A stretch of DNA of 64,000 nt from Porphyridium purpureum. Taxonomy: Eukaryota. Below, one piece after another: positions 1 to 64,000 of the stretch (position 1 is the stretch's first letter; each line of letters starts with the position of its first letter). The DNA lies in assembly GCA_008690995.1 (NCBI GenBank), contig VRMN01000014.1, forward strand, positions 124,001 to 188,000. Direction: 5' to 3'. Position numbers and translations under genes: made by a program. The notes beneath the pieces are model-generated. The model did no database searches. It worked only from the letters and a program-made list of their open reading frames with translations, and was not told the origin of the DNA.

Positions 1-2006
1 TCACAACGTTTCCGTCGCTGTCGACTTTCTCCTTGAGAAACATATGAGTTGGCAATATGCGCGCCCGTTTCGCTTTGATCAGTGCACAGCGATTCACTGG
101 CACCAGCGCACCGAAGCCGTTTTCCTTGTTCAATCGCGCGTCTTTGTCTTTCACCGCACGCGCTGCAAGAGCTTCGTACTTCTACAATGCTGAGCAGATC
201 GACATGTTCAACGCCAGATCTCGCCTCGTGCCCAAAACAACCATCGCTTGCTCCCTCTTTGTTTTTCCTCGTTGTCGCGAGAATCGTCCGAAATGGCAAC
301 TTTATTTCGCTTTTTGGACCGTTTTGGAGTGTCGAAAAGCTCGGGGTCTTCCGAGGCATTTTCATACTCAAACTCGCGCAATACAATATTTTGTATATAA
401 TCGGGGTCCCCGGATGGATCTACGTCTGGAAGTGCTTCGCTCCCAAATCCGAGCTCGCTCATTTAGCCGGCGTTTTTTGGTTCGGCATGTTCGACGCCGC
501 GTTCCAGCTCCTTTTCATGGCGCACGATGGCGTCAATCCTCTCCTGCAGAACGCACACTCTCTCCAGTGCTTCATTGTGCGCAATCTTACGCTTGTCCGA
601 GCCTGCGCGCACTTTCTTCTTGATTGATACGGTGATTTCGTAGCTGCGCCGCACTGGAATCGCTAGGACAGTGTCTCCTTGAATTGGCTGCGTCTGTATG
701 GGGTCAGGCACGTACTCTTGCGTTGCTGCGGTGTCCGGTACAAACTCTTGCGTTGCTGCACTTAGCGGCGCATCGTCCACAGACGACTCGGAAGCATGAA
801 TATCCTGTTCCATGTCAGTACGGTCACAGTGGTATACCGCACCGACTTCACCTGCTTCGACATGGTCCGATACAGAACCGTCCATATCCGCGGCGTCGTC
901 ATTTGCATCAGTCTCTTCATCCAATCTTGCATTATCACCGGCTTTGTCGTCACTTCCTGCCATCCTCATGCCAGAGTCCGTCATGTCGACGGGCCCGACC
1001 ATCTTACTCTCAAACCCTGACATTCGGGCGATCACTTCGTGCGGAACCGGTACCTGTGTCCAGCGCTGCCGAGCAATGGTATGCGGTGTGCCTAGGTCAC
1101 AGAACACCCAGCTGCCGGAAAGGTTCAGCACCGGATAAAGCCATATGCAACCTGTCGTGCGCGGCACTTTACCGCTGGACACGCTCTTCTGGTGAACTTG
1201 GGCACTGTCTCCAAATGCTAAAGCTCCTTTTTCGTGTCCAGCATTCTCCCAGTTACTTGCTCGTACGACGGGCTGGCCCCCTCTGTTTCAGCACAGAATA
1301 CGGTGCTCCTGGTGCCGTTTACCCTTTAGACGCGGTACTTGCACAGCGCTGCCAATAAAGTGCGGGGGAGCGGGTATGGAATCCCGCGAAGCACTGCGCG
1401 CATCTGACCTTTTACGAGCCTGCTTACGCGCTCGATTGGTTGCACCGATTCACTTCCAGCAACTAAGTCTAGTGTAAGCCCGCTCGCTTTCATCCACGGT
1501 TCCAGCGCCCGGATTCCGCTCTCTGAATCCGAGTGGAGGTGCGTAATCCTGATCCCGTGCACCCTGAGATCCGCGACTTGCTCTTGGAGAGCTCTCCTCA
1601 TCTCAACACTGCTCTTGCTGCTTACCTGCGTGAATAGTAGGTACTGCAATGGCTTGCACAGCGACACCAGAAGAATTTGACGGTTGGCGAACATCAAGTT
1701 GCAGTGGAGTGACCCAAAAGTGCTCGCCATGCTACGTGATCCCTTCGGAATGACGGCCGAAGTTTGGCCCGTCCTTTTGCCCTTCGCTGTTTCCTTCATG
1801 GGCCCCCATTTGACCTCCGCACGGCCCACGTCGCGCGTACTCACGGGGGCATTAGGCACTGCTCCCGTTCTGATCGCGTGCTTCAGATTCACAGCCGATG
1901 GGTAGGCTATCTTAAGTTCTACTTCTCTCGCCTCTCTGGCTCTAGCATTCTCCCTTGGTGAAAACTCTGCTTCTCTCTCAGCCATGGTGCCCGTCATCAG
2001 TGTCAT
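1..2006 (-). pseudogene. pol: pol remnant (integrase and N-terminus of reverse transcriptase)
   Basis: ORFs 1326-2006 and 463-1182 carry integrase core and C-terminal motifs; the copia RT N-terminal motif is at the window edge. Confidence 0.8.
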
Positions 2007-2336
2007 TTAGTGGGTGAGTGCATGTGGCCTGCGTTCGGAAACGGATGGATTTTGTGGGTAGACAAAGTCTGGGCGCATATAGAACAATATGGTCTGTTTA
2101 CCTGATTGTAGCCTACACATGTTCTGGTCCTAAGAGTAGGCTACCTTTTGTCCTTCTGCGCGCAGCTTATGCAGTGACAGCACATGGTCAATATGCCTCA
2201 CGTTTTCAACCAAGTTCTTGTCTCTGAACACATGCTCGCTTGAGCACGTATCTAGCCCAACTTCGTCCGTTGCAAAGCTCGTATCTGTGGTCATGGACTA
2301 TGCGCACCGAGTGTGATTCCTCGGCACGCCGGCCCG

Positions 2337-3514
2337 TCACTCACTGCTGCCCGACTCATCAGACGACATGTCCGTCTCGTCGATGGTCACTTTCTTGGTC
2401 GATCCCTTCACGCTGCGCTTCCGTCCAACATTCTTCTTCAGGTCCTCTACCTGCTTGCGTAGCTGCTCCAAAAGCTTGTCCATTTTCTGGACGCAATCAA
2501 CTTGGCGGTGTCCCACGAGGCCGCACTCCCAACATGCTCCTCGTTTCGGCTTCACACCGGGAGCCTCCTCCGAGCCTCGGTCATGTTCATCGTCAGATCC
2601 TGTGTCGTCGGCTGGCTTGCTTCCAGTCCTATACGTCATGCCGACAACCGTGTGTGGACGACGTGTCGGAGACTGATCACGGCTTCCCTGTAGCGCGTGC
2701 TCGTTTCCAACTTGCGCACGAAATCTGCCGTCACACGTCACTGATCCCCCGTCGTCTCGCCGACGACGCGCATCGTCGTCAGCGCCGCATCGAACCGGCC
2801 GCGAAACTTGATCACCGACTCATCGGTAAGAGCACGCAGTTCTTCGTACTGTTCCATTGAGTACTGTAAATTTACCAACGTACTATGCGAGCCGCGCGTC
2901 AGATGCGTTTCGACCACCAGGTTCAACAACCCCTTTGCGTCGCGACGCTCTTTATCCAGCTCTGCGTATCCTGGCATGGCTCTCAGAGCCGCTTTGGAGT
3001 CCGCGCTTAGCAGTCCAAGCACTAGGCCGAACACTTTCTGCCCTTTCTCGGCAAGCTCTTCTCGCTTGCGATACATAGCCTGGAGTGCTAGCTTCGCGTA
3101 CCCTTTCTCCATAAACGCAGCCATTTCGGCCGTCATGCCCTCCGTCCCCGCAAGGCTCACACGGAGGTCTGCCAAAGCAGTTGGCACATCCCTATCAGCC
3201 AGCCAGTAGTGGATGCCTAAATCGAAGAGGGTGGACAGTTCTCCAGAGAACTAGCGCAGCAAGTGAACTTTCATCGCCTCAAACCACGCCACAACCTTGT
3301 CTGCCGGCGTCGCCTCTTCGACGAAGTACCTCCAAAGAGGCAATCCCTCTACTGCGCCGCGCTCTCTTGGCGTCTTTATCGCGTGCGTGCGGGCGCCCTT
3401 GTGCTCATTGCTAAGCGCGCCGGTCCTCGTGCCGGACCTCCCGCCCCGCGGTGCCGCCAGATTGTTCCTGTAGGCCATATCTTTATGTTGTGATACTAGC
3501 CACGAGGGCAGCAT
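2337..3514 (-). pseudogene. gag: gag remnant (frameshifted) with CCHC zinc knuckle
   Basis: Split over ORFs 3251-3514, 2738-3187 and 2337-2741; CX2CX4HX4C motif in the last piece. Confidence 0.75.
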
Positions 3515-3530
3515 ATAGACTCACTTTTAT

Positions 3531-3808
3531 TGTGAATAATAAACTTTACTCGTAGGGAATAAAGATATAAACTCACTCCTAACTGTGGCTAGAAGCCGAC
3601 TATTTCTCGTCCGGTGATGAATTTCGCCATACTCTGTATAGTGCACCTTTCCGCAGCTCCGGAAGCGCGCGGGGAACTCGAGTGGCTGCTTTAAATCCGT
3701 ATCCCAACTCGTCACGGCTGGCTCCGGCGGAGACACCACAACCTACCCCCGCGATCACACACCTTCACAACGGCTGCACACAGCCAGCGTGTACAGTCGT
3801 CCTCCACA
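3531..3808 (-). repeat. Putative 5' LTR of the decayed CoDi-like copia element
   Basis: Minus strand reads TGTGGA...TTCACA, lies just upstream of gag, and is homologous to ~19580-19852. Confidence 0.6.
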
Positions 3809-4249
3809 ATTCCTCTTAGATGATTTTTATGCATCGCACTTTACTGCCGAACCGCATGGCAACACTCCCACGCAACCAAAATCACTAATTTTTACCATGC
3901 TTGGTAAATATCTTTGCACAGCAAAACATCAAGTGTTGATATGCTATTGACTTTTAGAAGTTTTCAGACGATGTTATACTCTGCGCAGGGAGAGTTGGTC
4001 CTTGACTACTTACCACTCCTTTGGTCAGGAGACCAGCGTGCATTCCCTCAGTTGCCATGTGTTCGACTAAAATGACCCCATGAATAAATCTTTCTCGTGG
4101 AAAGAAATTGTGAGACCAACATGATGTAAGTTACTCTAGGGTTACTCTTAAACATCCTTTTACAAGAAAACTTCCCAAAAACTTCATTGATCCTTGATTG
4201 TCCGTGGGCGCTTGCGATGGAATTTCTCAAGGTTGGGTCGGAAGTGTAC

Positions 4250-5995
4250 AAAGTTGACATCGAAACCATTGTGCTTATTTGCGTGTCCCTAATAATGCTA
4301 TAGATACTATGGGGATCTTTCGTTCAAACTGTTACGTTTGTTTGCAGTTTGGACTTCCGTGAGATTGCTCCTCAATCCGAAATAATAGAAAATCCAGTCG
4401 TTGATCTTCTGGATCTTTCTCCAGCACAGTCTGCATCTGCATAAACTTGACTACTTTTCGTAGACATAGTAGGATAAGTCAGATCGCAATCTAGAGTTCC
4501 CTTTGGATACCGTGTACCCCTTTCGCAACTTGCACGTGTCATTCGATTAACAGGACGTCTATGACAAGGAGTCCCACCAAACAGGGGAATATTTTGTCAA
4601 GTGCAAAAATTTATGTACATGAAAGCATCCAAGGTATCGATGCATGGAGAACAAAAAAATGAATAAATAAATTGGTAGGCCTGGACTCCAGTGCGGCATA
4701 TTCCAACTTTAGGTGTATTTTACGGATTTCATGCCTCCATTCTAAATGTTCCAAAATAATCTATTTACTACATTTGAGAATGAATCAGTACTCAATTCAT
4801 TCGGTGGCATTTGAATCATATCCGGTAAATCCTAGCTTCGAGCCTTCTCCAAAAGTATAAATTTTATATTTTTTCACAAGATAACAGCTGTGCTGTTTCA
4901 CAAATTTCGTGAGTATGTACTGACAGGCAATTGAGACATCAAGATTGAAGCCCTATACGTTAACTTCCTGAAGACCTATGGAACTGTTTCGAGGGCAGAG
5001 AGTACCGCGCTTCATACAGAACCTTGCACAAAATTTCAATCCAGGCACGCGAGACTTGCATACATTTTCAACTTGTCTTTCCCAATTTCAGGTTTTACTT
5101 TCTCAGGCACTAATTCTGTCACACTGTTGCATGATAACATCCTTTTGCAGAATATCATTTCGGAATACTATGGTGTCGCCGACCGAAAATGCATGCTTTT
5201 CTTTTGTAGCATGATCAACTAAATTTGTTCATCCCTCTTTGGCGTGTTGCCGCACTGATCGATGAATTCTCGCGATGGCATGCTGCAGCATTGATTATAT
5301 CATCGAGTGGCATCCCCAGCCTCTGTGAAAATTCGTTCTTGCCCAGCTTGCCTTTATACCAATCCATGATTGCCGCAGCATGAAAGTTCGCTTTGGTGCC
5401 TCGCTTGGATTCGGCAAAACTTAAATGATTTAAAGATTTAAAGATCTTTTGACAATGTATACTCTCTTTATCAGTGTCTTAAGGTCTTTACCAAATAAAT
5501 TTCTGCATTGAGTTGCACATCTCTTAGGAAGAATTTTCTTGTGGGAATCTGATTTAATGATTTCATGTGTAGCAATAGTAGCAGTTGTATTACCCAGCCA
5601 GTCGGCTTCACAAGACGGTAAAGACTTGGAATCGTAATCTATGTGGCCACTAGGTTTTTTTAACTTTCATCGAATCTTGGACGCCGAAATTATTTAATCC
5701 GAAAGTCCATCTACTTTCTCTGGCAATTCGCATTATTTTGAATTTTCTTAGTTTTTAATTGACAGTTGCCAGGTACCAGAGGCTTTCAAAGTAAATCGAT
5801 AAAATTACGACAGGCTTTTTGATCCTAACAGAGATCTTCCGGAAACCAGCCATTCGTATTTGAGATTCGTTCCATCGTACCGTTGGCGGCTCGCGTGCTC
5901 ACAATCATTCAGTAAACCTTGACAATTTATGGTATTGTTTCATTCTCCATCGTGGACTATTTTTCAACGTGTGGTTCAGTTGTGGACGGAATGGT
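4250..5995 (+). pseudogene. Ancient, heavily decayed copia pol relic (left half); the target of the young copia insertion
   Basis: AT-rich. Residual translations KSDRNLEF (~4475, like RSDxGGEF), SINRTSMTRS (~4542, like ERMNRTL) and SWTIFQRVVQLWTE (~5950, like SWKSxxQxxVAxST) occur in copia order. Confidence 0.45.
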
Positions 5996-6303
5996 TGTTA
6001 TGAATCCAGGGTTTCGGTAGATTCCCTCTCCAGGTAAAGTAGTAATACCATGGGGAATGTTTCAGCTCCAACTTTCTGTATTTCTCCAACTTATAGTAAA
6101 TTAGGGTTTTTGCCCTGGAGGTACAGTTGGCAATCTCACTAGTGAAAGCACTACGATTGCCTATATAAAGAGCTTAGCGATGGCCGAGGCTCGGAGTCCC
6201 CGGATGACAAAAGGTAAGGTTAGTTGCAAGGGCGACGAAGGGGACACGCAACTGCGTTAGTGACGAGTCACAAAGACTCCCCGATACATCAGACCTTTTA
6301 ATA
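5996..6303 (+). repeat. Outer 5' LTR (308 bp)
   Basis: TGTTATGAAT...TTTTAATA; lacks the 18-bp internal duplication found in the other three LTRs; has TATATAAAG. Confidence 0.95.
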
Positions 6304-6307
6304 GGTT

Positions 6308-8042
6308 ATGAGCCTAGACGCGATGGCGTTTACGTTTGATGCGTCGAAGCTGTCCGCGCTTGCGAACGGCGTGGAAAAGTTCAATGGCGAGAATTACGAC
6401 ATTTGGGCACGCCGCACGAAGCTCGCGTTGCGTGTGGTGAAGCTGTGGCCCGTCGTTGCGGGGATGGTCGTTCGCCCATCGTCGTCGTCGCGTGCAACTG
6501 CCGGGATGACGGCAGAAGAGTGGGACGATGCGGACCTGGCGGGACAGTTCTTTCTGTCCGGGGTCTTGGAGAACAGGTACGACCGTCTCGTCCGCGATAA
6601 GTCGTCGGCGGACGGTTGGTCCGCGGTGGCGAATTATGCGCACGATCAACTGTCGGCGCAGAAGTTCGCGTTTCGCATGGCGCTGGAGCGCATTGTCCAG
6701 AACAAGAACGAGGCAATGGCCGAGTACTTGGATCGCGGAATCGGTCTGTGGGACAAGCTTGTCTCGATCGGTGAGCAAGTTCCCGAGGACCATGTCGTGC
6801 GTTATCTGGTGATCGGGCTCCGCAAGGAGTTTCAGGGGTCGAAGGACTACCTGCTGCATTCGGCGCCCACGGTCTCCGCAGCTCGGCTGCAACTGCTCCA
6901 GCTGGAGGCCGGAAAAGCGCTCGAGCGCACGTTGGCAGATGAGCCCCCGCCCATCGCAATGGCGGTGTCCCAGCGTCCGCAGCAACAGCAGCGTGATCGC
7001 TCAGCGGGTGTCGTGAAGACGGCACTCGTCAAGGAGAACCTGAAGTGTGGCTACTGCCACAAGGTTGGGCACGAGACGAAGCGTTGCTTTAAGCGCAAGA
7101 ATGACTTGCGTGACAAGGCTGCTGGTGCGAGTGGCGCAGCAGACCCGGAGGCAGTGAAACGCGGCATCGGAAAGCCGAATGCGCGGGTGAATGTGGTTCA
7201 GGTAAAAACCAAGGTGACGAAACCACCGGCTCCGGCGGCAAAGGCAGCCATTGAGCCAGGTTGGATGTCGTGGGAGGCCTACGCGAATAGCGTTGCGGGA
7301 AGGGGCGTGGTGCCAAAAGGCCCTTCTCTGGATATCCGCATGATTAGCCCCCCAGCGACCCCTGCACCAATCAATAAAGCCACCACTTCCATCTATGCCA
7401 TCTGTGTCTCTGTTGTGCCCCACAAGCACAAGTCGCACAAATGGATGTTCGATTCTGGATCGGACAGACATATCACTTGGGATAGGTCTATTCTAATGAA
7501 TGAAAGACCTTCTGATGAATCACTTGTTACTGTTGCCAACGGGGAACATGTTGAAGTTTCATTGATGGGTGATGTCATGCTCAAAACAATTATTCAAGAC
7601 AAGTTTAATGACTTGCGTCTTGAAAATGTTTTGTTGATCGAAAGCACACCCATAAATCTCCTTTCGACAAAGGTCGCAGCGAGAAAGGGCTGTGTCTTCA
7701 AACACGATGATAGTTCATCTGTTTTGCATTTTGGGTCAGATGGGCCCGTCCTAGCGGTTGGGGATGGTGATTTAATGATCAAACTATCCGCCGCTAGAAT
7801 AAATGCAATCACAGCTTCAAATAAGTTTGAGCTATTTCACCGTCGACTTGGTCATCCTGGACTTGCTGGTCTGAAAAATACGCAAAATTGTGTACAGGGA
7901 ATTCCCGCGGACTTAAAAGTTCCGGATGAATACCATTGTGTGATTTGCCAAAAGGCAAAGGGAACACGAACTCCCTTTAAGAAGCGGAAATTGAATTCCA
8001 TTTCGGCGGTTCCGGGAGAAGTCCTTCATACTGATGTATGCG
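6308..8042 (+). pseudogene. 5' half of the outer gag-pol (gag, protease, GAG-pre-integrase), truncated by the nested insertion
   Basis: Nearly identical to 8372-10106; ends at HTDVC where the inner LTR begins. Confidence 0.95.
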
Positions 8043-8367
8043 TGTTATGAATCCAGGGTTTCGGTAGATTCCCTCCCCAGGTAAAGTAGTAATACCATGG
8101 GGAATGTTTCAGCTCCAACTTTCTGTATTTCTCCAACTTTCTGTATTTCTCCAACTTATAGTAAATAAGGGTTTTTGCCCTGGAGGTACAGTTGGCAATC
8201 TCACTAGTGAAAGCACTACGATTGCCTATATGAAGAGCTTAGCGATGGCCGAGGCTCGGAGTCCCCGGATGACGAAGGTAAGGTTAGTTGCAAGGGCGAC
8301 GAAGGGGACACGCAACTGCGTTAGTGACAAGTCACAAAGACTCCCCGATACATCAGACCTTTTAATA
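8043..8367 (+). repeat. Inner 5' LTR (325 bp)
   Basis: TGTTAT...TAATA; direct repeat of 12689-13013 and 15601-15925. Confidence 0.97.
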
Positions 8368-8380
8368 GGTTATGAGCCCA
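8368..8380 (+). promoter_or_regulatory. Primer-binding site complementary to the anticodon arm of initiator tRNA-Met (half-tRNA priming)
   Basis: GGTTATGAGCCCA directly after the LTR is the reverse complement of TGGGCTCATAACC; same type as Drosophila copia and Ty5. The outer copy has it at 6304-6314. Confidence 0.85.
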
Positions 8381-11300
8381 GACGCGATGGCGTTTACGTT
8401 TGATGCGTCGAAGCTGTCCGCGCTTGCGAACGGCGTGGAAAAGTTCAATGGCGAGAATTACGACATTTGGGCACGCCGCACGAAGCTCGCGTTGCGTGTG
8501 GTGAAGCTGTGGCCCGTCGTTGCGGGGATGGTCGTTCGCCCATCGTCGTCGTCGCGTGCAACTACCGGGATGACGGCAGAAGAGTGGGACGATGCGGACC
8601 TGGCGGGACAGTTCTTTCTGTCCGGGGTCTTGGAGAACAGGTACGACCGTCTCGTCCGCGATAAGTCGTCGGCGGACGGTTGGTCCGCGGTGGCGAATTA
8701 TGCGCACGATCAACTGTCGGCGCAGAAGTTCGCGTTTCGCATGGCGCTGGAGCGCATTGTCCAGAACAAGAACGAGGCAATGGCCGAGTACTTGGATCGC
8801 GGAATCGGTCTGTGGGACAAGCTTGTCTCGATCGGTGAGCAAGTTCCCGAGGACCATGTCGTGCGTTATCTGGTGATCGGGCTCCGCAAAGAGTTTCAGG
8901 GGTCGAAGGACTACCTGCTGCATTCGGCGCCCACGGTCTCCGCAGCTCGGCTGCAACTGCTCCAGCTGGAGGCCGGAAAAGCGCTCGAGCGCACGTTGGC
9001 AGATGAGCCCCCGCCCATCGCAATGGCGGTGTCCCAGCGTCCGCAGCAACAGCAGCGTGATCGCTCAGCGGGTGTCGTGAAGACGGCACTCGTCAAGGAG
9101 AACCTGAAGTGTGGCTACTGCCACAAGGTTGGGCACGAGACGAAGCGTTGCTTTAAGCGCAAGAATGACTTGCGCGACAAGGCTGCTGGTGCGAGTGGCG
9201 CAGCAGACCCGGAGGCAGTGAAACGCGGCATCGGAAAGCCGAATGCGCGGGTGAATGTGGTTCAGGTAAAAACCAAGGTGACGAAACCACCGGCTCCGGC
9301 GGCAAAGGCAGCCATTGAGCCAGGTTGGATGTCGTGGGAGGCCTACGCGAATAGCGTTGCGGGAAGGGGCGTGGTGCCAAAAGGCCCTTCTCTGGATATC
9401 CGCATGATTAGCCCCCCAGCGACCCCTGCACCAATCAATAAAGCCACCACTTCCATCTATGCCATCTGTGTCTCTGTTGTGCCCCACAAGCACAAGTCGC
9501 ACAAATGGATGTTCGATTCTGGATCGGACAGACATATCACTTGGGATAGGTCTATTCTAATGAATGAAAGACCTTCTGATGAATCACTTGTTACTGTTGC
9601 CAACGGGGAACATGTTGAAGTTTCATTGATGGGTGATGTCATGCTCAAAACAATTATTCAAGACAAGTTTAATGACTTGCGTCTTGAAAATGTTTTGTTG
9701 ATCGAAAGCACACCCATAAATCTCCTTTCGACAAAGGTCGCAGCGAGAAAGGGCTGTGTCTTCAAACACGATGATAGTTCATCTGTTTTGCATTTTGGGT
9801 CAGATGGGCCCGTCCTAGCGGTTGGGGATGGTGATTTAATGATCAAACTATCCGCCGCTAGAATAAATGCAATCACAGCTTCAAATAAGTTTGAGCTATT
9901 TCACCGTCGACTTGGTCATCCTGGACTTGCTGGTCTGAAAAATACGCAAAATTGTGTACAGGGAATTCCCGCGGACTTAAAAGTTCCGGATGAATACCAT
10001 TGTGTGATTTGCCAAAAGGCAAAGGGAACACGAACTCCCTTTAAGAAGCGGAAATTGAATTCCATTTCGGCGGTTCCGGGAGAAGTCCTTCATACTGATG
10101 TATGCGGACCACTCACTCCTTCGAGTTTTGACGACCATCGATATTTTCTAGTTGTCGTCGACGAATGCTCAAGTTTGAGTGTCGTCCACTTGCTCGAGCG
10201 AAAAAGTGAAGCGGGTGAAATGTTACTGCGCACACTTAAATATCTCGAAACGACTCTTGGTGCAAAGGCAAAAAGAGTTCGGTCCGACAAAGGTGGCGAA
10301 TTCGCAAGCCTTTATGTGCAAAGGCATCTCCAAGACTCTGGAATTACTTGGGAAAATACCTCTGCTTACACGCCAGAACTTAATGGTATGGCTGAACGCA
10401 TGAATCGGACATTACTCGAAAAGGTTCGAAGCTTATTGTTTGATAGTAATCTACCTTTGGAAAATTGGAGTAATGCTTTGTTGACTGCGAATTATTTGCG
10501 AAATCGCATTTCAAATAATCGCGGGAAAACGCCGATAGAAATTGCATTCAGGCAAAGGCCAGATCTCAGCAATCTCAGAATCTACGGATCGAGAGCGTTT
10601 GTTCATATTCCTAAGCAATTGCGAGGAAAACTAGAAACAAGATCTGCAATTGGATGCTTGGTCGGTTATGGAAATGTCCATTCCGTTTATCGCATTCTTC
10701 TATCGGATGGCACGGTCGTTGAAAGTCGAAATGTCACTTTCGATGAGTCTGTCGTTGGAATAGATGTTCATGAACATGAAATCCACGATTCGGAATATTT
10801 TTCCAACTTCGATAAAATTGTCGAAGAGTTGTTTCCAAAAGATTTCTCGAAGTCGTTTGATGAAAAGTCTCAAATCGCGTCAAAAAATTTTGAAACAGAT
10901 TCCACTCGACAAATGGATGATCGCAGTCAGGAATATTCTATTTCAAATGAAATCGGAGAAACGTTTCTGGAAAAAGTTCAGAATAATTCGAAAGATTTAG
11001 GGTTCCAAAAAGCTCCAAATGGAAACTTTGGGAATACTGAGGATGACGAAAGTCAAGACAGTGGATATGTCGCAAATCAATTCGTTGGAATAATTTCCAC
11101 CGTTTCTGAACCTCGGTCAGTCGAAGAAGCACTAAAGGGTGACTTCTCTGAGCAATGGCTGGAAGCTCTGAATAGAGAATTGGAATCTCTCACTGGCAAC
11201 TGCACGTGGGAGCTCGTCGATCGTCCACAGGACCGAATTCCTGTCAGATGCAAATGGGTTTTTAAGATCAAATATAATGTCAACGGACAAATTGATCGGT

Positions 11301-12649
11301 TCAAGTGTCGACTTGTCGCAAAAGGTTTCACTCAGAAACCTGGTTTGGACTACGACGAAGTGTTCAGCCCTGTTGTGCGACACAACACTATTCGAACGGT
11401 CCTGGCAGTAGCAGCTGCAAGAAAGTTGAAAATTCGACTTTTCGATGTGGTGACTGCGTTTCTCAATGGAGAACTTCATGAAGAAATTTTCATGGAACAG
11501 CCTCCTGGATTCGTACATGAAGGAGGAAAAGTCCTGAAACTGCGTAAAGCAATCTATGGATTGAAGCAGGCATCTCGAGCTTGGAATCAAGTTCTTGTGC
11601 AAGCACTTAAAGAAATCAATTTTTCCGAAAGTACGGCAGATCCTTGTCTGTTTTCTAAGGGTCCAAATGGTCCGTATATCATGATTTACGTCGATGACTT
11701 GGTCTTCATAGGTGAAGACGAAGTTACTTCAAATGAAGTGCTTCTGCATTTGCAAGGCAAGTTTGAAGTCAGGGATCTTGGGCAAGTGGTCAAGCAAAAA
11801 TTTGCCGGCTACACTCTTGATTATGATCAAAGGAATGGCATTATCAGACTTAATCAAAGCTTGTATGTCCAAACCATCCTGGAAAGGTTCGGAATGGAAT
11901 CGGCGAATCCAAGGAAGCTTCCCATGGAAAAGGATACGAAGTGGTATACTGCTACTGCAGAACCATGCAAGATGCCTTACATGGAACTCGTGGGAGCACT
12001 AATGTATTTGTGCACTTGCACGCGTCCGGATATTTCCTTCGCCGTGGGAGTGCTTGCACGATCAATGGCAAATGCCAATGAATCCCATTGGAATGCGGCA
12101 AAGGGAGTGCTGCGATATCTTAAAGGAACCATAAATTATGGTCTCCAATTTAGCTCAAATGGCAACTCCGACCTAATTGGTTACGTTGATTCAGACTATG
12201 CTAGTGATCTTCGAACGCGAAGGTCAACCACCGGATATGCTTTCACGATCAATGGATCAGTTGTCTCCTGGAAATCCAGGCTACAACCAACTGTGGCGCT
12301 GTCCACAACCGAAGCAGAGTACATGGCTCTCTCGGATGCATGTAAAGAAGCCCAGTGGTTTCAATATCTCATGGAATTCCTAGGATTCAAGTCGAAATCG
12401 ATTCCAATGTTTTGTGACAATGATGCTGCACTGAAACTGAGTGAGAACCCGATTGTGCACGAAAGGTCGAAGCACATTGACGTGAGAAAGCACTATGCTC
12501 GCGAATGTCAGCAACGGGGAATAGTCAAGGCTATTTACATTCGCACATCAGATCAGGCAGCAGATTTCCTAACCAAAGTGGTTCCTCGAGAAATGTTTTT
12601 GAAATGCAAAACCTTATTGGGTGTTGCTTGTCTTGAAAATTCGAGATAG
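8372..12649 (+). CDS. Copia Gag-Pol polyprotein (Gag-CCHC, protease, integrase, RT, RNase H)
   Basis: CGYCHKVGHETKRC, WMFDSGSDRH, HRRLGH..CVIC, HTDVCGP/RSDKGGEF/NGMAERMNRT, RLVAKGF, YVDD, YVDSDYA, STTEAEY, ADFLTK. Confidence 0.97.
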   Translation: MSPDAMAFTFDASKLSALANGVEKFNGENYDIWARRTKLALRVVKLWPVVAGMVVRPSSSSRATTGMTAEEWDDADLAGQFFLSGVLENRYDRLVRDKSSADGWSAVANYAHDQLSAQKFAFRMALERIVQNKNEAMAEYLDRGIGLWDKLVSIGEQVPEDHVVRYLVIGLRKEFQGSKDYLLHSAPTVSAARLQLLQLEAGKALERTLADEPPPIAMAVSQRPQQQQRDRSAGVVKTALVKENLKCGYCHKVGHETKRCFKRKNDLRDKAAGASGAADPEAVKRGIGKPNARVNVVQVKTKVTKPPAPAAKAAIEPGWMSWEAYANSVAGRGVVPKGPSLDIRMISPPATPAPINKATTSIYAICVSVVPHKHKSHKWMFDSGSDRHITWDRSILMNERPSDESLVTVANGEHVEVSLMGDVMLKTIIQDKFNDLRLENVLLIESTPINLLSTKVAARKGCVFKHDDSSSVLHFGSDGPVLAVGDGDLMIKLSAARINAITASNKFELFHRRLGHPGLAGLKNTQNCVQGIPADLKVPDEYHCVICQKAKGTRTPFKKRKLNSISAVPGEVLHTDVCGPLTPSSFDDHRYFLVVVDECSSLSVVHLLERKSEAGEMLLRTLKYLETTLGAKAKRVRSDKGGEFASLYVQRHLQDSGITWENTSAYTPELNGMAERMNRTLLEKVRSLLFDSNLPLENWSNALLTANYLRNRISNNRGKTPIEIAFRQRPDLSNLRIYGSRAFVHIPKQLRGKLETRSAIGCLVGYGNVHSVYRILLSDGTVVESRNVTFDESVVGIDVHEHEIHDSEYFSNFDKIVEELFPKDFSKSFDEKSQIASKNFETDSTRQMDDRSQEYSISNEIGETFLEKVQNNSKDLGFQKAPNGNFGNTEDDESQDSGYVANQFVGIISTVSEPRSVEEALKGDFSEQWLEALNRELESLTGNCTWELVDRPQDRIPVRCKWVFKIKYNVNGQIDRFKCRLVAKGFTQKPGLDYDEVFSPVVRHNTIRTVLAVAAARKLKIRLFDVVTAFLNGELHEEIFMEQPPGFVHEGGKVLKLRKAIYGLKQASRAWNQVLVQALKEINFSESTADPCLFSKGPNGPYIMIYVDDLVFIGEDEVTSNEVLLHLQGKFEVRDLGQVVKQKFAGYTLDYDQRNGIIRLNQSLYVQTILERFGMESANPRKLPMEKDTKWYTATAEPCKMPYMELVGALMYLCTCTRPDISFAVGVLARSMANANESHWNAAKGVLRYLKGTINYGLQFSSNGNSDLIGYVDSDYASDLRTRRSTTGYAFTINGSVVSWKSRLQPTVALSTTEAEYMALSDACKEAQWFQYLMEFLGFKSKSIPMFCDNDAALKLSENPIVHERSKHIDVRKHYARECQQRGIVKAIYIRTSDQAADFLTKVVPREMFLKCKTLLGVACLENSR

Positions 12650-12688
12650 AGGTGGAAGGCATGACGAAAAGTTGTCGCTGCGTGGGAG

Positions 12689-13013
12689 TGTTATGAATCC
12701 AGGGTTTCGGTAGATTCCCTCCCCAGGTAAAGTAGTAATACCATGGGGAATGTTTCAGCTCCAACTTTCTGTATTTCTCCAACTTTCTGTATTTCTCCAA
12801 CTTATAGTAAATAAGGGTTTTTGCCCTGGAGGTACAGTTGGCAATCTCACTAGTGAAAGCACTACGATTGCCTATATGAAGAGCTTAGCGATGGCCGAGG
12901 CTCGGAGTCCCCGGATGACGAAGGTAAGGTTAGTTGCAAGGGCGACGAAGGGGACACGCAACTGCGTTAGTGACAAGTCACAAAGACTCCCCGATACATC
13001 AGACCTTTTAATA
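12689..13013 (+). repeat. Inner 3' LTR (325 bp)
   Basis: Preceded by the purine-rich GCGTGGGAG; followed by TSD ATGCG. Confidence 0.97.
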
Positions 13014-13018
13014 ATGCG

Positions 13019-15561
13019 GACCACTCACTCCTTCGAGTTTTGACGACCATCGATATTTTCTAGTTGTCGTCGACGAATGCTCAAGTTTGAGTGTCGTCCA
13101 CTTGCTCGAGCGAAAAAGTGAAGCGGGTGAAATGTTACTGCGCACACTTAAATATCTCGAAACGACTCTTGGTGCAAAGGCAAAAAGAGTTCGGTCCGAC
13201 AAAGGTGGCGAATTCGCAAGCCTTTATGTGCAAAGGCATCTCCAAGACTCTGGAATTACTTGGGAAAATACCTCTGCTTACACGCCAGAACTTAATGGTA
13301 TGGCTGAACGCATGAATCGGACATTACTCGAAAAGGTTCGAAGCTTATTGTTTGATAGTAATCTACCTTTGGAAAATTGGAGTAATGCTTTGTTGACTGC
13401 GAATTATTTGCGAAATCGCATTTCAAATAATCGCGGGAAAACGCCGATAGAAATTGCATTCAGGCAAAGGCCAGATCTCAGCAATCTCAGAATCTACGGA
13501 TCGAGAGCGTTTGTTCATATTCCTAAGCAATTGCGAGGAAAACTAGAAACAAGATCTGCAATTGGATGCTTGGTCGGTTATGGAAATGTCCATTCCGTTT
13601 ATCGCATTCTTCTATCGGATGGCACGGTCGTTGAAAGTCGAAATGTCACTTTCGATGAGTCTGTCGTTGGAATAGATGTTCATGAACATGAAATCCACGA
13701 TTCGGAATATTTTTCCAACTTCGATAAAATTGTCGAAGAGTTGTTTCCAAAAGATTTCTCGAAGTCGTTTGATGAAAAGTCTCAAATCGCGTCAAAAAAT
13801 TTTGAAACAGATTCCACTCGACAAATGGATGATCGCAGTCAGGAATATTCTATTTCAAATGAAATCGGAGAAACGTTTCTGGAAAAAGTTCAGAATAATT
13901 CGAAAGATTTAGGGTTCCAAAAAGCTCCAAATGGAAACTTTGGGAATACTGAGGATGACGAAAGTCAAGACAGTGGATATGTCGCAAATCAATTCGTTGG
14001 AATAATTTCCACCGTTTCTGAACCTCGGTCAGTCGAAGAAGCACTAAAGGGTGACTTCTCTGAGCAATGGCTGGAAGCTCTGAATAGAGAATTGGAATCT
14101 CTCACTGGCAACTGCACGTGGGAGCTCGTCGATCGTCCACAGGACCGAATTCCTGTCAGATGCAAATGGGTTTTTAAGATCAAATATAATGTCAACGGAC
14201 AAATTGATCGGTTCAAGTGTCGACTTGTCGCAAAAGGTTTCACTCAGAAACCTGGTTTGGACTACGACGAAGTGTTCAGCCCTGTTGTGCGACACAACAC
14301 TATTCGAACGGTCCTGGCAGTAGCAGCTGCAAGAAAGTTGAAAATTCGACTTTTCGATGTGGTGACTGCGTTTCTCAATGGAGAACTTCATGAAGAAATT
14401 TTCATGGAACAGCCTCCTGGATTCGTACATGAAGGAGGAAAAGTCCTGAAACTGCGTAAAGCAATCTATGGATTGAAGCAGGCATCTCGAGCTTGGAATC
14501 AAGTTCTTGTGCAAGCACTTAAAGAAATCAATTTTTCCGAAAGTACGGCAGATCCTTGTCTGTTTTCTAAGGGTCCAAATGATCCGTATATCATGATTTA
14601 CGTCGATGACTTGGTCTTCATAGGTGAAGACGAAGTTACTTCAAATGAAGTGCTTCTGCATTTGCAAGGCAAGTTTGAAGTCAGGGATCTTGGGCAAGTG
14701 GTCAAGCAAAAATTTGCCGGCTACACTCTTGATTATGATCAAAGGAATGGCATTATCAGACTTAATCAAAGCTTGTATGTCCAAACCATCCTGGAAAGGT
14801 TCGGAATGGAATCGGCGAATCCAAGGAAGCTTCCCATGGAAAAGGATACGAAGTGGTATACTGCTACTGCAGAACCATGCAAGATGCCTTACATGGAACT
14901 CGTGGGAGCACTAATGTATTTGTGCACTTGCACGCGTCCGGATATTTCCTTCGCCGTGGGAGTGCTTGCACGATCAATGGCAAATGCCAATGAATCCCAT
15001 TGGAATGCGGCAAAGGGAGTGCTGCGATATCTTAAAGGAACCATAAATTATGGTCTCCAATTTAGCTCAAATGGCAACTCCGACCTAATTGGTTACGTTG
15101 ATTCAGACTATGCTAGTGATCTTCGAACGCGAAGGTCAACCACCGGATATGCTTTCACGATCAATGGATCAGTTGTCTCCTGGAAATCCAGGCTACAACC
15201 AACTGTGGCGCTGTCCACAACCGAAGCAGAGTACATGGCTCTCTCGGATGCATGTAAAGAAGCCCAGTGGTTTCAATATCTCATGGAATTCCTAGGATTC
15301 AAGTCGAAATCGATTCCAATGTTTTGTGACAATGATGCTGCACTGAAACTGAGTGAGAACCCGATTGTGCACGAAAGGTCGAAGCACATTGACGTGAGAA
15401 AGCACTATGCTCGCGAATGTCAGCAACGGGGAATAGTCAAGGCTATTTACATTCGCACATCAGATCAGGCAGCAGATTTCCTAACCAAAGTGGTTCCTCG
15501 AGAAATGTTTTTGAAATGCAAAACCTTATTGGGTGTTGCTTGTCTTGAAAATTCGAGATAG
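13019..15561 (+). pseudogene. 3' half of the outer gag-pol (integrase core, RT, RNase H)
   Basis: Resumes exactly after the TSD; matches the inner copy apart from GPN-G vs GPN-D at ~14581. Confidence 0.95.
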
Positions 15562-15600
15562 AGGTGGAAGGCATGACGAAAAGTTGTCGCTGCGTGGGAG

Positions 15601-15925
15601 TGTTATGAATCCAGGGTTTCGGTAGATTCCCTCCCCAGGTAAAGTAGTAATACCATGGGGAATGTTTCAGCTCCAACTTTCTGTATTTCTCCAACTTTCT
15701 GTATTTCTCCAACTTATAGTAAATAAGGGTTTTTGCCCTGGAGGTACAGTTGGCAATCTCACTAGTGAAAGCACTACGATTGCCTATATGAAGAGCTTAG
15801 CGATGGCCGAGGCTCGGAGTCCCCGGATGACGAAGGTAAGGTTAGTTGCAAGGGCGACGAAGGGGACACGCAACTGCGTTAGTGACAAGTCACAAAGACT
15901 CCCCGATACATCAGACCTTTTAATA
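15601..15925 (+). repeat. Outer 3' LTR (325 bp)
   Basis: Matches the inner LTRs rather than the outer 5' LTR. Confidence 0.95.
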
Positions 15926-16140
15926 ATGTTATCCCACTGAGCTGGTATAATTTTATGAATTATTTGGGCAGTTTGGTAGAATTAGCGATTCTATAGCAGC
16001 ACGCAGGTATCTTTGTCGAAGAAATCCTGTGTTGACGTAGAAGGAATTTAAAACAGTGCAGGCGTGATGCAGTGAATGGACAGGTTCTTTTGCCTGGTTT
16101 GGCGACATTTCATAATTTTTTTGGCCGCGTGGGAGTGTGT
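15926..16140 (+). pseudogene. Right half of the ancient copia relic (RNase H end and PPT-like GCGTGGGAGTGT)
   Basis: GCGTGGGAGTG at ~16126-16136 is the same PPT/LTR junction as in the young family; AT-rich like 4250-5995. Confidence 0.4.
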
Positions 16141-16699
16141 ATTTGTTATTCGACTTTGTTTAAAGTCGAATAATGTAACCCAAAGTGGTTGGTACTAAGA
16201 ACACAGCATGGACCGAATACGGCGGCCTGGTAAAACTGATTACGAAGGAAGATTCCAGAGAGCAAAAATGCACGGGCTGGTTTGGGTGAAGTGTTGATTG
16301 CCGCTATCCCGATTTTCTCTTATTTTTCTTTCGTATGTTTGACTTTGCCTGCGCTCGCGATAGAGAGAAAGTGCTTCCTCAAAAACTTAGCAGTTGCTAA
16401 TTTCAGCGAAGCAAACTTTCATTCAGACTGCTGCCCATTGTGAATCATGACGATGATGTCGCAAATTGAGACAAGTACGGTGGCACTCCAGCTCAAACTT
16501 TAGTGCCACAAAATCAATGAATTTTGGTTTTGGATGTAGGTTTCAATCAGAGCTGTCAGAGTCACATGGGGCAGCTCGAATTCCAAGCTTCATTTCTTGG
16601 CCGCGTGACATTGCCGGTTGCAAGTTTAAGCTTATCGGCCGTTAACGGCCGGTACTTCGGTTGGATTCATGTTGGCAGGTGGTGACGCAACTCTTCTGC

Positions 16700-19600
16700 T
16701 GCTTTACACTCAGTTCCACGAGACCGCTCTTTGTAAATCTTTTTATTCATAGGTCAAGCACCTCTATTTCAGAAGTACAAAAAGATTACGATTTTGCTCT
16801 AGTCTTAACATCCGTTCATTAGAGGGAAGTCTATCTCAGCGGGGCTTCAACAGTTGAGAAGGTTTTTCATCCTCCAATGATCTTGGCAGAACTGGTCGTT
16901 CCATGGCCACAGAGCGGAGCGCCTCTTTGTGCGGCAGACTTGCAGGTTTAAAGTGAGAGTTCGGCCGCAAAGGACTGCTGAAGGGCCTGAAAGCTAGCCT
17001 GCCTTTTACTCCAGGCTCAGCTGTATCAACGTGTGCTAATACATGGTTTATTGAGTAATGAGGCTTTGATGCTTTTTCGATACAATTGCCACAAGTGCTG
17101 TGGCCTCGCTCTGCCATTTTCGGGGCCGTCTCGTCACACGGCATCCGGGCGTCACCTCTGCATCTGCGCAGTGTTCAGTAGATATTGCAAATGCTTCATT
17201 GGCACCACCTTTCCCGACCAGCAGCTCGCTGGCGTCCTCCGTCAACGGAGCTCCAGTGGCCTATAGATAATCTGTATCCTAGAGCAAATCCATGCGCGCT
17301 TCATACAGCACCAACTCAAGGTCCTTCTGGACCACACCAAATGTCATGGCCACCACGCGAAGTGAACCACGCTTTGGCGCACTTGTTCCACCAGCGAAAC
17401 GGTTTACGCAGTTGCTTCTCGCTGGCTTCAGGCGAGAAGTAGCCACCATGCGATTTCATAAGCAGGTTTGTCATGTTCCACGTATAACCACGGCCTCGAT
17501 GATGCACCCCTCTGCAGTCGCCGGGACCTGCTAAAACCTGCTCGACACGCTACCGCGCGTGCCTTGCCCTACGCTAGGGTAGAGCATTTAAATGAGCTCG
17601 GTGCGCTGATCAATTAGTCGGCTGTGCCACATCAGCACCACGAGCCGAATTATTTTGCTTACTATTGTGCTCACCCACTGTACCCGATGCTATCCGTGTT
17701 GGGATGGTTGAACGGTCTAAGCGTCATCATGACTCTGTGAACTACTACCTCGACAGCCGAAGAAGTTGACCACGGGAGTGAGCTAGCGTAGATATGCAGC
17801 TCCGCCTCTTCATCGCCGCTGTCGCGCTTGGCTTCATCGACGGCGACGCAGACGACCTTGGGGACCCGGCAGTCACCCGTTATGAGGCTTCATCGCTTGC
17901 ACGGGTCGCATTGCCAGCCACCGTTGCTTTCGTCGGCGCTTTTGTGTTACCTACTGAAATTTGCCTCCTTCGCACTGGCCTTTCCGAGCCTGTTTCTTGT
18001 GCTTTCGTTTATATAACCCTCGATAGCTGCTGGACCTCAGCAGCGCTCCGACCTGGACTGTTCGTTAGCCCATTCCATGGACCCAAGCTCCATGAGATCT
18101 GGGCTGCTATGGATCGTTGACTAGGTGCAGCGAACCTCCTGGCGTCCGTCCCGGTTAACATCGAATCTACGTCTGTGATCTTTTCCACAGCCTTCGAGAA
18201 AGCGCACTTCTCGAAGCACCAACACCGAGAACTGCATCACGGTCGCGCATTTTCAGTCGCCTGTCGTCACCAAAAATCGACCCACTTGCAGACTCTGCTG
18301 TCCGAATGCTGATGTCTGCCCGACGAACGCAGACTTCTAAATAGCGTCGATGCTTCATGCGCAAGTGCTGTGAATCACTCTCCGCTCGCTTCACGCATGC
18401 TTGGATAAGACAGGCAATTAAGCAACTTTTATTCTCGGTGACCAAATACGCAAGGTCCATTCATTGCAACCGTCATTACTGCGCAATCCAATTTCTAAAT
18501 GCGACGATTTTGTCTGTGGCACTTGTGTGCAATGCTGGCCGCAGCTCCGGTAGCACACGGGGAGGACAGGCGGTCGTTCATTGTCAACGCTTCAGCAAAC
18601 GATGATGAAAACCAGCAAAACCAAACTTTCTCCTATGCACACCGGTCTGTACGTTTGCACTTCCAGTACAACTGGGTTGTGTAGTCCAACGCCTTCTTTC
18701 TAATGTGGCATGCGTCATATGGGACCTCGAACGACCAGCCCTTTTCTTCAATGCGTCTCCTTCCAGAGTTCCTTCGACCGTGTTACTGCGCACCTCAGGA
18801 GGGGTCCGCATCGTGCTTGACAGCGCATCTGGGAGCACACTTGACGCATTCTTGTCGAGTTCGCCCATTGTACACATGGGCTTTAAACCAGCATGCTTGT
18901 GCTCGACACCACCTTGGCCCTTCAAAACAGGCGTCATCCTGCAAATGAAATCTTTTCATGGAGCGTCTGGTGTCCCGCGGGTACTCCTGCACCATTCAAC
19001 CACATCGCAGGAATTATTTGTGTATAAGCGAGTCTTTATTAACCAACCTGTCGGCAAGTAAACCAGGATCACTTTTTATCCAACGGATCTAGACCGCGAT
19101 AAACGCTGCAGAGGACAGCCGCTGTTAGATAGACTTTTGCTCCCGCCAAAGTCGCTCTCCAGGCAGCTGTGCACCTGTCTTACAGGCATATGCACATCCT
19201 TTTGTTGTACCACACGTTTGCGCCAACACTTGTTGTTCAGAAATCTCTCACCAACGGAAGTGTCCACGCCACTCAAGTTTAGAAACAACACACATACTTT
19301 TGCTCTCAAGGTACAAAAGACGAAAGCAGGCTCCCTCTATCCTTGCTCGCTGCCGGGCTAGTTCCCTCCTACACCGCCGCGCTCCGCTTCTCGCAATATA
19401 TCTAACTCTTTCGCTGGACTCACCGCACACGACGCCGGTCGCTCCCGTACAGCACAGCGATGAACGATCATCACTTCGGCGAAATTTACGGTGCGCCCCG
19501 TACCACATAACCAAGACTTCTGCCCCAACAGCACCTTATCGCAATACTAGCCGCAAGGACAGTGTAAAGACTCACTTCGATGACGAAAAACAACACTTAA

Positions 19601-19852
19601 CCTGTAGGGACTTAGGATCTAAACCTCTCTCCTTCGAAGCGTTGCTAGAAGCCGACCATTCCTCGCCCTGGTGACGGCTTTTGCCACGCTATCTAAATGA
19701 GCAGCCCGTTCGCAGCTCCGAGAGCGCGCGGGTACCTAGAGTGGCCGCTCCGACTCCACATTCCAACGAGTCACGGCTAGCGCCGGCGGAAACATCACAG
19801 CCGACCCCCGATATCACGCACCGTCGGAAAGGCTGCACAAATTTCTCACACA
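16700..19852 (-). mobile_element. Heavily decayed second member of the CoDi-like copia family seen at 1-3808
   Basis: 19545-19840 aligns to 3494-3780 (shared blocks such as ATACTAGCC, GACTCACT, GCTAGAAGCCGAC, CGCAGCTCCG, GTCACGGCT, CCGGCGGA, GGCTGCACA); integrase-like HVLAHVDTAEPGVK at ~17000-17045. The left boundary is approximate. Confidence 0.6.
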
Positions 19853-20367
19853 ACGTGTGCGCAGATTGTACGCCATGCCCGTGGTGTTCAGCTAGCAAGC
19901 AGAATGATCTGTTTACCGATTCGCAACCAACTCTTGCTGTCGGTCCAAAAGGGCAACAAGCGAATTGGTCAACTTACGCAGCGCGGCCCCTTATAAGAAA
20001 GCGAATGGTGCTCATCAGCATAGATGAGCTGCGAAGCGAGCCCTTACTCGTACGCATGCTGCTGATCAGCACGGACATACGTATTTGTGTCATGCAAACG
20101 CGTTGGATAATGGCGGTTTTCGCGCTTCAGTCGCGGCGAATGCATGTGTCAAGCATTTTGCTTGTCTTGCGAGAAGGCAGCCTGCTTTTCCTTAATGTTA
20201 AACCGTGTACGGAAGGCCGGTGAGTCGGTGACATGCACGTTGTGCGCGTAGTACATTTACATCTATATGTGCAGCAAGTGACAATCAATTAAAAGCACGA
20301 GTTGCTTCCTACACTTTTTGAAACTAAAGATAATTTTGGAGCGAAACGATAGAAGGTCGACCGTGCA

Positions 20368-21483
20368 GTGACCGTTGCAAATGCCTTAACGATTAAACCT
20401 ACAACAGGCAAGCATGCATTCAAAGCTTTACAGCGCAAGCAATTGAGCTCGCGGTGCAGGAAAATCATCGGCACGGCGCCAAGCCTCAGCGAGCGAAAGC
20501 TTGGCGTCACTGCTGCTCTGGTGGCTGAAGGTCACTCTTTGCAGATGATCGCGGACCAACTGGGAGGATCTCGCTCAGTAGCGATAGTACGGAACTATTT
20601 GAAATGCCCGGAAAAGTACGGCAAACGGGGACTCAATGAAAGTGCTGGAAAAATGACACCATACCTGCGCCGAAAGATTGAGAATGTCCTGAAAACGAAG
20701 CCCATATTCTACTGCAAGCCAGGTGCACGCAGGCATCTTGTCAGCACGTGCCAAGCCAGTTTCAGTGCAAACGGTCCGCCGTGTCATTCGAAATGAGCAC
20801 AGATGGAAGAAGTGTAAGAAAACGCCATATTTGCAAGATCGCCATCGGCAGGCTCGTGTAAAATCTGTGCTTGATCACCGCTGGAAACGAGAAGAATGGC
20901 GAGATGTTGCGTTCAGACGAGAAAAAGTGGAGTTTATACGTTCCTGATGGCTTGAAGATCTACTCGGCGAGTTTGGAGCACGAGCCACCTAAATGTTTGA
21001 GTCATCTTTGTGGTGGGCGGAGCTTGGCGGTCTGGGGAGCGATAAACGACGACGGAAAACCTTTCATTCACAAGAGACTACTATTCGGGCGGCCAGACTG
21101 CCACAAAATACGTGGAAATGTTGGACAGGTCTCGAGTCATTGTGAAGGCTGAAGAAAAGCTTGGATACTTCAAGTTCATGCACGACGGGACTGCCTCCCA
21201 TAGGGCCCAGGTCACGAAGGACTGGTTGCAACGCAAGTACGTGGAGGTTCAGGATTGGCCTGCGCTTCCGCCAGACTTGAATCCAATTGAGAATGTATTG
21301 GGCCATTTGACACGCCAGGTTTGCGGTGGATGCAAGCAGTAGTCAAATGTGAAAGGGCTACGAGAGGCAATCGAGGATGCGCGGGAGAAAATGGAGGATT
21401 GCCACTTCAGAGATTTGCATGTCGGCATGCCGAAGCGGATCATTGACGGGTGCAAGGAAGGAAGTGCCACTTTGAGAACCTGA
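20368..21483 (+). pseudogene. Tc1/mariner (IS630-Tc1) DD34E transposase, frameshifted
   Basis: HTH-like GHSLQMIADQLGGSRS, SVQTVRRVI, SDEKKW..PDG, VWGAI, FMHDGTASH...WPALPPDLNPIENV with 34 residues between D and E; several frameshifts and a stop. No TIRs found. Confidence 0.88.
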
Positions 21484-21883
21484 TTTGATCTTTCTTTTTT
21501 CAGGTAAATGCTCGGAACCTTCGCTGTTTTGAAGCGTTTGTCACTTCCTTCTCGCGCCAAACAGTCGACCTTCACCAACTGTGGACAAATTTTACCTTTT
21601 TTGTTGGATGTGGTTGAAGCCTGTGTGTAGCCGTGACGTAGCTGCTTGCCGAATTGAACCGCGTTTTCTGTGTCTGTATTATCTTTTTTTTGTATCTGGA
21701 CGAGCTTGCGGCCCCGCGCGACGCTCCGTATATAGACCTTTTCCGAGGCCGCTGCAGGAATGGAACACAAGCTGCGGGCGGTGCGTTTGCACCCCACCGG
21801 TCTTCGCGAGACTGGTGAAAGCATGACTTCGGATTCTCGCGTCGAAATGTCCCATGCGTATTATCCTTGAAACCCTGTTTCAT

Positions 21884-22273
21884 TGTTGTGAATCAAGGGT
21901 TACGTGAGAGATGAGAAACTATATCCCAGCTGTGCTGGGTTTGCACGGTTGAACTTAATCGACTGGTGCAAGGAACTAAATCTTAGAACAATACAATATC
22001 TTGTTTTGTACTCTTTATCATCTCTGAGACTTTTGTGAACTACTCAAGCTAGCTCGTCGTCGACAAGCTTGTCGTTTTTATACCCTGTTCGCGGATGAGA
22101 CCCGCGCATACGTGGCTCCGGTGCATCATATGCAAAGGCCCCCGATTTGCTGGACACGCCCATGCCGTCCGTGACACGAGCAAGGACCCTTGCGTGTTGC
22201 TAACTTTAGCTCTGCTATAGCCAAGGGGTCAGCGACTTTGACTGTACCCTGGAAGCTTCTTTCATTCATAACG
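21884..22273 (-). mobile_element. Possible solo LTR (~390 bp)
   Basis: Near-inverted ends TGTTGTGAAT / ATTCATAACG resemble the young copia terminus TGTTATGAAT; minus-strand GGGTATAAAAA TATA box at ~22075-22085. No clean TSD. Confidence 0.35.
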
Positions 22274-24360
22274 GTTCACCGGCGCCACCGGCGCCTTGCA
22301 CAGACAAAAGAGTGTCCGGACCGATAACCCGGCCACCAGGGTTCCAAACCCGGTCCAGCGGCTAATCGGCTAAAACTGAAACATCCCCTGCCCGTCGTAA
22401 CGACTCAATGGTCCGTTTTTCGGACGGTCAACGCTTTCGGTGCAAAATTTGAAGCCAGCCCGTTTCGTCCAGAAAAGAACGAGTCAAAAGCAACGACATT
22501 GCGACAGCAGATATGCTCAGGAACCAAAAGACTGTCACATAATTGGGAGTGAGAGATGAGACGAGGAATTTGAGATTCCCTCTCGCTTTACTATGCTTGC
22601 GATGTTTCGCGCACTGCTCCCCGAATTCACCACCGATTAGTGGCGCACCCGCGCGCGATGCGTTTTCTGAAGCAGGTTGTCATTTTGGCATGGGTGTCTG
22701 TGCTCGGGTTTGGAGCTATTTTACTCCACGTGTTACGCAGCAAGCTTCAATACGACAAGAGCTTTGGACTGGACCAGTCGTCAAGTAAAGCGCTCTCGTT
22801 TGTTCAAATTCGGAATGAGCTCTTTGATCCGGTCTTTCTGGCGGGACAAGTAGCTTTTGGTCTCCTGCACGGTGTGGCCATCTTTTCCTCGTAACGCAAG
22901 ACTCGTCTACCGGAAGCAGCTGCGGCTCCTTCGCGTGGGTAGCAGGACACCTTGTGCACCCGGCTTGCGTCAGTACGCTTGCGAAATGGTGCGTTGATGA
23001 TATTGTTGCTGTTTGGCACCCGATTGTTGTCCAAGCTTCTGCCAATTTGGGCGCGCGTACAATGGTGCGTTGTCTCTGTTTTGGCTTGGACGGCGAAGCA
23101 GCCACGCGACACCGTTCAGCTCTGCACCGGTCGTATCCGTAGCGTTGATTGAGCTCTGGTTCGCTCTGGTGATCTTCAATCAATAATTGAATGTTCATCA
23201 TGTCCTTCCTTGTGCACTTCAGCAGCCTTTTCGCAGGCAGGGGCTGGCGCTTTCGCAGTTGAAGAATGAACATGTGGTTAAGCGCGCTCGTTTCCTGGAT
23301 TTAATCAGCGGGCCAGTTCTCCACAGTCGGTAACGAGAGCTGGCAAAATGCTCTTCAGCGTACGGTCCTGCTTTCTACAGACGACGTGCGCCTTGCATAG
23401 GCACACTTTGTCATTGCTGCGTTGGTGGTGGTCGTCTTGTTTCTGAACGGCTCCAACGATGGACATGTGCTACTGGTCATTCAGCCACGACTTGTGGTCG
23501 ATGAGGGCAAGAAGCTGGGGTGGATGACAGGCAAAAGCCCGGACGCGGCTAGAAATATTTTCTGTCAACCGGGTCAGCTCGAGCCAAAAAGCGGGTGCCC
23601 AGAATTATTCTTTTCGCGTTTACATAATACGAGCCATGTGCGTTCGGTATGCCGCCGCGTGCACTTTGCAGCTGACACGATGCAAGTTTTGCGTGGCGAC
23701 TCACTTGGATATTTCTATGAATCGCGCGGTCCTTCTGTGCCTTATACACTCAGCCTCAGAACATATAGGGGCGTTTGGACCTCTGACCATTCTGCGAGTC
23801 GTGCGACCGCCTCCAGCCCAGTACCGTCCAATCCATACAATGCACGCAAAGATGCTGCTACGTGACTCTGGAGAAATGGACCAGGTACGAGTGATCGCAG
23901 CGGAACGAATGCTCATGGCGCTCATTCGTGATCATTGGCGTCAGCTGCTGAAAGCCGCCTTTCACGAATTGCACAGACATGGCGCGAACATGATAGAAAT
24001 TCCATTCGTCCAAACTTGGACTCGTGGAAGTGGGATCGCGATTTAGACAATTTAAAAGACTTGCAGCTGGCGTGCTTCTGCCTTCACGCAGTTGCTGTGC
24101 ACGCCCGTGCATGCGCCACCATTGGGAAAGGAATCTGAACCGAATAAGTGGATCTCTCATAGTGTGTGGATAATCAGTATCATGGCGATTGGAACCGGTG
24201 CTCCCCGCTTCTCACATGCTTGGCGAAAATTTTCCACACATATCCATCTTTTACAATCATTGTTTGTTTGAAGCATCTGGTGCCCACCCCCCGCGAGCCC
24301 TCGCGGCCTGATGCGCTATTCTCTTTCCGCGGAAAGGTCATGCTCTAATTCGGGCATCAT

Positions 24361-25470
24361 TTAAGAAATGTTGAGTTCCACGCCCCCAGTGTGAAGCGTC
24401 GGGAGGGACAGGCCTTGATCCATCAAAAATGGCTGGTACTCTATCGACTCGATCGTCAACGACTCCTCGGACACTGGTCCTGGGTTTGACGCCATGGCCG
24501 AGCTCCAGCCGTCGTCCGCTTCCGCAGTCCCGGACAATTCGTTCGCTCCGCGCGAGTCGTACGCAAAGCAAAACACAAGTTCTGGTTCTCGATGCGGACT
24601 CTCCGACGCCGAGTGGAAAGCGAGGACGCTGTCGTCGTCTATGACCATAGCTCCGCCGCGCAAGGCTGTTGAAGCACTTGTCGAACACGCACCATGCGAA
24701 CCTTGACGAAAGGCCGCATCGGCGCTGGGCCAAAGGTCGCATTTCGTGGAGCTCAACTGCGCTTTCCGTTCTTGCGAGCACATATCTGAGTCGGGTGCAA
24801 ACGATTCGCGTGTCGCTGGAAGGGCTTCGTCGCAATGCCCATTGGCGAATGAGCTTGGACATGACGATGTGCTTGAGGAGCCCGCCGGTGTGCCATCCAA
24901 CCTACTTGCACTACCACTCAGCGAAGAGGACGAGGAGAGCGTCCCGCTTTGCCTGATTTCATTGCTTGCACTATCCCGGCCAGGGATCCCGCCTTGGGAG
25001 TTTCGGTGGGCGAGGCCGAGCGCGCTGGGTTGGGACGATGTGGCTATTCCAGCGCTCGCTCTTTTTCGAATTGTGTGCTGAACAGATTGAGGTATCAATC
25101 CCGCAGCATGTTTCTCCCTGCTGAGCATGCCTGAGCGCGCACGCACATAAGTGCGCAGCTTCCTACCGCTGTCCAGATCCTGTCCCGAGTACACTTCGCA
25201 GTCCGGATGTGCCTTTAGGTACCGGTCGACGTTTTTCGAGAGCGGCGATGCGTTGCCGGCAATTTTGCGCTTTTCCAAACGATTCCAGATGGTGACGTGC
25301 TCCCTACTGGCCGAGGCGCGGTCGTCACGCAGCGTTTCCGGCTGTGTGCGGTGCAGCTGCTCGAGGCCTTCGTGCGACAGGCTCCGAGCACGGCGAGTTG
25401 GGGACCTGGTGCAGCGGCGCGTTGCGCTGCGCCGCCGCCGGCAACTCGAAGCCAAGCGCCAAATGCGCAC
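24361..25470 (-). CDS. BRK-domain protein (5' end uncertain, probably frameshifted)
   Basis: HVTIWNRLEKRKIAGNASPLSKNVDRYLKAHPDCEVY resembles the BRK domain consensus; followed by a Ser-rich low-complexity tail. Confidence 0.7.
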   Translation of the reverse strand: MRIWRLASSCRRRRSATRRCTRSPTRRARSLSHEGLEQLHRTQPETLRDDRASASREHVTIWNRLEKRKIAGNASPLSKNVDRYLKAHPDCEVYSGQDLDSGRKLRTYVRARSGMLSREKHAAGLIPQSVQHTIRKRASAGIATSSQPSALGLAHRNSQGGIPGRDSASNEIRQSGTLSSSSSLSGSASRLDGTPAGSSSTSSCPSSFANGHCDEALPATRESFAPDSDMCSQERKAQLSSTKCDLWPSADAAFRQGSHGACSTSASTALRGGAMVIDDDSVLAFHSASESPHREPELVFCFAYDSRGANELSGTAEADDGWSSAMASNPGPVSEESLTIESIEYQPFLMDQGLSLPTLHTGGVELNIS

Positions 25471-26309
25471 TCATCTCTGCAGTTCTCTGAACGGTGGCCA
25501 CCCGCCGGCCGCACAGCGTGTCTGGACGCGTCGCCCACGGCTAGTTCACAGTGCACGTCGAAGCTGCGGCCGCACCCGTGCACCCAAGCAGCCAGCCCTT
25601 TGTGTCGCCGAACCGACTCGCTCTCCCTCTCCACCGTCCGTTTGCGCCGTACCTGGTGGCGCAGCTTTTGCCGTTGGCCTGCGCTGCCGCGCGCCGTGCG
25701 GAGGCGGAGGCGGCGAGGCGGATATGGCGCTGCCGGCTGTGCGTGGCGCGAGCTGCGCGTCGGCGCGGAAGAAGGCAGCGGCGCCGAGAGCAGAACGGCG
25801 CGCCGCCCAGGCGTGCGCGCGCGAGGCCCGAGACGTGCGCGGCGGCGAGTAACGTGCGCGCGCGCGTTCGCTCTCGGCGAAAGCGGCGGCGGCCGGTGGC
25901 GGCGGTACAGTCGCGCCGCCGTGCTGTCGCGGTGCTCCGCGCGCGTCACATGCGCGCAAACGGGCGTTTTGCGGGCCGCTGCTGGCGCGAGTCGCGCACG
26001 GCGCGCGCGCGGGTGGCTGTGTGTCCCGGCCACACACTCGCGCCACCGCTGAATTCGCGCTTCCGCCGCCATGCGTGGCGGCTGCCCTGAGCCGTGCCGG
26101 CTTGCTCCTGCACCATGGTTGCTGCCGGGCTCAGCTGTTGAAGTGACTCGGCACATGCCACCGCGCGTTTCGGGGCGTCGCTCGCGTTCATCCCTCGCGT
26201 GTGGCCAACGCCGACGTCCGGCTTTAGGGCTTACGCAGTGCGCCGAGTCTGGCCGATGGCGGCGCACGTGCGGTCGCGCGGCTTACGCGGCAGTTGCCTT
26301 CGGGCCGGG

Positions 26310-29300
26310 CTACGCGCAGTGGACCGGTAACGAGGTCAGGTGCGCGCGCGCTGGAGCACAAGCTCGAGCAGACGCTGCGCGCCGCTTGTCTGGGGAGACC
26401 GCCGAGCGCGACAAGCGTGGCAGCGCAGCTTGGACACCCGCTCGGCCCGCACGCGCAGCGCAGCAGCATCGTCTCGCAACGCTCAGCGTCGCGCTGCTTG
26501 TCATGAACAGGGTGTGCGCTAGCCCACTCCCGCCACTGCATGCGTCGTAGATGAGCACGCAGCGATCAAATAGATTGGACACTCCGCCACGACTCCCGGT
26601 CGCTGTTGCCTTGACACTCGGCTCCGCAGGCAGCCCCGCGGCGCCGTCCGTCATCCCGGACATGCCCACCGTGCATGCTTTTATCTCGCTGGTGTCGCAG
26701 CCAGCCACCCACGGGATCACAGAGTGCAGCAAGTGCGTCAACCCTTCCACTGCATTCTCAAAGTCAGACGACGCTCTCGCGTAGAATTCGGTGACGAGGC
26801 TCATTGGAAAGCCGAGCCATGTTGCCTTCGTTTCGAATTGGTGCGCAGGAAAATCAACCGCGTGCAGTTTGGAGTCAAATCCCCACGACTCGGTGCCGGA
26901 CGACACAAAATGCTTCATCTTGTAGAAATGCGTCGTGGTCTCTGCAATGCTGACGGTTCCAAACCGAAGCAAGCCACCACTGCCACGGCCTCCGATCCAG
27001 ACTTCGGCGGTCGCATGCAGCCCAAGCACAGATGTCTCTAGTTTGGGTTCGGTGTAGTAGCGGATGACCTGCGGCTTGATGGCCACCGCACGTCGCGTCG
27101 CATGGTCGACCGAGATGATGAGGTAGCTCTCACGCTGATGGAGAAGCACCGCGCCCTTGTGACACACGCTGGCTGCGCGAGCTGCGTCCACTTCTTCAAT
27201 GATTTCTTCCGAGCCCCTCTCCACAACTGTGTACGTCTCGCGCGACGAGCTGCGCAGGCCGAAGGAGAACGCGTGTCGGCCAAGGCTGTTCTCTGTGGCG
27301 TGCTTTGACTCGACCGGCTGCCACTGCGTGTGCACCGCGCTCATCTTGAGTGCACTCACGAGCCCCTCTTGTTCAAGTTCGACGAGGAGATTTTGAACGT
27401 GCTCGCCGAAAAGATCATTCGCTACTTGATTGCTGAGGGTGGTTTCGGCAATCAAGCACAGCAAGTGATTTCGCGCAATGTTTTGGTTTGCCAAATCGAG
27501 CGTCGCGAATTCAGCCGGCGCCTCGAGCAGCATGTCTGGCTCCGACGCATAGTACTGGTCTGCGGTGACCTCGGTGGCGACCAAGATGGCAAGACTCGGC
27601 TTTGTGCGACGCCCGCTGCGACCAACCTGCTGCCACATGCTTGAAACAGAGCCGGGAAATCCAAGCATCACGGTAAAGTCCAACCCTCCGACGTCAATGC
27701 CCAGCTCCAAGGCTGATGTCGCGATCACGACCCGGAGCTGATTAGCAAACAACATGCGTTCGGTCTTACGACGCTCTTCCGCTTTGTACCCCGCTCGATA
27801 GTTTTGCACAGAGCCTTCCAACGCCTCGGCCCGCGGGCCACGGCTTCTCAGCGTCTCAAGAACAAGCTTGTGCAGGACTTCGCCCACCACTCGGGACTTG
27901 ACAAAGCAGATGCCGCGCAAGTTCGTGTGCTCCAAAAGGTAGCATAAGATGGAGGCTGCCTCCGGTAATGTCTTTCGTTTCATTGGCTCCCCATCGCGTC
28001 GCTGATGCAGCGCCGGATTCCAAATCACAAACGTGCGTTTGCCAAGAGGCGCTCCATCGAATTCTCGCGACACCAGCTCGACTGGGCGCCCAATCAGCCG
28101 TTCAGCGTGCGCACGAGGGTTCGAAATCGTTCCAGACAAGAGCAGGAAATTGGGAATCAGACCGTACGTTGCACAGACGTGACGGAGCCGCCTGAGAACA
28201 AATGCAAAGTGGGTGCCGAACATACCCTTGTAAATATGACTCTCATCAACGACCACAAAGCGCAGTCGCGACAGAAAGCCCGCCCACATCGAGTGCTGTG
28301 CAAGAATGAGGTGAAGCATGTCCGGATTCGTCAGAATCACACTCGATGTTTTCCGAATCCGATCTCGATCCTTCTTGTCTGTGTCCCCATCGAACACATC
28401 GACTTGGATAGGCGCGACGTCGACCATCTTTTTGGCCGTCTTACTCGTGCCCCGCCACAACTCTTTGACCGCGTCTCGAATTTTGAGCAACTGGTCCTGC
28501 GCAAGGGCCTTCAAGGGAAATACGACAAGAATCCGACTACGTTCTTTCTCCTTTTTCCGTGCCTCGTTCACGAGCAGGCGCATGATGTGAACCATGTACA
28601 CCAACGATTTACCCGACGCCGTCGAAGTCGAAAGTGCCACGTCCACATTTGTACGAAGTAGTTCGAGCGCAAGTGCCTGGTGCAGGTACAAGTATTCGAT
28701 TCCAAGACCGTCTTTAAGTGCTTTGCATACTGCTGCACTGTCGAGAACGTGTCCAGCGGGAATAGACCGCGCGCGCCGTGCAGGAAGTATTCGCGTCTCA
28801 ACTTCGCTTGCGGGGTCATTTTCCAGTTTGAGCTTCTTCACAAGGTCATGAAAGGCTCCAGAGCAACCCAACGGCCCGCTTTGAGCGTCGATTTCTTCAC
28901 AGGCTTCGGCAATCCGATTGATCCAGAGGCCGTGCAGGTCTTGCACACGTTTCGAAATCAGTTCCTGATAGACCGAGTCTTTGTCATCGCGTGTTGCTGT
29001 GATCGCAATGCCAGAAGGCAATGTCTCTGCAGAGTCACGCTCTGGTTTCGAGACCGGCATCGCTGCTGGACAGTTCAAGGCCGTTCGTTGATCATCCCCC
29101 GAATCTAAAACCTCGAGCGGACTCACACACTCTGATTGATTCCCGTCGTCGCGAATCGGATCGGCGGAACCAGCTCCGTCCTGCCTTGGACTATGTCGTC
29201 CATGTTCGGCAACATATGTGCCCGGGTTCTGGACGCTGGTCATACGCTCGTGCACGATCTCTATTGGCGTGGCGTCATCGCTCGAGTCCTGCGGTCCGTT

Positions 29301-29744
29301 GTTGATTCTGCGTCTCTTCGGCGTCGGCGGTGACGACGCATCAAACCACGTGGTCAGCTCCAGTTCGTCCTCCTCTCGAGCGACCGCTGTGGGCACCATT
29401 GGGTCTAAGTCACGAAGCTTTGCTTGGTTTGAGGCTTGGCTCGCTGAATGGGGCTTCTCTCCAGGCCAAGATCGCGCTATCTCGTCATCGGGTCTCGCGC
29501 CCCTTCGCGGGCAATCAGTTCCAGAAAGGATTCTGCGCACAAACGAGCGTGCATCCTCGGTTTCGCTTTCCTCGCCGTTCTCGGCGGCGATATGAGCCTC
29601 ATATGCCTGGCGCTGCTGCAGCAGCATGCTCTGAAATACAAATCTAGTCACGCAATCGCCCTCCCAGCATGAGGGCGGTCTGGCGCTGGAGCCGGAGCCT
29701 GAACCAGAGCCAGGCCCGGAACCAGAGTCGGCCGCACCGTCCAT
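26310..29744 (-). CDS. HRQ1: HRQ1/RecQ4-like DEAH helicase with C-terminal DUF1998 (MZB) domain
   Basis: LYLHQA, STSTASGKS, FPLKALAQDQ, DGDT, TNPDMLH, VVVDESH, YRAGY, TSALELGIDVG, QQVGRSGR, IYDACSGGSG; the DUF1998 CACGPSGCPSC lies in an alternate frame at ~26430-26465. Confidence 0.93.
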   Translation of the reverse strand: MDGAADSGSGPGSGSGSGSSARPPSCWEGDCVTRFVFQSMLLQQRQAYEAHIAAENGEESETEDARSFVRRILSGTDCPRRGARPDDEIARSWPGEKPHSASQASNQAKLRDLDPMVPTAVAREEDELELTTWFDASSPPTPKRRRINNGPQDSSDDATPIEIVHERMTSVQNPGTYVAEHGRHSPRQDGAGSADPIRDDGNQSECVSPLEVLDSGDDQRTALNCPAAMPVSKPERDSAETLPSGIAITATRDDKDSVYQELISKRVQDLHGLWINRIAEACEEIDAQSGPLGCSGAFHDLVKKLKLENDPASEVETRILPARRARSIPAGHVLDSAAVCKALKDGLGIEYLYLHQALALELLRTNVDVALSTSTASGKSLVYMVHIMRLLVNEARKKEKERSRILVVFPLKALAQDQLLKIRDAVKELWRGTSKTAKKMVDVAPIQVDVFDGDTDKKDRDRIRKTSSVILTNPDMLHLILAQHSMWAGFLSRLRFVVVDESHIYKGMFGTHFAFVLRRLRHVCATYGLIPNFLLLSGTISNPRAHAERLIGRPVELVSREFDGAPLGKRTFVIWNPALHQRRDGEPMKRKTLPEAASILCYLLEHTNLRGICFVKSRVVGEVLHKLVLETLRSRGPRAEALEGSVQNYRAGYKAEERRKTERMLFANQLRVVIATSALELGIDVGGLDFTVMLGFPGSVSSMWQQVGRSGRRTKPSLAILVATEVTADQYYASEPDMLLEAPAEFATLDLANQNIARNHLLCLIAETTLSNQVANDLFGEHVQNLLVELEQEGLVSALKMSAVHTQWQPVESKHATENSLGRHAFSFGLRSSSRETYTVVERGSEEIIEEVDAARAASVCHKGAVLLHQRESYLIISVDHATRRAVAIKPQVIRYYTEPKLETSVLGLHATAEVWIGGRGSGGLLRFGTVSIAETTTHFYKMKHFVSSGTESWGFDSKLHAVDFPAHQFETKATWLGFPMSLVTEFYARASSDFENAVEGLTHLLHSVIPWVAGCDTSEIKACTVGMSGMTDGAAGLPAEPSVKATATGSRGGVSNLFDRCVLIYDACSGGSGLAHTLFMTSSATLSVARRCCCAARAGRAGVQAALPRLSRSAVSPDKRRAASARACAPARAHLTSLPVHCA

Positions 29745-29967
29745 TACGGCAGGTTCAGCCGTGCCGCTTCACTTGGGATTCGCGCGCATGAGAAGCTCCG
29801 TATCCTTGCTCATTCGCACGTCGCCCCGGCCGCTGCTGGCTTCCCGACGTGTGAGAACCGTCTCGGTGCCATTGCGCGTAGCTGTGTCCCAAAGGCTGCG
29901 ACACACGTCGATTGTGGGGCCAACTCAGGCAACCGAGGGCGCGCGACGGAGGCGGAGGCCGGCGTTC

Positions 29968-30679
29968 ATGATGGGGCGAGGCGCGCTGATTGTGTTTGAA
30001 GGCCTGGATCGCAGCGGCAAGTCTACGCAAGCGCAGTTGCTTGCACGCGCGCTGACGGAGGGTGGGAAAGACGTGCTCGCACCCAGTCCTGTTCAGCGAC
30101 CGCCATCGGACGACGCTGCAGGCGTCGAGTACGTGTGGCGCTTCCCGGACCGCAGCACGCACATCGGGCAGACACTGAACACGTACCTGAGCAGCAAGGA
30201 CGCGGAGCCGCTGCACCGCGCGTACAGCATCTCCTGTTCAGCGCCAACCGGTGGGGCGCGCCGAGGCCATTCGAGCAGCGTTGGTCGCCGGGCGCAGCGT
30301 GATCCTCGATCGGTACACGTACTCGGGCATCGTGTACTCGTGCTCCCTAGGGCTCGAACTGGACTGGTGCATGCCACCGGACGCAGGCCTGCCGCGTCCC
30401 GACGTGGTTTGCTTTCTCTCTGTGAGCCCTGAGGTTGCCGCGAGACGGGGCGAGTTTGGGCTGGAGCGATACGAGAATACTGAAATGCAGAGGCGCGTGC
30501 GTGATAACTTTGAGCGCCTATTTGCGCACACCGCTGTGAGCGACCACAACATTCACAACTTTGATGCCGACCGAGAGATGCAGGCAGTGCACCGCGATAT
30601 TGTCGAGCTGGTGCAACGGGTCATAGCGAACGTGGCCGATTCGCCGTCCACGTCTGTGCTTTCTGTCTGGAGCAGTTAA
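29968..30679 (+). CDS. DTYMK: Thymidylate kinase (two small frameshifts near 30216 and 30256)
   Basis: RGALIVFEGLDRSGKSTQ, RFPDRST.IG, HLLFSANRW (third frame), DRYTYSGIVYS, PDAGLPRPD, RGEFGLERYE. Confidence 0.92.
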
Positions 30680-31099
30680 TCACACCGGACTGCACTGAGT
30701 CGCAACATATTTCCACGCCCTCACTCATCTCTACAAAGCTTTGCAGCTCAAAGCATGTGAGTCTTTTTCAGATTTATTGATATTGTAGTTGCTGCTTCGG
30801 CGGCGGCTGTTGCTGCTGGATCTGCCATGGCCACTCCGAGCGGATGCAGCGCGCCGCGAAAAACTAGCGCAACACGCAATGCATGCCTTCTGATCATACT
30901 GCATGCTGCGCATGCAAGGTGGCATAAGTGGAAGAATCAGTGACAAACCACATGGACCGGGCACGGCATAGGGTTGCACCAGCTCGCGCGCGGGACCTGA
31001 CCTTTCTGTGCGTTCAAAGCAGAACGAAAGAAAGCGAACCAAGCGCGACGCAACAAACCACTTGGACCGACGGACATCCATCGCGGCATTCGAGTTGAC

Positions 31100-31960
31100 G
31101 TTTGAATCACAATTTTCGACCGAGCTTTGCGCACAGGCACGAACCTTCTTTCGTAGGCCTTCCGATCAGACGTAAAGCCGCGCCGCCTCTGGGTTGCGGG
31201 ACTTGATGAGTTCGGGTCGGCCAGGAGCGACTGGATCGACATGAGGATCGTGTTCACGGTGTAGATGGGTCGCCATTTGTCCTGGATGATATCAAGACAC
31301 AGCGAGCCGTCCTTGTACACGTTCGGATGAAACACTTCACTGACAAATTGACACCGAGGCGGTCGCTCCGGATAAGCGTCTGTAAATGTCAGGCGCATTG
31401 AGAAAATGCCGCCTTCCCATGCCGAATCTGGCGGGCCGAAAATCGTGGCACTTCACACCAAGTATACAAGCGAAGTTCAAGAATCGAGAAGGAATTAAAG
31501 AAGACACAAACCACATCGACGTCAGACTCTGTGCTCTCAAAGGAAACGCAGTCACGTCAGACTGAGAATCGTTTTTGCTCGGCACATCGAATCAGAATTA
31601 GCAAGTTCCGAGAGAACGTACCTCCACACAAAGACGTCTTCGTCGTTCAGCGGCGAGGCGGAGCAGCCCTGCGCATGTCAGAATGGAGCAGAAGAGAGGA
31701 AAAGGGAAATGGTACAAATGGCGACGACGCCGAACCGGATGAAAAATTAAGTCAGACTCTGCTTTTCCGAAAGTGCACAGTCCGTGCGTGGCCAGTACGC
31801 ACGTCACGCGCGGCAATCAAGAAGCGCTCGTGACGGAGCACTTGGGCATTTCTGGGGCAGAAGCGCAGCGCGTCGCGCATGAACGTACCTCTGGCGGCTC
31901 GTGGCGCATGAGGCGCAGGTCGGTCATGAGCCGGAGTGTGGCGGCAGACGGCCCCGCACT
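31100..31960 (-). CDS. UBC2: Ubiquitin-conjugating enzyme E2, RAD6/UBC2 family; at least 3 exons (..-31889, 31668-31622, 31450-..); both ends approximate
   Basis: Spliced reading LRLMTDLRLMRHEPPE|GCSASPLNDEDVFVWS|ATIFGPPDSAWEGGIF...FHPNVYKDGSLCLDII..WRPIY..SIQSLLADPN; GTACG donors; C-terminal indels; start codon not located. Confidence 0.88.
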
Positions 31961-32713
31961 GCGGGACTTCTGCGCGGGTGCTCTTCCGCTTGCTGCGCAC
32001 TGCCTCTGCGCTGGCGGCACGAACCCTGTCCAGCACCGCGCCAGCCCGACTCCTCCTCGCCTGCTCCACGCCGCGCCCCGCCCTGCTGCGACACGCGGAC
32101 CAGCACGAACGCTGACTCGGCGATCGATCGCAGCAAGAACTGTACTTTGTGTACAGTTATCGCGCTTGCGCCGAGTCGTGCCGGGCGGCGCGAGCGCGTT
32201 TCGAGTCTGGAAGCCAGCACACTGCCGGGTTGCCGCGCAACGAAGGCGCGCGATTGGAGTGAAGGGCCGTCGCTGACCTGAAGCCGGGTCGTTAGTGCAC
32301 GTGCGCAGACGCGAAGTCAATGAGCAATGGGTGGTTTTCCTTCGAGCGTGCAGGGTGATAAAATGAGCCGCTTGCCAGTAGTTCTGCAGATCGAGTGCAG
32401 AGGCACGGGAAATTGGGTTTGAGAAGAAGAGCGTCTACCATAGAGGGGCCACAAGAAAGTGCATTTTCGAGGAATGACTCTGACCAGAGCAAAGGGAGCA
32501 GACCCGTGGTACATCGCGCTGACCTTACTTCCGGGGACTGTACTCTATCGAACCCTGGCCGACGACATTACAAGAAAACAATCATAAGGCAGCGTGGCCC
32601 TTCATGTACCAGATCTGTTGCCAGTGAGGAAGCAAGGTTCAGCCGCCTACATCGAGTACATCCAAAAGCACTTGCTCATGCGGCTAATGGTAAGCAATCG
32701 GGCATCCAAAGTG

Positions 32714-33760
32714 TGTCACGGGAGTAGCCCGTGTGTTAAGGAAATGATTAAAAAATAGCCATAGTCCGTGGCCGGATACCTGGTCGCGCCGGACCCACTG
32801 TACTGTAGGTGTACAAGGGGGCGCGTGGTAGGCCTGAAGGCCCCTTCCCTTAGGGACCAGACGCGCGATGACCACCCAGTATGGAATGGGTGTACAGCCA
32901 GGAGGTGGCTGGAACCTTCTGGGAGATTCTAGACTCAGCGACAGCAAGGCACTGTACCTCGGGGGTACAGTGGTCGCGATGGGTATAAAAAGACGCGCGG
33001 GTCGGCAACCAAGGGGGGGAGAGGGGGGTCGGGAGAGAGAAGGAGTAAGGTGGATCTAAGTAAAAACAGGTGTATTCAAGGGAGCGTGTTCGGGCCTTGG
33101 GTACCTGTTGAGGGAGCGGGGGTACAGCGGGAGTACAGCGGGGGTACGGCGGGGGTACGGCGGGAGTACAGCGCGAGCGAGCGAGCGGGGGGTTTAACGG
33201 GGAAGGTTCGCGGATGCCCTGGGGTAAGGCGTCATTAGACGGTCCTTGTTCGGAAGTGGATCCGGGGGTGGTACGTGGGCGGGGGCGGATAAAGGAGTGA
33301 TAGGCCGTTTGAAGCCGAAAGGTGAGGCAACCTCCTCCGGCTAACCCCGGCTGCCCACAACGCCTCCCCGGGTCCCGGATCACCGTAAGGTGTGGCCGAA
33401 CGGGATCCCGGTTGGGCAGCGGACGCCTGGTTCCCCCGTTACGCGCGTCTTCCGTGTGTGTGCTTTTGGTTGGCTGTGCCTGCTCCGTGCGTGTGCTCTT
33501 GGTTGGCTGTGTCTTTCCCGTGTGTCTGCTCTTGGTTGGTTCTGTCGGTCCCGTGTGTGGGTGCTCTTGGCTGTTTGCGTGTGAGCAGCGTGCGTGAGCG
33601 TCGTTGGTTCCGGGTTTCCTGCCTGCCGCAGGTCCAGTTGACTGCGGGTGTCTTGTGTTTCCTCTTGGTTGCGTGGATTGTCCAGCTTGTGTGCGTGCGT
33701 GTGCCGCTTGGCTTGCTGTTGGGTGTGCCGCGGTGTCCTGGGCCAGCACGGTTCGTGACA
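32714..33760 (+). repeat. Chromovirus 5' LTR (1047 bp)
   Basis: Direct repeat of 38894-39939 with about 8 substitutions and 1 indel counted by eye; TATAAAAA at ~32984. Confidence 0.96.
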
Positions 33761-33939
33761 TAATTTCCGGAAATTATCTTCCAGGATTGCGTGGCATCTG
33801 ACGTTGGTGCGAGAGAGGGTGGGGTGTGGACGTGAGATCGGTCTTGATCTTGGGCAAACTTGTGTCCACATTCTGATACGTACGGTCACCGAGTGAAGGA
33901 TTGCGAGAGAGGATTCGGAGCAGGAACGAAGTCGCAGAA

Positions 33940-34881
33940 ATGGTGCGTGGCAGGAAGACGACGATGGGCTCAGACGATGCGCGAGAGCACGCGTCCTCGA
34001 GCGAGCTGGAACGTGCACAGGCTGGCGCGCTGGCACCAGAGCCGACAATGCCCACGGCTCGTGGTGACGAGATAGGAAGTCATGGGGTTGTGAGTGTTCA
34101 GCAGAAGGAAGAGGGTGTCCCCGCCATTGTGCGCGGCAAGATTCGTTCTCAACTGGGCCAGGCTATTTGTGACGCGGGCGTGCAGATTGAGAAGGCCGGT
34201 GATCCACTTTTTCTGACCGCCAAGATGGTCTGGTTCAATCGCCTGCGTGACATGGGAGAGGATCCAGACCAACATGTATCCTCGATTGATGCAGTTTTCC
34301 GCGGGGTGGGGCTGAGGAAATGCTACGAGGTCCTGTCGGAGTTGCACGGTGCAACAGCACAAGAGGCATGGGCGGCTGTGGCTGCTTACTTCTACAACAA
34401 GGAGCACGAGCGCGCCCTTCGTGCAGAGCATCACGATGTTGAGTATGTTATTGGCCAGGACCTGAAGAAATTCGTGGAAGTTCTGGAGGATCGCTGCACG
34501 GCTCTGGGAGAATCTGACACTCGCAAGATTGAGGCACTTACGTTGGCGCTTCCGAAAAACTCCGAGCTGCGTCGTCAGGCCAGGACGTATGGCATACAGG
34601 GGAACTGGACCTTGATGAAGACTGCTCTGTTGGAGGAGGCTGGTCAGTATGGAACCTTTGGTGCGCTTGGCTCGCAGTACGGTGCAAGGGCAGTGAGGAA
34701 GCCCGAGCGCGTGCACCATTTGGGTAACTTTGATGAAGCTGGGCTCCCTGGGTTGAATCCTCGCAAGCGACTGGTCAAGTGCTGGGAGTGCCAGGAGCGG
34801 GGCCACGTTCGCATGGAGTGCCCAAAGTGGGAGAAAAATAAGAGGCAGAGGACCGAAGAACGCCAGACAAAAAACGAGTAG
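33940..34881 (+). CDS. gag: Chromovirus Gag with CCHC zinc knuckle
   Basis: CWECQERGHVRMEC; first in-frame ATG at 33940. Confidence 0.9.
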   Translation: MVRGRKTTMGSDDAREHASSSELERAQAGALAPEPTMPTARGDEIGSHGVVSVQQKEEGVPAIVRGKIRSQLGQAICDAGVQIEKAGDPLFLTAKMVWFNRLRDMGEDPDQHVSSIDAVFRGVGLRKCYEVLSELHGATAQEAWAAVAAYFYNKEHERALRAEHHDVEYVIGQDLKKFVEVLEDRCTALGESDTRKIEALTLALPKNSELRRQARTYGIQGNWTLMKTALLEEAGQYGTFGALGSQYGARAVRKPERVHHLGNFDEAGLPGLNPRKRLVKCWECQERGHVRMECPKWEKNKRQRTEERQTKNE

Positions 34882-34904
34882 CGGGGGGATGCGAAGGCCC
34901 CCCG
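34869..34904 (+). promoter_or_regulatory. -1 programmed ribosomal frameshift signal
   Basis: A_AAA_AAC slippery heptamer in the gag frame, a 6-nt spacer, then a CGGGGGG/CCCCCCG stem with a 9-nt loop; pol is in the -1 frame and open through the site. Confidence 0.88.
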
Positions 34905-37900
34905 GAATCTGAAGAATTGTCGGAGGCAGTCCCACTGGGCTCGTATCCGTGGATAGACGTACAGGCTGAATGGGGAGGTCTGAAGGTTCGGACTACTGCG
35001 CTGGTTGATACGGGGGCTTTATCCACGTGGATGAACGACGATTTGGCTGACCGTCTTGGGCTTCTTCGCAGAAAGACCCACACACAGGCATTGGGCCCAA
35101 CCAATGAGGTGTTGGGGGAGGCCGAGAAGAGCGTTGCCACAATTTGGGTTGGTGAGGGAATTCAGTCGGAGGAAAGCGTCCGGATTATGAGGAACCTCGG
35201 ACCTGATCTCATACTGGGAATGCGTTTTCTTGCCAAGCATGTCAGTTACTTGATCCCGGGAAGGGGTCTGGGCCTACGCTCGGGCGGATGGATTACTTTC
35301 GTCAACCGAGACGTTTCCAGTGCACAGGAAGCCGTGTGTCATACATGCCTGGAAAGACACAGGATCCTGGGATCGATGTATGAGGAAGCCAAACCCACGG
35401 TGCAGTTGGAGGCGGTGCACTATATTGCTGATGGAGCAGAAGTGAAGAAGCGAATCCAGGCCCTCGAAGAAAAGTATGCAGGTCACAACGAGGCTGTTTG
35501 TACTACCATTGAAGCCAAGATCTTTGAGCATTTGGATGAAGCGCAAAGCAGGGAGATGAAAGGGCTCTTGAAGAAGTTTTGGGTTCTCTTCCGGCCGGAG
35601 CTGGGTAAGACAGACCTCGTCGAGCATACGATTCGCATCAAGCCAGAGCGTTTGGAGGATCTCCCCAGGGCAAGGTTACGTCGCAGGGCTCCTGCGGTGA
35701 CGCAGGCTGAGCGCGAGATGGTGCAAGGGCTGGTCGCCCGAGGAGTGCTGGAGCCGAGTTTGTCAGATGTGTCGAGCCAGAATGTCATGGTCAAGAAGCC
35801 GAATGGCGGCTGGCGTCTGACGACAGACTTCCGAACGCTTAATGATGCGACTGTCAAAGATCGATATCCCATTCCGGACGTGGGAGAGATGATCGACTGG
35901 TTTGCATCGTGGAAGTTCAAGAGTATCCTGGATCTGAAGGATGGCTTCTTCCAGGTCCCTCTGGCCCCCGAGAGCCGACCATTGACAGCGATTATCACTC
36001 CGGACGGGCTGTTTCAATACTGCCGATTACCTCAGGGTTGCTGTAATAGCCCAAGTACCTTCCAGCGATTGACAAATACGGTCCTGGGCCCGCTCAGGTA
36101 CCTGAATGCATTGGTTTACATTGATGATTTGGCAATCGGGACAAAGACGTTTGAAGAGCACTTGCAAGCGCTGCAGCGGGTGCTGGAGCAATTCTGCGCT
36201 GCGGGCTTGGTGTTCTCATTGTCGAAGTGCAGATTTGGGGCTTTAAGGGTCGAGTTTCTTGGACATGATATCGGCCTGGACGGTATAAGGCCGAGCCAGA
36301 GGAAGACGGAGGCTGTGCGAGCATGGCAGGAGCCGAGGAATGCAAAGGAACTGCAGCAGTTCATTGGGCTCGTGGGGTGGTTCCGCAATTTTATCGAGGG
36401 ATTTGAGGAAGTCTGCAGACCTCTTAGGGATGCTATGAAGGGGCTTCAAATCAACGCCAAAGGAAGCAAGTGGAAAAAATACCCCATGAACTCGGCGGAT
36501 TGGCAGGCACGATTTGGTGAGCCTCAGCGTCAGGCATTTCTATCGCTGCGGGAAGCACTCAGTGATCCAGAAACTGGAGATCGAAAGGTTTTGGCTGCAT
36601 ACGACCCAGAAGCAGAGCATACGCTGTGGACAGACGCTTCTAGCACTGGCTTGGGAGCAATGTTGACGCAGAGGGAGGGTACTGGCGATCGTCCAGTGGC
36701 ATTTTACTCGAGGCTTCTGAGACCGGCCGAGCAGAACTATACCGTGACGGAGAAGGAGTGCTTGGCCGCCATTGCAGCCATGGAGCACTTCAGACATTAC
36801 TTGTACGGCAAACGATTCGTGCTCATGACTGACCACAGCGCATTGAGCTGGCTCATGAGGCAAAAGGAGCCTCAAGGTCGGATTGCGCGATGGATTCTCA
36901 AGGTACAGGACTTCGACTTCCAGGTTCAGCATCATCCAGGCAAGGCGAATACAGTGGCAGATGCGCTTTCGCGTCCAGCTGTACGTATGAATGGGGAAGA
37001 GGCTCGGGTGGCGAGCGAGAGCAATAAGTCTGAGACTCTCAACAACACGAGCGAAATCGAGCTCATTGGACTGAATGCTGTTGAGGATGAGGAAGTGAAG
37101 CGGGTAGTTCGGTTGGCTGAAATGCTGCAGGAAGAGATTCAGGGTCCAGCTTCGGGGGCCGATGGGGGTATGGTCCCTGTCACATCGGCCGGAGTGCGAG
37201 AGCTGCTGCTTCATACTGGCGAGCATACAGGAGCGAACGATGCGTACACACCACCTTCGACGGAAGAGATCGTGGCTGCATACGCAGACGACACGGACAT
37301 TCAGGAACAGTTGAAGAATCTGAAAGCAGACAAGCCCGAATACACGTACCCGGAGTACACCGTTGATGAGGATGGAGTCATCTGGGCTATGCTTCGCGAT
37401 GAGTCCAGGGTCGTGATACCAAACGCTCTGGTGCAGCGCGTCCTGCATGTGTATCACAGCACGCCACTTTCAGGGCACCTTGGAATAGAAAAGACTGCAA
37501 AGCGGGTCTCGGATGCACGATACTGGTGGACCGGTTGGACGGAAGATGTTCGTCAGTTTGTTCTTTGTTGCCATGAGTGCTTTTCAAGGAAAACAAAGGC
37601 GCCCCCGAGAAGGGCTCGCATGCAAGTCTATCGCGCGGTGAGACGTTTCGAGATTGTCTCGATAGATGTTCTGAGTATCACACCGACAACAACTCGCGGG
37701 CACAGCAAAGTGGTAATCATGGTGGACGCCTTCACAAAGTGGGTTCGTGCCCATGCAGTCAAGGATGAGACTGCGGCTACACTGGCACGTGTTTTACTAG
37801 ACGGTTGGGTGTGCGATTTTGGACCGCCAGAATCTCTGCTGTCCGACCGGGGACCGGGCTTTGTAGCCGACATCCTTTCAAAAATGTGTGAAAATCTGGG

Positions 37901-38654
37901 TGTAGGACGTATGCTTACGACAGCATACCATCCGCAGACGAACGGGGTTGTGGAGCGCTTTAACCAGACAGTGTGTCAAATGTTGTCGGCATACGTGTGT
38001 GCGAACGGAAAAGACTGGGATCGCTGGTTGCCGGTAATGGTGTATGCGTATAATACAGCCCGGCATGCATCCACGAAGATGTCTCCGTTTGAACTGTTGT
38101 ATGGTGAGCCGGCACGGGACTGGGCAAGTATGGCGGGACCCAGAGCTGTTGAACAAGCAGATGACCTCGCGAAGAAGCTTGCTGCATGTCACGCCATTGC
38201 CAATAAGAATGCGAAGATCGCACAGGATCGGTACACGAAGAACTATGATCGCCGAGTCAGGGAACATGACTTCAAGCCGGGCGACGTGGTGTACGTTTGG
38301 GCGCCGCCTTCAGGAGAAGGGCGCAAGCTGAAAAAGCCGTGGGTAGGACCACTATCCATCCTGAGAATGGTCGGGGTTCATGCAGTACTGTGCAGTGAAG
38401 GCCATCCTGACGGGAAGTTGGTCCACGTGAACCGGCTTGCTCGGGCCCACAAGGACCTCATTGAGGCAAGTGGATCCCAAGTCTTGCAAGGAGAAGACGG
38501 CAGCTGGGCTATAGAGGCTATAGCCGGGGATCGGGTTGTGGGCGGACGCCGAGAGTACAGAGTTAGATGGCGAGGACTCGGTAAACGTGGGGATACGTGG
38601 GAACCTGAGCTCGCATTGCCACCAATGATGGTGGCTGCCTACCGTGACGCGTGA
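34869..38654 (+). CDS. pol: Chromovirus Pol (protease, RT, RNase H, integrase, chromodomain), expressed by -1 frameshift
   Basis: ALVDTGA, LDLKDGFFQ, YIDD, WTDAS, YH..GH.G/CHEC, SDRG, YHPQTNGVVER, and C-terminal WAIEAI..EYRVRWRG...DTWEPE chromodomain. Confidence 0.96.
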   Translation, partial: KKRVAGGCEGPPESEELSEAVPLGSYPWIDVQAEWGGLKVRTTALVDTGALSTWMNDDLADRLGLLRRKTHTQALGPTNEVLGEAEKSVATIWVGEGIQSEESVRIMRNLGPDLILGMRFLAKHVSYLIPGRGLGLRSGGWITFVNRDVSSAQEAVCHTCLERHRILGSMYEEAKPTVQLEAVHYIADGAEVKKRIQALEEKYAGHNEAVCTTIEAKIFEHLDEAQSREMKGLLKKFWVLFRPELGKTDLVEHTIRIKPERLEDLPRARLRRRAPAVTQAEREMVQGLVARGVLEPSLSDVSSQNVMVKKPNGGWRLTTDFRTLNDATVKDRYPIPDVGEMIDWFASWKFKSILDLKDGFFQVPLAPESRPLTAIITPDGLFQYCRLPQGCCNSPSTFQRLTNTVLGPLRYLNALVYIDDLAIGTKTFEEHLQALQRVLEQFCAAGLVFSLSKCRFGALRVEFLGHDIGLDGIRPSQRKTEAVRAWQEPRNAKELQQFIGLVGWFRNFIEGFEEVCRPLRDAMKGLQINAKGSKWKKYPMNSADWQARFGEPQRQAFLSLREALSDPETGDRKVLAAYDPEAEHTLWTDASSTGLGAMLTQREGTGDRPVAFYSRLLRPAEQNYTVTEKECLAAIAAMEHFRHYLYGKRFVLMTDHSALSWLMRQKEPQGRIARWILKVQDFDFQVQHHPGKANTVADALSRPAVRMNGEEARVASESNKSETLNNTSEIELIGLNAVEDEEVKRVVRLAEMLQEEIQGPASGADGGMVPVTSAGVRELLLHTGEHTGANDAYTPPSTEEIVAAYADDTDIQEQLKNLKADKPEYTYPEYTVDEDGVIWAMLRDESRVVIPNALVQRVLHVYHSTPLSGHLGIEKTAKRVSDARYWWTGWTEDVRQFVLCCHECFSRKTKAPPRRARMQVYRAVRRFEIVSIDVLSITPTTTRGHSKVVIMVDAFTKWVRAHAVKDETAATLARVLLDGWVCDFGPPESLLSDRGPGFVADILSKMCENLGVGRMLTTAYHPQTNGVVERFNQTVCQMLSAYVCANGKDWDRWLPVMVYAYNTARHASTKMSPFELLYGEPARDWASMAGPRAVEQADDLAKKLAACHAIANKNAKIAQDRYTKNYDRRVREHDFKPGDVVYVWAPPSGEGRKLKKPWVGPLSILRMVGVHAVLCSEGHPDGKLVHVNRLARAHKDLIEASGSQVLQGEDGSWAIEAIAGDRVVGGRREYRVRWRGLGKRGDTWEPELALPPMMVAAYRDA

Positions 38655-38873
38655 CCAGTGGCGGAACCTCGGACACACCGGCCGGGTGGAGGGCCACGTG
38701 GACGGACGTCCTCTTCGAGTACTTACGTTGCCAAGACGGGCACACGAAGCCGATGGCCAGTGCACGGGCGACATCGAGCTTGAGACGTGGATGCCGGACG
38801 CGTCAAGCATTGGCATGTGCTGTAAGTATGAAGTGACTCTCCGGAAGCTTCGGACCATGTGATACCTGACATT

Positions 38874-38893
38874 GGGAAGCGGAGAGGGTGGGA
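38874..38893 (+). promoter_or_regulatory. Polypurine tract
   Basis: GGGAAGCGGAGAGGGTGGGA immediately before the 3' LTR. Confidence 0.85.
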
Positions 38894-39939
38894 TGTCACG
38901 GGAGTAGCCCGTGTGTTAAGGAAATGATTAAAAATAGCCATAGTCCGTGGCCGGATACCTGGTCGCGCCGGACCCACTGTACTGTAGGTGTACAAGGGGG
39001 CGCGTGGTAGGCCTGAAGGCCCCTTCCCTTAGGGACCAGACGCGCGATGACCACCCAGTATGGAATGGGTGTACAGCCAGGAGGTGGCTGGAACCTTCTG
39101 GAAGGTTCTAGACTCAGCGACAGCAAGGCACTGTACCTCGGGGGTACAGTGGTCGCGATGGGTATAAAAAGACGCGCGGGTCGGCAACCAAGGGGGGGAG
39201 AGGGGGGTCGGGAGACAGAAGGAGTAAGGTGGATCTAAGTAAAAACAGGTGTATTCAAGGAAGCGTGTTCGGGCCTTGGGTACCTGTTGAGGGAGCGGGG
39301 GTACAGCGGGAGTACAGCGGGGGTACGGCGGGGGTACGGCGGGAGTACAGCGCGAGCGAGCGAGCGGGGGGTTTAACGGGGAAGGTTCGCGGATGCCCTG
39401 GGGTAAGGCGTCATTAGACGGTCCTTGTTCGGAAGCGGATCCGGGGGTGGTACGTGGGCGGGGGCGGATAAAGGAGTGATAGGCCGTTTGAAGCCGAAAG
39501 GTGAGGTAACCTCCTCCGGCTAACCCCGGCTGCCCACAACGCCTCCCCGGGTCCCGGATCACCGTAAGGTGTGGCCGAACGGGATCCCGGTTGGGCAGCG
39601 GACGCCTGGTTCCCCCGTTACGCGCGTCTTCCGTGTGTGTGCTTTTGGTTGGCTGTGCCTGCTCCGTGCGTGTGCTCTTGGTTGGCTGTGTCTTTCCCGT
39701 GTGTCTGCTCTTGGTTGGTTCTGTCGGTCCCGTGTGTGGGTGCTCTTGGCTGTTTGCGTGTGAGCAGCGTGCGTGAGCATCGTTGGTTCCGGGTTTCCTG
39801 CCTGCCGCAGGTCCAGTTGACTGCGGGTGTCTTGTGTTTCCTCTTGGTTGCGTGGATTGTCCAGCTTGTGTGCGTGCGTGTGCCGCTTGGCTTGCTGTTG
39901 GGTGTGCCGCTGTGTCCTGGGCCAGCACGGTTCGTGACA
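38894..39939 (+). repeat. Chromovirus 3' LTR (1046 bp)
   Basis: Direct repeat of the 5' LTR. Confidence 0.96.
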
Positions 39940-41788
39940 AGTGGAAGGAAAAGCCCGAGTTCGCGGAACTACGAGGCTAGATTTTAGCCTCCTGTTCTTG
40001 GTAAACTGAATTCCTTTATTCCTTGCTGACAAACGGTGGGTAAGGAAGCCGTAAAACTCATTGCGGAGTGCATTTTGCTACTCCTGCTTTAGAAGCGCCC
40101 TAGCGCTTTCCCGTTTATTCTGATAAAAGCTGGCTAATACTGTTGAGGCTTCCGTCACGACTGAGATGTTCGTCAAAGTTAAACAAACAGTTTATACTCG
40201 TCAGTGCAAAGTTACGCTTTTCACTCCCTAAATCCGTAGCCCTTCTTTTTTGTCACGCCGCCGCCGGGTCGCTCACCAGACCACGCTTTTACACCCAGAA
40301 AGCCGCAAACTCGTCGTTACTGAAATCCCTGGTCGGGCACAGGAGCGCCTACCGCCGAAAGACACGTGCATCGGCACCAACATCTAGAGTATTCTAAGTG
40401 GTGCCATGACTTGTCGGCTCAGCCTGAAACCCAGAACAAATACACGAGCAAAAGCGCGCGACCGCTCGCCTCCGCACGACTGTTGTGCGGGTCGCAAGTG
40501 CGACAATCATGGACACGTCTCCAAAATACAAACACAGAATAGCACTCTTCCGAAACATTGAGCCGCACGCCTGCCCAGTATAGTGCGCGCGTCGGCGGGC
40601 CTGTGTAGTGTTGTTGAGCCTGTGCGTTTGACAAAATCGGATAGTCCTACCGATCAGTCATACTGGAAAATGCATCTGGAGATTAGAATCAGTGCAAACA
40701 GATTGCATAACTTTTCCGACACCGCGAGACCCTACTTGACAAGGTGATCATTCGGGACAGAATACCGGTGTCATGCGCAAGAACCTAAAAATCGAACAGA
40801 CGCATGGGACTGACAGCATGATCAAAAGCGTGAATTCACAAATCAGATTTTAATACAGAAGTTCGACCTCAAAAATGGCCTCTGAAGCTGAACACGAAAG
40901 TAGAAATGAGCGTGCGAGACGGTGAGGGCAGTATACTTTTGAATCGTAACTTGGTCAGAGGTAAAATCGAACATGCGTAAACGAAGCGACTGTATACTGT
41001 CAACTTCGACAGACAACGCGCTCATGTGAAAAGGCAAGACACGGCTGCCTCACGAGCAGGACCTCGAATCACAGCCAAATTTCACGTCATACTTGTGTAA
41101 AGTTAATTCGTTGTTAGAAATGGTCGCAACAGGTTTTTCGTTTGTTGCAGGGCAGCTTGAGATGTGGTGCAAAAGAGGGTGATCGTACGCGGCCCGTCGT
41201 GGACAAGCGGAAAGCCGTGTAGTTCGACAGGGCGTACGCCTCCGCGGACGGGGCCGCCACCGGAATCGAAGGGGTGCGGTGGAAGGGTTAGCGCGGCGAA
41301 GAATTCGGGTAAGGTTTTTTTTCCCTGATGGGTCTTTTAGCGCGACGACTGGCCCATAAAATGCCGCAAAGTTCTGCTGGGATCGATGTACTGAGAGACT
41401 GAAACCGCATGGATTTTTGGCAACGAAACTGGTGTTCGTAACTTTTTGGATTCATCCGCTCGGGCAGAGGTAGCTGGAGAGCGTATGTTGCTGGGAATGG
41501 AGGAAGGACCAATGGGATAGAGTATTTACGGAAAGATACGTTCGTGCGAGACTGGGACTGCTTACGGGGCGTTGCTGTTTGTCCTCTCTTGCGGGGCCGC
41601 AGCACCTCCAACATATGTGGTGCGCGCACGGCCATCGCGTCCTGCTCGGCGCCGAAGCTCCGTGCGCCAGTGAACTGTACCTCTCAACTCACCTGCTTTG
41701 CGTGCACTGTACCTCCGGATGGGCTGGACGCGCGCTTGGCGCGAGCGCGTGTGGCCGTGCGCGCACCACAGGCAGGTGCGTTGACGGC

Positions 41789-43143
41789 ATGGCGCAGCCG
41801 ACGCGCTGCGCGATAAGCTCGCTGCGCGCTCGGCAGTGGTGGGCGTCCTCGGCCTCGGGTATGTGGGGCTGCCGCTGTGCGCGTGCGTCCACCGCGCCGG
41901 GTTTCGCGTGCTGGGATTCGACATCGACCGGGACAAGATCGACAAGCTCCAGCGCGCCCATTCGTACATTGTGTACATTCCGCAGGATACCTGGGACAAG
42001 CTCAGCCAGTCCGCGCAATTCGAGCCCACAGATGACTTTGAGCGCCTGCGCGAGGTGGACGTGTTCGTGATCTGCCTGCCCACGCCCGTGGGGCCGCACA
42101 ACGAGCCCGACCTGCAGTACGTGTTCGGGGCCGTCCAGACCATCGCAGCCAAAATGAAACCAGGATCGCTCGTCATTCTGGAGTCCACGACGTACCCGGG
42201 CACGACTGACACAGATGTGGTCGCACTGCTGCGCGACAATGTCGGTGCGGCCTGGTTGACGGAGCGCACTGCGCCCGTGCTTGGCGAGAACTTCTTCGTC
42301 GCATTTTCACCCGAGCGCGAAGATCCGGCTAACCAGATGTTTGCATACGAGACGATTCCAAAGCTCGTTGGTGGCGTGTGTGCCACGTCTGGTGCCTTGG
42401 CAGCTGAATTCTACAAGCAGGCCGGATTTGCGACCCCAGTGCTTGTCGAGTCGGCGCGTGTGGCGGAATGCGCCAAGCTGGTTGAGAATATTTATCGGTC
42501 GGTGAACATTGCTCTCGTGAACGAGCTCAAAGTCGTATTTGAGGCTATGGATGTGAACATCTGGAGCGTACTGGACGCGGCTCAGACCAAACCATTCGGA
42601 TTTCATCGCTTCAATCCGGGGCCTGGCGTCGGAGGGCACTGCATTGGTGTTGACCCATTCTACTTGTCGTGGAAGGCAAAGGAGTTTGGTCAAAACTGCG
42701 ACTTTGTGCAGCTCGCGGCACGCGTTAACGCGTCCATGCCGGACTTTGTGGTGGGGCGCGTGGCAGCAGCTCTCAACGAATTGGGACGCGCGCTGAATGG
42801 CAGCCGCGTTCTGCTGATTGGCGTTGCGTTTAAAGCAGATGTTGACGATATGCGAGGGTCGCCATCGCTTGAGGTTTGGGAGAGATTGCGAAAGGGAGGT
42901 GCGCTTGTCAGTTACTATGATCCCATGATTTCAGTGATCCCTCCGACGAGGGAGCACCGCTTACTCATGGGACAAGAGAGCGTGACATGGAACCGAGAGT
43001 CGATTGATGGACACGATTGTTTGGTCTTGTTGACGAATCACTCGCAAATCGATTACTCCATCTTGAAGTCCTATTCTGGGGTTGTGGTTGACACAAGAAA
43101 TGCGGTGCCCAAAGACTTGGATATCCGCGTTGTGCAGGCTTGA
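41789..43143 (+). CDS. UDP-N-acetyl-hexosamine 6-dehydrogenase, bacterial WbpA/WecC type (ATG at 41789 is one base out of frame)
   Basis: VGVLGLGYVGLP, ICLPTP, LESTTYPGTT, FSPEREDP, AKLVENIYRSVNIALVNE, PGPGVGGHCIGVDP, GVAFKADVDDMRGSP, VDTRN. Confidence 0.92.
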
Positions 43144-43475
43144 CGACGAATCGAAGCGCGCATCGCGATTGTTCGCGAGCGTGGCAACACACAAAAATTC
43201 GCGGCTTGTCAAAGCCAAGTTTACGTGTGTCGCTCATCGAGACTTTAAAGAAGTCTGTGTGTAGATATTTTTTCGGGGGAGGAAACATTAAACAAGGCCT
43301 TTTGGGGCCTTGAATTTTGAGTTTCTTGGACGAGAGGACGATCATTCGTACCTTAATCGCGTGCACAGGGCGAGAGCGGAATTCAATCCAATAACTGTAC
43401 CCCGCTCCGCACAGCGTCGAAGAGGTCCTTCGCGTTCTTTCCTTGCGTGTGCACGACCATGTTCCTCGTCCATGG

Positions 43476-44379
43476 TCACGCGGTGTGATTGAGACCGTTT
43501 ACACATGCCACAATCTCCTGCACGTCGGCCATGGCGCCCACTCCGATGTCCCCGCAGATGAGTGTCTTGCTGACAGGAGGTACGACACGCACGTTGTGTC
43601 GGCTGGACACCTGCTGCATCTGTGCGCGCGTGATATCACTTTCCCACATGTACGTGTTCATGGCCGGCGCCAGGACCAGCCAGCAGTGATTGTAGTCCCA
43701 CGCGCGTGCGACGTTGGTGAGCAGGTTATCGCACAAGCCAATTGTGATTTTCGCGAGCGTGTTTGCACTGAGCGGGGCCAGGACAAGAACGTCAGCCCAC
43801 TTGCGCAGCTCGATGTGGAGCACTGGGTCGCCGCGTTTTTGCCATGTGGTCCTTCACGAAAGAGCAGCATCACACCACGCATAAAATTCGGTTTGTCAGT
43901 CTCAAAGCTTGTACGCAAGAACCAAAGCAGTCATGAAACCACGCCGTTGGACACCAGAAGCCGAGCGCCTAGCCGCATGAAAGTCTACGATTCTGCGCCA
44001 CAGTGACGTACCATTCATCAGCATCGCGCCAGACGCGCACATTGAGCGGAACCTTGGCCTCGCATTCGAGAAACTTGTCTGCACTTTCCGTCACAATAAT
44101 CTGCACCTGCACGCGCCCAAAGTGATCCGAACAACAGCGAAAGCAGAAACCGCACCGCCGAGCACACAATCCTCACGAATCAGCGACTGTGCGCGAACAA
44201 AGAACCACCCGCGTACACGCACGCACGCGAGCACGCCGGAGCCGCATTCATGCCGCCGCGCGCAGAGCGGCGCGAATTCGCGCGCAACGTACCTCGTGGT
44301 CTGCGCGCACCAAGAAGTCCGCGAGCTGCGGCACCTTGAGCGCGGCAACCGAGCCGCTGGCCGCTAGCAGCACGCGCAT
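43476..44379 (-). CDS. PPCDC: Phosphopantothenoylcysteine decarboxylase (HAL3-like); exons 44379-44293, 44106-44012, 43851-43476
   Basis: MRVLLAASGSVAALK..|..WRDADEW|TTWQKRGDPVLHIELRKWAD..APLSANTLAK..GLCDNLLT..PAMNTYMW..KTLICGDIGVGAM; GTACG donors and AG acceptors splice in frame. Confidence 0.93.
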
Positions 44380-44512
44380 CGCAGAGAGTGCGTGATCGCG
44401 CCTCGGTCACTGCTGGGCCGACCCGTCCAGCGGCAAACAATTTTAGCCGCGCGTCTCGCAGCGCTGTGTCGAAGGGCGAAGCGACGCGGCGGGCAGCGTG
44501 CGCATTAGGAGA

Positions 44513-45081
44513 ATGGCGCTTTCGGAGCCGGCGCGCGACGCGAGCGCCGTGGGAGCGGGCCCGATCCTCCCGCTGGAGATGATCGACCGGTGCATTGGCT
44601 CGCGCATCTGGATCGTCATGCGCGGCGAGCGCGAGTTTGTCGGTACGCTGCGCGGGTTCGACGACTTTGTCAACGTCGTGCTCGAGGATGTGACCGAGTA
44701 TGAGGAGACGTCGGACGGTCTCCAAGTTCGAAAACTCGATCAGGTACGTGACGTCTTTTGCGCTCCCCTGTGGAAGTCGGCAGTTTTGTGAACGCGCGTG
44801 CCCAGGCTCGGCACGTCGTCTCGAAGTCTCAAACTGCGCGAAAGCTTTGTTTAGATCCATCCAGAACCATCTTCTGACCCAACGCATCTATTGTGCGTGT
44901 GTGCTGCGTTTGTCTGCGCTTGTGCGCGCTGTGTCTCTTGCTTTGGCTTTATCCGCTTCTATGCCACACGTGTACGCTTGTTGTTGTCGCCCCCTTCTTT
45001 GTGCAGATCATGCTCAATGGCATCCACATCTGCATGATGGTGCCGGGCTCCGAGGGCCCGGATCACAGCATTCCTTCGTGA
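44513..45081 (+). CDS. LSM5: U6 snRNA-associated Sm-like protein LSm5; exons 44513-44743 and 45007-45081
   Basis: [47 protein letters not shown]...[18 protein letters not shown]. Confidence 0.95.
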
Positions 45082-45246
45082 CCACGTTCGGCACGAGGAA
45101 CTCCGCGCGGCGGCTCGTGTCTACCAGACCAAGTGCGCTCTTTTCGTGTGTCAATAAAACCATCTGATGCTACTCGCGAAACGTGCGCCGTCGCCGTCGT
45201 CTCGCACGAAATCGCGGCGGGACCGTAGCCCCGAGCAAGACGCAGA

Positions 45247-46647
45247 ATGCGGGTAACGCGGGCATGTGCGAGCCTGCTGCGTCTCGCACAGTCGCTGCGC
45301 GCTTCGGACTTTGCATACGAGCTGCCGGAAGCGCGGATAGCGCAGCGGCCACTCTCGAAGCGCGCAGAGAGCAAGCTGCTTGTGTGGAAAAAGCCGTCGG
45401 CGCACATTCAGCACGAGCGCTTCGACGCGATTACACGGCTGGCTCCAGAGAGATGTGTGCTGGTGCTCAACGAGACCAAGGTGGTTCGTGCGCGGCTGCA
45501 GCTTCGCAAGTACCCGTACGGCGGCAAGGCGGAAGTGATGTTGCTGCGGCCTCACGAGCCGCAATGCACCATTGCCGAGGCACTCGACGCGACAAGGCGA
45601 GCGCAATGGACATGCCTGATCAATGGCCACAATATCGGCAAAGGTGCCAGATTGCTCGGCGAGATCCTTAACTGGGGCCTGCCGCCACGTCCCTTGCGGC
45701 TTTGGGCATCGGTGGTCGAGAAGGGCTACCCGAGCGTCGTGCAATTCCACTGGGAGCCCAATAAGCTGCGGTTCCAGGAATTTGTCGAGTTCTTCGGGGC
45801 CATGCCCCTGCCAATGTACATGAAGCGCGACGCTGACCCAAGCGACACATCCGCGTACCAAACCGTGTACGGGAACACACCCGGTTCGGTGGCGGCGCCG
45901 ACTGCAGGACTTCATTTTGACAAGTCGCTGCTCGAGCGCATTGAAAAGGAAAGAGGTGCAAGCATCGTGCGCGTGTGTCTCCACGTGGGCGCAGGCACGT
46001 TTCTGCCGGTAAAGGCGGACACGCTAGGGGGCCACCGCATGCACGAGGAAGAGCTGCATGTGACGCGAGGCGCCATCGACACGTTTCTGGACGCCAAGGT
46101 CAACAAGCGGCCCGTGCTGGCAGTCGGCACGACCGCCGTTAGGACCTTAGAATCATTGTACTGGTTTGGAGTGCGACTCCTCTGCGAACCGGACCTTGTT
46201 TTTCTCAAGGACCAAATGCTCGTCTCGCAGTGGGACCCGTATCGCCTAGTCGACCAGGACTTTGATTCGGATCAAAGCAAAGTTCCCAAAGCTGAGGAGG
46301 CTCTACGCGCCGTGGCGAGCTACATGGATAAGATGAACCTCTCGGCTCTAAGTGGAGAAACGCAACTGCTGATTGCGCCGCCGTACGCATTCCAAATGGT
46401 GGACTGCATGATCACGAACTTTCACGAACCCAAATCGACGCTGCTGCTGCTCGTTGCAGCGTTTACCGAGTCGCCGGAGAACTGGTTGCCGAGCAAAGTT
46501 CTAGCCGACGGTCACGGCAGCGAGCTCACGGGTGCTGCCGGGCTGACGCAGAACTTACGCGGAATCTACGACGCCGCGCTGAACAACGGATACCGATTCC
46601 TTTCGTACGGCGACACCTCATTTTTGACGCAGGACGCCTTCCCGTAG
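45247..46647 (+). CDS. queA: S-adenosylmethionine:tRNA ribosyltransferase-isomerase (QueA)
   Basis: DFAYELPEARIAQRP, LVLNETKVVRARL, GAMPLPMYMKR, YQTVY..PGSVAAPTAGLHF, LHVGAGTFLPV, HRMHEE, AVGTTAVRTLES, ITNFHEPKSTLLLLVAAF, YRFLSYGD. Confidence 0.95.
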   Translation: MRVTRACASLLRLAQSLRASDFAYELPEARIAQRPLSKRAESKLLVWKKPSAHIQHERFDAITRLAPERCVLVLNETKVVRARLQLRKYPYGGKAEVMLLRPHEPQCTIAEALDATRRAQWTCLINGHNIGKGARLLGEILNWGLPPRPLRLWASVVEKGYPSVVQFHWEPNKLRFQEFVEFFGAMPLPMYMKRDADPSDTSAYQTVYGNTPGSVAAPTAGLHFDKSLLERIEKERGASIVRVCLHVGAGTFLPVKADTLGGHRMHEEELHVTRGAIDTFLDAKVNKRPVLAVGTTAVRTLESLYWFGVRLLCEPDLVFLKDQMLVSQWDPYRLVDQDFDSDQSKVPKAEEALRAVASYMDKMNLSALSGETQLLIAPPYAFQMVDCMITNFHEPKSTLLLLVAAFTESPENWLPSKVLADGHGSELTGAAGLTQNLRGIYDAALNNGYRFLSYGDTSFLTQDAFP

Positions 46648-46906
46648 CGCGCGTAATAATCCAGCGAGCACACAGGCGCCGCGATCCAATAAACTTCAAC
46701 GAGGCCGCCGGCACGTGTCGGTCGCGCCCGCGCAGCTGCTCCGCGAAGCCGGAAAAGGTGTCGCATGTTCTGAGCCGATCAACCGACGCAGCTGCTCGCT
46801 TGTGGATATCGAAGAGCGCAACTGGTGCTCGCAGGAAGCAGGAGCGACAGCGTGTGTGCTCTTCCGCGTCCGGCTCGGTGGATCATCTGTGGCAGCGCTG
46901 TGCAGC

Positions 46907-49900
46907 ATGCGGAATGCGGCGCGCGGCCGGGCGCTCGCGGCGCGGGCCCTGCTCTGGGTGGCCGGGGTCTTGGCGCTCGCGATCCTGGCGTTCAACCCGC
47001 CGCGCGAATGTGACGGTGCGACGTGGAATAAGCTCAAGACTTGTGCGCAGAGTGGTTTCTGCTCGCGGCACCGCGGCCTGCCTCCGCGGCCTCATAATCA
47101 GGTCACGTACGCGGTGCGTCCAGAGTCCGTGCATGTCGGCTCGTCTCCGAACGATGACGGCGCCGTGAGCGGCTTGGTTTCGATCTCGACGGTCGATTCC
47201 GGATCCGAGGCCGAGTCGATGAGCGTCGATCTCGCCTTTCAGATCCGGGCGTACGACAATGGCGTGATGCGGTGGACGCTCGACGAGCAGCCAGGCAACG
47301 GGAGGTTCGAGCGATATCGGCCGACAGACGGAGTTCTCGTGGATTCTCTGAGAGCCGTACGCATCACCGAGGACACAGATCTCGACCGTTCCAGCCCCTT
47401 AAGGCTTCGTGTGCGGTGCTCGGCGTGTAAAGCAGGACTGACTGATCCGCCTGTCCTCGTGATTGACTACAACCCTCTGCGTGTCACTCTCGAGTCCGCG
47501 CGCGGCGCACCGCTCGTGATACTCAATGGGCACGAGCTCTTGCGCTTTGAAAGGCAAGACGAGGATATCATAGAACCGCCAGAGTCTCAGCAGCACGAGG
47601 AAGCACCAACACATCAAGCGAATTCGGAGCACAGTCCGGAGGTTGGCGGCGACCACGAAGGCGCTTCTCATGTCGCAGATGGCACTGACCATTCGGACGA
47701 ATACATGGCGGGTTACTACGATGATGTTGCAGGCAATGAGAATGATTTTGGCCTCGATGCCTACACTGCTCCGTATGAAGATTACAATTATGGTCTAGAC
47801 GATATGCATGCAGTGCCGTACGGTGAGGATGCCGTGCCAGACGACATTGCTCTCCGTGAATTCGAGGCGCCCGTTGCACCGCATGGCAGTGAAACGGCAC
47901 ATGCGTGTCGCGGGTGCTTCCAGGAGACCTTTGACGGCCATACTGACGTCAAAGCCCGCGGACCGGAGTCCATTGGTGTCGATATTGAGTTTCCGAGGGC
48001 ATCCCATGTTTTCGGAATTCCTGAGCGAACCAGTTCCTTTGCCCTGCAAGACACCAAGCGCGACGGCTTGGCTCAGTCAGGAGAATCTTTATCGGACCCA
48101 TACCGCATGTACAATTTGGACGTTTTCGAATATGAGCTGAACTCGCCATTCGGCTTGTACGGGTCAGTCCCCCTGCTGATGGCGGTTACAGACGGTGGAC
48201 ACTGGTCGGGCGTCTTTTGGCTTAATCCATCTGAGACTTACGTCGATGTTACGGGCGCAAATGGAACGGCAAGCGGCGGCCACAATGGGAGCAATACTAG
48301 TATCACTACACACTGGTTCTCGGAAAGTGGCGTTATGGACGTGTTTCTTCTCGGCGGCGGGGACATGCCCTGCATTGTTTACAACCAGTACGTCTCCCTG
48401 ACGGGTCCGGCAGCCGTGCCGAATACATTTGCACTAGGTTTCCACCAGTCCCGCTGGAAAGCCGACTTTGAAGCAGACACCCGTGCTGTGGACCGCTCGT
48501 TCGACACGCACGATGTCCCGTACGACGTTTTGTGGTTGGACATTGAGCACACGGACGGCAAGCGCTACTTCACATGGGACTTGAACAAGTACCCGAATCC
48601 TGTGCAGCTTCAGCACGATATCGACGCGCGAGGGCGCAAAATGGTGACCATCATCGATCCGCACGTGAAGCGTGACGGCAATTACGCCCTGCATCGCTTT
48701 GCCGAGGAAAACGGACTGTATGTCAAGGAAGCGGACGGGACAACGGATTATGTTGGCTTTTGCTGGCCGGGCTCCAGCAGCTACTTTGACTTTGTCAATC
48801 CAGCTGTGCGAGCGGCCTGGGCAAGTCGCTTTAGTCCCGAGTTTTACAAGGAACTCACGCCAAGTTTGTACACTTGGGTTGACATGAATGAACCATCGGT
48901 GTTCAATGGACCTGAGCAAACCATGCCAAAAGGACTAAAGCACTTTGGCGGCTGGGAGCATCGAGATGTGCACAATTTGTATGGACTCTTCGTGCAGCGA
49001 GCCACGTTCGAAGGCCTGCTGCAGGCGCGCAATTCGACAGACCGGCCCTTTGTGCTGTCGAGGGCGTTCTTTGCCGGTAGCCAGCGCTTCGGTGCTGTGT
49101 GGACGGGAGATAATGCTGCGTCTTGGGGACACCTTCAAGCGTCGATTCCCATGCTGCTAAGTCTCCAGATCAGCGGTATTGTGTTCTCAGGAGCGGATAT
49201 TGGCGGCTTTTTCGGCAACCCAACGCGGCCTCTCGCAGTTCGATGGTATCAGGCCGCCGCATTCCAGCCCTTTTTCCGGGCTCACAAACACATCGACGCG
49301 GATCCGAGAGAACCGTGGCTCCTAGGCAACGACAACATGCAGCACATTCGCAAAGCAATTTCGGAAAGATACACCTTTCTGCCGTATTGGTACACGCTTT
49401 TCGCCGTGGCGAGCACGGTGCTCGATGCAAGTGACGCGCGAGCGGCATCTAAAGATGGGATGCACCATCCGCCAATGCGTCCGATCTGGTGGCATTTCCC
49501 GAGTGAGCGTGCTCTGTTGGGTGGGAAAGAACAGGAACATTCTTGGATGGTGGGAGACGCGCTGCTTGTTGCTCCGGTTTTGAGCGAGAACACAGAGGCG
49601 CACCGCGTCCGCCTGCCTGGAGGTGGTGGCGGGGACGTTAGCAAAAATGCGCCGAAAAGCGCGAATTCGAACAGCGGCGCTACTGCCTCGCGCTGGTTTG
49701 ATCTGTACGGCGACTACGCCGAGCTTTCAGGTGGTGAGACTCACATTTATAATGAAGTCAGCCTGGATCGTATGTTTGTATTTCAACGGGGAGGGACCAT
49801 CGTTCCACGCAAAATGCGTCGCCGCCGATCAACAGTCGCAATGAACCTTGACCCGCTCACGCTGGTTGTCGCACTTGACAGCTTCGAAACGGCGCATGGT

Positions 49901-50269
49901 ACGCTGTATGTAGATGACGGCAAGTCATTTGCATACGAAGAGGGCAATTTTGTCGTTCGCTCATTTGAATTTAGCTCGAATCGTTTGACGGCTAGGACAG
50001 TCGCAGGCTCTGAAGAATGGCTCGACGACCAAAGAACCGAGCGAAGCCGCATTCTTTGCGAAAAGATTCTTGTGCTCGGTCTTGCAGTGGAGCCAAGCAC
50101 CATACTAGCCGAGACGATCCACAGAAATGCAGACGGGTCGTACGTCCCGAAGACCGTGGAGCTTGAACGAGACATCAACTTTAACTTTTACGCGCAGAGC
50201 AGAAAGCTCGTGGTGAGACGCCTTCCGTTTCGCGCGTACAGTGGGGACTGGACGCTCCATCTGATGTAA
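46907..50269 (+). CDS. GANAB: ER glucosidase II alpha subunit (GH31)
   Basis: Hydrophobic signal/anchor, LKTCAQSGFCSRHR, PYRMYNLDVFEY, WLDIEHTDGKRYFTWD, WVDMNEPSVF, WTGDN, QPFFRAH. Confidence 0.95.
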   Translation: MRNAARGRALAARALLWVAGVLALAILAFNPPRECDGATWNKLKTCAQSGFCSRHRGLPPRPHNQVTYAVRPESVHVGSSPNDDGAVSGLVSISTVDSGSEAESMSVDLAFQIRAYDNGVMRWTLDEQPGNGRFERYRPTDGVLVDSLRAVRITEDTDLDRSSPLRLRVRCSACKAGLTDPPVLVIDYNPLRVTLESARGAPLVILNGHELLRFERQDEDIIEPPESQQHEEAPTHQANSEHSPEVGGDHEGASHVADGTDHSDEYMAGYYDDVAGNENDFGLDAYTAPYEDYNYGLDDMHAVPYGEDAVPDDIALREFEAPVAPHGSETAHACRGCFQETFDGHTDVKARGPESIGVDIEFPRASHVFGIPERTSSFALQDTKRDGLAQSGESLSDPYRMYNLDVFEYELNSPFGLYGSVPLLMAVTDGGHWSGVFWLNPSETYVDVTGANGTASGGHNGSNTSITTHWFSESGVMDVFLLGGGDMPCIVYNQYVSLTGPAAVPNTFALGFHQSRWKADFEADTRAVDRSFDTHDVPYDVLWLDIEHTDGKRYFTWDLNKYPNPVQLQHDIDARGRKMVTIIDPHVKRDGNYALHRFAEENGLYVKEADGTTDYVGFCWPGSSSYFDFVNPAVRAAWASRFSPEFYKELTPSLYTWVDMNEPSVFNGPEQTMPKGLKHFGGWEHRDVHNLYGLFVQRATFEGLLQARNSTDRPFVLSRAFFAGSQRFGAVWTGDNAASWGHLQASIPMLLSLQISGIVFSGADIGGFFGNPTRPLAVRWYQAAAFQPFFRAHKHIDADPREPWLLGNDNMQHIRKAISERYTFLPYWYTLFAVASTVLDASDARAASKDGMHHPPMRPIWWHFPSERALLGGKEQEHSWMVGDALLVAPVLSENTEAHRVRLPGGGGGDVSKNAPKSANSNSGATASRWFDLYGDYAELSGGETHIYNEVSLDRMFVFQRGGTIVPRKMRRRRSTVAMNLDPLTLVVALDSFETAHGTLYVDDGKSFAYEEGNFVVRSFEFSSNRLTARTVAGSEEWLDDQRTERSRILCEKILVLGLAVEPSTILAETIHRNADGSYVPKTVELERDINFNFYAQSRKLVVRRLPFRAYSGDWTLHLM

Positions 50270-50348
50270 ATTCACGCTCACTGTCACAGCTGACGGCTCA
50301 ACATCCGCCGACCAACACTTTCGAAAAGACAGATTCTAATTTCAAAGT

Positions 50349-51518
50349 TTACTGGCTCGTTTGATCTTGGCCTTGATCAGTGCTTATGGCAGATGCCGCG
50401 TCCTGCGCGGGCCTACTCTCATGAGCATCGGTGGCACCACCATCCAGCATGGACGCTGGTCCAGTAGTGGCTGAACCTCCACCCTGCCGCAAAGCATCGA
50501 TCTTCTCCGTAGCGGCCATCCACATTTGGCGTGATCGCTCGTTCACATCACGAATCAGCGACGCGATGGCTTCGTTGCTCAACGCACCATCTGCTGCAGA
50601 CTGGATGCGCTGCCTCAGGTGATAATTTTCGTCAAGCTCGTGAACGCGCTCTGCGCTGCTCCGGGCGATGGCATTTGAAGCATCCGAGATGTGCAGTCGC
50701 CGGTCAATGTTCACGGCCATTTCATTCATCTTTGCGACTGACTCCTTCAGTTTCTTGTCCAGCTCGATCCGCTCCATGCCCTGGGCGATCTGCTCAGTTC
50801 CTGCCTGGGCGCTGGCCTCAATATTTCTGCCAAACTCACTGCCCTTGGTCTGCGCGTACTGAAGTCCCTCTTTGAACAGCTGCTCATACTCTCCGCGCTT
50901 GTAAGCGTCCATCTCCTCAGCGGCGATCTGCTTGGCCGAAGTCAACCACGAGGATACGGTTGATCCCCACGAGTTCATGAATCCGAGGTCAGCGGATGCG
51001 CCGCCTGCAGCGGCCTGGCTTGCCGCAGCTGCGTCGTCGCCGCGCGCTGCTGCAACATCGCTTTGGGTTCCCGACGGGGCCGCTGCCCTTGTATCGGGCG
51101 TTTGATTGGCAGAGGTTGCGTCTGCAGGTTTCTCAGACATTCCACCAGTGGGTCCCTGCGTGGGTGGTGCCGCGTCCGCTCCGTCGGCATTCCAGTTCTC
51201 CGGCGCGGTCTCGATGCAGACGTCGCGATCGAGAATAGCAGAGCCGTTCAGCAGGACGGCGGTCTGCTGCGCGGCGTCGTTCTCGAAAAGAACAATAGCC
51301 TCGAGCAGCGGGTGGCCCTCCTCGTCGACCTGTGCGGGCGCGCGCGCCTTGCGCAGCCGGATCGCGCTGATCTTGCCGCAGAACGAGAAGAACGCGTCCA
51401 CGTCGTGCTTGGTGCACATGGGCGACAAGTTTGTGGCCCGCACTGCGCGCGCCGCCTGGCCTGGCGGAGGAAACGGGCCCGTGTCTGTGTCCAAAGCGTC
51501 CGCGTCGTACCCCTCCAT
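50349..51518 (-). CDS. RRM-containing protein (BPA1/Vip1-like)
   Basis: VRATNLSP...DVDAFFSFCGKISAIRL...AIVLFENDAAQQTAVLLNGSAILDRDVCI followed by a helical IDRRLHISD/LDENYHL region; the ATG at 51518 is preferred over the upstream GTG. Confidence 0.75.
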   Translation of the reverse strand: MEGYDADALDTDTGPFPPPGQAARAVRATNLSPMCTKHDVDAFFSFCGKISAIRLRKARAPAQVDEEGHPLLEAIVLFENDAAQQTAVLLNGSAILDRDVCIETAPENWNADGADAAPPTQGPTGGMSEKPADATSANQTPDTRAAAPSGTQSDVAAARGDDAAAASQAAAGGASADLGFMNSWGSTVSSWLTSAKQIAAEEMDAYKRGEYEQLFKEGLQYAQTKGSEFGRNIEASAQAGTEQIAQGMERIELDKKLKESVAKMNEMAVNIDRRLHISDASNAIARSSAERVHELDENYHLRQRIQSAADGALSNEAIASLIRDVNERSRQMWMAATEKIDALRQGGGSATTGPASMLDGGATDAHESRPAQDAASAISTDQGQDQTSQ

Positions 51519-52538
51519 TCTGCCGTCCCGCGCGTCCGTTCCCGCGACACCCGCTTCTGCTCTGCTGCTATCTCCCACGAGCCTTCACCAGCCGGAAGCT
51601 TTTCCGTCCCGGTTTCGTAACCGATTCGAAAGGCGGAACCGTTAAACCGAGAACCGTTAAACCGAGAACAGAAACGGGAGGCCGGGGGGCGATCCGGCGC
51701 CGTCACACGAACGGAAGCGCGGAGCAGCGAGAGCGCAGCGGTTGGAAAGGAGCGAAGGACGGGAAGTTCTTTTCGCCGGGGGCTTCCGAGAAGGAATGAA
51801 CTGGCCTTGGTACAAATAAAGTAATAGAAGGTCTTTCCGTACACCAGCTGGCTTCGAAACAACATTCTAGACCGATATCCGCTGACATGACACGCCAACG
51901 TGCCGTCCCTCGCAAATCTGATGTCAGTCTTCCGACGAGCGCCACGTTCGAGCCAATTCGAGTCTCCTTTCGACCTTTTCGCCTTTTACTACCCTTCATC
52001 CTAGTCACTGTCCGGTCGCCACCAGCGGACAAATGTTTCAAAACGACAAGTTTTCACGTCAGGTTTCGACCCGCTACACAGTTCACGACCACAGCCAGCC
52101 ACGGGTCCGACAAATGGCTGAGATGGCGTTAGAAGAGCAGAATCAGGAGACGCCTTTGCGAGCGGCTTCGGACCTTCACACAAAGTCATGCAAAACCAGC
52201 CAAAACCAGAAACTCAAATGTCAATCATGTCAGACGTCATCATACTGACGAGCTAATCGTCGTGGGGCTGTCTAGGGTGTTTTCACGCAAACCAGACGGC
52301 AAGTCCAAGAGACGAACCTTCAACTTTCTCGATTTTACCATTGGAGATGCCTTGCTTACCTGGAAACTTCCTGGCGACCGAAGATCACTTTGTAGCGAGT
52401 CAAGTGAACGGTTTATCCGCCAAGCCCGCGGCTACCTAGTCCTGACTGGAACCTGGCTGGAACTTGGAGAGTAAACACGCGACGGCAGTCCATGTGAATG
52501 CGTAAGCACCGGCGAGCAGGCTCGGGGCGCGAAGAGAA

Positions 52539-52558
52539 GAGAGAGAGAGAGAGAGAGA
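52539..52558. repeat. (GA)10 microsatellite
   Basis: Read directly from the sequence. Confidence 0.9.
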
Positions 52559-53915
52559 AAGAGTTGGGGGTGAGAACATGGAGAAGAAAAGTAAGAAGAG
52601 AAGAGGTTGATAAAAGAAAGCCAGCTGCATAGCGTTCCTGAGACATCATCGAAACGCAAAAAGCGTACGGGAAGCAAAAACAGCGAGGATGCAGGCTCCC
52701 AGCAGTCGTACCGGGATCCGTCCATGCAGCGGCCGGCCGTAACAACTCCTTGTTGCATTTCCTCGAAGTCAGCCTTTAGTCTTTGTCTTCTCGCTCGCCG
52801 TGCGCATGCTTCGATACCTACCTCCTGGACACCTTTAATCCGCCGAGTCTCCAGAGGCTAACAAAGGTATCTTGAGACGCGCAATGAAGCCCACGCGCAC
52901 ATGATTCTTGCCGTTGTTCGAAACGTTGATGAGCGACGGGCATGCCTTCCAAAGGGCAGGGCCGCGTACGGTGCAGCAAGGAAGGAAGCAATATGTCGCC
53001 AAGATTGGCCTTGGCAAGGCTGTGATGACCTTCAATTGACTATTACAGAACGGGGAGTGCTTGTCTTGTTGGAATTCGACAACCCACCCTGCCTCGAGTG
53101 ACGCGGTTTCGAATGCATGGGCACTTTGGGGCACCGTGGTTTCTATCTCTTCCTCTTGTGAGGCTTTTCATGAAGAGTCACCCAATCAAAGTGCGTGGGA
53201 ACTGTCGCGTGCAAATTTGTAAGATTTAAAAACGGGGACAGACAAGAATTGACGCACCCAGAAGATCCCCCGCAAACGAGATGCCAACGGGTGCGGCTTT
53301 GTTTCTTCGCCACGGGCTACATGCGCACTCCTTATTCGAAAGGAGCAACTTATCAGAGTGAGTCTTCGCGACCTTTCCGCTACCCCAAACTGAGCTGTCT
53401 CGGCATGCGCTAGCCCGGGACGTATTTGTATATCAGTGCTAGGCGAGGATTTTGTAGTTTATCTTGTGAACACGAATCTCGGGACGCATCCCGTCTGCAC
53501 AAAAACTGCACTCAATATGTAAACACGTGCGCGTGTAGTTCAAAGACACTCTTACCCTTGAATCTTTTTCAGAAAGAAACCTTGGAGGCATCTGACTGGT
53601 CAGGTTTGACATGAATCTCTCGTTTGCGGGTCGTGCTCTGCCCAACCGAGCGAGGCGCCCCTGCCGAATCTGCACACGACGCAGACCCTCCGTGGTCCTC
53701 CATGCTCCGACTCCGCCGGCACGCGCCCGCTGCACTTTGGCGGCGCCCCTCGACCGCAGACGTGTACAGCTGGGTGTACAGTGATGTTCATAGCAAATCA
53801 GCGCTTTTTCATATGCTCCGCGCGCTGGCGAGGCCGCGCCATTTCGCGTTCTCCAGGAGAAGGGCGCTCGGGACGAGGCGGGCCGGGGGTGGGACGTGTG
53901 CGCGCGGGAGTCGAG

Positions 53916-54722
53916 ATGGACGGAAACGGCAGCGGGAAGGAGAGTGCGCGGCCGAGCCTGGAGGCGCTGGCGGCGGCAGAAGTGAGCGTGCTCACGCAGG
54001 ACGTCCTGGACGCCGCGCTGGACGCCGCGCGCGCCACGGGCGTGCTGGATCTGCAGCAGTACGCGATCGCCGACGCGCGTCTCGAGGAGCTCAAGCCGGC
54101 GCTTCTGGACCTGAAGGACCGCCTCCGCGTACTCATCCTCTTTTATAATGAGATTGCGGCGCTCCCAGAATGGTTTGGTGAGCTGCACGCCCTGCAGGAG
54201 CTCCACATGGGCGCCAACCCGCTCGAGCAGGTCAGCGCCGGCGCGCTCGCGGGCATGCGCAGCCTCCAGCATCTTGACATTGGGTTTGGCGAGCTCCTCA
54301 CGAGCGTGCCTGCGTCGCTCGGCTCAATGGAGCAGCTCCAAGTAATCATGCTCGGCAACTGCCGCCTCGCCTCGGTGCCAGATGAGATCGGCAAATTGCA
54401 GAATCTCGTGGAGCTGCATCTGTACGGCAATCACCTCAAGGCCGTGCCCGCGCAACTTGGCGATTGCGCGTCCCTGCGCGTTCTGAACTTGGGCCGGAAC
54501 CAACTGACGGAGCTGCCGGACTCGCTCGGCAAGCTCAAGAACCTGGAGGTACTGCATCTGTACGAGAACGACTTGCGCAAGCTGCCAAGCAGCCTCAGCG
54601 CGTGCACTGCGCTGCGCACGGTAAGCATACATAACAACACCGAACTCGAAGTCCTTCCGCACGACGTGCATAGAGCAGGAATCTCAGCTCTGCTCGAGTA
54701 CTATTCCCGGGCGAAGGCGTAG
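53916..54722 (+). CDS. Small leucine-rich-repeat protein
   Basis: About 8 LxxLxLxxNxLxxLP repeats; ATG at 53916 is in frame with the longer ORF. Confidence 0.9.
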   Translation: MDGNGSGKESARPSLEALAAAEVSVLTQDVLDAALDAARATGVLDLQQYAIADARLEELKPALLDLKDRLRVLILFYNEIAALPEWFGELHALQELHMGANPLEQVSAGALAGMRSLQHLDIGFGELLTSVPASLGSMEQLQVIMLGNCRLASVPDEIGKLQNLVELHLYGNHLKAVPAQLGDCASLRVLNLGRNQLTELPDSLGKLKNLEVLHLYENDLRKLPSSLSACTALRTVSIHNNTELEVLPHDVHRAGISALLEYYSRAKA

Positions 54723-56308
54723 TCGGGAAAATAAAAAAAACGCAGCCACCGAGAACAGGACCGTCGCATCAACTGCGGCCGGCAGAGCAGATGCAAGTGC
54801 TCGCGCGCCCGCGCACCAGCATGATTTTATTTGACATCGTTGAAAGCGCTGTCATTGTACGCGGGTCCTCGGGATGCCGCAAGGACGTGGAGAAGGACTC
54901 GCGCACAGCCAGCAAAACCGACGGCTCAAAGACACCACGCGCCGGCTTGGTTTGAATCCAAGTAGCTATTCGACGTGAAGCTGGACGTGCGCACGCGAGG
55001 ACCCGGGTTGGTTTGGCACATTCACGCAGCTTGTACGCTGCAACCACCAATCTTTTCCATCTTCAGATTCGCATGAGCTGTGGTCTGTCTTTGAGGTGAG
55101 CAGGTGCGTTGACTGAAGACACACAGACGCACAGCATGCTAGTGTTTGCAGTTTACGTTGCAGAGCTCCAAGGAGAGGCGTGCAGCTTCATCGAAGCGCA
55201 TCACCGCCCTGGACACGGCCTCGTGGTGAGCCAAGACTGCACATGGCTGTGAAATGGGGCTCAGATTGCGCGACCTCGGCGTTTTCAAAGAAGAATGGGC
55301 ACAGACTAGGATGCTTACAGAACGCATGCGGCATGTTTGGTGACACTTCTCCAGGAGCAGTAGGTCATACTGCGTAATGATTCTTCGTGGATCATGACTG
55401 TGCGCTTTGTGTCAGGGCTCGCATCATCAACAGCGCAGCCCACTGATGCCGCTGTTCCATGCCGCTTTGGGGGTTGCCTGATCGCTTCACGGCATCTTTC
55501 TCTTGCGCGCTCGCTTCCTGCAATTTCAGCCTCTTCAACAGAGGGCAGGAGAATTCAGGCTCGTCTCTGGAGCTGAGCAGGAATGCACGAGGAATGGCTA
55601 CCTCAACAACGATGCTTTCGCTCGACCGATCTGACGTTCTACACACGGTCAAAAGCAGCGCGCGCGAACATCCGCGAACGATTCACACGCTTTCACATCA
55701 CAACTGCGGCGTCCACCCGTGGCCCGCTGCTGCGAAAACCTACAATACAGCGCCCAGCCCTCGGCTCGTTGGACGAGGACTTCTCTCGAACCAGCACGGA
55801 CTTTCTTTCGTTTTCACACGAAGCAGCTGCAGCGCTTTTCAACGCCGAGCCTCGCCTTGACGGGTTCGCGGCGTATTTCGTCGCCGCGCGCCGAGATGCA
55901 CGAGCCCGTAGCGACTGAGGTACGTGAGTGCGAGCGCACAACAGGCGTGCGCGCCACGGCTATTCCCGAGTGCGCCGCCTCCCACCCCAAGACGCAAGCC
56001 GCAACCCGCCAACCCTACCCTAATCTGTGCGGTAGGGTTTCGGCGCAGTTCCTAGTAAACCCGGCTGTTTTGCTATGGCGCGCGCGTGTCGGCTGCGGGC
56101 GGGTCGCGCGGGTGTGCGCGGGCGAGTGAGGCGGGCGCGTTGGGCGTTTGGGGAGGACAGGCGATTGCGACGGTGAGGGCGCTCGCGCTGATTGCGGCGG
56201 CGGCGGCGACAGCGGCGCGGCGGCGGCGGTGGTGCTGGCGGCGGTGGGGAAAGGGAGGTTGTGCGGAGGCGCGAGGGTGCGGGTCTGTGGCAGGTGTAAC
56301 TCGACAGC

Positions 56309-57823
56309 ATGGAGGCGCTGCTGGACGTCTCGCCGGACGAACTGACGTTCTATGTCGCGCCCGGCAAGAGCTGCACGAGCTTGATTCACCTCCGATCGCA
56401 GGTATCCGAGCGCGTCGCATTCAAGGTCAAGACAAATAATGCGCGGCAGTACTTTGTCAAGCCGAATCAAGGCGTGCTTCGGCCCATGGAGGAGCTCGAG
56501 ATCATCGTGCGCTTTGAGGCCGTGCACGAGATCTCCCACGCTATCCTGTCCGCCTCGGATAAGTTTCTCATCCAGACCACAAGGCTGGTCGCGGGTGACT
56601 TGACGACGATCTGGGACACTCAGGATAAGTCGGAGATTTTCTCGAAGAAGCTGAAGGCCGTGCTTGTGCAACAGGTCGATGCGACACAACCGCAGGCGGT
56701 CCAGCCGTCAGCCGAGCCGGCCGCAGATGCCGCCTCAGAAGGGGCATCAGTGGACGCAGTGCCGGCGCTACCACAGCAGCCTCAGCACGCAGCCATTCGA
56801 TCCACGCACTCAGAGCCTGCACCATCTGGCGGAGAGATGCGCCACGACCTGTCTGCCAGGACAGATCTTGGCGACGATGATGCGCCCAGTTTCTTTCAGT
56901 CCTCTTCCGTGGGCAGCCATACCCCAGAGAGCACGCTGGCAGATACGTCGAATCTTTCTGCCGCCGACCGGCTCGCCAAGCTGGAAAAGAAGGCCAAGGA
57001 CCTGAGCATCAAGTCAAAGAGGAACAGCAGCAACGTTGAACTTCTTTCAGCAAAGCAAGCGCATCTTGAAAAGAGCGTACAGGAGCTCGGCGCTTTTCAA
57101 ACGACGTCATCCCAGGATCTCGACGTTCTGCGGAGAGCGGTTGATACCTTGAGCTCGGCGCCACCTGCTGGCACATCAACAGACGATCCTCTGTGGTCGT
57201 CTTTGAGCAACAGACTGCAAGCGCTGGAAGACAAGGTAGAGCGCGAGAGCCGGGAACGCGGCGCAGAGTTCGCCGCGCGTGAGGTATCACTGTCCGAGAT
57301 GCGTGACCAGATCCTGGACATGGATCGCAACCTAAGTGATGCTAGAGAAAAGTCAGCAGCGGCGGCAGGCCTGGGCCAAGCTCTCTTGAAACTGGAAACC
57401 GCAGTTACGGGATTGCAGCAAGGTGAACGCGACACCGCGGAGCAGCTCGCCGCATTACGTGCTGCGGTGCTGCAGCTGGGATCTTCCAGCGAGACGGTCT
57501 CGCGCGAGCTGGACATGACTGCAGGAATAGCGCCAGTTGCGCCGGTGTTGGGAATCACCCGTGAAGAGGGAGACCAGATTCTTTCTCAACTTGAAAAATT
57601 GCGCAAGCAGGTAGCCGACATTCCACAGCAGAGCGAAATTCAGGCGGTGAACGAGAAGCCCAGCGACGACGCACTGGAACCTGAAGTTTTGATGCTTAGG
57701 TCGCGTTTGGACAAGATGGAGGCGGCTTCTGCGGAAGGTGGAGCCACGCCTGGCTGGCTGGTTCCGGTGCTCATTCTGCTCGGTGCCATAATATGCTACG
57801 CTCTGCTCAAGAGCATGAAGTGA
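56309..57823 (+). CDS. VAP-family protein (N-terminal MSP domain, long coiled coil, C-terminal membrane anchor)
   Basis: LDVSPDEL.F...VAFKVKTNNARQYFVKPNQGVL...DKFLIQ; C-terminal WLVPVLILLGAIICYALL. Confidence 0.88.
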   Translation: MEALLDVSPDELTFYVAPGKSCTSLIHLRSQVSERVAFKVKTNNARQYFVKPNQGVLRPMEELEIIVRFEAVHEISHAILSASDKFLIQTTRLVAGDLTTIWDTQDKSEIFSKKLKAVLVQQVDATQPQAVQPSAEPAADAASEGASVDAVPALPQQPQHAAIRSTHSEPAPSGGEMRHDLSARTDLGDDDAPSFFQSSSVGSHTPESTLADTSNLSAADRLAKLEKKAKDLSIKSKRNSSNVELLSAKQAHLEKSVQELGAFQTTSSQDLDVLRRAVDTLSSAPPAGTSTDDPLWSSLSNRLQALEDKVERESRERGAEFAAREVSLSEMRDQILDMDRNLSDAREKSAAAAGLGQALLKLETAVTGLQQGERDTAEQLAALRAAVLQLGSSSETVSRELDMTAGIAPVAPVLGITREEGDQILSQLEKLRKQVADIPQQSEIQAVNEKPSDDALEPEVLMLRSRLDKMEAASAEGGATPGWLVPVLILLGAIICYALLKSMK

Positions 57824-58006
57824 TTGGCTTGTGAGGGGACTAGAAAAGAAGCAAGCGCACGATGCGGCCAATCAAGCTGGTGGCGAGTGAACCTCTGCGG
57901 CTACCCCTCATTTTATCTATTCTAATCTCTCATCGCAAGCGCTAGCGCTTTTTTTTCGCCGATTGGGACCTTCTACTTTCTCTACGATAATGCCGATCTC
58001 GGATCC

Positions 58007-59158
58007 TCACTCAGATGCGATCGCGCGTGCAGGCGCACCCAAGTAAGATACAACACGAAGCACGTCCGCAAACACCCCGGCTGCCGTAACGGCTGCACCC
58101 GCACCGGGTCCTCGTATTGTTAGTGGCTGCGCATCGTAGCGTCTGGTTCGAAAGAGAACAATATTGTCGGACCCTTCCAGCGCACCAAATGGGTGGCTCT
58201 CTGGAAACGCTTTGAGTTCAACTCCACACGTTTTGCTATTTACATTAATCCAGCCGACGTAGCGCAAGCGCTCCTTTCTTTGCGCCGCCTCGGAAGCCAT
58301 GACTGCCAGCTCACTGTCAAACTCGGGGAGCCTGTCCATAAAAGTTGCCGTCGAAACATCCGGTCCACCCAGGGCTTGCGGCACAAGGCTCTTCACCGGA
58401 ACCTGATCAAGCTCAACCTCGAGGCCAATCTCACGGGCCAGAATGACAACTTTACGCGCGACATCCATCCCGGACAAATCATCGCGCGGGTCTGGCTCGG
58501 TATACCCGGAAAGCTTGGCCGCTGCAACGATTTCCGAGAATGGCCGGGAACCATCAAACGAATTAAAGATGAAGCTGAGCGTGCCTGAAAACACACCAGC
58601 AATCTCCAAGAAGGTGTCTCCGGTGCGCTGGAAATCTCGTATGGTCGAAAGGATCGGGAGACCGGCGCCCACATTCGCTTCGTACAGAAAGTGCGTCGAT
58701 CTCGGACCTTGGCGCTGCGCTGTGCGCAATGCCTTGTATTGCTGCGTGGTGGAAGAATTTGCCTTTTTGTTCGGTGTGACCACATGCACACCCTGCGAAA
58801 GCCAACCACAATAGTGCTGGCTAACGAGCTCAGACGCCGTGCAGTCGCACACAATCACGTGCGGGCTGTTCTGCTTCAGGTGCGCAACCAATACGTCCAG
58901 ATCCAGTGCCACGGACCCGCCTCCCGCCTCCCACTCTGTCCTCCAGACGCTCAGCTCGATTCCTCGCTGCTCAGGCGCATCTGCGGACGACAAGCGCATT
59001 CTCGTGGACGACGCGATCGCGTGCACGCACACCGCGACGCCATACACACCCCGCAACGCTTTGGCCTGCGCATCTATCTGATCCAGCAGCTCCCCGCCCA
59101 CCAGGCCTGCACCAATCACAGCCACACCGACCGTCAACACGTCATTCGGCTCGTCCAT
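58007..59158 (-). CDS. HOM6: Monofunctional homoserine dehydrogenase
   Basis: IGAGLVGGEL, DCTAS, VVTPNKKANS, YEANVGAGLP, FSGTLSFIFN, GYTEPDPRDDLSGMDVARK, GPGAGAAVTAAGVFAD; no aspartokinase domain. Confidence 0.95.
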   Translation of the reverse strand: MDEPNDVLTVGVAVIGAGLVGGELLDQIDAQAKALRGVYGVAVCVHAIASSTRMRLSSADAPEQRGIELSVWRTEWEAGGGSVALDLDVLVAHLKQNSPHVIVCDCTASELVSQHYCGWLSQGVHVVTPNKKANSSTTQQYKALRTAQRQGPRSTHFLYEANVGAGLPILSTIRDFQRTGDTFLEIAGVFSGTLSFIFNSFDGSRPFSEIVAAAKLSGYTEPDPRDDLSGMDVARKVVILAREIGLEVELDQVPVKSLVPQALGGPDVSTATFMDRLPEFDSELAVMASEAAQRKERLRYVGWINVNSKTCGVELKAFPESHPFGALEGSDNIVLFRTRRYDAQPLTIRGPGAGAAVTAAGVFADVLRVVSYLGAPARAIASE

Positions 59159-59263
59159 TCTATCCGCAGCTCTCTCGCGGCTGCTTCCGTACTCACAGAC
59201 ATCTCGCCAGGTCAAACCAGCTCAATTCAATGCCCCCGGCAAAATGGTCGGACCGTTTCGAAG

Positions 59264-59544
59264 TGTCGGCGTAGCGGTCCAGAGCCGCGCAGGCCTGTCC
59301 GCGCGCAAATGGCAGTTTCGGAGCCGTCCTCGCAACGGTCGGGTCGTGCAGGGCCCGTGGCTGGGTGGTAAGACCCACCTCGTCGCCCTGCGCTGCAAAG
59401 GCGCGCGCCGGGCTGGCGGGGTGTATAAAAGCAGCCACACCCGACGGCCGTCGCCTGGTTAGTTCTCTCACAAGAGAAGACGCAAGGAAGAGGAGTAGGA
59501 GATAACGAGTAAACGGGTCGTTCGAGAGAGACGAAGTTTAGACA
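59264..59544 (+). repeat. Putative 5' LTR (281 bp)
   Basis: TGTC...GACA termini, TATAAAA at 59424-59430, purine-rich R/U5; the partner LTR is outside the window. Confidence 0.65.
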
Positions 59545-59590
59545 ACTCCCCAGTTATTGCTTCGGTTGACCGGTTTCGGGTGAAGCAGAG

Positions 59591-60391
59591 ATGGAAAACT
59601 TGCGACAAGCACTGGTTCCGAGGATGGCGCAGGAGCCGGGAGTGCAGGTGTCGCAGCTCAACACCTACGATGGGTCGAGGGACATCATCAAGCTACAGAC
59701 GTGGCTTTTTGCGGCTGGAGATACAGTGTTTGTGCCCCTCAGGGACGCGGTTGGCGTCACCGCCACACGTGACACCGCAGTACGGGCAGCGGCAGAAGCG
59801 AAGGCGGTCCGCGTGGCCGCGACGTATCTACGTGGAAGCGCGTTGGTCTGGTGGATTGCGTTGAGCAGGGCCGGGGACGATCCCGCGGTCTGGGATACGT
59901 TTGTTCGCGAGCTGGAGGACCAGTTCACACCTCCCAACGCGGCCCGGGCGGCGTACAACGATCTGGCTGCGCTTGTGCAAAAGCACAGCGTGGCGCGTTA
60001 CATCGACGAGTTCCAGATGTGCATTCTCCGCATCCCTCGTATCACTGAGGACGAGAAGCTGGACCGCTTCGTTCGAGGTCTTAAGAAGCCACCGAGAGTG
60101 GAAGTGCTGAAGTCAGGCGCTACAACAGTAGCTGATGCCATGCGCATCGCACTGTCCGTGGATTCCGCTTACGCGGATGCCCCGCGGGGAGCGTGCGCGC
60201 GGGATGACGGCCCAGTTCCCATGGAGCTGGGTGCAGTTGGATTCTCGACGGCGCAAGGTGGCGGTACTGACAACGCCCGCAAGGTCAAATGCTGGCGTTG
60301 TGGCAAGGCAGGCCACAGGAAGGCCGATTGTCGGGCAAAGGAGGTGGATGAACCGGCGTCAGGAAAAGCGGGAGCCTCCACGCGGGCATAG
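59591..60391 (+). CDS. gag: Retrotransposon Gag (Ty3/gypsy-like capsid, PMELG motif, CCHC knuckle)
   Basis: AATYLRGSALVWW, WDTFVRELEDQF, LVQKHSVARYIDEF, RFVRGLK, GPVPMELG, CWRCGKAGHRKADC. Confidence 0.88.
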   Translation: MENLRQALVPRMAQEPGVQVSQLNTYDGSRDIIKLQTWLFAAGDTVFVPLRDAVGVTATRDTAVRAAAEAKAVRVAATYLRGSALVWWIALSRAGDDPAVWDTFVRELEDQFTPPNAARAAYNDLAALVQKHSVARYIDEFQMCILRIPRITEDEKLDRFVRGLKKPPRVEVLKSGATTVADAMRIALSVDSAYADAPRGACARDDGPVPMELGAVGFSTAQGGGTDNARKVKCWRCGKAGHRKADCRAKEVDEPASGKAGASTRA

Positions 60392-63300
60392 CCGGTCTGT
60401 CGATGGGGGCGTCCGGGGTAGCGGTCGACGCAGGCCGGAGAATCACGGCGCTGTTCTCGTCGCCGTGTAGCGTTACGGTGACGCTAGATGGCTCTGTTGA
60501 GGCGCGAGCGCTCGTTGACAGCGGCGAAAATGCCTGCTTCGTGCGACGAGACGTTGCTGATGCGCTGCATGCTGCACGTGCCGGCGAGAAAAGCGCGTGT
60601 TCAGATCCTGGTTTTAGCATTCAGTTGGCGGACGAGTCGAAGACGCATGCCAAAGGCATGCTGCGTGCGCAGGTGGAGGTCGGAGAGGTCCCTCTTTTCG
60701 GAATTGCTCGCACCCTCCTCACCGCTCATTTCCTCGGTTTAGAGAAGCTGAGCTATGATGTGGTTTTGGGGAAATCGTGGCTAGAGGCAGGTTTGCCAAA
60801 GCCGGTCGCAGAAGGCGAGGAACAAGCCGCGGAATCGTTGGCGTTGGATGGAGCCCAGGCAGCGCTGACGCATGAACTCATGCACACGCCCAGGGACCCG
60901 TCCTGTGAGGCGTGCCAGACCGGGAAACAGCGCAGAACGTCTTCTACACGTTCGGGTGCGCAAGCGGTTCGGCGGTCCGCTATTGAGGTCGATTTAATCG
61001 ATTCAGGAGCCCGGGAAGAAGGGTGGTCGCGTGGCGGGGCGCGGTACGTAATGGTCTGCCTTGACCATCGCGACCGCTGGCTCACGGTTCATGCTCTTCG
61101 GGAGAAAACGGCGGAAGCGACCGCTGCAGCGTTTATTCGCGGACTGGCAGGACAGTCGTGGCCGGAGGTCGTCAAGACAGACGACGGACGAGAGTTTACT
61201 GGGGCGTTCTCGAAAGCTGTAGTTGAGCACGGTGCGAGGCACGAAGTTGCAGTACCTCGCCGCCCGAACACGCACGCGCCCGTCGAGTCAATGAATCGGA
61301 CGCTGTTGGGAGCTGTGAGAGCCTCTCTTGTTTCCTCTGGTCCCCCTGCGCGCTTTTGGGAGGATGCGACACTGCATTTTGCATTCGTGTGGAACAGGGC
61401 CCACAGGCCAAACGGCTCTCCGCATGAAGCAAGGCATCAGGTGTTGTCCCGACAAGACAAGCTGTTGCCGTTTGGGTGCGCGGTTATGTACTTCGACGAC
61501 GAAGCGTCAAAGTTTGCGGCAAGGGCTCGTCTGGGCGTGTTGATTCGCTATCACGAAGAATCCGGCATCGTGGCAGTCGACGCAGAGCAGCTGGCAAGCG
61601 GGCGGACTCGGGAAATCGTCACAAGGGATTTCGTACCCCGGCGAGGTGAGTACCCGGCCCGTCGTCTCGGTCTGCGGCCGTTGGGAGAGCGGATATGGCT
61701 GGAGGATGAATATGAGGCAGGCGAGGGCCCAGCGGCAGAACTTTGCGGCCGATGTCATAAAAGGCGGGTCACCGCAGTGGCATGTCCTAGGTGCCTGGGA
61801 AGAAAGGCGCGCCGGCATCGGCGGGATGCGACGTGTGCGATCGGGGCCTGCAGATGCTCGCCAGCCGAAATCCTTAGTCGTGAACGTCGGGTCGCCGCTC
61901 GCGCAGAGCGGGAGACGGGACGGATTTATCAAAGCGAAAAGCGCGAGCGCGAGCGGGCCGCGCGAGCACTAGCGGTGGAAGGCAAGCGAGAGCGGAAGGA
62001 ACAGAAAAAGGCGCGGAGGGCAGCTGCTGTCCGGCTGCGTCCACAGCCCGCGAGCCTCGTGGAACCCGCGCCCAGGTTGACTGTGCCGAGGTCGACACGG
62101 TCCGTGTTACCAATGATGTGCCTTTTCACTCTCTGTTTTTTCTTCTCCTTTCTCCGAGCAAGACCTGACCGGCGAGTCCGGGCAGGCGCGTCGCCTTTTT
62201 TATACCCTTTCTTCCGCCAGGGACAGCAAGGCACCAAGAAAAATAACGATGCAAATCATTGGCATTTCTGCGCACGTCTAGAGCGTTCTGGAACCTCTAG
62301 AAGCTTCTACAAACGGTTCAACGGTCTACCGGTTTAACGGCTTACCGGTTTCGGATTAGCCGAACCGTTCTAAGCGACTGGGGTCGAACGGATGACAGTC
62401 CCGCCGTGTTGTTCGGCAGCCCGGAAAACTCAGCCTGGGGGTCACCGTCGTCGTGCCCCGCAGCGAGGTATTGGGACAATCGTGCTCCGCGAAGGCGCGC
62501 ACCGTCGAATGTGAACGATTGAAAAGGTTCGGCACATGGAACCCGATTCCAATCTCCTTTGAATCAGCGAGGCCGGACCCTTCGGCTACCTTTGTCAACG
62601 CACATTTCATTTACGCAATGAAACACGCGGAGTGCGACGTCGACAAGAGGATTGCAAAGGTTCGACTGGTTGCGGCTGGCAACAATTTGCGCGATGTAGG
62701 GGGCGCGCTAACTCATCAGGACGTGCCATACGCAGCCCCGGCAAGCCTCGCGTCACTTCGTGTCACCGTGGCGCTTGCGGCTGCTCGCGGGCACAGTGTG
62801 GCAAAGCTAGACGTGACATCCGCATACCTACAGGTCCAACTCGGAGGGCCGCCGGTATTCGTTCGACTGCCGAAGGAGCTTCCCGAGTCGCGAGATGGAG
62901 TATATAGGCTGGAGAAGGTGCTGTATGGCCTCGAGCGCTCTGGTGCGGACTTCATAGCGGAGACCTCGAAGAAGCTACAAGCCCAGGGATGGCGTGAGGT
63001 TGCTCAGTCGTTGTTCGTACGCGATAGCACCACACTGTTGGCATACGTTGACGACTTTCTTTTGACCGGAGAGCAAGAGAGTGTGCGGCGTGCGGCGTGC
63101 GATTTACAGACATTGTATGAGTTTGACAACGAGCCGGTTTTCTTGGAAGAAGATGCGCCACTCGTTTTCTTGGGAATAACTCTGCGACTGACCGCGGATT
63201 GGGTGCAGCTGGACCACACAGAGTATGCGCGCTACGCGTCACGGAACGCCTCTACGGGGCCCATGCGCAGGAAGGGACCGAGAACGTCCGACGTGGAGGC

Positions 63301-64000
63301 GGCCGTGGAGGAGTTCGAGGAGTCATTCGAAGATGACGGGCGAGCTCGCAAGGTCATTGGAGCTCTGCTTTGGCTTTCGCGTACAACTCGGCCGGATATT
63401 GCGCGTGCAACGGCGCGAGTCGCTTGCTCAAAAGACTCGAGGATTACGTGTTGTGTAACCCCAGCAGCGTGATTCGGTACCCCAGGCAACGAGTGATCGA
63501 CGGCAGTTGCCGCGTTATCGCGTTCAGTGACTCAGACTTCGCGGGCGATTCTGCTGCAAAAGCGCGCAGTACAAGCGGGGCTGCATTTTTCTTGGAATTG
63601 GGCGGCGCAAGGTATCTCGTGGACTGGTCGAGCGGGCTCCAGCGAGCTGTGTCCACAAGCTCAGCGGAGGCGGAGCTTGTGGCGTTAGCGTCGGCTTGCA
63701 AGAGAGTGTTCGCTGTCTTGGAATGTCTACCGGAGCAAGAAGGCACCAAGGTCGAGGTGCGTTCGGACAGTGCGGCGGCTTTGGGCGCCGTGCGCCGTGG
63801 ATGGTCTGCAAAACTCGCGCATGTGCGCAGGACGCAAAGGGTCTGTGTCTCGTGGCTTCACGATCTGGAGGAGCAGCAGGGCTTCATTTTCGTGTGGGTT
63901 CCTTCCTGGCGCAACGCCGCGGATATCTTAACCAAGAGCTGCGGTCCACTCGAATTCTTGCGTAAGATTGGGCTCTTTGAGAACGAACGGGTCTTTCGCA
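60352..64000 (+). pseudogene. pol: pol (protease-integrase-RT-RNase H), disrupted by a solo LTR and later frameshifts
   Basis: ALVDSG..YDVVLGKSWL; HELMHTPRDPSCEAC, EVDLID, KTDDGREF, VESMNR; KVRLVAAG, LDVTSAYLQ, KVLYGL, YVDD; FSDSDFAG, STSSAEAEL, NAADILTK. Confidence 0.88.
62105..62397 (-). mobile_element. Solo LTR (293 bp) inserted antisense between integrase and RT
   Basis: TGTTAC...TGACA; flanks GTCCG/GTCCC; minus-strand GGGTATAAAAAGG; removing 298 bp rejoins the INT and RT frames. Confidence 0.85.

Follow-up and report, generated by a model that had tools for sequence, protein, structure and literature searches.

We identified an intact nuclear queA-family gene in a 64,000-nucleotide stretch of Porphyridium purpureum DNA (hereafter the window; Table 1), and its product groups not with canonical QueA but with a long paralog of the family that was seen mainly in Bacteroidota. 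Our preferred reading, to which we assign a probability of about 0.55, is that this weakly transcribed gene encodes a likely mitochondrial enzyme of the long subtype that would likely perform QueA chemistry on preQ1-tRNA, as suggested by sequence comparisons, a predicted model, and analogy with other algae. The idea that queuosine is finished in algal mitochondria is already known, having been published in 2025 as a prediction for Chloropicon and some red algae (PMC12301720; cited here, as are the other papers, from its accessible parts), so that the novelty claimed for the pathway in the initial annotation has largely lapsed. The point that we did not find in print is the apparent tie of the algal QueA to a second QueA paralog of Bacteroidota. 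The accessible text of PMC12301720 mentions neither Bacteroidota (0 matches for 'bacteroid') nor a paralog, while its QueA tree (Fig. S5f) may already contain the red algal protein and its bacterial neighbors.

Table 1. Features of the 64,000-nucleotide window (positions count from its first letter).
Feature	Position	Strand	Remarks
Copia-type retrotransposon tandem copies	5996-15932		repeats 98.6-100% identical; one 1425-aa ORF, two partial
DEAD-box helicase with MrfA-type zinc domain	26310-29744	-	presumably Hrq1/MrfA type
Chromodomain-bearing gypsy-type LTR retrotransposon	32714-39939		full-length; LTRs of ~1047 bp
Nucleotide-sugar dehydrogenase	41785-43143	+	TIGR03026, 370 bits
Phosphopantothenoylcysteine decarboxylase-like gene	43476-44400 (ends approximate)	-	two spliced introns; divergent from LSM5
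LSM5-type gene	44513-45081	+	two exons; 263-nt GT..AG intron, 44744-45006
queA-family ORF, long (Bacteroidota-type) paralog	45247-46647	+	466 aa; no visible intron
Basic acid-free leader	45247-45306	+	putative mitochondrial presequence of 20 residues; net charge +4; hydrophobic moment 0.80
Subfamily insert	46156-46344 (approx.)	+	~residues 304-366, LYWFG...QWDPY...; exceeds its E. coli QueA counterpart by ~50 residues
Second insert	46471-46548 (approx.)	+	~25 residues; precedes the C-terminal helix
ER glucosidase II alpha subunit (GH31)	46907-50269	+	red algal homologs in tree

The queA-family gene translates as a single open frame without a stop, and its ATG is the first start, because an in-frame stop lies directly before 45229. 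With a PF02547 match of 307.6 bits (cut-off 25), the frame is indeed full-length and uninterrupted, as had been annotated. The protein scored 319.8 of the required 324 and 263.7 of the required 267.45 against the NCBIfam QueA equivalogs TIGR00113 and NF001140, narrowly below both cut-offs, and it falls outside the 18 short QueAs in our tree. We therefore do not file it as a canonical QueA, although some long members, such as those of Galdieria (363/324) and L091 (377/324), exceed the equivalog score. Its only solved relatives by sequence were three QueA structures (1vky, 1wdi, and 1yy3). An AlphaFold (AF2) model from a nine-row alignment (pLDDT 82, pTM 0.85) gave four Foldseek matches at E ≤ 0.001, all of them QueA structures, with E values of 3e-24 to 8.5e-22 to 1vky, 1wdi, and 1yy3 and TM scores by target of 0.60-0.68. 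The predicted protein thus comprises an alpha/beta domain with an inserted beta-barrel, as in the solved QueA structures; that fold was described in 2005, when QueA was called bacterial only (PMC1282579).

The claim that all hallmark motifs are present needs qualification. The motifs YQT, AAPTAGLH, LHVGxGTF, HxMHxE, GTTxxRxxE, TNFHxP, and YRFxSYGD are kept, as are 72 of the 87 columns whose conservation reaches 90% or more across 36 canonical QueAs from outside Bacteroidota (from a 77-row set), but the protein departs from canonical QueA in PLPPY (here PLPMY) and NFHLP (here NFHEP), besides missing both equivalog cut-offs. Among the polar conserved columns, D54, T204, and R249 differ, and the Porphyridium protein alone has P151 replaced by Met among the 11 tree rows that we treated as eukaryotic. 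Compared with canonical QueA (EC 2.4.99.17; E. coli b0405; PDB 1vky, 1wdi, and 1yy3), it shares the fold and 33% identity with the E. coli enzyme, but it carries two inserts (~50 and ~25 residues) and 16 extra N-terminal residues, belongs to a separate clade, and is not encoded beside tgt. Moreover, no tgt, queG, or yhhQ was found among the 34 of 47 window ORFs that were scanned.

The first insert contains the E[ST]xYWxG and QWxxY motifs (residues 302-334) by which we recognize the long paralog, and it is modelled as three helices. While the initial annotation was right that this ESLYW.G...QW.PY insert is present, the insert is no algal oddity and instead marks a bacterial paralog subfamily. 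The second insert is modelled with low confidence (pLDDT below 50 at residues 419-431), and the best-matching protein, P0123, and the Chloropicon QueA have shorter inserts at this site.

Intergenic distances are 165 bp on the LSM5 side (measured from its stop) and 259 bp on the side of glucosidase II (measured to its ATG), in agreement with the approximate distances noted earlier. The LSM5 intron is spliced GT..AG in all three raw RNA runs, with exon 2 in frame from 45007, and poly(A) reads at 45172 indicate that the LSM5 transcript stops before queA. On the other side, a 25-row tree groups the glucosidase with those of Gracilaria, Agarophyton, Rhodosorus, and Galdieria (SH-aLRT 100), which identifies the host as a red alga. 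The eukaryotic setting is thereby confirmed.

We considered whether the gene could reflect bacterial contamination or a chimeric assembly, which we regard as very improbable. What gave this explanation some footing was that no named eukaryote appeared among the best 120 matches of a word-based search, and that two of the four DNA-type runs compared as contigs, X3 and X4, may have supplied the window sequence itself. Against it, single contigs bridge queA to its neighbors at 43515-49906 in run X3 and at 45004-52000 in runs X4 and X19, so that the junctions from LSM5 through queA to glucosidase II are spanned in all three (from 45004 in X4 and X19). Run X19, which is not marked as a possible source, represents a strain with 58 differences from the window in 6980 bases; among the listed differences within the queA ORF, four of five are synonymous. 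DNA depth over the locus is even in X3. Furthermore, the GC3 of queA (0.72) lies within the range of seven host genes (0.62-0.78), and its codon use correlates with theirs (r = 0.61-0.79) as against 0.09 with the copia ORF. The closest bacterial matches are only 43-48% identical, and relatives occur in four named algae. The artefact reading is thus already largely refuted. A separate observation, which could also be counted on its side but was left out of the evidence, concerns run X6, whose assembly is interrupted within queA. There, a side contig (depth 12.8) exits queA at 45493 and resumes at 40453 in minus-strand orientation, the two ends sharing a few nucleotides of microhomology, and depth drops from 33.8 to 21.4 over 45464-46950; this junction is either a variant of inversion type carried by a fraction of the sample or a chimera formed during amplification.

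Expression was examined in 20-25% of the reads of three raw RNA runs (X22, X23, and X24). Sense RNA covered queA in 15 of 15 bins in X23 (depth 0.8-8.4), 13 of 15 in X24, and 3 of 15 in X22; RNA depth was 1-8 over queA versus 16-50 over LSM5, and antisense reads in X24 reached a depth of 2.8 over the gene. No splice joint was seen inside queA in the three runs. An upstream exon that would lengthen the leader was also considered, but the RNA reads, of depth below 1 in that stretch, showed no such joint. The gene is thus transcribed weakly and unevenly on its own strand.

To place the protein among its relatives, we used a HMMER scan of 1.84 billion representative proteins, with 20 matches looked up for names. 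Named algal homologs were found in Galdieria partita, Cyanidioschyzon merolae, Chloropicon primus, and Nannochloropsis oceanica. Since green and eustigmatophyte algae, as well as other red algae, share the gene, it is not an acquisition particular to Porphyridium. Six further proteins (P0123, P0144, P0308, P0302, P0270, and P0239) were treated as eukaryotic on the basis of their leaders or their likeness to named algal proteins. The best match, P0123, is 46% identical and has the leader end and the C-terminal insert in common with the red algal protein, and all algal relatives contain the ~50-residue insert after GTTxxRxxE. The Nannochloropsis oceanica proteins (P0271 and P0272) are long-type QueAs from a eustigmatophyte, a lineage absent from the accessible parts of PMC12301720.

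A quick tree of 83 rows separates the 65 long proteins from the 18 short ones (SH-aLRT 100), and the algal proteins fall with the long paralog rather than with canonical QueA. The short rows include four named alphaproteobacterial records, cyanobacterial and chlamydial QueAs being absent from this tree, and the rows of both this and a more careful 42-row tree were hand-picked from a 501-row FastTree. Because the long clade is separate from the short QueAs, the alphaproteobacterial ones included, descent from a canonical proteobacterial QueA is unlikely. In the 42-row tree, the red algal protein, which has a long end branch, pairs with P0123 (99/94), and this pair joins P0308, P0144, and the Chloropicon QueA (84/85), while Cyanidioschyzon and two other rows are placed elsewhere. 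Across 200 bootstrap trees, the 11 rows treated as eukaryotic came together as a clade in 0%, but a single clade was not rejected in an AU test (p = 0.278). The signal within the long clade is thus weak and compatible with either one old transfer or several. The phylogeny proposed in the initial annotation does separate long from short QueAs, but these trees resolve neither the donor nor the number of transfers. Membership in the long clade points to an old transfer from the long paralog as the probable origin of the algal gene.

The bacterial best matches carry the same insert and belong to Bacteroidota wherever named. The long Bacteroidota-type paralog is a class defined in the present analysis; we found no curated model for it, and its RefSeq product name is generic only. 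To survey its distribution, we used genome sets that were sampled phyla of one Bacteroidetes (201 genomes), one Pseudomonadota (301), and one Phycisphaerae record (61). The long paralog was present in 40 of the 201 Bacteroidota genomes (E ≤ 1.6e-57; next best 2.1e-45), in none of the 301 sampled proteobacterial genomes (best 1.2e-43), and in none of the 61 sampled planctomycete genomes, where a single candidate proved to be a short QueA. A pattern scan of GTDB gave mostly short QueAs, with one long form among 80 loci, and a metagenome scan with P0123 returned only three bacterial-looking long forms, the contig of P0123 not being among them. Thirty long-form loci that we fetched encode proteins of 392-541 aa, of which 25 have a strict E[ST]xYWxG motif. 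Relative to the Bacteroidota long paralog (e.g., WP_010182051.1 of Parabacteroides distasonis and WP_055278651.1 of Bacteroides finegoldii), the red algal protein likewise carries the ESLYW.G insert and ends in YRFLSYGD, is 36-48% identical, and falls into the same clade (SH-aLRT 100); it differs in its nuclear gene, its acid-free leader, and its second insert. It has no close bacterial sister, the best in GTDB genomes being 45% identical over the matched stretch.

All 40 long-form Bacteroidota genomes have a second QueA-family match (35 by scan and five by Pfam search), the second locus was directly seen in 34 of them, and both forms occur in named Parabacteroides, Bacteroides, and Phocaeicola records. 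The long form therefore need not do the canonical job, and since canonical QueA co-occurs with it, its QueA activity cannot simply be assumed. The two forms have diverged in different ways. The long-paralog consensus keeps 78 of the 87 conserved columns and the Bacteroidota short consensus 75; the long form has lost the conserved D54 and has NFHQP in place of NFHLP, whereas the short form has H226 replaced by Asp and P151 mostly by Lys (E. coli numbering), both of which the long form keeps. Because these two residues are kept in the long form and lost from the short one, intact chemistry in the long form is favored. In the short Bacteroidota QueA, HKMDSE replaces the HxMHxE motif that is invariant elsewhere (L007, L067, L086, L122, L123, and the 77-row set). 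Either form may do the main work in these Bacteroidota. No Q-pathway gene occurred among 55 ORFs flanking bacterial long forms at 31 loci. As for domain fusions, EPSP synthase was fused to the long QueA in 8 of 17 proteins scanned; this divergent EPSP synthase fusion recurs in eight 50%-identity clusters (P0150, P0153, P0163, P0169, P0195, P0202, P0234, and P0249), and single fusions to EamA (P0184), NUDIX (P0244), and HPPK (P0218) were also seen. Our literature search, which included PMC6593275 (in part) and had most subscription journals outside it, found no study of the long paralog and no activity assay for any long-subtype protein.

At its N terminus, the red algal protein has a leader (MRVTRACASLLRLAQSLRAS) with four Arg and no Asp or Glu, which agrees with the acid-free extension described in the initial annotation. 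Similar leaders precede the QueAs of Chloropicon (net +4, no acidic residues, moment 0.83) and Galdieria (+3, none, 0.71), and four related proteins (P0001, P0123, P0144, and P0308) have acid-free basic leaders as well. By comparison, among 55 bacterial long forms in which 15-60 residues precede the first motif, only P0091 has an acid-free leader with a net charge of at least +3. These features suggest that mitochondrial import via the short basic leader is likely. However, the leader extends only 16 residues past the E. coli QueA start, and its residues 10-16 are modelled as an ordered helix (pLDDT 89 for residues 11-20). Residues 11-20 almost match those of P0123, with which the leader end AQSLRAS is shared, and an ordered second half would be as compatible with a helix of the mature domain as with a presequence that is cleaved off. 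The earlier suggestion of an organelle-targeted enzyme completing queuosine from preQ1 thus holds in that the leader fits import and the role is plausible, while the shortness of the leader counts against it.

The same chemistry might instead take place elsewhere, if the leader were part of the fold or if targeting were plastidial or dual, with plastid or cytosolic tRNAs as substrate; we consider this unlikely, though it is the strongest of the alternatives. The short leader and its ordered, P0123-conserved second half would fit such a location, as would the similar segment in the bacterial P0091 and the acidic leader of the Nannochloropsis QueA, which is not mitochondrial-like. The acid-free basic leaders of P0001, P0123, P0144, and P0308, so rare in bacterial long forms, argue the other way. 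An early Phe is typical of red algal plastid transit peptides, and it is missing here. Furthermore, mitochondria are predicted for Chloropicon and Galdieria (PMC12301720).

According to our preferred reading, an intact gene is transcribed on its own strand; its product, which retains both the fold and the conserved core of QueA as judged by profile, alignment, and predicted structure, would be imported into mitochondria through its short basic leader. There, a chlamydial-type BL-TGT would place salvaged preQ1 at position 34 of GUN-anticodon tRNAs, as proposed for Chloropicon; the red algal QueA would use SAM to add the epoxycyclopentanediol ring to the tRNA preQ1, giving epoxyqueuosine; and QueG, again by analogy with Chloropicon, would reduce epoxyqueuosine to Q. 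The gene itself would derive from an old transfer of the long paralog, chiefly of Bacteroidota, and not from a canonical proteobacterial QueA. The reaction of QueA and the dependence of QueG on B12 have been described (PMC5699537), and a chlamydial-type TGT that is putatively mitochondrial has been described in red algae (PMC2376095). In Chloropicon, BL-TGT, QueA, QueG, and YhhQ were reported with a software-predicted mitochondrial location; red algae are named there as the closest relatives, and some of them, in particular Galdieria sulphuraria, are said to possess all three enzymes (PMC12301720). The algal Q pathway is a prediction in that paper, whose accessible text contains no bench test. 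Both Porphyridium and Chloropicon have a nuclear QueA with a basic leader, and the C. primus QueA (QDZ25469.1) has the same insert at 34% identity; the leader is 20 aa in the red alga versus 52, and no yhhQ was seen beside the red algal gene. Compared with eukaryotic queuine salvage (QTRT1/QTRT2, QNG1), the end product would be the same, namely Q34 in GUN-anticodon tRNAs, but salvage uses the finished base queuine and has no need of the QueA step (PMC5699537).

Alternatively, the long paralog may catalyze SAM-dependent ribosyl transfer on another substrate or in another role (a tRNA subset, another RNA, or a free deazaguanine), for which algae kept it; the algal QueA would then stem from a second Bacteroidota paralog with a different job, and the mitochondrial pathway would be misassigned. 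This we judge quite unlikely. It would account for the separate clade, the fixed ~50-residue insert beside GTTxxRxxE, the altered D54 and NFHQP, the presence of a short QueA in the same genomes, the lack of Q-gene neighbors at the loci surveyed, and the generic RefSeq name. It sits poorly with the canonical core being better preserved in the long form than in its short Bacteroidota counterpart (H226 and P151 above all), with the equivalog cut-offs being exceeded by Galdieria and L091, and with the occurrence of the long form together with BL-TGT and QueG in Chloropicon and its linkage to yhhQ in C. primus (PMC12301720). If true, algae would have kept an unrecognized SAM-ribosyl-transfer reaction acquired early from bacteria. 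The gene might also be a dispensable, decaying relic, given that BL-TGTs may accept queuine and so bypass QueA, whereupon QueA and QueG could disappear (PMC12301720). While the low and uneven expression, the PLPMY and NFHEP departures, and the long end branch would fit decay, the full-length frame with its core motifs kept and the mostly synonymous strain differences among those listed render it improbable.

The window contains further features of note (Table 1). The nearest named models to the nucleotide-sugar dehydrogenase are WecC and TviB, below whose cut-offs it scores; no ATG precedes its GxGxxG motif, so that an upstream exon is likely, and it is possibly a second bacterial-type gene. 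The gypsy-type element was recently inserted, as its LTRs are 99.1% identical.

Should our preferred reading of a mitochondrial long-subtype QueA be correct, some algae would complete queuosine on organellar tRNA from preQ1, beyond queuine salvage alone, and their mitochondrial translation would be linked with a precursor of bacterial origin and also, by way of QueG, with vitamin B12. Such a pathway would be a mosaic of donors, because the QueA appears to be a Bacteroidota-type long paralog and the TGT is reportedly chlamydial. The same long paralog is the second queA of many Bacteroidota, among them gut Bacteroides.

Follow-up and report, generated by a model that had tools for sequence, protein, structure and literature searches.

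A Porphyridium retrotransposon lineage combining a Ty3/Gypsy-type gag and protease with Copia-type integrase, reverse transcriptase and RNase H

When examining a 64,000-nt stretch of Porphyridium purpureum contig VRMN01000014.1 (GCA_008690995.1), hereafter the window, we found that the LTR retrotransposon at positions 59264..64000 combines a gag and a protease (PR) of the Gypsy type with an integrase (INT), a reverse transcriptase (RT) and an RNase H (RH) of the Copia type, all encoded on the forward strand. Probably, this layout arose a single time, by recombination at the PR-INT boundary in an ancestor that four families have in common, and the window element is a defective copy from this lineage. 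A first-pass annotation had already read the element as such a hybrid, leaving the choice between a recombinant and an undescribed lineage; Pfam searches, profiles, trees and the four families support the hybrid reading and, of these two options, favor the undescribed lineage, which probably goes back to an ancient recombination event. No description was found in the literature searched. Every motif named in the annotation was located in the window, at the positions given below for each domain.

The gag (59591..60391) encodes a Ty3/Gypsy-type capsid with the motifs YLRGSALVWW (59825), WDTF (59891), SVARY (59987) and FVRGL (60068), followed by a PMELG motif (GPVPMELG, 60209) and one CCHC knuckle (60290-60331), and is 98% identical to P. 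purpureum protein FVE85_2862. In the domain comparison proposed by the annotation, it matched PF19259 (Ty3_capsid; 5e-14, 52.5 bits, cut-off 29.1) and PF03732 (5e-16, 59.1 bits) and did not match the Copia gag family PF14223. The gags of all four families score above the cut-off for PF19259 and none matches the Copia gag families PF14223 and PF14244 in Pfam, and PF19259 was matched by none of five conventional Copia elements. PF03732, put forward as a Gypsy-gag marker, does recognize the window gag but also the plant Copia gag P0050 and was rejected as a sole criterion. Outside Porphyridium, 21 proteins, known here as gags alone, are 26-39% identical to this gag, and 20 of them are annotated as Ty3_capsid. 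A profile built from 15 non-Porphyridium gag relatives gave 118-140 bits with the four Porphyridium gags and at most 4 bits with the N-terminal parts of six Copia-type proteins (one returned no row). Among PDB entries, the best match of gag profile A1 was Ty3 Gag (6e-15), the Copia VLP protein being matched only via the knuckle (E 0.05); a profile from the four Porphyridium gags alone gave no significant capsid match in PDB, and the capsid profile missed the gag of the Gypsy element resident in the window as well. The predicted capsid fold does not discriminate between Gypsy and Copia: in VIA-align, PEG10 came first (Z 14.0), followed by the capsid of Drosophila Copia (Z 11.9), which lay above Ty3 (10.8), and Foldseek ranked dArc first and Copia 12th.

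Downstream of the protease, the element is of the Copia type in both sequence and domain order (PR-INT-RT-RH). The integrase (60871..61650) contains an HHCC finger (H-x3-H-x6-C-x2-C), a D-62-D-34-E core and a Copia-type SH3-like part; it matched the Pfam family rve (4e-6) and, under the cut-off, SH3_retrovirus (9e-3). An integrase profile scored five conventional Copia elements at 46-68 bits versus 25 bits for the window's Gypsy, and in a small, quick integrase tree the single Gypsy reference had no resolved placement. A Cys/His-rich domain 3' of the integrase (61744..61857) is kept in all four families (alignment A2). The RT (62403..63428; RLVAAG 62663, DVTSAYL 62810, KVLYGL 62915, YVDD 63044) matched RVT_2 at 1.5e-14 versus 0.27 for RVT_1, with RVT_2 present in all four families, and the RT profile recognized 11 references of the Copia type but missed the window's Gypsy. 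The RNase H (63433..64000, continuing past the window end; SDSDFAG 63526, STSSAEAE 63652, ADILTK 63919) yielded a profile that matched only Copia references. In Pfam, there was no match at cut-off to RVT_1, RT_RNaseH, Integrase_H2C2 or the chromodomain. The claim of an integrase preceding a Copia-type RT and RNase H is thus borne out by RVT_2, the motifs and the RT and RNase H profiles.

The annotation had allowed that the element might be the only copy; this is contradicted by the four families of P. purpureum, all with a Gypsy-type gag and a Copia-type pol, which show 26-65% identity per domain, with the protease seen in three. In families F2, F3 and F4, known from gene models alone, gag and pol lie in one gene model or in consecutive accessions on one scaffold. 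In trees built without a named Gypsy reference set, the four families comprise a clade for Gag as well as for Pol (100/99), and the two trees agree in setting F1 and F2 apart from F3 and F4. As four diverged families have the same Gypsy/Copia mix, an ancient exchange between these two major groups of LTR elements is likely. Scans for relatives beyond Porphyridium recovered no further hybrid: the metagenome integrase scan gave 3 loci from 40 stretches, namely, two ordinary Copia elements and one unrelated gene, and no relative was found in scans of viral contigs and prokaryote genomes.

An unlikely but not negligible alternative is that no swap occurred and that these families are a deep Copia branch retaining an ancestral Gag and protease that look Gypsy-like today. 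Such a scenario is compatible with the fold shared by Copia and Gypsy capsids, seen in our VIA-align comparison and described in a passage of PMC12440569, and with the high divergence of pol, which in the four families is only 24-28% identical to the next Copia matches. It is, however, at odds with the similarity of the gag to Ty3_capsid proteins outside Porphyridium, with no sequence signal to Copia gags. Moreover, in the RT tree (99/98) and the Pol tree (100/99), the sister of the four families is a pair of unnamed Copia sequences from ENA, P0052 and P0066, which share with them the CxxCxG..HxxDxxC motif. Unlike the four families, P0052, the closest Copia by Pol and compared from the pol side only, has a WIVDTG-type protease without ILG, which fits replacement on the four-family branch although the P0052 branch is long.

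The window protease (60436..60790; ALVDSG 60508, IQLAD 60619, YDVVLGKSWL 60754) matched Gypsy-side Pfam families at or under the curated cut-offs (PF13650, 6e-5 to 1e-3; PF13975, 4e-4; PF08284, 0.22), so the annotation of a Gypsy-like protease agrees with weak profile matches and with the VLG motif. It is rather improbable that only the gag is of Gypsy origin, with a protease that is a divergent Copia form or was gained separately. The matches under cut-off would be in line with this possibility, as would an hhalign comparison with the window's Gypsy protease that covered 23 columns at a probability of 17% and sequence searches of PDB that gave nothing significant. Against it, the same three Pfam families were matched by all three visible proteases, each of which has VLG or ILG within a conserved D-x-x-LG-x-x-W, and the window's Copia protease was not matched (E 0.38). 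According to a section of PMC2774666, VLG/ILG is the non-Copia state of the protease and LLS the motif of the Copia protease. Pol_BBD was absent from the three visible proteases; it was likewise absent from seven divergent Copia-type matches. The model of the protease structure was poor (pLDDT 45) and a fold search from it meaningless. Neither gag nor protease, which might have grouped with Copia, matched Copia profiles, and a transfer of both remains the preferred reading.

The gag-PR-INT region is physically continuous. Public contigs from both DNA runs span 60280-60960 without a gap, no gap or joint was found in this interval in any of the four runs, and sense RNA reads likewise pass through uninterrupted. 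Nesting at this locus or a misassembly is therefore rejected, and the breakpoint that the annotation had envisaged at the PR-INT junction did not appear. That a Gypsy and a Copia element were accidentally merged here, by nesting and deletion or by misassembly, can hardly be maintained: nesting does occur, given the solo-LTR-like insert in the window copy and an LTR of the window's Gypsy inserted in another copy at a site matching 60911-60914, but the same gag and pol types recur in four diverged families with matching trees, the interval is devoid of joints in the four runs, and the gag of the resident Gypsy (32714-39940), considered as a donor and rejected, is unrelated.

Programmed -1 frameshifting involves an X_XXY_YYZ heptamer plus a downstream structure. 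As annotated, gag ends at 60391 and the pol frame, shifted by -1, begins at 60352. The resulting overlap (60352-60391) contains a heptamer (60361-60367), and a hairpin is predicted after it, at about 60369-60415 (z -1.6; 9 of 200 shuffles as stable); an Rfam search gave no match. In the window, the heptamer is A_GGA_AAA, not a canonical slippery site. A canonical heptamer, G_GGA_AAA, with G at 60361, occurs in some sister copies (contigs of X3 and X9 and 14 of 63 X24 reads), making -1 frameshifting in intact members likely; it is absent from the window and from most RNA reads, the non-canonical A being found in 49 of 63 X24 reads.

The window copy itself is defective: it carries an insert resembling a solo LTR, has lost 37 nt and lacks its primer site. 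The boundaries of its 5' LTR (59238..59558; TATA-like TATAAAA at 59424) were inferred: the start is mutated, and the 3' end and primer-binding site are missing. The loose ends of other copies put the LTR TG at about 59238, most likely the true start rather than the annotated 59264, and locate the LTR end, together with a primer site of the TGGTATCA type, immediately ahead of 59559; read depth is higher in the LTR than in the flank. As to the 3' LTR, a joint from 64000 to 59241 in all four runs indicates an LTR beyond the window, presumably within some 50-100 nt of the RNase H; in the tail of P0026, 8 of 13 residues match the 5' LTR translation. The pol frame is broken twice, within 62105-62402 and near 63411-63428. 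The first break is caused by a 293-bp insert (62105..62397; TG..CA, flanks GTCCG and GTCCC), which is probably the solo LTR of a different, abundant element; insert depth is very high in runs X1 and X2, and an insert-free joint from 62102 to 62403 is found in all four runs. The second is the loss of 37 nt relative to sister copies (63411..63428), marked in all four runs by a joint that leads from 63428 to 63411 across 19 intervening letters. Compared with sister copies, the PR-INT region of the window shows 16 silent and 21 replacement differences among the 40 sites listed out of 46, a pattern that is consistent with decay and offers no sign of selection.

In the most probable reading, a single recombination at the protease-integrase boundary founded the lineage. 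The Gag of intact members would form a Ty3-like particle, Pol would be reached by a -1 frameshift at G_GGA_AAA, the polyprotein would be cleaved by the Gypsy-type protease, and the Copia enzymes would reverse-transcribe the RNA, primed at the TGGTATCA-type site, and integrate the product; the lineage may still be mobile. A broader and more tentative proposition, which we consider almost evenly balanced, is that Metaviridae and Pseudoviridae can exchange the capsid-protease module as a whole and have done so more than once. The Porphyridium families would then be an independent, still-transcribed hybrid lineage that fits neither virus family and whose Copia enzymes depend on a particle and a protease of Gypsy origin.

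By convention, Copia and Gypsy count as two distinct superfamilies, each with a set of domains that moves together. In a large survey of plants, as described in part of PMC6317226, elements that bore signs of a chimeric origin were discarded as likely mispredictions, so real hybrids may be missing from reference collections. A lineage in which Copia enzymes are combined with a Gypsy shell and protease, and which has diverged to approximately 50% identity, would show the packaging half to be separable from the copying half. The lineage offers a natural test of protease adaptation to foreign cleavage sites and of the choice of RNA and primer by a foreign Gag, and its host is an alga that can be cultured and that transcribes the element.

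Among known systems, Ty1/Copia (Pseudoviridae) resembles the Porphyridium element in the PR-INT-RT-RH order, the RVT_2 RT, the RNase H motifs and the SH3-like integrase tail. The Porphyridium element differs in its Ty3_capsid gag, ILG-type protease, separate gag and pol frames, short HHCC finger, D-34-E spacing and extra Cys/His domain. With Ty3/Gypsy (Metaviridae; Ty3, PEG10 and Arc capsids) it shares the Gag profile match to Ty3 and the protease Pfam families, and with PEG10 a -1 overlap ahead of the protease (an excerpt of PMC10516033), whereas its integrase precedes the RT, and RT and RNase H are of the Copia type. Gmr1-like Gypsy elements, according to the same section of PMC2774666, likewise place the integrase upstream of the RT, behind a gag and a protease of the Gypsy type. 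Gmr1, however, is a Ty3/Gypsy lineage, unlike the Porphyridium element with its Copia-type integrase, RT (RVT_2) and RNase H. Peddigari 2008 reportedly describes, to judge by the title, a copia-like element of Porphyra yezoensis with a gypsy-like integrase. That would be another red-algal Copia element with one Gypsy-like domain, but there the odd domain is, by title, the integrase, whereas in Porphyridium the integrase scores as Copia and the gag-PR part is odd. PyRE10G is classed as GalEa-like in a portion of PMC3587641, which also gives the GalEa clade of Copia the primer-binding site TGGTAGCAGAGC and the finger HX4HX30CX2C; in contrast, the Porphyridium sister copies have a TGGTATCA-type site, and the finger is H-x3-H-x6-C-x2-C.

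The LTR retrotransposon that extends from about position 59238 beyond the end of the window represents a hybrid lineage that is real, old and composed of several families. The first-pass annotation had read a gypsy/copia hybrid from the sequence alone, and all the motifs and frames that it named were found in the window sequence, with gag at 59591-60391 and the pol frame starting at 60352, in the -1 frame relative to gag. In Pfam comparisons, this gag matched PF19259 (Ty3_capsid) with 52.5 bits against a cut-off of 29.1, and PF03732 as well; the protease matched PF13650 and PF13975, both under the cut-off, and was followed by rve, SH3_retrovirus and RVT_2, in that order. Two elements of the same window served as internal controls, namely, a conventional Copia (PF14223, Pol_BBD and RVT_2) and a chromodomain Gypsy (PF13650, PF13975 and RVT_1). 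The hybrid protease falls in the same Pfam families as that of the Gypsy control, and the integrase and reverse transcriptase (RT) in those of the Copia control.

A gag search yielded 24 matches among 4306 candidates, three of them Porphyridium purpureum proteins (98, 51 and 48% identity) and the other 21 being records at 26-39% identity, 20 of which are annotated with PF19259. Many of the outside gag relatives (P0006-P0022) have C-terminal GN, GK or LN, endings that, judging from the protein sequences, would be compatible with a slippery site of the form G_GGA_AAC, G_GGA_AAA or U_UUA_AAC. Of the 14 matches that the pol search gave among 7991 scored candidates, three were further proteins of P. 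purpureum and 11 were of Copia type, with 24-28% identity. Cluster look-ups grouped the Porphyridium proteins into four families: F1 (the window copy, P0027 and P0002), F2 (P0003 and P0001, KAA8493470 and 71, and the single model P0028), F3 (P0004 and P0048, KAA8498187 and 88) and F4 (P0061, P0049 and P0063, KAA8491363 to 61, and the single model P0062), of which F2-F4 are known here from gene models alone. Identity between families is 49-54% for Gag and 26-42% for the protease (both figures for F1, F2 and F4; the F3 gene model has no protease), 43-65% for the integrase, 43-52% for RT and 48-57% for RNase H, and the catalytic residues of all four enzymatic domains are conserved in the alignment across the families showing each domain. 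At 61174-61299 the integrase has a D-34-E spacing, versus the usual 35, and the alignment of all four families is gap-free there.

The RT and RNase H profiles of the four families matched Copia-type references only, and the integrase profile favours Copia, with 46-68 bits for five conventional Copia elements versus 25 bits for one Gypsy. The gags of all four families passed PF19259, which matched none of five conventional Copia elements; PF03732 was never the sole criterion because a plant Copia gag matches it too. The gag profile A1 matched Ty3 Gag (6e-15) and dArc (1.5e-9), its match to the Copia VLP protein being confined to the knuckle; a profile built from the four Porphyridium gags alone gave no significant capsid match. 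PF13650, PF13975 and PF08284 were each matched by three hybrid proteases, none of which matched Pol_BBD. These proteases end in VLG or ILG; according to PMC2774666, LLS is the Copia state and ILG that of other groups. In a Gag structure model (pLDDT 75), Foldseek ranked dArc first and Copia twelfth and the BFVD comparison placed a fungal metavirus first, and VIA-align placed the Copia capsid second, higher than Ty3. Set against the sequence evidence, the predicted fold does not discriminate between Gypsy and Copia capsids.

Phylogenetic trees with 18 of the 21 outside gag relatives and seven of the 12 Copia-type references recovered F1-F4 as a clade with 100/99 support for Gag and likewise for Pol. 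F1 and F2 were joined in both (Gag 89/63, Pol 100/100); F3 and F4 were joined at 98/93 in the Gag tree and were not resolved in the Pol tree. The trees fit joint inheritance of gag and pol as a single unit. Six of the 24 listed public sequencing runs were compared. The segment 60280-60960 is contained uninterrupted in contigs of X3 and X9, which show 29 differences and no gap there; X23 and X24 RNA reads, their strand judged from a neighbouring gene, cover this segment on the sense strand with no joint. An LTR follows RNase H in all four of the runs concerned (a joint from 64000 to 59241), which are not all independent because one may be the window's own source. By its Pol the lineage is best classed with Copia, as a variant whose gag and protease do not qualify as Copia-type; an ancient module swap is its probable origin.

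The window copy itself is damaged. Its pol is disrupted between integrase and RT by a 293-bp insert (TG..CA) that occupies 62105-62397 and is flanked by a near-perfect 5-bp duplication, and a second time, ahead of RNase H, by the loss of 37 nt near 63411-63428; sister copies in four of four runs are free of the insert and retain the missing 37 nt. The solo-LTR-like insert, which shows a strong minus-strand RNA signal and a contig depth of 74,000-98,000 in X1 and X2, versus 200-400 on the flank, is likely a very abundant element of the P. purpureum genome. According to X1 contigs, this repeat is inserted at 59916 in other copies, and part of gag (59644-60356) may be deleted. The window copy lacks the 3' end of the LTR and the TGGTATCA-type site, both present in sister copies, where we take the latter to be an initiator-tRNA primer site. 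About 50 nt beyond the window, the public gene model of the window copy enters a stretch resembling an LTR, in which 8 of 13 residues are identical to the 5' LTR translation, as would be expected if the LTRs have diverged and the insertion is old.

The hybrid 5' LTR lies head to head with a homoserine dehydrogenase gene (58007-59158, minus strand), about 80 bp from its start, and may be inside the promoter of this gene; the flank-LTR join is also present in X1, X2 and X9. The chromodomain Gypsy, at 32714-39940, has a pol that is long and open and LTRs that hardly differ from each other, and its LTR is inserted in another hybrid-family copy at a site matching 60911-60914. The conventional Copia, at 5977-15899, has a single ORF (8042-12987), tandem partial duplicates and, after the LTR, GGTTATGAGCCC, which resembles a half-tRNA primer site.

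A Ty3-like particle would be built from Gag, and Pol would be expressed via -1 frameshifting. The heptamer G_GGA_AAA is in the gag frame in X3 and X9 contigs and in 14 of 63 X24 reads, with a predicted hairpin 3' of it (z -1.6); the window copy and most reads have the weaker A_GGA_AAA. The Gypsy-type protease would then process a Pol whose remaining domains are Copia.

No description of a Copia element with a Gypsy gag and protease was found in the literature searched, which did not extend to subscription journals and Repbase reports, and the combination is absent from the passages seen of PMC5445492, PMC2774666, PMC2806351, PMC6317226, PMC3587641, PMC12440569 and PMC10516033. A title cited in PMC5445492 names a Copia element of a red alga whose integrase is Gypsy-like, and GalEa-like ESTs are recorded in Porphyridium (PMC3587641). 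The closest Copia by Pol, the unnamed P0052, sits on a long branch; a Cys/His motif that follows its integrase is shared with the hybrid families, but its protease is of the WIVDTG type. As proposed for the hybrid families, the protease of PEG10 lies behind a -1 frameshift (PMC10516033), Gmr1 is a Gypsy with the Copia domain order (PMC2774666), and CoDi-A is a Copia with a chromodomain, recombination within Copia being described as well (among PMC5445492, PMC2774666, PMC2806351, PMC6317226 and PMC3587641).
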